A stretch of DNA of 63,729 nucleotides, counting the filler, from Dugesia japonica (Eukaryota): NCBI GenBank assembly GCA_001938525.1. It is 6 parts of 6 records of this genome, joined end to end, with 100 filler letters (N's around TTAATTAATTAA, not from the genome) between each part and the next. Parts side by side here need not be neighbours in the genome. Positions count along the whole stretch, not along the records: positions 1 to 8,554 come from MQRL01619792.1; 5 more parts are not named here. One strand, given 5' to 3'. How positions within the stretch are numbered: position 1 is the first letter of the stretch; each line of letters starts with the position of its first letter. A program made the position numbers and the translations under genes. The notes under the pieces are model-generated. The model was not told the origin of the DNA, made no database searches, and worked only from the letters and a program-made list of their open reading frames with translations. Of the stretch, positions 1 through 63,729 are shown piece by piece.

Positions 1-531
1 TTGCCACAAGGAGGAAGATGTGCAATAAAATTAACAAGTTTACCATATAGACCAAGATACATTTTTATTTGTATTAAAAAAACTGATAGTTCATTTGAAA
101 AGAATAATAATTTATTTATCCAAAAATCTAGTACAATTAAAGAAAATGATAAAAAAGAGAAAGAAACAATTTATCATTATATTAACAGTATTCAGTTAAC
201 ATTAAATAATACAAATTATCCTGCTAATGAATGTAAATTTAGTTTGGTGAATAATGAAATGATTTTCCCTTATATGAATTATGTAAATTGTTGTAGAGAA
301 TTTTTATGTGAACCTCAATTATCATTAATGGATTTTAAAAATTTATATCCAATGTTCTGTTTCGATGACAGTGCACAAGATGAAAAATTAGCAGTTAATA
401 ATGTTGATGTAACTTTAAATATTTCAAAAGATCCCCAATTCCAAGGAAGTTTATGTTGGTGNNNNNNNNNNNNNNNNNNNNNNNNNNNNNNNNNNNNNNN
501 NNNNNNNNNNNNNNNNNNNNNNNNNNNTTAA
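1..531 (+). CDS. Major capsid protein (double jelly-roll), C-terminal part
   Basis: PRYIFIC...NYP...EPQLSLMDFKNLYPMFCFD aligns closely with the C-terminal third of 19140..20480; starts before the window and ends in a gap. Confidence 0.85.
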   Translation: MPQGGRCAIKLTSLPYRPRYIFICIKKTDSSFEKNNNLFIQKSSTIKENDKKEKETIYHYINSIQLTLNNTNYPANECKFSLVNNEMIFPYMNYVNCCREFLCEPQLSLMDFKNLYPMFCFDDSAQDEKLAVNNVDVTLNISKDPQFQGSLCWXXXXXXXXXXXXXXXXXXXXXXX

Positions 532-748
532 AGGAACTGATGTTAATAAATAATGTGGTTCTGAAGGAACCGCTGTTTTATCCTTATATTAAAATTCAAA
601 ATGTAAAATGCCGAGTGTTAAATGTTAATATTTAAAATTCAAATCCAAATTAAACAAAAAGGCCCACTACGTGGACCAATTAAAATTCGAATGTAAAATG
701 TAAAATCTAAAATTCAAAAATCTAAAATTCAAAATTAACAATTAATAA

Positions 749-1498
749 ATGACAACAATAAAGTATAAAAAATACATGTGTGAAAATTGTGGTAAAATTN
801 TAATGATGAAAAATAGATCGAGACATTTAGATTTATGTTTAAATAATGTAAAACAGAAACAGTATGGTAAAAAATCTGGAGGCTCCCATAAAGATAAATC
901 TGGAGGAGATCTTCAATCTAGTAAAATTACTTCTACTTTATTAAAACCATTTACAACAGAAAAATATCCAGGTGAAAGACATTTATTTAAACACAATTAC
1001 ACAGGACCAGGAACACGTTTGGACATTCGCCTTCAGGAGAATTCCGAGAGAATCCTAACACCCAAACCTGGAGAAGAACCAATTAATCGAGTTGACGCAG
1101 CAGCATTGAAACATGACATAGCGTATGCATCTAACGAAATACGCGATCGTCATATCACAGATGTAAACCTGATTCATGATTTAAATAATATTCCAGATCC
1201 AACTACTTCAGAAAAAATACAAAGAACTTTAGTAAAATTAGCAATGAAAGGTAAAATAGTAATTGGACAGGCTATTAGAAAGAGTGTTATTAATAAAGAT
1301 ACTATTAATGAAAATGATGAATCTGGGGACGTAGTCCCCTCATTAAATTCTAATAATATAGAACCTAATAATAAACCACTTGTTAATGAACTTCATAAAG
1401 AATATAGAAAACCAAAACATTTCTTAAAAGTAGTAGTTCATAATAAAGATGATATTTGGTCAGCTGATTTAATTTTAACATTAATGAAAAAACAATAA
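749..1498 (+). CDS. C2HC zinc finger + parvovirus-like phospholipase A2 + start of integrase (interrupted after WSADL)
   Basis: CENC-x12-H-x3-C; HNYTGPGT Ca-loop; DAAALKHDIAY catalytic HD; ELHK...DIWSADL first DDE aspartate; collinear with 20503..21933. Confidence 0.88.
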   Translation: MTTIKYKKYMCENCGKIXMMKNRSRHLDLCLNNVKQKQYGKKSGGSHKDKSGGDLQSSKITSTLLKPFTTEKYPGERHLFKHNYTGPGTRLDIRLQENSERILTPKPGEEPINRVDAAALKHDIAYASNEIRDRHITDVNLIHDLNNIPDPTTSEKIQRTLVKLAMKGKIVIGQAIRKSVINKDTINENDESGDVVPSLNSNNIEPNNKPLVNELHKEYRKPKHFLKVVVHNKDDIWSADLILTLMKKQ

Positions 1499-1506
1499 AA
1501 AAATAT

Positions 1507-1914
1507 TTGAATAAATGGAATATTGATTATAATAAAAGACATTGGGATCCATCTAGAAATTTACAAAGAAATTCACATGGAAGTTTTATTTCTGTAATTG
1601 ATCGATTTGAAAAAAATAANNNNNNNNNNNNNNNNNNNNNNNNNNNNNNNNNNNNNNNNNNNNNNNNNNNNNNNNNNNNNNNNNNNNNAAATAACATTAT
1701 AAAAAATAACATTATAAAAAATAACATTATAAAAAATAACATTATAAAAAATAACAGCACTGTTAAAATTAAAGTTGAAAAAAAAGATATTATTAAAAAT
1801 ATTGGCTGTGTTAATAATACTGTTAAAAAAAATAATGGAGATAAATATAATTTTACTGATTTATTTGAAAATATAGTACAAACAGATAATCTTACAATAT
1901 CATCTTTAGAGTAA
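1507..1914 (+). CDS. Unrelated ORF fragment with (NNIIK)n repeat interrupting the integrase; insertion or misassembly
   Basis: 15-nt tandem repeat aaaaataacattata; frame extends upstream as FNINEKTIKKYLNKW (HTH-like); contains and is followed by gaps. Confidence 0.35.
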   Translation: MNKWNIDYNKRHWDPSRNLQRNSHGSFISVIDRFEKNXXXXXXXXXXXXXXXXXXXXXXXXNNIIKNNIIKNNIIKNNIIKNNSTVKIKVEKKDIIKNIGCVNNTVKKNNGDKYNFTDLFENIVQTDNLTISSLE

Positions 1915-2026
1915 TGGTTATGGTAATGGTTATGGTAATGTAAGGTTTATAGTAATGTAAGGTTTATAGTAATGTNNNNNNNNNNNNNNNNNNNNNNNNN
2001 NNNNNNNNNNNNNNNNNNNNNNNNNA

Positions 2027-2551
2027 GGAACAGAATTTTATAATAAACATTTTAAATCTTTTTGTGATGAAAATCAAATAAATTTATATTCAACTGAAAT
2101 TGAAGGCAAGGCAGTAGTTATTGAAAGATTTAACAGAACTCTTAAAAGTAGATTGTTTAAACATTTTACTGCCGTTGGGAATCAAGATATTACATCTGAA
2201 CNATTAAAAGAAATTGTAAATGATTACAACAATACAATCCATTCATCAATAAAAGTAACACCCCAGGCAGCATCAATGAATCCAGAAATTATCCGGATTC
2301 AGAATGAAAAAAATATGACTGAAAATTATGATTTAAAGGAAAAAGCAAAATTTATGATTGGGGATCGGGTAAGGATTTTTATTATCAAGAAAACATTTGC
2401 AAAGAGTTATACTTTAAAATGGTCAAAGAGAATTTATATTGTTACTAAAATTTATAAAACAAAACCATACACATACCAAGTCAGTAATTTAAATGGTGAA
2501 GAAATTGTTGGAAGATTTTATAGTAATGAACTTCAGAAAACTAATTATTAA
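2027..2551 (+). CDS. Retroviral-type (rve) integrase, C-terminal half, element A
   Basis: Open frame from the gap: GTEFYNKHF...KAVVIERFNRTLK...YNNTIHSSIKVTP...FMIGDRVRI...GRFYSNELQK. Confidence 0.88.
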   Translation, partial: GTEFYNKHFKSFCDENQINLYSTEIEGKAVVIERFNRTLKSRLFKHFTAVGNQDITSEXLKEIVNDYNNTIHSSIKVTPQAASMNPEIIRIQNEKNMTENYDLKEKAKFMIGDRVRIFIIKKTFAKSYTLKWSKRIYIVTKIYKTKPYTYQVSNLNGEEIVGRFYSNELQKTNY

Positions 2552-2699
2552 ATTTTAAATGTTAAATCTAAATATTAAATCTAAGTGTGTCATTCCTAAA
2601 CGATTAATCGTATTAGAATGACACATTAAAATCTAAAATCTAGGATTAACCCAAAGGGACCCAAAAGCCTGCTACGCAGGCATAATTTTTTATAATAAA

Positions 2700-2897
2700 A
2701 TGGATTCAGAGTATTGTTTAGAGATTCAAACACAAATAATAATACTAAAAGAAAAAATATTAGAATGTAATAATGAAGAACTTAATTCTCTTGAATGGAA
2801 ATTAGAAGGATTAATGGAAGAAATAAGAGAACTATTAGCAGAAAAAAATATTACAAGTTTGGCATATGAATCTTATAGAGCTATGGAAAATGATTAA
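2700..2897 (+). CDS. Small acidic coiled-coil hypothetical protein
   Basis: ATG in aaaATG context; flanked by GC hairpins at 2667 and 2901. Confidence 0.55.
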   Translation: MDSEYCLEIQTQIIILKEKILECNNEELNSLEWKLEGLMEEIRELLAEKNITSLAYESYRAMEND

Positions 2898-2996
2898 AAT
2901 AGGAAACGAAGTTTCCTTTGGGGTTAATGTTAATAAGTAAAAATCCAAATCCAAAAATCCAAATATTTTTTATAATTAAAATTCATATCTTAGAAA

Positions 2997-3242
2997 ATGG
3001 TAACCTTTTTTGAAAATAATTTTAATCAGTTAGATTTTATTATTATTGATGAAATTAATCAAGTTGAAATAACTTTTTCCGAGATTGATGATTATTATGA
3101 AGAAATTAAAGAAGAATTAATTTCAATTGGGAAAGATTATGATTATTATCGTTATGTAAAATTAACAAAAAAATTACTGGAAAAATTTCACCAGCGAAGC
3201 AAGCTTATTAAAATCCAAGAAATATTAAATTTTAAATATTAA
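2997..3242 (+). CDS. Small acidic hypothetical protein
   Basis: ORF between integrase and ATPase with aaaATG start. Confidence 0.55.
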   Translation: MVTFFENNFNQLDFIIIDEINQVEITFSEIDDYYEEIKEELISIGKDYDYYRYVKLTKKLLEKFHQRSKLIKIQEILNFKY

Positions 3243-3257
3243 ATACTAGTAATAAAA

Positions 3258-4019
3258 ATGGCTTATGCTTCACAAGTACCAAATCTTATATGGAATAAAA
3301 ACATTACATATTTTAATAATAAAGTTTTACCAAATAATTTTAGATTATTAATTATTGGGTCGTCTGGATGTGGGAAAAATGTACTGTTAATGAAAATGTT
3401 ATTAATACCCGATTTCCTCGATTATGATAATTTAATAATTTACTCTACAACAATAAATCAATTTGAAATACAATTACTTTATATTGGTTTTGAAAATGGA
3501 TTAACTAAAAAAGAAATAATTTCAATGTTTCAAAATCAACATTTAGTTCCTGAATCTTGTATAACTCCATATCAAGTTTATGATTTTTATATTTCTAAAA
3601 AAATGATAACTAAAAAACCAAGATCCATTAATGTTACTTTAAGTAATAAACCAAATGAAATTATTTCTTGTGATAAACTTTCAAAGGATAAGAAAAATTT
3701 AATAATCTTTGATGATGTGGTTAATGAGAAAAATCAAGAANNNNNNNNNNNNNNNNNNNNNNNNNNNNNNNNNNNNNNNNNNNNNNNNNNNNNNNNNNNN
3801 NNNNNNNNNNNNNNNNNNNNNNNNNNNNNNNNNNNNNNNNNNNNNNNNNNNNNNNNNNNNNNNNNNNNNNNNNNNNNNNNNNNNNNNNNNNNNNNNNNNN
3901 NNNNNNNNNNNNNNNNNNNNNAGTATGATCACGAAGTTAATCTTCACTGGAAGACCAAGTATAATTATTTTTATTTAAATAAAGAAAGTGATGAATTGTT
4001 AGATGATTTATTTGATTAA
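3258..4019 (+). CDS. FtsK-HerA/A32-like genome packaging ATPase
   Basis: Walker A GSSGCGKN, Walker B LIIFDD; homologous to 22187..23002; internal gap. Confidence 0.92.
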   Translation: MAYASQVPNLIWNKNITYFNNKVLPNNFRLLIIGSSGCGKNVLLMKMLLIPDFLDYDNLIIYSTTINQFEIQLLYIGFENGLTKKEIISMFQNQHLVPESCITPYQVYDFYISKKMITKKPRSINVTLSNKPNEIISCDKLSKDKKNLIIFDDVVNEKNQEXXXXXXXXXXXXXXXXXXXXXXXXXXXXXXXXXXXXXXXXXXXXXXXXXXXXXXXXXXXXXYDHEVNLHWKTKYNYFYLNKESDELLDDLFD

Positions 4020-4030
4020 ATATTTGCTGA

Positions 4031-4160
4031 AATCCAAATGTTAAATCCAAATGTTAAATCCAAATGTTAAAATCCAAATGTTAAATCCAAATGTTAAAAT
4101 CCAAATGTTAAATCCAAATGTTAAATCCAAATGTTAAATCCAAATGTTAAAATCCAAAAA
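4031..4160. repeat. Tandem 13-14-nt repeat (aaatccaaatgtt[a]) between convergent genes
   Basis: About nine copies read directly. Confidence 0.9.
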
Positions 4161-4190
4161 TTGGGTCCCTTTGGGGTTAAAATCCAAAAT

Positions 4191-5129
4191 CTATTCTAAA
4201 GCATTAGTTTCACCTTGAGTTATTGCAGTAAATTTACTTTGTAAAACACTTTTTACCTCTGGGAAATTATTTTGAATTTTAGTGAATGACCAATTTGATT
4301 TTAAAATTTGTGGGTAATCTAATGCCAATTTAGTAAATTTAATCATTTTGTTTACATAATTAATTTTATATCTTATTCCAAGATTTTCTAAATTATCTTC
4401 AAAATCTTTAGAAGTTTCAAATTTATTTTTCATTTTTTCTAATGTTAAACCCAACTTTGCAGTATTAACTAAAGTGTATTTATTAATTGTTAATATTTTA
4501 GAATATCTTTTTTGTGCATCAATATTTAATTCTTTTAATTCCTCATCATCACTATCATCACTATCACTATCATCACTATCACTATTATGTTTTTTATCTT
4601 TTATTGCTAATTGATTAATTTTAGGAATTACATTAACCAGTGATTTTTCAAAACTTTTTTTAGCATTTTCAACTTCCAGTTCTTTTTGTTTAGTTTTAAA
4701 AAGTTTAATTGTATACTTATCCAGCATATTATATTTTTTTAACTCATCTCTAACTTTAAAAGCGTCTCCTTGATTTCTTACAAGATATTCACCTTCATCT
4801 GGCATTACTTGAATATCAACTGAGTCATCTGAAGAAAGTCTACTTCTATAAGCATAAGGTTTATCCATTTCTGGATCATAATTGTAAAGTGATTTATTTG
4901 GTTGAGATTTTGATTGTTTAGGACTTGTTCTATTATGACTTGATTTTTTATGACTTGATTTTTTATGACTTGTTCTATTATGACTTGTTCTTTCATTACT
5001 TGTTCTTTCATGATTTGATTTTTTCTTTTTATTCTCTTCTTTATATTTATCAAAGAAACAATTTTTTTCACCGACCCTAACCCATTTTTTATAAAGATCA
5101 TCCATTTTCTCTAGAAACAATTTAATCAT
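4191..5129 (-). CDS. Hypothetical protein with low-complexity N-terminus and helical C-terminal domain shared with 23149..23559
   Basis: SKDFEDNLENLGIRYKINYVNKMIKFTKL...SFTKIQNNF vs SKDFIKYXKKIGINFSTNYINKLIRFSKL...TFSMITNNF. Confidence 0.75.
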   Translation of the reverse strand: MIKLFLEKMDDLYKKWVRVGEKNCFFDKYKEENKKKKSNHERTSNERTSHNRTSHKKSSHKKSSHNRTSPKQSKSQPNKSLYNYDPEMDKPYAYRSRLSSDDSVDIQVMPDEGEYLVRNQGDAFKVRDELKKYNMLDKYTIKLFKTKQKELEVENAKKSFEKSLVNVIPKINQLAIKDKKHNSDSDDSDSDDSDDEELKELNIDAQKRYSKILTINKYTLVNTAKLGLTLEKMKNKFETSKDFEDNLENLGIRYKINYVNKMIKFTKLALDYPQILKSNWSFTKIQNNFPEVKSVLQSKFTAITQGETNALE

Positions 5130-5150
5130 ACGATTGTTCCGATCGGAACA

Positions 5151-5558
5151 TTAAAAATCTAATTCCAAATCATTAAGAGCTCTTTCAATTTCGGATTCAT
5201 ATTCATNNNNNNNNNNNNNNNNNNNNNNNNNNNNNNNNNNNNNNNNNNNNNNNNNNNNNNNNNNNNNNNNNNNNNNNNNNNNNNNNNNNNNNNNNNNNNN
5301 NNNNNNNNNNNNNNNNNNNNNNNNNNNNNNNNNNNNNNNNNNNNNNNNNNNNNNNNNNNNNNNNATTCCATATCCATTTTCACATTCAAATATTGATCCA
5401 TAATAATTCATATTTTTTTTATTTTTCATTTCACCAATAATTCTTATTACATCAATTAAATTATTTTTAAAATGTTTAAAAAAATAATCATTATCATCTT
5501 GTGGTAATAATGATATTTCAATTACTGCTTCATTTAAAATATTAATAAGAGCATCCAT
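5151..5558 (-). CDS. Hypothetical protein (gapped)
   Basis: ORF spanning an N gap; frame across the gap uncertain. Confidence 0.5.
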   Translation of the reverse strand: MDALINILNEAVIEISLLPQDDNDYFFKHFKNNLIDVIRIIGEMKNKKNMNYYGSIFECENGYGXXXXXXXXXXXXXXXXXXXXXXXXXXXXXXXXXXXXXXXXXXXXXXXXXXXXXXEYESEIERALNDLELDF

Positions 5559-5758
5559 TATTCTTATGTTACTATGCTATTACTTTACTATGCTATTTAT
5601 TCTAATAAAATTATGGCAGCGAAGCTTCCTTTATTAATGTTAAATGCTGAATGTTAAATGCGATTAATCGCACTTAGGTTTCGCATTTACATTTCGCACT
5701 TAGGTTTCGCATTTACATTTTGCATTTACATTTCGCACTAAAATCTAAGATTAATAAA

Positions 5759-6220
5759 ATGACAGATTATAATTTAATAGATTTCCTAAAAACTTTTGGA
5801 ATTAATACAACTACAAATTTTGATTTATATTCAATAGCAGATTTTTTAAATTTAGATTTGGAAATTTGTATGAAGAATGAAATTTTAAAGTTAAATGGGG
5901 AGCATGCTCCCCTTGTAAATAATACAAATGAGAATGGTAAACCGTTCCCCCAAAATTATATCTTTAATTATCAAAATCAAAATCAAAAAGGAACACATTG
6001 GACATGTTTTTCTAATGGATTTTATTTTGATTCTTTTGGATTAAAACCATTAGAAAATATTGAAAAATATACCAAGAAATATAACGAAATTCAGGTTCAA
6101 CATTTTGGTACGAGAATATGTGGAATTTTATGCATTTATTTTTTATACAAGATTTCACATGTTGGGTTTAATGATATTATTTCGGAAATGAAAAAATTAT
6201 ATGATTTAATAAAGAATTAG
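5759..6220 (+). CDS. Adenain-like cysteine maturation protease
   Basis: GTHW, FYFDSFG, Q...CGILC catalytic H/D/Q/C motifs; start MTDYNL chosen by alignment with element B. Confidence 0.92.
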   Translation: MTDYNLIDFLKTFGINTTTNFDLYSIADFLNLDLEICMKNEILKLNGEHAPLVNNTNENGKPFPQNYIFNYQNQNQKGTHWTCFSNGFYFDSFGLKPLENIEKYTKKYNEIQVQHFGTRICGILCIYFLYKISHVGFNDIISEMKKLYDLIKN

Positions 6221-6390
6221 TCTGCGAAGCAGGCCTGTTTAATCTTAAATATTAGTATTTAAATCTAAAATCCTAATACAATTAATCGTATCGGAATTTA
6301 ACATTTAAATTTGAGATTTAACATTAACATTTGAGATTTAACAAATAAAGGAAGCTTCGCTTCCTAATATTATTATTATAAAAATAGGCT

Positions 6391-8196
6391 ATGAATAAAT
6401 TTGGGCAAACTAAAAGAAATATAAATTCAAGACAAATATTAAAAAAAGTTGATGCTAAGATATTAATTTCAGAATCTAAAAATGAAAATAAATTTGTTAA
6501 TGAAACTGGAGATACAATAAAATCTTTAAAAATATTAGAAGATCCTATACAACCCAATGATGCTGTTAATTTACAATACATTAAAAAGTTAGAAGATAAG
6601 TTAGCAAAGTTAGAAAAGTTAGAAAAGTTAGAAGATAAGTTAGCAAAGTTAGAAAATAAGTTAGAAAATAAGTTATTTGAGATAATTAATGAAAATAATA
6701 ATCTTAAAAAACATGATAAAATTAATAATGAAATTAAAAAAATAAGAGTAGAAATATTTCCATATAAAAAAACGGATTTAATAAATAAAACAATTGAATT
6801 CCAACCATTACATTCACACCAAATATTAGGAAAAAGAATTGTAGATTTATTAAATAAAATTAATCTTTCGGATGATGATATGGATAAGAAAACTTTTGAT
6901 AAATTTTTATCAGATATTGAAGAATTTAAAAATAAAATAAAATCTTATGAAATGGAGATTGATCCTTTAATCAAAGAATTTGAAAGAATAAAAAATCAGA
7001 TGCACGAAATCGAGACTAAGAAAATTAATACTTTAATTCAAGAATTTAGAAAAAGTAAATCTGAATCTGCTTTGTATAAATTAAAACAAATAATTTATAA
7101 TTATTTTCCATTACTTGATAAAACAAATAATAATATTGGTGAAATATTTTTCTTAATCCATATAAATCCAAATCCACACCCATTTTTGGGTTTTAATAAT
7201 CTTATAACTAATTATGAATTTAGAAGAAATGGAGAACTTATTTTAACAGGTGATAATACAAAAATTTGGGTTAGTAAAGAGCCTTTAATAATTGTTTTAT
7301 ATGCAAGTTTTCCTAAACTTTTAAATATTAAAATTAAGGGTTATGATTTTTTACAAGTTAAAGTTCATGAATTTATTATACAAATTAATGGTGTTGAAAA
7401 GAAATTAAAATATAAGCTTGCTCCAAGATTTACTTTTTTTGAAACAATAAATTCAATTACTCCTCCACAAGTTATTAAAATAATATTACCAGCACATTAT
7501 TCTTTTGAAGAATTAATTGTGAAAAGTGGAATTAGTGAAAAAGATAAATTATTATTAGAATTTGAAAAAATAAAATCACTTCTTCACAAAAGTTATTTTC
7601 AAACTCTTGATAATTTAATCAAAGAATATAGTGGAAATAAAGATGAAAATAGTTATACAAAAATAAAAAACATGGTTGAAAACTATTTAGTATATTTCGA
7701 TATTAAAGATTTAATACAACCAAAATATATGAAAACTGTAATTTTTATTGTTGGTGTTACTGAAAAAAATAGAAATCTTCCAGGGTTTTCATTTTCAAAT
7801 CCAGTTGGTGGCAATGTATTTACATTTAATTTTAAAAGAAACACAAAAAAGATAATTGGAACAGAAATTTTATTTTTTTATCTTATAGATCCTTTTGAAA
7901 TTGAAATAACTGGATATTTTATTCAACCCATTTATTTTATATTTAGAGGATATTATAAAAAAGGTGAATTTGAAATTTGTATACAATTTGATTCTCAAGA
8001 CAAAAGAATATTTAAATATACTCACTCTACTAATAATTATATTAATATTTTCAAATCAAGTTCAAATGTTTTAATAACGAGAGATCCAATTAAAAAAATA
8101 AAAATAGAAATTACAAACAATATTTACTTGAATAGTATTGTAATTATGAAAGATGAAAAATTGGCAAAAGATTTTCATTCACATTTTATTCTTTAA
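6391..8196 (+). CDS. Putative fibre/receptor-binding protein, 601 aa
   Basis: FVNETGDT...DP...DAVNLQYI motif typical of viral fibre/stalk proteins, a coiled coil, then two ~195-aa tandem modules; function inferred. Confidence 0.65.
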   Translation: MNKFGQTKRNINSRQILKKVDAKILISESKNENKFVNETGDTIKSLKILEDPIQPNDAVNLQYIKKLEDKLAKLEKLEKLEDKLAKLENKLENKLFEIINENNNLKKHDKINNEIKKIRVEIFPYKKTDLINKTIEFQPLHSHQILGKRIVDLLNKINLSDDDMDKKTFDKFLSDIEEFKNKIKSYEMEIDPLIKEFERIKNQMHEIETKKINTLIQEFRKSKSESALYKLKQIIYNYFPLLDKTNNNIGEIFFLIHINPNPHPFLGFNNLITNYEFRRNGELILTGDNTKIWVSKEPLIIVLYASFPKLLNIKIKGYDFLQVKVHEFIIQINGVEKKLKYKLAPRFTFFETINSITPPQVIKIILPAHYSFEELIVKSGISEKDKLLLEFEKIKSLLHKSYFQTLDNLIKEYSGNKDENSYTKIKNMVENYLVYFDIKDLIQPKYMKTVIFIVGVTEKNRNLPGFSFSNPVGGNVFTFNFKRNTKKIIGTEILFFYLIDPFEIEITGYFIQPIYFIFRGYYKKGEFEICIQFDSQDKRIFKYTHSTNNYINIFKSSSNVLITRDPIKKIKIEITNNIYLNSIVIMKDEKLAKDFHSHFIL

Positions 8197-8198
8197 AA

Positions 8199-8554
8199 AT
8201 GAATGAAGAAAGTTTATATCCAAATTTAGATGAGAGTAAAAACTTTACAATTTTAGATTTAAAAAATAAATTAGCATTATCTAGGGTTAAGGATTTTGAG
8301 AATGATTTATTCTTTATAAAAGATAAAATTAATCATTATAAAAAAATTCATAGAAGATGNAATAGAATTGATTCAAGTATTAAAATTACACAAATAGTAG
8401 TTTCTGCAGGAATTGGGATTGCCGGTGTCATTTTGATTGCCCCAATTGGAGTGCCTTTGGCAACAATCAGAATTCCTATTTTGACTGGGGCAATTTCAGT
8501 CCTGCCTGTAATAGGGACAATAAATTCATCAGTAATAAAAAGTAGAAAAGAGAG
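8199..8554 (+). CDS. Polinton membrane protein (GasderminX/PW-like), 3' truncated
   Basis: LYPNL N-terminus, coiled coil, Gly-rich hydrophobic hairpin; homologous to 23838..24430; family name from recollection. Confidence 0.65.
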
Positions 8555-8654
8555 NNNNNNNNNNNNNNNNNNNNNNNNNNNNNNNNNNNNNNNNNNNNTT
8601 AATTAATTAANNNNNNNNNNNNNNNNNNNNNNNNNNNNNNNNNNNNNNNNNNNN
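8555..8654. other. Artificial contig spacer
   Basis: 44 N + TTAATTAATTAA (stops in six frames) + 44 N. Confidence 0.97.
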
Positions 8655-22186: not shown

Positions 22187-23002
22187 ATGTCAGTGTTCAG
22201 TTCGCAAAAAGCAGTGTTCAGTTCGCAAAAAGCAGTGTTCAGTTCGCAAAAAGCAGTGTTTATCTGGAACAATAATATTACAAAATTTAATAATAAAATC
22301 TTACCAAATAATTTNAGATTATTAATTATTGGATCTTCAGGTTCAGGTAAAAATGTATTACTTATGAAAATGTTATTAACACCTCATTTCTTAGATTATG
22401 ACAATTTAATCATTTACTCAACAACAATCTCACAATTTGAAATTCAATTGTTATATCTCGGATTTGAATCTGGCCTTTCAAAAGAAGATATTAGTTTAAT
22501 ATTCCAACATCAAAATATAGTACCTAAGAATATAGATACACCATCTCAAGTTATACAATATTTCATTGACAAGAAACTAGTAACAAAGAAAAATAGAACA
22601 ATAAATATAACATTAAGCAATAAACCAGATGAAATAATCTCATGCGACAAGTTATCAAGAGACAAGAAAAATCTTATAATTTTCGATGACGTTGTTAACG
22701 AGAAAAATCAACAAATTCAGAAATCATATTTCACACGTGGAAGACATTCAAATTGTAATGTTATTTATATCTCCCAAACATATTACGATCTAGATAAAAA
22801 TTCTATACGTAATAATTCGAATTGTTACATTTTCTTCAAATTAAATAAAACTGATAAAAATAATGTTTATCATGAATTATTTTCAAATATTTTTAATAAN
22901 NNNNNNNNNNNTGATTATGAAGTTAATCTTCACTGGAAAACTAAATATAATTATTTTTATCTTAACAAAGAAACTGATGAATTACTAGATGACTTATTTT
23001 AA
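22187..23002 (+). CDS. FtsK-HerA/A32-like packaging ATPase
   Basis: GSSGSGKN, LIIFDD, TRGRHSN, ISQ; N-terminal 21-nt repeat (VFSSQKA)x3; ORF track start 22154. Confidence 0.95.
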   Translation: MSVFSSQKAVFSSQKAVFSSQKAVFIWNNNITKFNNKILPNNXRLLIIGSSGSGKNVLLMKMLLTPHFLDYDNLIIYSTTISQFEIQLLYLGFESGLSKEDISLIFQHQNIVPKNIDTPSQVIQYFIDKKLVTKKNRTINITLSNKPDEIISCDKLSRDKKNLIIFDDVVNEKNQQIQKSYFTRGRHSNCNVIYISQTYYDLDKNSIRNNSNCYIFFKLNKTDKNNVYHELFSNIFNXXXXXDYEVNLHWKTKYNYFYLNKETDELLDDLF

Positions 23003-23113
23003 ATGTTAGATTTGAAATGTTAGATTCGAAATGTGAAATGTTAGATTCGAAATGTGTAATGTTAAATGTTAGATTTGAAATGTTAGATTTGAAATGTTAG
23101 ATTCGAAATGTGT
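23001..23113. repeat. Tandem (gaaatgttagatty) repeat between convergent genes
   Basis: Direct reading. Confidence 0.85.
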
Positions 23114-23148
23114 AATCTTCACTGGAAACTGATGAACTTTTAGATGAC

Positions 23149-23559
23149 TTATTCTAATATAAAAGATTCAATTGTTAAATTCATAAGTGACTTTATACCA
23201 GTTCGTGTCATTTTAATTCCAGGAAATTTAATTATTTTATTATATTTCCCATAAATTAAATTTGCTATTTCAATTTGATCTTCATGCCATTCAAAATTAT
23301 TTGTTATCATGCTAAATGTGTTATTAATATTTATAATACTATTACATTTATCAACTAATTTTGAAAATCTAATTAATTTATTTATATAATTTGTACTAAA
23401 ATTAATTCCAATTTTTTTNAAATATTTTATGAAATCTTTAGAGTTTAAATTTAAATGTTTTTGATATTCAATTAAACAATTTCCTTGTTGAGCGCGCAAA
23501 AGTAATGTTTTTAAATTATCAATCGCATATTTAGTATAATTATAAATATTTTCAGCCAT
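23149..23559 (-). CDS. Hypothetical helical protein, homologue of the C-terminus of 4191..5129
   Basis: Manual alignment and same position convergent with the ATPase. Confidence 0.7.
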   Translation of the reverse strand: MAENIYNYTKYAIDNLKTLLLRAQQGNCLIEYQKHLNLNSKDFIKYXKKIGINFSTNYINKLIRFSKLVDKCNSIININNTFSMITNNFEWHEDQIEIANLIYGKYNKIIKFPGIKMTRTGIKSLMNLTIESFILE

Positions 23560-23612
23560 TTTAGAGGTGTTAATTTTAACATTATAATTTCATATCAATT
23601 GTCATTTCAACA

Positions 23613-23888
23613 TGTTAAATCAGTAGTCATGGTATTCTTTTTAGTCATTGTATTCTTTTTAGTCATTGTATTCTTTTTAGTCATTGTATTCTTTTTAGTC
23701 ATGGTATTCTTTTTAGTCATGGTATTCCTAGCTTAAGGCACATTTCATTAATAACTTTATTTTGATTCTTGTCGTGTATCGCTTTGCTCCCATTCTTATG
23801 ATAAATGTTAAATCAGTAGTCATTGTATTCTTTTTAGTCATGGTATTCCTAGCTTAAGGCGCATTTCATTAATAACTTTATTTTGATT
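23613..23888. repeat. Direct duplication of the membrane-protein 3' end plus ~18-nt tandem repeat (gtcatkgtattcttttta)
   Basis: 23613..23768 vs 23805..23888. Confidence 0.8.
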
Positions 23889-24430
23889 TTCAACTAATAA
23901 TTTTAAATTATTATCTTTAGATTTCTTATGTCCACTGATCAATTCATGTACATCATTCACCATCTTTTTACTAATATTTAACTCTTNNNNNNNNNNNNNN
24001 NNNNNNNNNNNNNNNNNNNNNNNNNNNNNNNNNNNNNNNNNNNNNNNNNNNNNNNNNNNNNNNNNNNNNNNNNNCTTTCTTTTCTAGATTTAACAAATGA
24101 AGTGTTCATTGTTCCAATTACAGGTAAAACTGAAATTGCTCCTGTTATCACTGGGATACCAACTGTTGTAATAGCTATCCCAACTGGAGTTATAAATACA
24201 ATTCCAGCTATTCCAATTCCAGCTGAAATAAGTATCTGTGTATATTTAATTCCAGTATCAATTTTATTCCATTTCTTTTCTAATTTCTTATAATGTTTAA
24301 NTTTATCTTTAATATAATACAAATCATTTTCAAAATCTTTAATTCTAGATAATGCAAGTTTATTTTTTAAATCTTGAATTGTATATTCACTGTTATCTCT
24401 TAGACTAGGATAAATATTTTCAGGTTCCAT
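23838..24430 (-). CDS. Polinton membrane protein (GasderminX/PW-like)
   Basis: IYPSL, coiled coil, hydrophobic hairpin; after the gap an open frame ELNISKKMV...MRLKLGIP* probably supplies the true C-terminus. Confidence 0.68.
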
Positions 24431-24546
24431 TTATTAAGTGTAAAATTTTAACATTTAACATTTCAAGTGTAAAATTTATAGTTATCATCTCTAAATGCGC
24501 TATGCTGACCGTTGGACAGACTAGGATAAAATTGTATGGTGTCCAT

Positions 24547-26340
24547 TTAAAATATTATTACACTACTAATAAAAATATCTTTTGGTAAAGTTAATTCTAT
24601 AAAATTAGCTGACAATGGAAACTTTTCTATTTTAAATACTTTATCAATAGCAGGCTCAATATATTCTTTTCTTCCTTTATTTAATTTAATGTAATATTTA
24701 AAACTTTTCATAGAATAACCTTCTATATTTAATGAGTTAGCATTTTTTGTAAACTTTAAAGAGATAACAAAAGGTTCTTGAAGATAATAATATGGGGAAT
24801 CATTCAAGATAATAATTTTACCTTTTCTTTTGAAATCTATTCTTTCTATTTCTTTACTTTTAATATAATAACAAGCAAGGTTTGTATGTAGATCTAGATC
24901 AAAACCTATATTTAAAATCAGAAAATAAAATGAAAACATAGAATATTCACCTTTAAATTCTATGTAATTATCAATTATTTCTTTTGCACTTTTAAGTGAT
25001 AACTCATCATAAGTTTTCATTAAAGTATCAATTCTTTTAATATGTGATATGTGAAATTTTTTATTTTTATATTCTTCTTTTAATTCTTCAAGCAATTTTA
25101 ATTTATATAAATTAACATTTATTTCTGACAGTTGAATATTTTCTGGTAAAATTATTACAATATAATTTATATTAGTATCACTAGTAATTTCACTACTTTC
25201 ACGATGAATATTAATATTTCCAGATTCAGGTTTTACATATGAAAATGACACTGCAAGATGATTAATTCTAATGACATATGTAAACTTTTTATCAGTTTTA
25301 CCTTTAATATTTATACTAATTTTTTCATTTACTTTTGTATATAAATGAATTTCTAAAGGTTTATTAAAACTAAACATTCCAGAGTCAAAATAAATAGTTA
25401 AACCTTTATTTTTTAAATTAAAATCATTAAAATATTTATCTATAAGAGAATAACAAGGTGATATGTTAAAGAACATTGAAAATATTTTATAACTAGCTGC
25501 CCTTGTGGTTGTTACATGTGAATATTGTATGTTAGTATCAATTAATTCTTTTAGAAGATTATATGATGAATCTGAAAGTGTTTCTTTATATTTTTTAAAT
25601 GAAAGATTAATTTTGTCAGAATATATTTTATGTTGTCGCGGATTTACTTTTCCAATTTCAGAAGTTAATTTTGAGATTATAGGTCTATATTTTTCAATAT
25701 AAATTTTAAGATTATCAATGGAAATTATATTGAGATCATATGTTTTCTTGTTGATATCATCATGTAATTTGTTAAGTGCGATATTTAATTCTTCAATTTC
25801 TTTTTTAATCTTCAATGAATCAAGAGTATCTAATTTTTCTAATTTATTCAATAGATCACTTTTTTTATATGCAAACAGTTCTTGTTTTAATCTTTTAATC
25901 TCACTGTTGATATTATCAAATGTTAGTTGGTTACAGTTTTTTGTTAATTTTTGAATTTTATTATTTAAACCTGAAATATCAACATTTAAAGTTTTTAATT
26001 CTGAAATTTTAGATTCTAAATATAACTTGTTAGCTAAAAAACTATCAACTTTTAATAATCTATTGAAAATTATTTCATGCTTCTGTAATTTTTCTTCTAA
26101 AGATTTTATATATTTTAAATTATTTTCTTCAAGAGATTTAATATATTTCAAATTAACTGCATCTTCTAGATCTTTTGGGTCATCTTTTATTTTTAGACAG
26201 GTTATTGTATCACCTGTTTCATTTACATATTTATTTTCATTTGTCGCATCTAAGGTTCTAATTTTTGCATCTACATTTTTTAATATTTCAGTTGAATTGC
26301 TAGAATTAGGTGTTGCACCAAACTTATTCATTTTTAACAT
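24547..26340 (-). CDS. Putative fibre/receptor-binding protein, 597 aa
   Basis: YVNETGDT...DDP...DAVNLKYI; two tandem helical+beta modules; homologous to 6391..8196. Confidence 0.65.
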   Translation of the reverse strand: MLKMNKFGATPNSSNSTEILKNVDAKIRTLDATNENKYVNETGDTITCLKIKDDPKDLEDAVNLKYIKSLEENNLKYIKSLEEKLQKHEIIFNRLLKVDSFLANKLYLESKISELKTLNVDISGLNNKIQKLTKNCNQLTFDNINSEIKRLKQELFAYKKSDLLNKLEKLDTLDSLKIKKEIEELNIALNKLHDDINKKTYDLNIISIDNLKIYIEKYRPIISKLTSEIGKVNPRQHKIYSDKINLSFKKYKETLSDSSYNLLKELIDTNIQYSHVTTTRAASYKIFSMFFNISPCYSLIDKYFNDFNLKNKGLTIYFDSGMFSFNKPLEIHLYTKVNEKISINIKGKTDKKFTYVIRINHLAVSFSYVKPESGNINIHRESSEITSDTNINYIVIILPENIQLSEINVNLYKLKLLEELKEEYKNKKFHISHIKRIDTLMKTYDELSLKSAKEIIDNYIEFKGEYSMFSFYFLILNIGFDLDLHTNLACYYIKSKEIERIDFKRKGKIIILNDSPYYYLQEPFVISLKFTKNANSLNIEGYSMKSFKYYIKLNKGRKEYIEPAIDKVFKIEKFPLSANFIELTLPKDIFISSVIIF

Positions 26341-26355
26341 ATGAATTTTAACATG

Positions 26356-26799
26356 TTAACATTTTAACATATCTAATTTATCATATAAATCTAACATTTC
26401 AGATATTATATTCCCGAAGGTCAGCTCAGCGCCAGTGTTAAATTCTTTAGTTTTAAGTGAATATAAAAAATAAATACATAAAATGCCACATATTTCAGTG
26501 TTAAAATGTTGCACTTGAATTTTATTATAAACTTTTACATGTTCTTCGATTTCATCTAAAGGTTTTAAACCAAAAGAATCAAAGTAATAACCATCGTGAT
26601 AAGCAACCCAATGTGTTCCGAGTTGATTCGAATTTTGATAATTAAAAATGTAATTTGTTTTAGTGTTAAGTGTAACATGCTCATTTTTCATATAAATTTC
26701 TAACCCAAGATCTAAGAAGTCAGCGATAGAATATAAATCAAAATTTGTTGTTGTGTTGATTCCAAATGTTTTTAGAAAATCTAATAAATTATATGCCAT
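26356..26799 (-). CDS. Adenain-like cysteine protease
   Basis: GTHWVAY, YYFDSFG, VQ...CGILC; start MAYNLL chosen by alignment with element A (ORF track start 26838). Confidence 0.93.
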   Translation of the reverse strand: MAYNLLDFLKTFGINTTTNFDLYSIADFLDLGLEIYMKNEHVTLNTKTNYIFNYQNSNQLGTHWVAYHDGYYFDSFGLKPLDEIEEHVKVYNKIQVQHFNTEICGILCIYFLYSLKTKEFNTGAELTFGNIISEMLDLYDKLDMLKC

Positions 26800-26852
26800 T
26801 GTCCGAAGGTGAGTGTAGCGATTTTTTAAATATAACATTTAGATGTTAAATA

Positions 26853-27631
26853 TTACAATCGATATTTTCTTAGATGAGCTAAAATTGTAATAGTTTCTTT
26901 GTTAAAATCTATCGTGTTAAAGTTTTCATCTACAACNTTAAATTTAAAATTGTCAATGTAATCTGTATTGATTTTAGAATAAATAGGTGGAGATGGACGT
27001 TCTAGAATTTTATATCCAAATGGAACTGTATTAATTGGAAATGAATATAAGAGATTAATTTTTTCTGTTCTTCCAGAGTTGGTTAAATAGTTACCTTTGA
27101 CAATGTTACATTTATCGCGTTAATATTTGAAATGTTAATTTTATCATCTGAATAATGATCTCCTGGAGGATAAGATCCAGGTTTAAATCCTAGCATCGTA
27201 TGAAAAAATGATTTGTTATCAAATTCTATTGTAACTTTAGTTTTAATGTTACATTTAGATGTTGCAAGATCAGGTTTAATTTCTATATATTTTTCTAGTC
27301 TAGTTGACATTTCTTTTATTTCATATGATCCAGGTTCTAGAGATTTTTCACCTGGAGGTATAATTACTTCTATTTCTTCTATTTCTTTTTTGATTTTAGA
27401 TTTAGATCTTTCTTCTCCTTCGGCCTTTATGGCTTTTGTGGATATTTCTTGTTGTTTCAAATATTTTCCAGAAGCATGAAATTTATTATTTAAACTTGTA
27501 ATATTAAAAATAATATTGTAACATGAAAAATATAACAATCCAAGTTCATATTCTGAATCTAATTTTATAGGATAATCTAAATTAATTTTTAAATCTTGTT
27601 CTGTTCCAACTACTAAGAATTGATGAGACAT
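26853..27631 (-). CDS. Minor capsid protein (penton), split by a frameshift at ~27110
   Basis: YPIKLD.EYELGL, PGSYEI, LGF; the -1 frame continues CNIVKGNY...LYSFP...GYKILERP...IDFNKETITILAHLRKYRL*. Confidence 0.85.
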
Positions 27632-27645
27632 TTTGTTTAGATGAA

Positions 27646-27783
27646 AAATGTTACTTGTTACTTATTGAATATTAAATGTGGAATGTTGGATGTAAAATGC
27701 GGAATGTTACTTGTGGAATGTTAAATGCGGAATGTTACTTGTGGAATGTTACTTGTTGAATGGGAATGTTACTTGTGGAATAT
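27646..27783. repeat. Degenerate tandem (gaatgttacttgt) repeat
   Basis: Direct reading. Confidence 0.8.
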
Positions 27784-28664
27784 TACTTGAAATATTTAGA
27801 TTTATATTTTTTATAAATAATATCTGATAATAAACCTTTAGATTTTAATTGTTTACATATAGATTTAACTTCAGATCCTAGATTATTATGTCCAGATTTA
27901 ACAGCTGAAATTAATAATGTTAACTTTTCAAATAATGCAATTGGATTTCCTTTTCCTTCCGCTTCTGCTTCTGCCATTAAGGTCTTTATAACTTTTTCTC
28001 CACTTCTTTTTCTAGTTTTTGTGGGTGGATTTATTATTGCATGTAAAAATCTAATATAATCATTAGTAACTGGTGAATTTTTTACTAAATCATTTAAATA
28101 TATTTTAATATAATTTTTCATTTCTTCAGAATTATCTCTTGTTATTTTTTCTTTATTTCCACACATTATATCTATAATTTTTTCTGAATATTCATGAATT
28201 TTTCCATTGACTGAAAAATGTGGTTTTTCTTTTATTTTAAAGAAAAATATAAGTGTATTATCTGAAATTAATATTCTTAAATATGACTTACCAATTTCGA
28301 ATTCCGCTGGAGCAGGTATAGGTTTTATTTTTCCTTTTATTATATTAGTATCAATTTTTATTTCAGGATGAAATGGGGTTGTGGTTTCTTCGGATAATAA
28401 ATCAGCGAGTGCACCATCTTTCAAAGTTAATTCTAATTTATATTTTTTTTTATTATAAGTTGAATATTTTCCTTCTAAAGTTTCTTCTTTTTCTATTTGT
28501 TCTGGTTTTATGGTTTTTTCTATTGCAGAGATGGTTGGTTGTTGTAAAGTTGTGAGGTCAGATTGTAAAGAATAATAATCTTGCACTTTAGAACAAAAAA
28601 ATATATTATAATCTTCTTGTGCTTTAATTAATGCTCTTAAATCTTTAATTCTTTGTTCTACCAT
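27783..28664 (-). CDS. Conserved Polinton hypothetical protein
   Basis: C-terminal NPIALFEKLTLLISAVKSGHNNLGSEVKSICKQL resembles the RLxLL..AGN..NEI..I..EL domain I recognise from Mavericks. Confidence 0.65.
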   Translation of the reverse strand: MVEQRIKDLRALIKAQEDYNIFFCSKVQDYYSLQSDLTTLQQPTISAIEKTIKPEQIEKEETLEGKYSTYNKKKYKLELTLKDGALADLLSEETTTPFHPEIKIDTNIIKGKIKPIPAPAEFEIGKSYLRILISDNTLIFFFKIKEKPHFSVNGKIHEYSEKIIDIMCGNKEKITRDNSEEMKNYIKIYLNDLVKNSPVTNDYIRFLHAIINPPTKTRKRSGEKVIKTLMAEAEAEGKGNPIALFEKLTLLISAVKSGHNNLGSEVKSICKQLKSKGLLSDIIYKKYKSKYFK

Positions 28665-28675
28665 TTTATAAAGAT

Positions 28676-28777
28676 TTAATATTTAACATTTAACATTTAA
28701 CATTTAACATTTAATATTTAACATTTATCATTTAACATTTAACATTTATCATTTAATATTTAACATTTAATATTTAA
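28676..28777. repeat. 7-nt tandem repeat (atttaac)
   Basis: About 14 degenerate copies. Confidence 0.85.
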
Positions 28778-28884
28778 AGAACAATAATATTTATTATAAT
28801 TTTCTTGATTTTTAATTAATTTTTTTAAATCTTCAATTCTTTTTTCAATAATTGTTATTTTCAGCATTTTATAAAGAATTAATA

Positions 28885-29439
28885 TTAAACATCATCTGAT
28901 TTTTGTGAATTATATGGATTTAGAAATATACCTTTTCCTTTCTTACTTATGTATGTTCCAGATTTAAAATTTTTAGTTAATAATTTAAATTTAGGATCAA
29001 TATTTTTTAAATACTTGTGGATTGCTGTTCCTTGATAAGGATTTAGAAATACACCTCCTGAACCTTGATATGGATCTCGAAATACTCCTGTTCCAGATGC
29101 TGTAGCTGATGATGATGTTGTTGTGTTGTTATTTGGTTGCTCTTTTATTAATTTTTGCTTTTGTAATTCAACTAATTCGATTTCTTTTTGTTTTTTAATT
29201 GCATCTTTTGAATTTGAAACTGTACCTGCAACATTAGATGCAATTCCTGTTGCACCCGCTAAAGCACCAATTACCCATGGAATAGCAGCTAAGAATGCAA
29301 ATCCACCTTCAGAATGTTTTTTTATAGCTTCATCTTTAACTTTTTTAGAAATATAATAATTTTTACCGTTGATCTTCACAGATTTACATTTTCTAGAATT
29401 TATAATTTTTTCTAATTCTTCTTCTGTTGCTTCTGACAT
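28885..29439 (-). CDS. Adenovirus pX/mu-like (cupiennin-like) core protein precursor
   Basis: EGG|FAFLAAIPWVIGALAGATGIAS resembles adenovirus pX GG|ILPLLIPLIAAAIGA.PGIAS; three G.F..PY repeats. Confidence 0.7.
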   Translation of the reverse strand: MSEATEEELEKIINSRKCKSVKINGKNYYISKKVKDEAIKKHSEGGFAFLAAIPWVIGALAGATGIASNVAGTVSNSKDAIKKQKEIELVELQKQKLIKEQPNNNTTTSSSATASGTGVFRDPYQGSGGVFLNPYQGTAIHKYLKNIDPKFKLLTKNFKSGTYISKKGKGIFLNPYNSQKSDDV

Positions 29440-29489
29440 TATGTGGCTTCTTCCTTTATGGTTTTATCGCTATTTTATAATATCATTAT

Positions 29490-30767
29490 TTAACAATTTA
29501 AATCCATTTTCATTTTATAAAAATTATTTATTGATTGTATTTTATTAAATGTTAAATTTTGTTCAGATAAACTATGACAATTTAATTTCCCATTTATTAA
29601 ATTTAATCTAAAATGTTTTAGTTTTTTTCCGTTATGTTCTAAACATTTAACACAATAAAATTTATTACCATGTGGCCATGTTCTAGCTCCATTATCTTCG
29701 ATTATTCTTTTATCACTATAACCTGTTAATGCAATTTTTATTTGTTCTGTTAATTGAATTTCGTGAAGATTGGATTTTAATGAATGATTTGTTCCATAGA
29801 TTATTTTCTTAGGATCTTCTAAAATTGAATCAAATTCAAACATGCCAATTGGATTGAACCCCTGAACACCTTTATGTTTTTTAATAAAATTATACCCCAT
29901 TTTTTCTTTATCTTCATATTCAATATATTCATATGCATAAGATTTTGGTTTCATGAATACACATTTAAGAATTTCAGCTGTGGGCTTTTCATCTTTCATT
30001 TGAAATAATTTATTTCCAGTTAATGTATTTAATTTTTCAAGGTTATCATTTCCAATTATTTCCACAAATACGCTGTCAGTATCTGAATAATGAATTTTAT
30101 AATTTTCTTGTCCAACTGTTGGTGCTAATTGCTTATATACAAAATTATACATTACTTCTTTTGCATATTCTAAGATAGTGAAACCTATATATGGAAATTT
30201 GTTATAAGAAAGATTTGATTTTGTTAAATGAACTGCTCCCATATTAGATTTGATTTCATCATTTAAAGTGAAAATTTTAGAACATAAATATGTTGGTTTT
30301 GCTGCTAGTTTTAATAATCGTTTGTCATTTCCTACAATTTCAACATTACATCGATTTCTGATATTTTCTAGTGTTTTACCATAGAATGAATTATTCATTA
30401 ATTTAAANNNNNNNNNNNNNNNNNNNNNNNNNNNNNNNNNNNNNNNNNNNNNNNNNNNNNNNNNNNNNNNNNNNNNNNNNNNTAACCATGTTGTTGTTGG
30501 CATTTTATATTTTGCATGTATCTGTTTTAATTTCATTCCTAATTCTAAATAGAGATCTAAAGTGGAGCCTAGGATAATATAATTTTTCTTATCAAATTGA
30601 TTCATTGTTAGTTTTATGTTATCTTTTGTTAATTTTCTATTAAATGATTTTTGATAATTACTTAACATGTCATCTGTAATAAGTATTCTGTCGGGTGCTA
30701 ATGGAAAATATTTAGTTTTATCATGAATTTTTGTTGGGTAATCTAGATCAACTTCATAGAGATAATT
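29490..30767 (-). CDS. polB: Protein-primed family B DNA polymerase, C-terminal part
   Basis: YEVDLDYP..IHD...FPLAP upstream of the ORF-track start, FKLMNNSFYGK, YSDTDS, KPKSY, KHKGV; open to the contig end. Confidence 0.96.
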   Translation of the reverse strand, partial: NYLYEVDLDYPTKIHDKTKYFPLAPDRILITDDMLSNYQKSFNRKLTKDNIKLTMNQFDKKNYIILGSTLDLYLELGMKLKQIHAKYKMPTTTWLXXXXXXXXXXXXXXXXXXXXXXXXXFKLMNNSFYGKTLENIRNRCNVEIVGNDKRLLKLAAKPTYLCSKIFTLNDEIKSNMGAVHLTKSNLSYNKFPYIGFTILEYAKEVMYNFVYKQLAPTVGQENYKIHYSDTDSVFVEIIGNDNLEKLNTLTGNKLFQMKDEKPTAEILKCVFMKPKSYAYEYIEYEDKEKMGYNFIKKHKGVQGFNPIGMFEFDSILEDPKKIIYGTNHSLKSNLHEIQLTEQIKIALTGYSDKRIIEDNGARTWPHGNKFYCVKCLEHNGKKLKHFRLNLINGKLNCHSLSEQNLTFNKIQSINNFYKMKMDLNC

Positions 30768-30867
30768 NNNNNNNNNNNNNNNNNNNNNNNNNNNNNNNNN
30801 NNNNNNNNNNNTTAATTAATTAANNNNNNNNNNNNNNNNNNNNNNNNNNNNNNNNNNNNNNNNNNNN
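30768..30867. other. Artificial contig spacer
   Basis: 44N-TTAATTAATTAA-44N. Confidence 0.97.
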
Positions 30868-32803
30868 TACGATGTGAATTATGTGACACAAATATAAATA
30901 CATATATAAATATAAATACATATATAAATATAAATACATATCTTATTTAAATTAATTAGTTAATTAGTTATATCCCTAATAATCGAGAAGCAGTGAATAA
31001 ATGTTGAGTGTGTCGGATTCTCCTTTAATCTGTTTAATATTAACGAAATATTAATTTAAAGGGATATGTATGTCATATTGTTTTCGATTGTGGGCTGTAG
31101 AGGCGGCGAATATTAAATCATTATTGAGTAGAGTTTTGACCTCGTTAAGTTCCTCTATTTATGTACGGAGTAAATTGGAGAACCTCGAGATAGGGTAAAA
31201 TATAAGTTAAATATAAATATTATTAAAAATAGAATTCATGTTTTATTTATAAAACGTTTGAAACCCGATTGTTAATTTTAGTGACGAAAATCAATGAGGA
31301 TCAAGTGAAAAATAAGGAGTTAGCTGCCGGGCAGAAACGATGTGCCGAGGAACGTCGCGAGATCTTGAAGCTGAAGGGACAGGTGATGAAGTCACCGGCG
31401 AAATTTAACCAGCTTAAAGAAAAGGAGTTGTCCCTTCAGCATGCGAACCGGCTTATGGCGGACGTAATTAAGACGCACGCCGACCGGTAAAACTATATGT
31501 TCGTCACCTTGAGAACCGGCGCCAGATGATCTGGTTAGAGACGACAACACAGTGGATTTGGACGTGGAATGAACATAAGTCATCAAACCATGTATCAATG
31601 AATGTTCGCTACTGTTAGAGATTATTTAGTTTCAATTTATTTTTTTAACTGATAAATTATCATCGTATTTTAATCCATAGCATATACTAACTGAGCGAGT
31701 TGTTCAGTGGTTTTCTAACATCACAACGAGTAAGACGCGATACCGCATAGTCGCGCTGGACCCGGGGAAAGAGGGGCATGGTACAGAGATACCATAAACG
31801 CTTGAGGTTTTTAGGTATGCCTATAGACATTACGGTGAATTATTAAATATGAAAGCGAGATCAGAGAGTTATAGAGAAAAAATTAAAAGATCAAAATCCT
31901 AAAAACCCAACAAATTTTTTTAATAATTTTACTGCAAAATTCACAAATTTTGAGGAAATATTGCATTTATTGATATGAACGTGTACACTCCTTTGCAATT
32001 AACGTGTTAAAGAAAATTAATCAATATAAAATGGAAATAATTGCTTTCAATATAGAATTTGCATCTTTTTTAAAATAATGTTATTTAGTTATTTATATTT
32101 TACAAATTTCTATTTGACAAAATATTTCTTTTAATATAACAGAAAAGGTCGCATTAAATATTAATTAAATGTAATGCTAGATTTTACGGAAATTTTATGA
32201 ATTAGACTCCTTACACAACTTATTTTGAATATTATCTCACTTTCTTAAAAACTTCCAGTTTACAGAACTCCTTCTATTTCTGAATAACTGGAAAATAATA
32301 TTTTAAAATGCCACTATCATTTTCTAAGACGTTTTTACTCATTTGAATTCATTTTTGTCAAATTTTTAATGGTTTTTTATTTCAATTTAATTTTTTATTT
32401 TCTTTCAGTAAGAAATTTTTCTTTAATTAATAATTGATAACAATAAATTAAATAAATCGACTTTATAACTTTCATTACATAAAAAGGAAAAATTTTATTC
32501 AAGTGGGGTTCATATAGCAAATAAAATGAAAATCAAGAGTAATTCATTACTATCCCACAATTTTATTTACTTCTAAAATTGAAAAATAAAGAAAGATTTT
32601 ATATTTACTCTCAAAAGTTCATTTTAATTTTCTTTATAACGTCGGGAATCTTCAAATAAAGAATATCTAAAAGAAATATTTGTAACTTAATTTCTATTTA
32701 TTCTATTTTATGCTTTAATAGACTATTATAAATTATTCTTAAAATTTGAAATGAATTCATTGAAAATTATATATTATAAAATTATCTATGATTATATTAT
32801 ATA

Positions 32804-33300
32804 TTAGGTTTGGACATAAGATCGTGTGGTTATTTCAAGATACAAACGTTTTTACTTTTATGGAAATATTAAAACAAGTTAATAAGTTAAACATTATCCT
32901 CCGTTGCGCACTACTTCTTCCCACTTTTTGACAAAGTTTCAATTCAATGTTTGAAAAAATCAACTGATATTAAAACTTAGAAGTAATCAAGCTAATTTTG
33001 AATCTCTGCATCGCTTTTAAAGGAAATCCCTGAAAGAGTGTTGAAGGTTCAGAAAGTGAAGATAATCCAATGGAGTAAGATGGTGAAAGTAAGGCGGGTG
33101 TGTGAGAATCTCCCAATGCAGCTACAGAACTCCCATTTTCTTTCGGGTTGCAGTGTGCGGCCTCGGTTTACATGTAAGAGAATGATTTTATGTTACAGCC
33201 TGTATTATCACATAGATCAAAAGTTTCTTGCTTAAAGCGTTCGTCTCACTTTTCCTAGTCCTTTCAGCAACAGAGTCTTTTCCATACACAGTGCAAATGA
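32804..33300 (-). mobile_element. Possible mariner remnant with TIR
   Basis: tattaggtttggacataag TIR-like end and degenerate transposase C-terminus. Confidence 0.45.
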
Positions 33301-35399
33301 TTTTTGCGGCTTCAGTCGCCTTGTAACTTCAGTTGAACTCATAGAGAAGAAGATCCCAGATATGCACTCAATCAGATTTGTCATAAAAATTTGTTATATT
33401 TATATTTCCTAGATTTCTCACAAGAAATTTCAATTCTATTTCTTCGTTTATTTACAATAATACGATTCTTATATGATATTTCTCAAAAGTATTAGAAAAA
33501 AAGTTTATAAAATAGTATCAGGGCAATATTCCTCTTATAGTTATTTATAATATTAAAACCAAAAAAATGTTATAAGCAAATTTTATTACGCAAAATGATT
33601 TTAAGACAATATCTCCAGGGAAATATTCACCCCAGTGAAAATAATTAAAATTTTGAAAAAACTAAAATATTATTTTCTTTTCAATTAAACATTATAATTT
33701 CAAATTTAAAGATTGCAAAAAATAAAGATAAAGAAAACAAAAGGGAAAGAATAAATAAATTAAAATAAAATTTTTCAAAAATTGAAAAATTAAAAAACAG
33801 TTTTTCTGAAAAAGTTGCTTGTTTATTCTAGAAATTAAATTGCATTTTTTATAAAAGAAAAGAAAGCATGCAAAAATCTATTTAAAACCCTAAATTATGA
33901 GCAATGCCAAATAAATAGTCCAATTTGTTAAGATTTCAAACATCTTGTTCAATAGTGAGGATTTGAACCGTTAGATCTGAATACGTTTTTCTTCCATGAT
34001 GAGGTGCGTGGTCAGCAGGAGCTTGTGTCAAGTGAACTTACAGCAGNGCTTGTTCACGTTTGATGCAGTTGAAGAAACTCAAAAAATTAGGATGATTACG
34101 AACCAACATTGGACTGGAAACTTCTTTGCCATCCATCAACTGAGTTTTTTCGTTAAAAAAACTTAAAGAACTTCATGGACAACTTAATAATCCAAATAAG
34201 AATAGCTCGGGTTTTTAGTTTCATAAAAATCAACCCAGTATTCATATTGTTTATAAATTGTATAAAAAATCTTGAGGTTACCAATATTAATTGTTGTTAA
34301 AGAACTAAATTTTATTCAGCTAAGTATTGTATGTTTCTTCGTAATATTTGTAATTTATATAATATTAATGGAAACTAGATTTTTAATAAATTTTTATTTG
34401 ATTTGTAATTAAGTAATTGTTATTTAAAAAACATGTTTAAATAATAGTTGAATTAGTTTTTGAAATTGGCCAAACTAAAGAACCTTTTTTAAATAATAGA
34501 CTAAAGTTAGCATTTTATTCGTCTAAATTTTAGTATTAAGTACTATTAATAATTTGTAATACCTTTAATTTTTTACGAAAACGTAATTCAGAATTTGTTG
34601 TAATTTTTGTAAAATCATAATCGAAATGAAATCATTTGTAGAACATTTGTCTGTGCAAATTTATAATAATAAATAAATTTAAAATTATGCATGAGTCAAG
34701 AAGTATAAATAAGAACGAAATTTAGAAGAATTTTCAAATTTGTTAAATAAAAAGATTCATCACACCCATAATTAGTTAAAGTCTAATCATTTGCATTTTC
34801 TATTTATATAGTCTTGATTATAAATTACAAATAACCAATTATTTTACTTAAAATTATTTAATTTTTAATTACTTTATTAGGTAATTATTTTAAACATTAA
34901 TTTAAATTTCATTCTTATATGGATTTGATTTTAATTTTTTTACCAAAAACTAAATATATTTATAATTTATTCATAACTTTTATGCTTTTTGCTACAAAAC
35001 GACTATTGATTATGCAAAATAATTATCATTTATTTGTTAATTTACAATTATTTATCCATTTCTTAGAGCTTATATATTAGGATTGAGGTTGAATTGGCAT
35101 TAATTTAGTTAATTGACTTTGGTATCGAATTTCACTATTTTAAGAATTTTATTTTAATGATATATTCTAAAGAAATATAAATATTAGTAATAGAAAATTT
35201 TTTTTAATAAAATAATTACCAGTGACCAGATCTTCATAGAATTACATATTTTTACAAATTAAACCTATTTTTTAAAATATTTTTAAAAAATGAATTTCGT
35301 GTTTGTTTTAAAAATTCTATCATTTCAATTGAAGATTTCAAATATAAAAAAACCAAATGCGTGATATTTACCTTTAAAAGTACCAACTTGATCACAACG

Positions 35400-36040
35400 T
35401 TGCAGAGACCAGTCGAAATACCAATCTCGCATTCGACCAGGGAGCGATAAATGAGTGTTCGATGATGAGGTGATTTAAAAGTTTTACAGTTGAGTATGAG
35501 ACCCTGGAAGATGGATAAATTCGTCGACGTCGAATTTTCACGAATAATGAAAAATTGAACGACTTGATTAAGGCAGATCCGCGCACAACTATTTGATAGC
35601 TTGTCCAACAGTTATATGTCAGTAGCAATTATTAATTATCTCAAACAATTGAACCAAGTGAAGAAGCTTGATAAATGGGTGCCGCATAATAAGTGAAAAT
35701 GAAAGTCGGTGTTTTGAAATCTGCTTGTTGCTTATTCTCCAGAATATCTACGATCATTTCATCAACCAGATAGTAAATTGTGATTAAAAAGTGGATATAT
35801 GATAACCACAAGCGTTCTGCGCAGAGAAAAGATCATGATCAATCTCCAAAACCGTGGTCATCCAAAGAAGATTGTAGTAAGCGTTTGGAAGTATTCTGAA
35901 AGCATTATTTATTTTAACCTTCTGTCTACTGGTGAAACTATTACAACAGACAAATACTGTAAAGATATCGATGAAATGCATAAAAAGTGGCAACTTCTTC
36001 ATCAGCTTTGGTCAATTGTTCTTCATGACAATGTGAGAAT
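35400..36040 (+). mobile_element. Decayed mariner transposase
   Basis: KLDKWVPH, GETITTDKYCKDIDEM, IVLHDN across frameshifts. Confidence 0.85.
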
Positions 36041-38022
36041 GATATTTGAATTGCTTAATTTCAAATTTATATGCGTAATTAAAATATTTATATAAATTTT
36101 TGAAATTTAAAATATTTCGAGAAAATAATTAAAATAATTATTGAATATTAAAAACTTTCCTGAGTCTATTTTGCAATTCATATGAACTTTGTATTAAATA
36201 AATGTTTGATGAGGATAGTATTTTTCTTGCTAATAGTTCTTCATGACAATGCTGGCTCACATGCTGCACAAATAACAATACGATGAATACATGACATTGA
36301 CTATGAAAGTTTGCCTCATCTCCGTACTTTCCGGATCTTTCCTATAGTGACTATTGCTTTTTAAACATCTTACTGTTTTTCTTGATTGAATATGTATTAC
36401 TATATAACTTTTTTCTACAATAAAAAATGTCGTCAATTTAAATTTGTAGCATAGAAAGTCTTGTCTATTCATACGACTCTAACAATACGACTCTCTATAT
36501 TCTATCCGAAACCAAGCCTAGTCATAGCATATAAAATGTCATTAAACTGCACCACTTGATAAGTCGTTGTCGACTCTGTTTGGTAGTAAAGCCTTTTGGA
36601 GGTATATAACAATACAATTAGACCTTGGCATACGTCATCCTCTGAGTCTTTCTTGGCAACTAGGAAGATGATAATTTTATGATTTAAAAACCTGTTATGT
36701 TCAAGAACATATAACACCTTTTTCTACTTCCTTTGACTTCTTGTATCACTCAACTAATATCCAATGTTGAACCCAGTTCTATATCTCTCTATTGAATAAA
36801 TGCAATTCATTAGAAGTCACTGATAATTGTGAAATTTTCAACTGATAGGATTTCCTGTAGCAAACCTTCATCTTACTATGCCGTGAAATCATTGTCTTAG
36901 ATTAAGTTACCTCTTATCATTCTTTGGTATCACTGCGCATGCATATACGAACTTTCCTTCGCTTGGTCTTCTATTAACAATATACGCTCCCAAACTCTTG
37001 TTTTCAATAACTATGCATGATTTAATAGTGAAATTTTAAAAGCTGATTTCGCTATTTAAATGAATACCATTCCAGATTATAATGTCAATGCCACACCGTA
37101 GACTGTTTAATAAATAAAACTTCACTAGTTCTATATTTACACTTTATATACAACTTTACCGATATATTTAGGCAATGCCATTCACTCACTCTAAACGCGA
37201 ACTCATTACACTGTTTAACAATATATATTCTAATATCAAATGCCTTATTAACAGCAACATACTACTTATAACATTATGATAGGTTCAAGAAAAATAGTGC
37301 GCTGCGTAGATTCCTGTTAACTGAGTTCCGAAATATAAATATTATAGTAGAATTAATTGTAAATAATCTTTTGTTCCACCAGACCCGGCGTCAGGGTAGG
37401 GTGAGCGAGGCAAGCACCCCGAGTTCCGCACTTTTGGTGATAAAAAACATTTTTTCTTTCAAAAATCTAATATTTTCGATTAAATAGAGGCTCTGAGTTC
37501 AATAAGTAGGAATGATGATGCGAGCAAATACTAAGAAGTCCTTCGTAGTTTTTATAACGATTACTGCAATTTCCTAAATCTCAAACTGTGAGAAANNNNN
37601 NNNNNNNNNNNNNNNNNNNNNNNNNNNNNNNNNNNNNNNNNNNNNNNNNNNTTTTTAAGCATCTTTCATAGTTAAGCCCTTTTTGCAATCAATTTACCTC
37701 AAATGTGTACCAGTGGCTATTTATTGAAATCTTGTGCGAATTATTTTTCAAAAGATTTATTTAAATGCTCCCAACTGTTCATCAGAACTGTCGTTATTAA
37801 CAGAAATTTCAAAAACACTCTTTAATATCAATTCCAACTTTTGATAATCAGTTCTAAATATATGATTTGCGTCGAATGTTTAATTGCCAGTTTAAAATTA
37901 AAGCCCATAGAGTGATGAGATTTAAAAATTATTTATTTTTCATGATTATCAAATTATTATTTATGTTTATATTTGGCCCATCTCATTGGTTGCCACCTTG
38001 GTTCCCGCGCCAACAAAGAAAA

Positions 38023-38901
38023 TTAAAACATATTGAAAATAATAATAATTAAAAAAAATCTAACATTTAATTTTGCGTTCAATTTAATTGATAGAGCAAT
38101 CGAATTGAAAATAGTTTTATCTTTTTCTGAAATTTTCAAATTATTAATCGTCTTTTTAATATTGAAAAAAGAAGCTGCCGGAACGATTGGCCAAACATTT
38201 ATTAAATTATCTTTTTTCGTTTCAAATCTCGGAATTAATACACCAAACATCAAATTGCTGATTTTAAACACCCAAAATGTATAAGATTGAGGGTAGGAAA
38301 TTTGTTTATTAATATTTGTAACCGCTGAAATTAATTTCAAAAGTTGGCATTCAAAATTTTTTGAATCTTCGTCAGTGTATTTTGTAAGACGCATTTTTAC
38401 TTGCGAATCTTTATTTTGGTGGTTTTGAATTTGGTAGATATTTTTTGTAATTATAATCATTGGTGATCCATATTTGTACCACAATGCTTTAGTCACAGTT
38501 TCAGAGAGAATAAGATTGTCTAATATTTCGTAAGATAAATTACTAATTGCAATAACATATTTAGTATCACTTAAATTACAAATAACATTTGTAATCAATT
38601 TAAAATCGTTTTCATTGAAATATTGCATAAACAAAGAACAATCTTCGTATTTCATTTTCTTAATCATACATTTACTGATTAATTTATTGTTCATTCCAAT
38701 CATATCGTGAAGAAGAAATAGCTTACTTACTAATTGAAAGTAAATAGCATTTTCTGAAGTATTATTATTAGTATCAGTATCTCGAATATTAAATTTCGGA
38801 TTGAGTTTAAGTTCATTAAGTTTAAATTCGGTTTTTTTACATTCTGAAACGTAGGTTGATAAATAATTTAGAATTTCTTCGAAATCTGATATTATTGACA
38901 T
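38023..38901 (-). CDS. Orphan host ORF, probably a first exon
   Basis: 292 codons with normal composition; the 3' end runs into a GT-initiated T-rich tract. Confidence 0.6.
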   Translation of the reverse strand: MSIISDFEEILNYLSTYVSECKKTEFKLNELKLNPKFNIRDTDTNNNTSENAIYFQLVSKLFLLHDMIGMNNKLISKCMIKKMKYEDCSLFMQYFNENDFKLITNVICNLSDTKYVIAISNLSYEILDNLILSETVTKALWYKYGSPMIIITKNIYQIQNHQNKDSQVKMRLTKYTDEDSKNFECQLLKLISAVTNINKQISYPQSYTFWVFKISNLMFGVLIPRFETKKDNLINVWPIVPAASFFNIKKTINNLKISEKDKTIFNSIALSIKLNAKLNVRFFLIIIIFNMF

Positions 38902-39700
38902 TTGATAGTTTTAAGGAATATTAAATTGTAACATGTGTTATTTATATTAATGCATTACAATTTGGTTTTAGTTTGAAAATCTGAAATGCAATTTTCAATT
39001 TTATTCAGAAAAATAAGATTAAAATTCAAACCAGTTTTTATTTTAGTTTTTGTTGCAAAAATATGTTATTATAATATTCATTGAAATAAACAAATCATTA
39101 TTAATTTAATTTCACTTTTTAATTTGTCAAATTAATTTTTTATATTTTCATTACATAAATTCTGTTTTACCAAGATTATATTCTTTTTTAAAATTAAGAA
39201 TGAATTTTGAAAAGGAAATTAAATCTTTACAAACCAAATTCTAATTGTGAGTATATTTTGCAAAGCGAGTTGAAATTTTTGTGTTGTTGGTGATCGTGTT
39301 TCTTAAAATCTTTTATTTAAAAAATTTTAATTGTAGATAAAAATTTAAATAACGAATGTGTATTTTGTTAAATTTTAAATTACGTTTTAAAATAATAAGG
39401 TAAAAGTTTGTTAAAGGTTTGAATGAAAAATTAAAATGACAAATGAATATTTAGTTTTAAATTTTAAATTACGTTTTAAAATAATAAAGTAAAAAATTGT
39501 TTTAAGTTTGAAGGAAATTTTTAAATAACCTTAAATAAATTTTTAAAAAAACTTGGAAAGCGATCACCAATTAAAACATGGATTTTAATTTGTTTACATA
39601 AACAAATGGTGTGAGTTATAGTTTTGTTTTCGAATAAATTTTCTTATGGAGTTGAATTTTGATATTGAGGATCCGATGAGTACTCCAAACTCATCTAACA

Positions 39701-40200
39701 TGGCGGCAGCGGTAAACACTGATGCGATCACGGAGAGATTGTTGCCAAAATTATTTTGCAAAGGCGATGATCTAGAGAAGTTTATTAAACGGTGTGAAAT
39801 ATACTTCAAGGCAAAGAGCATCGTTATTAAGAAAGATCAGGAGCGTTAGATAACATGTATGCTTCATGAAGATTTAATGTAAGCATATGTGTAAACATTG
39901 AAGAAAGTTGACGGATATCGAGAGAGATTGTGATTAGCTTTTGAGAGCAAGAGAGGTGTAATAAAATATTTGCGGGAACAATTGTGTAGTGGAACAAGTA
40001 ACAAGAAGATCGAATGGGCGAAAGAATTAGAAGAATTTATTTAATGGAATGAAAGAAGCATTTGTGATGTTTCCAATATTATTTTGGACACAGATACGAC
40101 TTTCGACAATATTGGTGCAGTACTATCTCAAAGAACAACAATGAACAAGAAAAAGTACGTGCATATGAGTCACACGCAATGACGAGTAACGAGAAATGTT
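39701..40200 (+). mobile_element. Deleted Ty3/gypsy: PBS, gag start, RNase H fragment
   Basis: aaca|tggcggcagcggt (tRNA-Leu-like PBS); PKLFCKGDDLEKFIKRCEIYF; ILDTD...IGAVLSQ. Confidence 0.7.
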
Positions 40201-41269
40201 GAGGAAAGCTAGCTCATAAATAATATACTAACAACAATATACTAACAACAAATCTATAAGCTTATAAATAAGTACACATATACACAAACAACACATTCAG
40301 TTGAATATCAATGTTGCTGCCCAAATAAAACAATGGATTCGACAATTCAAAGTGATCAAAATTCAAAGTAATCAGATTTTTTATTTGATTCGACATTTTA
40401 ATGTGATCAAAAATTCAAGCTTATCAGACTTTTTATTTTGACTTTTATTTTTCACAACCTGACATCAGACTTTTTATATTTGACTATTTATGTATTGATT
40501 TGAATTTTTATTGATTATCAAATTATTTATGTCAGTTTTATTTTTACACTTTATATAATTATTATTTTCGGTTTCAATCAGTTCTAAAATTGTAATCAGT
40601 TCTAATTTCGATATAACGGATATTTATGTAATTATTCTATTCGGTTTTAATTTTAATCAGTTTTAATTTCGATTTAACCGATATTATTAAATAAAAATCA
40701 GGTTATTATATTATTAATTTTCTTAATTCTTTATGTAAAATATTATGTAATTATTCAATTCGGTTTTAATTTTAATTTCGATTTAACGGATATTATTAAA
40801 TAACAATTTCTCAATTCTTTATGTAAAATAATAAACAATTTTTTAAAAATAAAATTTTAATAGATAAATTTAGTAAATGTTTATAATTTTTAATAAATTA
40901 TTGTGTTATTCTTATAAATCTTTACAATTTTTGATAATTTGCATGCGTATCTCTATAGAATAAATAGAGAGCTTATTTTCATTTTTTTCACGCTCATTTT
41001 AAATCTTTTATAAGGTCTAAAACTTTTAAAGTTGCAGACCAGAAAATAAAAATACTAACTTGAGAAATTTTGTAAATCATTGTTGAATTTTAAAAAACTT
41101 TTAAGTAAATACTTTATTTATTTGTATAAGAAATACTACATAGTGTATTTATACGATATGGCTATATTTATATTAATCATATTTAGGAAAGACATATATA
41201 AAATATATTCGGATTTCCAATTTAAATTTCTTATAAAACTAAACTCACGATCTTGTTCATTTACCTTTG

Positions 41270-41845
41270 CGAAATCCCAAAGACATCTCAACAGAAAGGA
41301 TATTGTACTGCGCGGAAAGAATTACTTGCAATTTACTATTTTTGTATTCATTTCAAACGTTACTTATATGGGAAGAGATTTATTCTTAGAACAGACCATA
41401 ATGCTATCAATTTTTTGTAAAATACCAAAAAACCGATCACGTCACGGTTTTGAACTTGGATTAATTATTTGAGCAGTTTAGATATAAAATTGGAATATAA
41501 AAAAGATTGCCTGTAATAGAATTTACCTTGAATGCTACAAAACAGAAGATCACCGGGAAAATGCTACCTGTAATCGTATTTAGAAAAGGAATAAGCAGAG
41601 AAAAATCGTACGAAACAGATTCTCAAAGAAAGCACACAGAACTAGAAGAGAATTTATTGACCAAAAGTCAATTCAAGGTTGGTGATAAGGTCTTAATGAA
41701 AGTTAAAGCAAGAAGCAAGAAACAAGATCGTTTTGAAGGACTCTATAAGATCAAAGAAATCGTTCACGATCTATGTTACACCCTGGAAAAAGTCTTGAAA
41801 GAAACGTAGAGAAGATTAAAAAAAAATTTAAAATAGGGGACGTGA
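41270..41845 (+). mobile_element. Ty3/gypsy RNase H and integrase C-terminal remnant
   Basis: RKELLAI...FILRTDH; FKVGDKVL...DRFEG; PPT aaaatagggga. Confidence 0.8.
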
Positions 41846-41849
41846 TTCT

Positions 41850-42480
41850 CGTTCAAAATTACCTTAAGCATGTAAACTCTATAACTCAGGATTCATCTGC
41901 TAATTCCAATACGACCAGAAAGGGCTTCAAATTTGACTGAAATTAAGTTTACAAGTCACAACTGTCATTAACTTATTTCACGATTATAATCTTTTGAAAA
42001 ATAAAACTGCTTTGTTTGAAGTAGAAGGAACATAGGGCAAATATATTAAGAAAATTTATGATGTTTTATTGACAATCTGTCCTACAAGTGTTGAGAATGA
42101 AAGAGCATTTTCGGCTGCAGGTCAAATCTGTACGAAACTTCAAATAAACATGAACGATGAGCCAATNNATGCTTTGTGTTTCTTGCGAACTTATTTTAAA
42201 ACAATTAAAAATATATAGAACTAAAACGCTGATTTTATTTGTAGTGCTATATAATTTTTGTAATTTTCTTTTACAATATATTATTTGTTAATGAATTATT
42301 ACAAAAATGAAATAATTTTGTTATTTTGAAATAAAATGTGAAATAAAGTTCAATAATTTAATCGTCTGAATTATTTTTTTAAGTATCAAATTTTCAGTAT
42401 TGAAAACCGGGATACCGGCTTTTGTTCCGTAGAAGCCGAAATACCGGTTTTCAAAATTCTTTTCGGTTAAGCATTCTCTA
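41850..42480 (+). mobile_element. hAT transposon 3' remnant
   Basis: PTSVENERAFSAAG...ALCFLR dimerisation domain; accgg subterminal repeats; ~72-nt tandem duplication at 42452..42600. Confidence 0.8.
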
Positions 42481-42983
42481 GTTTTATTGTAGTTCTATTT
42501 ATTTCTTAAATTAGCAAATGCGTCAAAATTCCTTTCGGTTAAGCATTCTCTAGTTTTATTGTAGTTCTATTTATTTCTTAAATTAGCAAATGCGTCAAAA
42601 GTAAATTTAATTATAAAAACTTGACACTATGTAATTATAACTCTAAACAATGCCGATAATGAATTTAATATAGTTCTCTGCAATATTCTAAAGGTTTTTA
42701 ATTTGTTTGATACAAAATTTACAATTCCCAGAATTTCAAAGTAACAATATATATGACACTTCAGAGCATCGCTATTAAAATGCATTACGAGATATTTCTA
42801 AAAAGATGGTCATCACTTTTATAAACAATTTAAGATGATCACAGGAAATGAAGTTCGTTAAATCACTAACTTTTATGTAAGTGATAATGAACTAAATAAT
42901 GAACTAAAATGAAACTATTAAAATGAACTGTCTAGATTATTATTAGATTAATCTTATTATTATTACTATTATTACTATTATTA

Positions 42984-43083
42984 NNNNNNNNNNNNNNNNN
43001 NNNNNNNNNNNNNNNNNNNNNNNNNNNTTAATTAATTAANNNNNNNNNNNNNNNNNNNNNNNNNNNNNNNNNNNNNNNNNNNN
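42984..43083. other. Artificial contig spacer
   Basis: 44N-TTAATTAATTAA-44N. Confidence 0.97.
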
Positions 43084-45344
43084 AAAAAATTAGTTGAAGA
43101 AGAAATGAGTAGGAAATTAAACCTCTGCCATAAGTAAAACAATCTGGAAATAAAAGGAATAACTTAGTAAATGAAAAAATAGAAACGACAGAAGCTATCA
43201 ACAGACAGAAAAGACAAAGAAAGTGACAAGTAATGACCAAGTGATCAATTCCGTAAGCTAAGCAAAGAAAATCAAATTAAAATAATAATTAAAGAGGAAG
43301 AAAATAATTTAAACGAATTAATTATTAAAGGAAAACGACGGAATTAAATTAAAATTCAATTTGAAAACGAAAGTCGGCAATCCAATTAATAAATTAAGAA
43401 GAAAAGAAAATAAATAATTGATTTTATTAAATAGAATAAATTATATAAATTAAAATAATTTATTATAAAAAGAAATTTAATTTTTACAGAAATATCGAAA
43501 AAAGAAGGCTTGCGGTAAAGAAAAATTATCAGTAAAAACAATTATAGTTGAGAAAAAATCAGAGATTTCAAAAATCTAAACCAGAAGACCATGACTAGAT
43601 CAGGAAAGAAGTTGTAAGGATTTTAAAATTAACCAATCCAATTCCAATAATTTTGGAATGACAAAGGTTTGTCTAATAATAAGAAGTCAGGTGAGAGAAT
43701 TTGAGTATTTTGTCCAATGAAAACACAAGAAAAATCAGAACATATGCATTGGTTAATGAGAAGAAAGAAACAGTACTAAAATTTAGTATAAATACCGCTC
43801 AATTTAAGACATCAATCATCATAAAATTTCCACCAAACATTAGCAATTGAAATTATCGATATTGAAGCGGTAAAAATTTATCTGATTTGTATTTTCTCTT
43901 TGTAAATTTGTGTATTCTACTGTTTAATAATTAATAGAATTTTAGTAATGATAATAAAGCTCTCTGTAATCAAATTTCTTTTGTTAATTGTAAAGAGATA
44001 GGTAATTTATTAAAAGGTTACATTATGGAAAATAAGTTTTCATTGTAATGATAGTAATAGTTTCATTTTTATGATAGTAATTAAAATTTACTATAAATGA
44101 TTTATTATAGTAATATTTAATTAATGGTTTACATTTACAATGTCTAATGATAATTTATAACTATAATATAACGATATATCTACTAGATCAAATTCTCCGC
44201 GGGATTTTACTAGGCCAGACCACCCTAGACACAATTTAATTTTCACCCAACTAGATAATAATAATAATAATAACAATAATAATCAATAGTTGTTATACTA
44301 ATATTCTAACTAATGAACAATTTACTCATAATAATACTTATTTTCTAAATAATTAATATTTTGTTTTAATACATGTTATTGTACAATTACTTTACTATTT
44401 CTTTTATTAAAAATTTATAACATTTCTACGAATTTTCATATTAATTTTTATAATATTAATTATTTGAATCTAGTTATAAAAATTTATTTCTAACTATTTC
44501 CTGATATTACCAATTTAATGATACTTATTTAATAATTATATATCTAATTTTATTATTATAAATGTAATTATAAATACCAATATAACGGTTTTCGTAATAT
44601 CTATTTTAGCTCGGTACCATTTGTATTATACTTTTGTCATTATTACTTCTCATCANNNNNNNNNNNNNNNNNNNNNNNNNNNNNNNNNNNNNAAAAAAAT
44701 CTGATCTTCTTAAAAATCTATAACTTAGTTAATAATTAATTAACAAAAACTCTCTGAAACAGGTGGCCTCTTTTGCTTGCATTTTATGTGAATATTATTT
44801 ATTCTTGTATGTAATATTTGTTTTCTTTTTTAAATAAGGTGTTTTATAATACCATCAAAAACTTAAAATAACGCATTGTCAAATGACAAATACATATGTA
44901 TAATTTTTGTAATAATAATTATTATCGATTTCTACAATGATCTGTCAAATATTAAAATACCTTACAATTAATTTAACACATTCGATGCCACACACAATTT
45001 TATATTTTTTACCTGCTAGCCACATCGTGTATAGGGGTTGTTTAATGAAATAAATTATTTGAATGCAAATATAAATATTAATTTTTGAAATAAATATAAA
45101 ATATAAAAATTCCGTTTTAATATAAACATTTGTTTTTCAAACCCTTCCGAGAACCCAAACATTACTAGTTGTCATATATTTTCAATTAACAGTTTTAGAC
45201 ATGACTACAAAAGTAATAATCATTTTAAGAGTTAACTCATAGTTGGTAGTGAACGTGTTAATATATAATTTATAAAATACATATATTGGTATAAAAATGA
45301 AAGTAATCGGAAAGAACAGAAAGTGAANNNNNAGAACAATGAAA

Positions 45345-45684
45345 CAACAGAACTATTAAAAAAAAGGAAGACCTTATATTTATATTTAAATAAGGTACAA
45401 CGTAAATTATCGTTTTTTAAGTGATTTGTTTTATTATTTAGATGTGTTCTATTGATTTTATGCCATATGTGCAGAATAGGTGCACGTAAATTGCTCACAC
45501 GAATATATATAAGTTTAATTTATTAATTTAGAAAATTAATAAACGTTCCTTAAATATTGAAAATACTAATGAAAAATTACTTGAATTAAAGACTTTGTTG
45601 TTATTACAGTTTAAAGTATTGTTGTTTATTTTATAATTTTAATTTAACAAATGACAAATTTCATATATCTTAAATTCCTTTTTT
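45345..45684. repeat. Left long inverted repeat
   Basis: 45443..45684 is the near reverse complement of 50264..50506; 45345..45410 of 51112..51176. Confidence 0.85.
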
Positions 45685-45769
45685 ACAATTATAAGTATTA
45701 TTCTAAAATTGTTAAATAGAAAAATAAAAAAACTTTGGAAGTGTAGAATTGCTCAAAGAATTAAACAAA

Positions 45770-46600
45770 GATGTTATTTTTGGAGATTGAACTTTTGATA
45801 AAGCACCAAACAATTTTACCAACTTTTTACATGGAACGCAAAAGTTAGAAATTCATTCCCATCCTGTGTTTATTTTCTTTTAAAGAAGACTAATTTCGAA
45901 ACATACAATCGAATGTTTGCCATTCTGCAACAATTGATACCGAATATTGCGCCAGATCAAGGTCTTTTGAATTTTGGAAATGCCCGTATGTCTGCTGCTC
46001 AGGTTGCTTTCCCACGATTAGATGTAAAAGGATGTTATTTCTACCTTAATCAAAGTTTAATTAGAAAAATTAACAAAGTTGGCTTAAAAAGTGTATGAAT
46101 CAGGCATTAACATGAGACTAAAACTAAAATCTCTTTCCGCTCTGTCCTTTGTTCCATTAGCAGATGTGAAAAATATATTTGATGAACTTGTTGCGACATT
46201 TCCCAAAGATGAGAATTATAAAGAAGTTATCACTTATTTTTTTCAACTTAAATCGAAGAAGCTGCAGAAAGATTACCTCAATTTCCCATTATGATTTGGA
46301 ACCATCTTGAAGCTGTTTCCAAAAATTGTCCAAAAACTACAAACTGTTGCGAAGGTTTTCATAATGCCTTGAATTCTATTTTTCATTGTTGTCATCTCAG
46401 TATATGAAATCTATTGGATGGTTTAAGACGAGATATAGCTTGCCAGTGATTATTATTAGCAAAGGCTGATACAGATCGCTCAGAAATAAGAAGAAAAAAT
46501 ATGAAACACTCAGTAACCAAGTGGTAATAGTTTTGCCAGGGTATCAATATGAAGAAAATAAGATGGAGTTTTTACACCGAATGACCAATCTTCAATAAAT
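45770..46600 (+). mobile_element. Decayed MULE (Mutator-like) transposase
   Basis: TFDKAP, GCYFYLNQSL, LSALSFVP, WNH...PKTTNCCEGFH. Confidence 0.85.
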
Positions 46601-48205
46601 CATTGTTCTTATTTATTATTCATTTTTAATGGCCAAAGTTTTATATATTGTATTTAGTTTTAATTACTAAATTAGCACAGAAAGTTATTGTTAAATTTTT
46701 TTTTAATTATTCGATTTTCATTCTGTTTATTTTGTTTTTCGATTAATTTGATGTGATTAGAATGTTAATCTGTCTTTCTCTATATATATAAAAGATTAAA
46801 ATATATAGAGTAAAATATTATTTCAATTGTTTCATAGTTTTTTATGGAAATAAATAATGCCATAATGGCAGTTAGAAAATAGTGATTATTTAAACAGCTA
46901 ATTTTGTTTAAATAATACAAAATATATTATTCTTAAATAAATCATTAATATTAATGTCGAGTCTTTTTACTGGTGACCACGCCAAAATAATTGCGTTAAC
47001 AAGAGCGAAACGCAAAGAAAGGCAAAAGATCTTTTCAAATTTGCCTAAAAAAACACAAGAAATGTTAATTCCAAAACCAAGTTTTTTTGACGGTCTCAAT
47101 CAAGATGCCGAAGAATGGATGCACACAACAAAATATTTTGTGACATTCAATCAAATGGAGTTTGCTTTCGAGTTAGATATGCTGTTAAGAGGTGATGTGA
47201 AACAGTTGTGGGAAGAATTTACTTGTTCAAATGAGTCTGTTTCCAATGAGGAGGTCGAAAAATGGTTTATGGAAAACTTTACAAAAACAAAATCGATTTT
47301 TGATAAAGTGAAGGAATTTCCTGTAATAAAACAGAGAACAAACTAGAAATTCTGAAATTCGAGTTAAGAAAATGGTTACAGAGGTATTTCAAAAGAAATT
47401 AACAATAGAAGAAATTGCAAGAGCATTTATTCTGGAAGGATTACAGATTGAAAAACTACGCGAATCCTTTGTCCTTGATCTATCAAAGTCTGAAGAAAGA
47501 AGAATAGAACATGCAACAAATTTAGAAAAATTGGTTCCGCTTCCGGAAGTGCATGTCATGAAAACACATATTCGAAAGTTTTTAGTAAACCACGATATTT
47601 TAATCAACGTTCAGATGGGGAAGACATATTTTGAACACCAAAGGAATTCAATAAATTTTCATTCTTCAGGAAATAGAAATTAACCTGAAAAATCAGCTGC
47701 TTATAAGGATAAAGATAAAATATTTTTACAATCGAGCAATAATGGAAATTTTTCTCATCAAGCTAGTATACCGCAATGATCAATGAAGATGATTGCAATG
47801 AAATTCTACAATCAGTGCAGAAGTAAAGCATCTCAACGCGATGAAACTTTGTAACAAAGTACATGCTTTATTGTGGTAATATGAATCATAGACGAAATGA
47901 ATGTCCGCTTAAGAATAAATGCTTAATTTGTGGTAAAAATGGTCATTATTTCAAAGACTGTTATTTAGTTCCCAACGGTCATCAAAATGGAAGAATATCA
48001 TGTATTCATGAAGAAGAGCAAAGTGTGAATAAGATTAATAATTTAGACGAAATCCATGATATCGATCATTATAAAATGGAAAAACACTCCTATTAACTCC
48101 CTGTCAATAAATTCTATTAAAAATAGAGATAGAAAAGAGGAATTTGATATGAATGATGAAGAGTTTAGAATGTTTCAGAAGATATACAGACGACTATGAA
48201 GTATT

Positions 48206-48676
48206 ATGAATTGTAATGGATGTAATATTGAAATGTTGTGGGATTCTGGAGCATCAATAACAGTGATGAGTGAAGAAAATTGGATTCGAATTGATGCGCC
48301 TAGAATGATAAAGTCAGAAGTTAGATTGTCAGGCGTTTTTTCTTCAAAACGTGAATCATGTCTTGATAAGATATTTGTAGAGATTGTATGGAACAAAAAA
48401 CGTTTGATGAAAGAAATTTTGGTTGTTGAAAGTATTTTGCCTGGTTTTATTGGAGGAATTGATATGATGAAATTATNTGGAGTATTCTTGGCAGAAGTAA
48501 AATTGATTGATTCTTCTGAAGTAAATACAACATATTCAGATTGTGATCGTGTTAAGACGGCATTGAATTATGTTGCTAACAGAACTCCATTTATTGAAAA
48601 TCTTATTAGGAAATATGGATCAATTTTTAGAGCATCCAAATTTGATTTAGGAATTACTACATTAGCATCAGATTAA
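48206..48676 (+). pseudogene. Retrotransposon aspartic protease
   Basis: LWDSGASIT...IGGIDMM. Confidence 0.85.
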
Positions 48677-48719
48677 TACCAAAGGACCTCCGATTTCTCA
48701 GAATTCAAGAAGACAACTA

Positions 48720-49226
48720 ATGTATCTAGAAGAAAAAGTTGATAAATTAATTAAAGATTTGTTAAAATCAAAAATTATAAAATCATGTAAAAGCTCATGG
48801 AATTCTCCTTTAGTGATAGTACCAAAGAAAGATGATAATATCCGAATGTGGTTGGATTTTCGACGATTGAATGAAGTAACTGAAAGTTTTTCATTTTCCG
48901 TACCTGACATAAACACACTATTGGATACCTTAAATGGAACAACTATTTTTTCATCCATAGATTTAGGACAAGCTTATTATCAAGTTGTATTAGACGAAGA
49001 TTCACAAGTGAAAACAGCCTTTAGTACGAAAATTGGACAATTCTATTTTAGTCTATTGCCGTTTGGCTTATGTAAAGCACCGGCAACTTTTCAGAGTTTA
49101 ATGAATTTGATTTTTAAAGAAATGCTGTATAAAGGTGTAATTGTTTATTTGGATAACATTTTAGCTTATGAAAGAACTGTCGATGAACATAATCAAAGAT
49201 TAGAAAAGACATTTGATTTATTTTAA
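48720..49226 (+). pseudogene. Reverse transcriptase fragment
   Basis: SSWNSPLVIV, LDFRRLN, IDLGQAYYQ, LPFGL, YLDNI. Confidence 0.92.
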
Positions 49227-50263
49227 AGCATCAAAATTAAAAGTTAATCCAGGAAAATGTGTGTTTGGAACTGATAAATTGAGTTTTTTGGGCACTCAAT
49301 TAGTCAAAAAGAAATTCAAACTAACGATGATCAAATTAAAAAAATTACAGAAGAATCAACTCCAGGTTGTTTTACGCAGTTAAGATCATTTTTGGGACTA
49401 ACTAATTATTATCGTCGATTTATCAAAGATTATGCAATTATTACTGCGCCACTGTATGCAATAATATCAGGAAATGAAAAGATGATTGAATGGTCCAAAG
49501 ATGCTGAAAGTAGCTTCTAGCAGTTAAAGTATGAATTATCTACAGCACAAGTATTGGCATTTCCTGATCCATCAAAAGAAATGATTCTAGACACTGATGC
49601 AAGCTTTGGAGCTATTTGAGCTGTTCTAAGCTAAAACGATTACAATGGTGATGAAAAAGTCCTAGGTTTTGCGTCGAGAGTTTTAAATTATCATGAGAAA
49701 GGCTATTATGTAACCAGAAAAGAACTTTTAGCTCAATTTCTATTGGCTAACAACATTAAATAATAATTATTTCCTTATAGTGCTATTAAATGGATTGTCG
49801 AGAAATACACCTGGTAATCATGAAAAAGTATTTACTGAAACAAACGTAGAACTGAAACGAGTTGCGGAGGAATTAAGAAGGTAAGAATAAGATACAAGAG
49901 GTCAAAGGCAATTTTTAGTTGGCGAAAAGGTTCTTGTAAAAAAAGAACCTCTTAATATTCATAAACGTGGAGACAGGTATGAAGGTCAGGATACGGTTAT
50001 TAAGTTCTTAAGGCCCCATCAAGTTTTACTGAATTTTCCAGATAAACCAAAGTCAAGACGAATTGAATGACTAAAACGAGTTTCAGTTTCAATGAAGAGG
50101 GAAGTTAAAAAATAGTGATTATTTAAACAGCCAATTTTGTTTAAATAATATAAAATATATTATTCTTAAATAAATCTNNNNNNNNNNNNNNNNNNNNNNN
50201 NNNNNNNNNNNNNNNNNNNNNNNNNNNNNNNNNNNNNNNNNNNNNNNNNNNNNNNNNNNNNNN

Positions 50264-51176
50264 AAAAAAGGAATTTAAGATATATGAAATTTATCATTTG
50301 TTAAATTAAAATTATAAAATAAACAACAATACTTTATACTATAATAACAACAAAGTCTTTAATTCAAATAATTTTTCATTAGTATTTTCAATATTTAAGG
50401 AACGCTTATTAATTTTCTAAATTAATAAATTAAACTTATATATATTCGTGTGAGCAATTTACGTGCACCTATTCTGCACCTATGACATAAAAGCAATAGA
50501 ACACATGCAAAAAAATTAAAATAAAATATTTATGTTAGATGAGTTAGAGAACTCGGATTATCAACATCAAAATTCAACTCCATAAAATTTATTTCAAAAT
50601 AAAACTATTCTTAACACTATTTGTTTATTCAAACAAATTAAAATCTCGTGTTTTCATTGGTGATCATTTTTTTAAATTAATTTACTTTANNNNNNNNNNN
50701 NNNNNNNNNNNNNNNNNNNNNNNNNNNNNNNNNNNNNNNNNNNNNNNNNNNNNNNNNNNNNNNNNNNNNNNNNNNNNNNNNNNNNNNNNNNNNNNNNNNN
50801 NNNNNNNNNNNNNNNNNNNNNNNNNNNNNNNNNNNNAATTTATTTAAAACATTTTATTTATTTATTTAAAATTAATTTACTTTAATTTATTAAAAACATT
50901 TTATTTATTTTTTTAAAATTAATTTACATTAATTTATTTAAAACACTTTATTTATTTATTTAAAATTAATTTACTTTAATTTATCATTAAACCAAATATT
51001 TGTTATTTAAATTTTTCATCAACAATTTGAATCTCTTAAATAAAAGATTTCAAAATATGTTCTCCAAAATATTTTAACTTGCTTTTCAAAACCACTCACA
51101 CTTTAAATGTCATAATTTACGTAGTACCTTATTTAAATATAAATATGAGGTCTTCCTTTTTTAATAGTTCTGTTTT
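50264..51176. repeat. Right long inverted repeat interrupted by an AT-rich ~45-nt tandem array
   Basis: Reverse complement of 45345..45684 in two blocks. Confidence 0.8.
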
Positions 51177-51559
51177 TTCCATGTTCTTTATATTCTGTGT
51201 TCTGTGTCTTCACTGTTCTGTTTTTTCGTGTTCTGTTCTTTCCTTGTTCTGTTTTTTCATGGAACCAAAAACGAAAAAGTGCTGTAATTTAAATAATAAT
51301 AAGAAACTAAAATACACACAAAAATACAAATTATAAAAAATAAAATATTAAAAATAAATGAACTAAAAATATACTATATCAAAGAGACATGCAAAAGTTG
51401 TTTGTATGCAATTGGTATAAAAATAAAAAAGCACAGTAATATAACCATCAACACAATGCAATATAGCAATCATCAACTGATAATTTTTAATTGTTTTTGA
51501 ACGTTAATACCCTTCAACTATATTCTACAATCTACATGGTTACTCAGTGTAACTCTTAC

Positions 51560-52543
51560 TCTTCTTTAGCTTGCTCTTCTTGCTTTTTATCTAGCAAAGT
51601 TGTCAATGACATCATCGAACTTTACTTCCTCTGTTAATTAATGTTCTATTGATAATATTGTGAGATTTCTCAACCAAAAAAACTGTGCATAGAAGATCTT
51701 AAGAAATTCCTAATTCATTTTAATTTTGAGAAACTTCTTTCACAGCCAGCCANNNNNNNNNNNNNNNNNNNNNNNNNNNNNNNNNNNNNNNNNNNNNNGG
51801 AATTTCCAAGATTGTATTTTTGAATAAACTGTAAAAGTTCAAGAGGGCCTTCCTTAAATGTGTCGGTTTTGTCACGTAAAGCTGCATCAGTGACGAAATT
51901 TATCAAGATTTTTTTTCAATGTAGTCATGATCATCATATATCTGACAATTATCATCTTCATTTAAAAGATTAGATGGAACAAGAAATCCATATTTTTCAG
52001 CAAGAAAATAAAGCTGTGGAAATCTCGTATTTATTTATTGAATTACTCTATGTAAAAAAGAAAGCATTTCTTTTCGAAATTCAGCATCATGTGATCTTTC
52101 ATCAAACATTCTTTTTTTTTCTTTTTACACCGACCCTGACACTCCATGACAATTCCAAGATCAGCAAAAATTTCCTTGGCATATATTTTTACATTGTCCA
52201 CTAACTTATCCGTATTTTAATGTCCCTTAAAAACGTCTTTAAAGCCTTAAGCTTTGGATCGCAATGCTGTATCCTTATCCCTTTAGTTTGAAGATAAATC
52301 TGTGTTTCGTTAATTTCTGCAAGAACTGATTCTTATAGGCTGAGGAAACAAAAAAATAAAAAGGATTGCAACGCACCAAGTAGTACGCTAACTTTTGATC
52401 TGGTGTGTGTATTTTCCTCTTCGCCAGTCAAATCTTCAAAGAATTTTAAATGTTTGAAAATTTTTTTTATGACACACACAGTTTTAGGCCTTGCACTCCA
52501 TCTAGTTTATATTATATGTTTGAAACTTTGGGAAGTTGTTGAT
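51560..52543 (-). mobile_element. Decayed hAT (ZMYM1-like) transposase
   Basis: TRWSAR; AGCERSFSKLK; FDDVIDNFA. Confidence 0.85.
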
Positions 52544-52643
52544 NNNNNNNNNNNNNNNNNNNNNNNNNNNNNNNNNNNNNNNNNNNNTTAATTAATTAAN
52601 NNNNNNNNNNNNNNNNNNNNNNNNNNNNNNNNNNNNNNNNNNN
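52544..52643. other. Artificial contig spacer
   Basis: 44N-TTAATTAATTAA-44N. Confidence 0.97.
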
Positions 52644-54106
52644 CAAAATAAAATTCCCTATCGAATAGATACTTTGATGTTCAAATTCGAGTTACCCTTA
52701 CCAAATTTTATAATTCCGTCCCGGACTCCAACAAATGAAGTACATGTTTTTCTACATTACTTTTTATCTATAAAATTTATTGACTTAAAGTTTACATATT
52801 TGGAATCAGTGAAAGATTCTCTATCGAATAGATACCTCGTTGACCAATTTTGAGATACATTTTTAATTTTCGAAAAAAGTTACCAAATCCGAGAGGACAA
52901 CTGAATATCTTTATTAGGAAGCATTTTTCCCGAGATGATATTTTAACTTTGTACAGTCACCTTTTCATTCTGAGTAAAATAATACCAAATTTAAAACAAT
53001 ACGAGTTATGTACGCAAAGAAAATTTAGCAGCAAAATTCAAAATTTGAGAATTTTTTCAGATGTTCTCCCGGATTCCCATAAAAATTTGATTAAAAAATT
53101 TTAAAAATCGTACAATTTAAACAAAATGACCTAATTTCACCAATTTACCACAAAATTTTAAAATAATTTTAAAAAACTTGAAAATTTGAACAAATTCTAC
53201 TTTTTCGAAGCATTTCCGTAAAAATTCATCCCAAATTAACCAATCTTGAGAAAATAATTGACCGAATCACCCAAAATTACCTAAACCGATCTCACCGAGG
53301 AAATATTTGACCGAATTCACCTAAAACTGTCAAAAATTNNNNNNNNNNNNNNNNNNNNNNNNNNNNNNNNNNNNNNNNNNNNNNNNNNNNNNNNNNNNNN
53401 NNNNNNNNNNNNNNNNNNNNNNNNNNNNNNNNNNNNNNNNNNNNNNNNNNNNNNNNNNNNNNNNNNNNNNNNNNNNNNNNNNNNNNNNNNNNNNNNNNNN
53501 NNNNNNNNNNNNNNNNNNNNNNNNNNNNNNNNNNNNNNNNNNNNNNNNNNNNNNNNNNNNNNNNNNNNNNNNNCTCATTCAACCTCACCGATGAAATTTT
53601 GGACCAATTTCACCTAACGCACTCTAAAATCATCAATGTCGAGGAAAGAATTTGACCAAAACGCCCAAAAATTACCCAAACCAACCAATACTGAGGAAAT
53701 AATTGACTAAATTCACTTGAACCATCTAAAAATAGACCTTATTTGACCTCAACGAATAAATTCCCAACTAAATACACAGGGAAAAAGTAACACCACATTA
53801 CCGCTTAAAAAGCCTAAAAAATTTTCCTAACTAAATACACAGGAAAAAAGGAACCTCTCATACGTAATAATCTCGCGACAAGATTAATTACATTATGTAA
53901 CGCACACAAATGTGTGTCACCGCCTATTTACATTNNNNNNNNNNNNNNNNNNNNNNNNNNNNNNNNNNNNNNNNNNNNNNNNNNGCACACAAATGTGTGT
54001 CACCGCCTATTTACATTAGAAAAATACAACCTCAGTTATATAATAATCCGATTACGCCTGGGGGGTACTGCATGTGTGCAGAGGTTGACCGCTACTATCT
54101 ATCTAC

Positions 54107-56912
54107 TATGAATCAATTTACCAGACGATGACAAAATCCTTAAATGAATGTGTTGTTTTATTATTGTAATTTTTGTATTTTATTGAGTGAATTTTTTAAA
54201 AACATATTTTTTTTATCGGAAAATGGTTTTTCAATGAATTCTCTTAACTTAAGAAATAATAACTCTAACATGGCGACCACATTATTGGCAAATTTCATAA
54301 AACCTCTAGAAACGTTTGAAATCGGAAACGACGTTAACCAGTTAACAAGGATTTCGATCGATTCTTTGACCTCTCTATGATTGATGAAAATTATAAAGAA
54401 ACGTTTATAAGAGCTTTTCTGTCACCAGAAGCAACCAAAACATACGAAGAAGTGGAAAAGGTTAAAAATTATAAACGTTTATTGATGACTGGAAAGAAGC
54501 TCTAAGCTATAGTAAAGGAACCGATCTGGTAAATGATTTCTGAAAAAACCTTCAAGAATTTGCAGACAATAATTTAAATCATAAAATGGATAAAGAAACA
54601 TTACTGAAAGTTCTATTGTTCAATGCTCTCGATGACAAAGAAATTAAAATAGATATTAAGAAACAAGAATTGAAGACGTCTGAAGAAATGAAAAGCAGAA
54701 TGAAATGCATGAAAAAGTTATAGAAGAAATTAATGAAACCGATAAAAATGTTGCAGCTATGAGAAAATCGTATGCTGAATCAGTAAAATACTATAAATAG
54801 TGGAGCTAGATTCTCTAATAGAAAGTCATTTTATGCAAATTTCAAGCCAGGATATGGAAAGAATAATAATGTCAAAACTCATGAAAGTTCAAAAGGAAAA
54901 GGCTATGTTTCGAGAAAAGAATATAATAGATGTAATAATTATAATCAAAATAATAGAGACATAAATTGCATAAGTTTCAATCAACAAAGCCATGACCACA
55001 GATATGGAAATAACAAATATGAACACAATTCAATAACACCGAAAGTTTTCAGATGTTTGGTTTGCAGAGAAATAGGAAATCGCAGTCAAGAATGTCCAAA
55101 TGTTATGTGATCACATTGTCACAAACAAGGACATTTTAGACATCAATTTTATGAATTAAATGAAAGATTTCCCAGACAAGTCGCAGGAATAAATAAAGAA
55201 TTTTCCGAAGAAAAATAAAATGATGAATATTATGAATGTGAAGAGTCACACCCAAATGCCAAACTTTTTTTCTAGAGGAGGTAACAAAAGCACAATAAAT
55301 GTAAGTCATCTTCTGAGTAAAATTTTTTTGAATGAGATTGAATGTGATTGTATGTTTGATTTAAATTTATCTAAATACGTAAATAATATAAATAATGAAA
55401 ATTTTATTTTTGATAATGTTTTTGATAAATATTTCTCGACTTTTGATTTGGAAAACGCGTATTATCAAGTTGAGCTTGAGAAAGATTGAAAATTGAAAAC
55501 AGCCTTCTAAACGAAAAATAAACAATATTGTTTCAACAGGATGCCATTTGGTATTGCAGCAGTTTCTGGAACATTCCAGAAACTTCTGAATAAAGTTCTT
55601 GGAGAATTGAATTGGAAGGAAGCAGTTATCTACTTAGATGACATACTCATATTTTGATAATGGTGTTGTAAGGACTAGTCTTAATAAAATATGGATACCT
55701 GAGGGTAAAAGTGAAGAATTTATTTCAAACTATCACAAGAAATTATGTCATGGAGGACATAAAAGGTTGGAAAAGTACATTAAAAATAATTTTGATATGA
55801 AAGATATGACAAATATAATGAGAAATATTGTACAATGTTGTGAAAATTGTCAGAAAAGGAAAGTTTTTACAGGTAGAACTAAAGAAAATATAAAATCGCA
55901 AGATGAAGCACAACTATTTGAATCAATTTTCATTAATTTTTGTGGACCACTGGAGTGGTAATATATTTAATTAAAAATATATACTTGGTATTATTGATCA
56001 GTATAGCAAATATGTTTCATTACATGCAGCCAGCCATCAGGACGAAAATACTACAGCATTAATAGTCAGAAATCAACGGATCTCAAAATATGGAGCACCT
56101 AGAATAATTAACACAGACAGAGGCAAAACGTTTGAAAGTAAAGTGATAAAAGGATTATGTAACATGCATACAATTAAAATGAATTTTTATCTACCCCATA
56201 TTACCATGCTGCTAATGGTCATATTGAAAGACAATTCAGAACTATCCGAGATGCAATTCAACTATACCTAAAAGATAAAATGCATAGAAATTTGGTTGAG
56301 TTATTATCAGAAGTTGAATTCATGTTAAATTCAACAATACCAAAAAAATATTAACAAAACACTAACTGAAATAGTATTTGGAAAAAAATATTTTTCTAGA
56401 ATGGATAGAAACAAATAGTTACATCAAAGAAAACAGCGAAACACAAAGAAAATTTTACACTGGAGATTTAGTTTTAATTAAAAAAGATAAACGCAATAAA
56501 GATGATGATAGATATGATAATCCCGTAACAATAACAAGACAAGTTCATGAAAGAAGTTTTGAGGTTAAAATGCCTAATGGAAGACCTTTGATACGAAATA
56601 TCGAATGGCTTAAACCTTATAAAAAGAAGGGGATGTGAGATTTACAAATTTAAATGTAATATATAGATTTTAAATTAGTTTAAAAAATAATAATTTAATG
56701 ATTTGAAATCAAAAATAGTTTAGATAAATTTCGAATGTTGTATTTTACGTATGATGAACCAATTTACCAGAAGATGATAAAATCCTTAAATGAATGTGTT
56801 GTTTTATTATTGTAATTTTTGTATTTTATTGTGAGAATTTTTTAAATACATTTTTTTATCGGAAATTGGTTTTTCAATGAATTTTCTTAACTTAAGAAAT
56901 AATAATTCTAAC
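54107..56912 (+). mobile_element. Internally deleted Ty3/gypsy element with both LTRs (5' LTR truncated)
   Basis: 54107..54270 matches ~56752..56912; PBS tggcgaccac at 54271; RT piece FDLENAYYQ/MPFGI/YLDD; integrase H-H-C-C and core; PPT aaaaagaagggga then TG at 56634. Confidence 0.92.
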
Positions 56913-57239
56913 CATTATTATTATTATTATTATTATTGTGATTTTTATTATATCTGTTATTATTATATTACTCTTAATTTATTAAATCAACATTTTAAAC
57001 ATAATTTTTACTATCAAAACTTAAATACTTAAAAAATACATTTTCTTTCATTTGATTGTTCTTAACATTGAATAAAGACTTGCCATCAAAGAAGAAGCGT
57101 TTCCGGCAGTATTCATTTTACTGTCTATTATATGAATTTGTGATAGCTCTTAATTGCAAATGTGTTCTAATTAGCCTTATATGTAAACACACATTTCAAA
57201 TAAGGCTATGAAATCAACAAGCACATTTAAATTTTTTGC

Positions 57240-57460
57240 ATTCAAACAAAACGGATAAGCCACTGGACTATTTTAAAATTCTGCAATTTAAGTAATGACA
57301 AACAATTACCACAATATTTCAAAAAAATATCGCAAAAGTAGTAGACGGACTATTTTCATCCTATCATGTTTTTGAACTCATTGTAAAGTGTGGTAAACTT
57401 CATAATATTGCTGAAACACTCATCTTACCAGCACTTTAAGAAATTATTAGAAGTTTGATG
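57240..57460 (+). mobile_element. hAT Buster/Charlie transposase fragment
   Basis: DKPLDYF; LIVKCGKLHNIAETLILPA. Confidence 0.65.
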
Positions 57461-59414
57461 CACCAGGATTTAGCTGAGGTGCTCAAAGTGACACATATGT
57501 TTAGAGACGTATTGATAAATTCGGCAGTAGATATGAAAGGGCAACTGGTTGCAATCGGGCAAGCTAATAAATTTTTATTACAAATATATGAATCTACGTT
57601 ACACCAACCGCATGGGTCTTCTGACTCTAAAATCTCTAACACCGTTGTATCAGTCATATATCATACTGTTTTGTTAGTAAACAGTAATTTAATTTTAATT
57701 AGTTTTGTAAATTTTAGGTGCGTGGTAAGATTATTTACAGATGAAAATATAGCGAAAGTGGGCATTAGGTTAAAAAAGGATGAACTGGGCTAAGCGATTA
57801 ACACGAAGTATTTCCCCGAGTGAAAGACGATTAGAAAATATTTTTATATCAATGCATGAAGAATTTAGACGGACAGTTTTAATTTATTATTTGTTTATAT
57901 AAATGAAAATTGTTTATTTTTTAGTAACTTTAAAATTAGTATTTTTAATTGTAAGAAAATTATGAATTTTAATTTTATGTATTTTATATTTGACTTGTTT
58001 TGTAAATTTAATTGTGTAAAATAAATTTTGATTTTGAAATTTACTGTTGCAATTTGAAATTTTAGTTTTACATATTTAGTTTTGAAATTTCAAAAATAAA
58101 TTAAAACAATTATATTTAATTATAAATATCTATTTTATAAACAACAGCAATACAATTTCAACTAAAATTTTATTATTTCAACCATAATAAAAATTACTGA
58201 TTATTGGTTGACGTAAATGGCTGTTGATAAAAGCTTTTTGTTATATAATCTGTTTTGATATTATCAAAACATTTGATACCAACATTAGTGAATAATAATA
58301 ATAATCAAATGGATCAAATACCAGTATATCAGTAGGTTTATTACAAATTCTATTCAATGTTCTCCACCAAGATTTAATGATTAAATATTTACGAATGCAG
58401 CTTAATCAACGTGAATAAATGTAAGCTTATGACATGAAAATGCACCTGAAGAGTTGATTTGAGCAATTGTGTTCAAATTTAATAAAAAAATGTAATAAAA
58501 GCAGGATTATTAAGTAAGAACTTATTTCATTATTCCAAAAAAAGTTATTTATATGGTTTATTCTGTTGGCAATTATTTTAATTTCATTTGAAAACATTCC
58601 TTAAATTATTTCATGTTCCGGGACAGATAAATCTTTATTTTCAGTAGTAAGAATCCGTGTTGACGTAATTGACTTTGATTTAGCTCAAAGTCCGGAGCAA
58701 CAATAAATGTAAAAAAGCTACAATGTGATAACCGATTAGGTGCTGCAGTGAAGTTCTGTCCTTTACTACAATCTGATTGGTTAAATTTTTCATATATACA
58801 GACAAGCCGCACAATCACACAGACACATGAAAAACGATAAATGACTCACTGCTGGATAAAAACGAAATTCTTCTACCTTTAATAAAAATTATAAAAAACC
58901 ATGTTTTTTAAAAAATTTTTATCTAAGCCTTAGTTTATTTTCGTAATTTTGAAAATATTTCTATTTCAAATAAAAAAAATGATAATTGAACAATGTCTTC
59001 TTTAAAATACTGAAAAATTCATTTTCGAGATATATTTGATATTTATTTATNATATCGACAAATAAAATTAAAAATTATGCTGTTCCGAAAATATTTTAAT
59101 TAAATTTGTTAATTATTAATCACATGTTTCATCGATTATTATATTCCTGATTTCTTCTATAATCAGTGTCTACACCCCAGATTAGATTTTGTTACATTGT
59201 ATTCGTTAATTGAAATGTAATTATCAATAGACCTACACATATAAATTTTACGTATCTTTAAAGACAATATTTCAAATCTAGTATATTTTAATTAATTTTA
59301 AATTAAATTTTTATTTTAAATAATAGTAATATTAGTATTAGAATTTTAAAACTAAATTTAAATTAGCTGCTAATTTATTTTGATCATATGCATGGGCTGA
59401 ACCACTATCTATAT

Positions 59415-59687
59415 TAGGGTAACCATTTTTATCGTAAAAATGCGGTACAGATAGCAACCATAGTAAAGCATACGTAAATACATGCGCGTGGAAATTTATT
59501 TTGAAATAGTGTTGAATAAATACAACTACCCGTATTCAATAAATTTAAATTTATTTGAAGTGTAACTTATAACTATGTGAAGTTTTATGTATAGCTGACA
59601 ACTACACTTGTAAGTGCTGCTGCGTCTTATATTTTTTAAACGGGACACAGAACTGTCATGGAAAATCGGTGACGAATAATCACCCTA
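59415..59687. mobile_element. Non-autonomous hAT MITE
   Basis: Ends tagggtaacc...atcacccta with perfect 8-bp TSD atctatat (59407..59414, 59688..59695). Confidence 0.85.
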
Positions 59688-60479
59688 ATCTATATATGTA
59701 TGTATCATATAGAAATAATTTGTTTTGTTTATGATAATAATTCTAATTTTTGACTTTGTCTACGTCAGGAATTGACGTTTTGATAATTTCATTTATAAGT
59801 GAAATATTTATTATTAATACATTATTGAAAAAATAAAAAATTGATTGATTCGATGAAAACCAATGCTAATTATGTTCATATTTCTTTATTAAATTTAATT
59901 TTAGAATTTTTTCTCGAACTTGATTCCTATTTATTGTATTTTACAATTTTGTTTGGTAATATTATTAATGAAATTGGATTTTTTAATTTTTCTTTTAATA
60001 GAAAATTTTGCTTTCATTTTCTAAAATTTGTTCTATACAAATTTCTTGTGTCTTATAACAATTTACTCATAATATATGATATAAACGTAACAACTACCGT
60101 GAAATATTGTGTCAAATGACAAGACTTTTAATTATAATAATTATTATTATTACTATTATTTTGATTATTGATTTTTAAATTTTATATTTTTTTCTCCAAA
60201 TGACAAACAAGCGGCATCAAACATTAAAACGATAAATTGCAGAAAAGTTTCAGAAAAAAGTGAAAAACAAATGCAGATTTTTACTTGAAACATAATACAA
60301 GGAAAGGAAGTATATCTAAAATTTATACGAATATTGAATTTTATCTAGATCCATTACGAAATTCAATTCTACATATCGACCGAATACTACTCGAAAAACC
60401 GACTTGTTCGCAAAGTAAGATGATCTTGTCTATGATGTCTTTTACAGACTTCGAAGAAATTATATCGTCATTAGAAATT

Positions 60480-61260
60480 TACTTCGTTAAAATAGCAAGT
60501 GCGATCGGTTTGGATTAGTTTAAGGCATCAGATGGGTGGTTTGACAAAAAGATATCGTGAAAAGTTAAAGCGGCCAATAAATCTAAAATACCCGAATTTT
60601 TAAAGATTGTTAACAATAAAAAGCAGATTTATGGACCAAAATGATATCGGAAATGGGAACGAGACAGCTTTATATTACAAAATCTCTTCAAGTAAGTAGT
60701 TTGTTACTGAATCAGATGACTGTAGAGGCGTAAAGCAGAATAAAGAACGTGTGACTTTTTTATGCTGTGTGAGCATGGAGGATGAAAAACTGAAACCCCT
60801 TATCATTAGAAAGTCAAAGAATCATAGACCATTTAAAAATTTTGATCTTGTAGAAATAGGGTTTGACTACTAGAGCAAAAAGAATGGATGACAAAAGTTT
60901 GTTTGATGATTGGTCTGCTGATCTAAATATTAAGATGCTAAACGCAAATAAAAAATTATTGCTGCTTTTGGATAATGTGGCCAGTCATCATCTCAATACA
61001 TAAAGCAAGTTAGAATTACTCTTTTCACCAGAAAATAAAACTTTCATTCCTCAGCTTTTTAAAAGCATTTAAAAACATCTGCAACAATGCTTTGGTTGAC
61101 TCATTTGCTCTTGATAATGGCAATGATTCTGATCTTTTTAAAAGTGTATACATTAAATCTGCAGTTAATTTTAATTTTATTACAGGTTTCTATGTCATGC
61201 AGGATAGGACAATACGGAGGACTATGTATGTGCAAAATAATCTGGCGACAATTTAAGACA
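60480..61260 (+). mobile_element. Decayed pogo/Tigger transposase
   Basis: FKASDGW, NETALYY, KERVTFLCCVSM, KLKPLII, LLLLDNVASH. Confidence 0.85.
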
Positions 61261-61339
61261 AAGAACAAATGAATTGGTGCGAATTTGTATTTGGTGTCAA
61301 AAATTAAAGACTAATACGGTGGAAGTTAAGGAAGCTACG

Positions 61340-62075
61340 TTGTGCTCGAAAATTTGTGAGCCGTTTGAGGTGATGTTTGTTGATATTTGTAGACCTTTAA
61401 AATAAACAAAAATAACAAAGAAATATATTCTGGGAATAATTGATCAAGGTATCAAATATGTAAGATTGGCTGGACGAACCAACAATTCGGGCGAATGAAT
61501 AGACAGAATAAATATTGAAGTTTTGCTGTCTTATAGAGGTTATATCGGAATGCGGCAGGGTATTTGAAGCTTGGGAGATGAAAGATATTTTGAAACGGTT
61601 GACGTTTGATTAGCATTTGGCGAGTTTTTACAATCACAAAACTAATTGAAAGACTGTTCCAAACGGTACATTGAGCTACTATGCAAGAACGGAAAACATT
61701 AGATTAAGCGAAATTATTGACATAAATTGAGTTTGCTAAAAATGCGACTAAACAAAAAACGATGCAAGAGAGCCCGACACAAATGGTTTTTGGTTTGAAA
61801 ATTAGTCAATTAAGATGGCAATCAAACAAAAAAAGACGATGTTAAGAAAATAGAAACACAGAGTTTGAACAAGCTTTCGACAAGAATGAAATTTCGGGTG
61901 GAAGAAGATGGTTTGGTTGAGGTTTAAAAGAAGGATAAGAATAAAGACAAATATCAAAGTCCCTAAAAAATTGTAGAGAAGCTTCACGACACGCAATATG
62001 TGTTAGTAAGTCAAAATAGGAAGAATCACATAGGAAATGTCGAAAAATTTAAAACATTCTTGAAGTAGGAGGTGG
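61340..62075 (+). mobile_element. Decayed Ty3/gypsy integrase
   Basis: PFEVMFVDICRPL, KKYILGIIDQ, terminal purine tract. Confidence 0.7.
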
Positions 62076-63029
62076 AAAGAAATAATTAAATATAAGGGAT
62101 GTTTCGAGTTAGTATTGTCATTATTATTTCATTTTTATGTATGTAATATTAATGTATAATATATAAAGATTAATATTTAATTTTCTGTGTTAAAATAACA
62201 TTGTTTAAATAATATAGTTTGGGAAACAGTTTTGGAAGATTTCTAAAAGTTGAATTCATATTTTTGATATGGTAGATAATGTTTTCTAAAAGTGATGATC
62301 ATATTAATGTAGGGTACGTAGATTCAATCCCTAATAGTTATTGTTGTGGTGTGGATGGTTCTATTTTAGATCTATTGTTGGTCTAGATGTAATCAAGCAC
62401 ACTCATCCATGATTTACCTGGCCGTCTTGAGACTGGTTTTCTCTGGAGCGTCGGTGACTCTTGGAGGGATTGCAGGCGCGCACCGATTTTATTTAGGTTT
62501 ATTATTGCAAACAATAGAAACTCCAGATTAAACGTAACCTCATACGCTCTATTATTCCCCATATTCATTAAGAAATCGACACGAAGTATACTTTTTGTAA
62601 TTTTTTATTGATAATCATTAAATCATAAAGTGTTCATTGTTTGATAATTCTGTTCATCTTGACAGATGGATCATTTTCAGTTCAGAGTTTTCTCGTGCAT
62701 CACAGTTAATTATAATTACTGCAGTTTATTACTGTACTCTCATTGTCTCTCATAACATTAGGATCAACCTGTCTCTAAGTTCACCTGAGCTTCTGGCATT
62801 AAATGTCAATACCACCCAGTGTAATAAACACATAAGTACATTTGAGGATCATTACATTTCAGTTTAATAATTGTAATAACATTTGAGTAAATTCAGGCTT
62901 TATGTCATCAACTGTAACAACAGCTGCGTCATATTTGTCTTCTCAAACAATTGACTTAACATATTTCATTTCATTCACTGTACTAAGAATGACATTGACT
63001 CTAACGTTTTCATTGAATTGATGGTGATA

Positions 63030-63370
63030 GTAACCTCACCGAATGTATCTTCTCATTGAATTACCTAAAAATATTTTTAGTTATAATTTCCATATTATCA
63101 TCGCCTCATTAGATTGCATGAATTATTTACAGTTTATTGACTTCAATGGTGAGGACCTCTCATTGCATGAAATAATTTTTGTTTTACAACTGTGTTAGCA
63201 ACATCATCTTTTTAGATAGAAGAGATGTTTTTCGGTTTATTAATTGCGATAATAATATCATCTCATTGAATTGCACAAAATAATTTCAGGTTATTAGCTG
63301 TGATAGTAATATCATCTCATAAAATTGCATGGAATATTTTCGGTTTATTAACTGTGATAGGAATATCATC
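63030..63370. repeat. Degenerate ~57-60-nt tandem repeats
   Basis: Recurrent tcatctcattgaattgca...ggtttattaa. Confidence 0.6.
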
Positions 63371-63729
63371 TTATTAAAAATAGGCTACAATGTCTTTATT
63401 TCCTCGAGATCTGGAGGCTGAATTTTAAAATTAACAAAATTTATTGAAATTACCCCAACAAAATGACCAATAAAAATGGCGACTTTCATGTTGACTAAAA
63501 TTAAACGATTTCTGAATTGATTGAGATAAACATTTTGTGAATTGGTTTGGAAAATCTGCTTGATAAAAATTTTTTATGATTTTTTATCTACTGTTTGCTG
63601 CTTTTGCACACTGTCTAAATAATTTTATTTGTATTTCTGGTTGTTAATCGGTATTGAAATTGCTCGGTTGTATGCCGATTTCGCTATCCTGTGATTTGAT
63701 GTAGAATTGAAATTCTAAATTTTAATTTC

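Follow-up and report, generated by a model that had tools for sequence, protein, structure and literature searches.

The window analyzed here is a 63,729-nucleotide stretch of the Dugesia japonica assembly, and all coordinates refer to it. Element A, at positions 1 to 8606, carries the following genes.

1 to 553, plus strand: 3′ part of the major capsid protein (double jelly-roll), with an N gap
749 to 2551, plus strand: PLA2-like domain fused to an rve integrase, interrupted
2700 to 2897, plus strand: 65-aa acidic ORF of no significant family, bracketed by hairpins 2667 and 2901
3258 to 4019, plus strand: A32-type packaging ATPase, with an N gap and a long hairpin at neither end
5151 to 5558, minus strand: 135-aa acidic ORF, with an N gap, downstream of hairpin 5615
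5759 to 6220, plus strand: adenain-like protease (E = 0.031), lacking a start-side hairpin
6391 to 8196, plus strand: 601-aa ORF matching no family

The PLA2-integrase ORF has a stop at 1498, followed by unrelated and N sequence to about 2026, and the capsid stop at 553 was placed by homology across the N gap. Judging from a sequence motif, the 601-aa ORF is probably fibre-like. Element A is homologous to element B, in which Pfam detected capsid (E = 3e-19), rve (7.6e-13), A32 (4.4e-8), and, weakly, protease (0.048) domains. Positions 29490 to 30767 of B, which match nothing in Pfam, PHROGs, or the PDB, presumably carry PolB-type motifs; the PolB region of A lies outside the window, and each element runs up to the window edge or to an N-linker gap. 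With a double jelly-roll capsid, A32 ATPase, adenain protease, and rve integrase, A and B are classified from their sequence as probable Polinton/Maverick elements. The capsid alignment matched 0 of 42 candidates among prokaryotic genome contigs, and phage and plasmid collections yielded no capsid match, only matches of the IS3 transposase type. The ATPase alignment matched 1 of 109 candidates, a weak hit in a bacterial MAG that was judged unrelated (38 residues, 40% GC). Clusters resembling the capsid were eukaryotic and viral.

Eight GC-rich DNA hairpins lie at or near gene boundaries in element A, five on the plus strand and three on the minus strand, each with a GNA triloop on one strand.

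557 to 571, plus strand: GAA loop with a T-G closing pair; GNA on the sense strand; centre 11 nt past the probable capsid stop at 553
661 to 677, minus strand: GTA loop on the template strand; T-G wobble on the GNA strand; centre 80 nt upstream of ATG 749
1325 to 1339, plus strand: GTA loop on the sense strand, within the linker joining the PLA2 and integrase domains
2667 to 2681, minus strand: GTA loop on the template strand; centre 26 nt upstream of ATG 2700
2901 to 2917, plus strand: GAA loop on the sense strand; centre 12 nt past the stop at 2897
5615 to 5629, plus strand: GAA loop with one true mismatch in the stem; GNA on the template strand with respect to the minus-strand ORF, whose start at 5558 is 64 nt from the centre
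6220 to 6234, plus strand: stem starting within the protease stop codon; GAA loop on the sense strand, which also carries a T-G wobble
6350 to 6364, minus strand: GAA loop on the template strand; centre 34 nt upstream of ATG 6391

An earlier note on this DNA had reported seven of these, and each was found where it had been placed, with GNA on the strand assigned to it; the copy at 557 had been overlooked. A two-pair mini-hairpin, GC-GAA-GC (3194 to 3200, plus strand), within an 81-aa ORF and 45 nt before its stop, is an uncertain member. An alternative fold at 5131 to 5145 was left out of the count because its closing pair is G-C; its GAA loop lies on the sense strand, 9 nt ahead of ATG 5129, and counting it would break the polarity rule given below. 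GC-rich perfect palindromes with other loops occur at 5135 and 5897.

Hairpins of this kind were strongly enriched in element A. Requiring C-GNA-G and a 6-pair stem with at most one mismatch, we counted 7 in A, compared with a mean of 0.155 and a maximum of 2 in 200 dinucleotide shuffles; the same search found 1 in B (shuffle mean, 0.245). In the 41 kb outside the elements, 2 C-GNA-G hairpins were found (shuffle mean, 1.7). C-GNA-G caps 7 of the 9 GC-containing triloop hairpins of A but none of the 12 found elsewhere in the window outside A and B. Across the 63.7 kb, a 15-letter pattern that takes no account of pairing retrieved the seven hairpins and nothing else. Stems covaried, with a score of 0.923 versus 0.240 after shuffling and 16 double-sided changes, a generous control given that the hairpins had been selected as hairpins. 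The earlier claim that structure rather than sequence is conserved is only half right, given that the outer pair, G(−7)/C(+7), is invariant (8/8). The closing pair is C-G in seven of eight hairpins; the second pair is G-C in four, A-T in three, and C-G in the T-G-closed copy. GTA loops occur in three of the eight, and each loop keeps its CpG although element A is CpG poor (observed/expected, 0.53). A(−12) and T(−10) are present in 7/8, a signal that is weak after multiple testing and overlaps the stop-codon context in stop-side copies.

Of the four stem pairs that are imperfect, three appear as T-G in the GNA strand and as C-A in its complement. GNA is the only triloop class of 64 that forms a DNA mini-hairpin, and the RNA counterparts are much less stable (PMC13037366). 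Since T-G wobbles are confined to the GNA strand and C-GNA-G makes an ultrastable mini-hairpin in DNA rather than RNA, the GNA strand probably folds as DNA. ViennaRNA DNA energies were equal for the two strands of perfect stems, under a model not built for the GNA loop. Rfam covariance models gave three weak matches in positions 1 to 31000, none within the hairpins and none near the gathering score.

Hairpin centres were intergenic in 6 of 7 cases, while only 12.7% of A is intergenic (P = 2.6e-5). Hairpins mark four of nine visible starts and three of nine visible stops, so most gene ends in element A have none. When each copy was assigned to its nearest boundary, all four start-side hairpins had GNA on the template strand and all three stop-side hairpins, including the 557 copy, had it on the sense strand. 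The copy at 1325, which had been omitted from the earlier polarity count, sits inside the PLA2-integrase ORF, 583 nt from any start. For the six hairpins counted earlier, the chance of such a pattern is about 0.03 (2 × 0.5^6), a figure made less convincing by the nonindependence of the copies, as those at 5615 and 6350 belong to one module (82% identical over 62 nt). The earlier note had read the pattern as a polar start/stop code. The polarity is real in this small sample, but a two-signal code is not needed: because stem geometry and flanks are the same in start-side and stop-side hairpins, a single rule, that the GNA strand has its 5′ side towards the neighbouring ORF, covers both. Hairpins 2901 and 2667, for example, have a common flanking motif in inverted orientation. 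The putative “start” and “stop” types therefore resemble a single directional element placed either way round.

Some of the spacers beside the hairpins are themselves imperfect inverted repeats, with no strand assigned.

2561 to 2650: long; centre 2605.5 on an ATTAAT dyad; between the integrase stop and hairpin 2667
5636 to 5693: centre 5664.5 on an ATTAAT dyad; in a divergent intergenic region
6239 to 6327: long; centre 6283; between hairpins 6220 and 6350

The first and third folded better than shuffled sequence (z = −4.95 and −4.43), and their self-complementarity was matched by 0 of 200 shuffles. For the second, 1/200 shuffles scored as high and the fold of the whole region was not significant (z = −1.52). 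Three of the seven spacers tested in A were self-complementary; that at 574 to 660, between hairpins 557 and 661, was not (116/200 shuffles as high). Positions 2542 to 2649 match 6347 to 6239 at 75%. A 145-nt inverted repeat makes up one intergenic region and by symmetry gives it two hairpin copies of opposite polarity. Of the three long inverted repeats, only one is flanked by hairpins on both sides. Used as a search query, the spacer at 6200 to 6400 returned only short, AT-rich chance matches. The stem at 2586 to 2626 is one base off the CATTA motif of IIV-6; that 3′ hairpin signal (TAATG/CATTA in 22 to 56 nt) was rejected for the eight short hairpins, none of which contains it.

The hairpin sample consists of elements A and B of this one window. 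No long stems of the A signature were found in B, though the shared genes are about 70 to 76% identical to those of A. Instead, B has four copies of a related 21-nt double mini-hairpin motif.

19120 to 19140, plus strand: ends at the capsid ATG; GNA on the template strand
24498 to 24518, plus strand: 29 to 49 nt past the fibre stop; GNA side on the sense strand
26411 to 26431, minus strand: within the protease 3′ end, about 80 to 86 nt before the fibre ATG
26800 to 26820, minus strand: ends at the protease ATG; GNA on the template strand

The earlier note had likened the polarity of A to that of B. Three of the four motif copies agree, but the one at 26411, whose GNA is on the template strand and whose nearest boundary is the protease stop 61 nt further on, breaks the nearest-boundary rule; it agrees only when counted with the fibre start.

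We favor, with a probability of about 0.4, the reading that the hairpins are protein-read template-strand elements of a Polinton resembling the early promoters of phage N4. The cis-element would consist of a 6-pair stem, the fixed outer G-C pair, and an ultrastable d(C-GNA-G) cap, and would fold as DNA on one strand only, by cruciform extrusion or when strand-displacement replication leaves a single strand. A protein would then read the folded hairpin as a start site, and synthesis would begin on the 5′ side of the GNA strand, about 10 to 12 nt away from the loop centre. The downstream gene would be driven by copies whose GNA lies on the template strand, giving leaders of about 15 to 70 nt. 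Copies past stops would be this element in reverse, aimed back into the gene that they follow, and might end read-through by collision or as a roadblock, or make antisense RNA. DNA reading is favored by hairpin 661, whose wobble lies on the template strand and is unusable by sense RNA. N4 promoters have the same hairpin architecture, also on the template strand, in the available portion of PMC4496689. Several findings count against a promoter: four of the eight copies would point antisense, five of nine visible starts in A, including those of the ATPase and the protease, have no hairpin, and B lacks long stems of this signature.

By the description in that portion of PMC4496689, the N4 template hairpin (5 to 7 bp, with a C-G-closed 3-nt 5′G..A3′ loop) is present in the four start-side copies. 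The set falls short of the N4 base preferences, with a central purine (−11) in 5/8, −8G in 4/8, and both in 3/8; true N4 promoters were ruled out because +1C, 11 nt from the loop centre, is found in 0/8. The hairpin-reading protein could, speculatively, be an RNA polymerase or an initiation factor supplied by a helper virus or the host. No RNA polymerase family was detected among 27 ORF pieces (Pfam) or 16 (PHROGs) of these gap-cut elements, and neither has an unassigned ORF long enough to encode one. The 194-residue C-terminal part of a 312-aa ORF, homologous to the 136-aa ORF of B, had one weak homolog and a poor model (pLDDT, 45.7); at the level of a lead only, it resembles Mucoromycota clusters. 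The 116-aa ORF of B has a predicted helix-turn-helix fold and no match at E ≤ 0.001. A more far-reaching and very unlikely version is that an RNA polymerase able to read hairpins (N4/T7-like or other), supplied by a helper virus or the host, transcribes this Polinton lineage from promoters made of extruded single-strand DNA, with the inverted copies terminating.

The alternative that survives best, though unlikely, is that the hairpins are intrinsic RNA terminators or insulators acting in RNA of the GNA-sense strand: copies after stops would end the mRNA, and copies before starts would end antisense read-through, in the way that stem-loops act in yeast virus-like elements (VLEs). This would suit the three stop-side centres, 7 to 12 nt past the stop, whose RNA energies (−8.9, −6.4, and −7.2 kcal/mol) are near the VLE terminator median of −7.5 given in the available text of PMC6211774, and T-G wobbles suit RNA as well as DNA. 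Five of the eight hairpins pass a hairpin-plus-T-tail rule on the GNA strand, two of the three stop-side copies among them, but four of eight pass it on the opposite strand and 23% of intergenic positions carry such a tail; T-tails, being common on both strands, were rejected as termination evidence. UNCG and GNRA tetraloops were likewise rejected, their register being off by one. Further against termination, the four copies ahead of ATGs have their GNA on the template strand, and VLE terminators lack a common sequence motif in the same text, whereas the A hairpins share a loop and an outer pair.

A quite unlikely alternative gives the hairpins a role as signals in single-strand replication: as mini-hairpins resistant to SSB, they would attract a primase or restart factor to the strand displaced by a protein-primed polymerase, and would be intergenic only because coding sequence excludes hairpins. 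Mini-hairpins do mark the primase sites of phage G4 and RSF1010 ssiA in the available text of PMC13037366, and the CC-GAA-GG core named there for ssiA is present in the B motif. The occurrence of copies on both strands would fit, and the geometry is as for a promoter, with synthesis towards the 5′ side. However, protein-primed strand displacement needs no internal priming, no primase ORF was seen by Pfam among the 27 ORF pieces, and polarity tied to gene direction (7/7) is not predicted.

GC-rich palindromes of a selfish or neutral type occur in AT-rich fungal mitochondrial DNA as its GC clusters. A similar origin here, with spread by local duplication and snap-back inversion and polarity as a by-product of symmetric intergenic repeats, is very unlikely: it would explain the duplicated modules, the self-complementary spacers, the palindromes with other loops, and the copy in an ORF linker, but not compensatory stem changes around a fixed loop and outer pair, wobbles favoring one strand, the rarity of repeats with hairpins at both ends, or the 574 to 660 spacer. 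Sigma-70 promoters were rejected outright (68 versus 64.1 expected).

Polintons lack an RNA polymerase, and most lineages may rely either on the host enzyme or on a helper virus; virophage-helper pairs were recognised through shared cis-signals. From the 15-letter signature, the 5′ or 3′ ends of transcripts would be expected within a few bases of set positions, and a helper could be sought by scanning large DNA viruses for it. In the available portions of the literature compared, bacterial phages are the only source of DNA-hairpin promoters; should the promoter reading prove right, their range would extend beyond N4-like phages. The likeness of the A hairpins to N4 promoters hints at a mode of gene activation hitherto overlooked in Polinton-like elements of eukaryotes, although the sample is small and no enzyme that would read the hairpins was found among the ORF pieces searched.

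Among known systems, Alpha adintoviruses with PLA2X have the capsid, ATPase, protease, integrase, and PLA2-like domain in common with A and B, which differ in fusing the PLA2-like domain to the integrase; the word “hairpin” is absent from the main text of the adintovirus paper. Gene-boundary cis-signals are likewise found in small double-jelly-roll elements without an RNA polymerase. In the parts of the sources available, the signals of Mimivirus and Sputnik (3′ hairpins), CroV and Mavirus (the TCTA promoter), and IIV-6 (CATTA hairpins) are 3′-end RNA hairpins or linear motifs, with no fixed GNA triloop or template hairpin described. The pGKL1/2 VLEs, relatives as protein-primed linear replicons, also have short stem-loops near stops with similar energies, but in the text available they encode their own RNA polymerase, and half of the A hairpins lie before starts. 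The d(GCGNAGC) mini-hairpins, among them the primase sites of G4 and ssiA, share the C-GNA-G loop, and their GC-GC/CC-GG core recurs in four of the eight A hairpins and in the short copies of B; those of A differ in recurring at many gene boundaries, with gene-linked polarity, rather than at one origin, and in having an A-T second pair in 3/8. Compared with N4, the A hairpins have a six-pair rather than a five-pair core, three of the eight have GTA loops, half of the copies are inverted, and the element is eukaryotic, with no polymerase gene seen in gap-cut A or B. N4 P1 and P2 nevertheless share with them a short GC-rich stem, a C-G-closed 3-nt GNA loop on the template strand upstream of genes, and variable stem positions with few fixed bases. 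The inner five pairs of hairpin 6350 are identical to those of P2, an identity rejected as evidence of descent that may reflect convergence on the most stable core.

The window is AT-rich eukaryotic sequence that consists of separate pieces, with N runs and N-flanked linkers at the joins, and it contains two related Polinton-like elements. Element A extends from before base 1 to the gap at 8555, and element B occupies the whole piece 17837–30767 with a linker on each side; no end or host junction of either is visible within the window. Since the window is a concatenation (an identical 12-nt all-frame-stop linker lies between N runs at 8599–8610, 17781–17792, 30812–30823, 43028–43039, and 52588–52599), A and B need not adjoin in the genome. 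Family searches of B identified the following:

double jelly-roll capsid (family match E 3e-19)
PLA2-like domain fused to rve integrase
A32 ATPase
adenain protease, low-scoring

An additional ORF in B is presumably PolB-like, judging by its motifs. Shared genes of A and B are 69 to 76% identical in nucleotides, and the protease-fibre block of A is inverted relative to B. Because the A integrase is interrupted (a stop at 1498, then unrelated or N sequence to ~2026), the A copy is probably inactive. CpG observed/expected is 0.53 in A, 0.57 in B, and 1.00 in the remainder of the window; the scarcity suggests past methylation or a different host. TA(2–4)ATG is found at 12 of 22 gene starts of A and B versus 116 of 845 ATGs overall. 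These starts, which we take to be like poxvirus-type initiators, also resemble an AT-rich Kozak context.

Several other features were observed. Near the left end of B, a 116-aa ORF (18431–18781) with a predicted helix-turn-helix (residues 3–48, pLDDT 76–92) is a candidate DNA-binding regulator; structural comparison of this ORF gave no significant match. Short degenerate intergenic repeat arrays are found at 4030–4160, 23001–23115, 27640–27790, 28680–28775, and 17975–18415, with units that are AAATGTT/AAATCC-like, or TAGCA-like at the B left end and at 5570–5600 of A. Outside the elements, an intronless 292-aa ORF (38023–38901, minus strand) has one homolog at 69% identity and no assigned family. 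Decayed transposon-like coding remnants at 35400–36400, 46900–50100, 54300–56650, and 60200–61950 are, by eye, presumably mariner-like, gypsy-like, and pogo-like.

Hairpins with a 6-pair GC-rich stem and a C-GNA-G triloop are concentrated in A. All seven described in the earlier note are present (661–677, 1325–1339, 2667–2681, 2901–2917, 5615–5629, 6220–6234, and 6350–6364). An eighth, with a T-G closing pair, lies at 557–571, 11 nt past a putative capsid stop that homology would place at 553, behind an N gap. When hairpins with a 6-pair stem, at most one mismatch, and a C-GNA-G loop were counted and compared with 200 shuffles, A had 7 versus 0.155 expected (0 of 200 shuffles reached 7) and B had 1 versus 0.245. 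The remaining 41 kb had 2 versus 1.7 expected. Among triloop hairpins with at least 3 G-C pairs, the loop is C-GNA-G in 7 of 9 in A versus 0 of 12 outside the elements, and hairpin centres are intergenic in 6 of 7 cases (P 2.6e-5). Two-pair S-C-GNA-G-S cores number 7 in B versus 0.38 expected. B also has four copies of a 21-nt double mini-hairpin motif, identical at 14 to 17 of 21 positions; its best matches outside the elements reach 14 to 15 of 21.

Aligned without gaps, the eight hairpins have 47 of 48 stem cells paired, and both-sided changes occur in four of the six stem pairs. The covariation score was 0.923 versus 0.240 shuffled, a flattering control because the sites were selected as hairpins. 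It had been proposed that structure rather than sequence is conserved; covariation upholds the first half, but sequence is kept as well, since the outer pair is G-C in the same orientation in 8 of 8. Even with pairing not required, matches to G-N4-C-GNA-G-N4-C in the whole window were exactly the seven original hairpins (1.57 expected; 1 of 100 shuffles reached 7). In three of four non-Watson-Crick stem cells, the GNA strand has T-G where the opposite strand has C-A; the fourth, in hairpin 5615, is unpaired on either strand. The wobble of hairpin 661 sits on the template strand, unusable by sense RNA. ViennaRNA energies showed no strand difference for perfect stems. Among 64 triloops, GNA alone yields a DNA mini-hairpin that is ultra-stable; the RNA equivalents are much weaker, a figure that refers to a GAAA octamer (PMC13037366, in part). 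A UNCG or GNRA tetraloop reading was rejected, as the loop register fits neither. CpG is retained in every loop despite its scarcity in A. Taken together, covariation, the outer G-C, T-G wobbles, GNA stability, loop register, and loop CpG point to a hairpin that forms in DNA, on the GNA strand, and is read by a protein.

Of the copies in A, four precede an ATG by 26 to 80 nt and have their GNA on the template strand, and three follow a stop by 7 to 12 nt and have it on the sense strand. The proposed start/stop polarity therefore holds by nearest boundary in A (7/7), but one of four copies of the B 21-nt motif breaks it:

two copies, ending at the capsid ATG and at the protease ATG; GNA on template strand
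one copy, past the fibre stop; GNA on sense strand
26411–26431, failing the nearest-boundary rule unless credited to the fibre start

The sample comprises eight sites from a single damaged element plus four from the related one; simple arithmetic gives a chance of ~0.03 for the six copies originally considered. Hairpins 5615 and 6350 derive from duplication of a single module (82% identity over 62 nt). Hairpins are found at 4 of 9 visible gene starts and 3 of 9 stops of A, with none upstream of the ATPase and protease. An alternative fold at 5131–5145 would break the rule and was left uncounted, its closing pair being reversed. Hairpin 1325 is within an ORF, with GNA on the sense strand. Both elements encode a parvovirus-type PLA2-like domain fused at the N-terminal side of the rve integrase (749–2551 in A, 20503–21933 in B), and the interdomain linker has a sense-strand GNA hairpin or core in each (1325 and 21042). 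The 5′ part of the B ORF also has a sense-strand double mini-hairpin (20668–20690; GC-GTA-GC plus GCC-GGA-GGC) flanked by two copies of a short repeat.

A two-signal start/stop code is unnecessary, as one rule suffices: the adjoining ORF lies on the 5′ side of the GNA strand (7/7). Start-side and stop-side copies have stem length and outer pair in common. With N4-promoter-style numbering (loop centre −11), A at −12 and T at −10 each occur in 7 of 8, a weak signal (p 0.005 before correction for ~60 columns) that coincides with the stop context in stop-side copies. Polarity is partly explained by symmetry, because spacers contain inverted repeats: in the fold of the 6220–6364 spacer a long stem lies between two hairpins (z −4.43), and ATTAAT-centred inverted repeats are also present at 2605 and 5664. 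The 574–660 spacer is without symmetry, and 1 of 7 B spacers tested is symmetric. The hairpins are real and ordered, and most simply represent one directional DNA-hairpin signal, putative in function.

Three intergenic inverted repeats, long and imperfect, have ATTAAT dyads at their centres (2561–2650, 5636–5693, and 6239–6327); each lies 42 to 74 nt from a start-side hairpin centre and could possibly bind a dimeric factor. A TTAACCC..AAAGG flank adjoins hairpins 2667 and, inverted, 2901 (2646–2664 and 2918–2929) and recurs unaccompanied after the 312-aa stop (4161–4180; 95% over 20 nt). Two GC-rich palindromes of 16 nt, both perfect and with loops of 4 nt, occur at 5135–5150 and 5897–5912; one adjoins the 135-aa stop, and the other is within a protease stretch absent from B.

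GNA-loop hairpins at Polinton gene boundaries were absent from the titles and abstract openings searched, which cover subscription literature thinly. The word "hairpin" is absent from the main text of PMC8502044, PMC8547959, and bioRxiv 10.1101/2024.03.25.586562, and PMC11296320 and PMC12085832 mention hairpins at genome ends only. PMC6723459 and PMC5923455 describe 3′ RNA hairpins in Sputnik/Mimivirus and IIV-6, respectively. Intrinsic RNA terminators are used by yeast virus-like elements (PMC6211774, in part), and the location and energy of stop-side copies agree with such a function; however, T-tails are uninformative (5/8 on the GNA strand versus 4/8 on the other, 23% background), and we consider terminators unlikely. 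A role as signals for priming or SSB exclusion on displaced single-stranded DNA, with precedent in the G4 and ssiA origins (PMC13037366, in part), seems more doubtful still. Selfish palindromes spread by duplication are the least probable explanation.

A reading of the hairpins as resembling N4 early promoters is given a probability of roughly 40%. In N4, the hairpin lies on the template strand and has a GNA loop closed by C-G, with stem bases part fixed, part free; supercoiling extrudes it, and the loop centre and +1 are eleven bases apart (PMC4496689, in part); we identified the P1 and P2 hairpins in the N4 genome record. By analogy, the four template-strand copies would yield leaders of ~15 to 70 nt, and those in inverted orientation would initiate at the stop codon, directed back into the gene. 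Family searches found no polymerase family among the ORFs of A and B, both of which are gapped. The hairpins of A differ from N4 in that the central purine is found in 5 of 8, −8G in 4 of 8, and +1C in 0 of 8. The N4 early promoter is nevertheless the closest known system; the hairpins of A would be a signal of known type in an unexpected host system.
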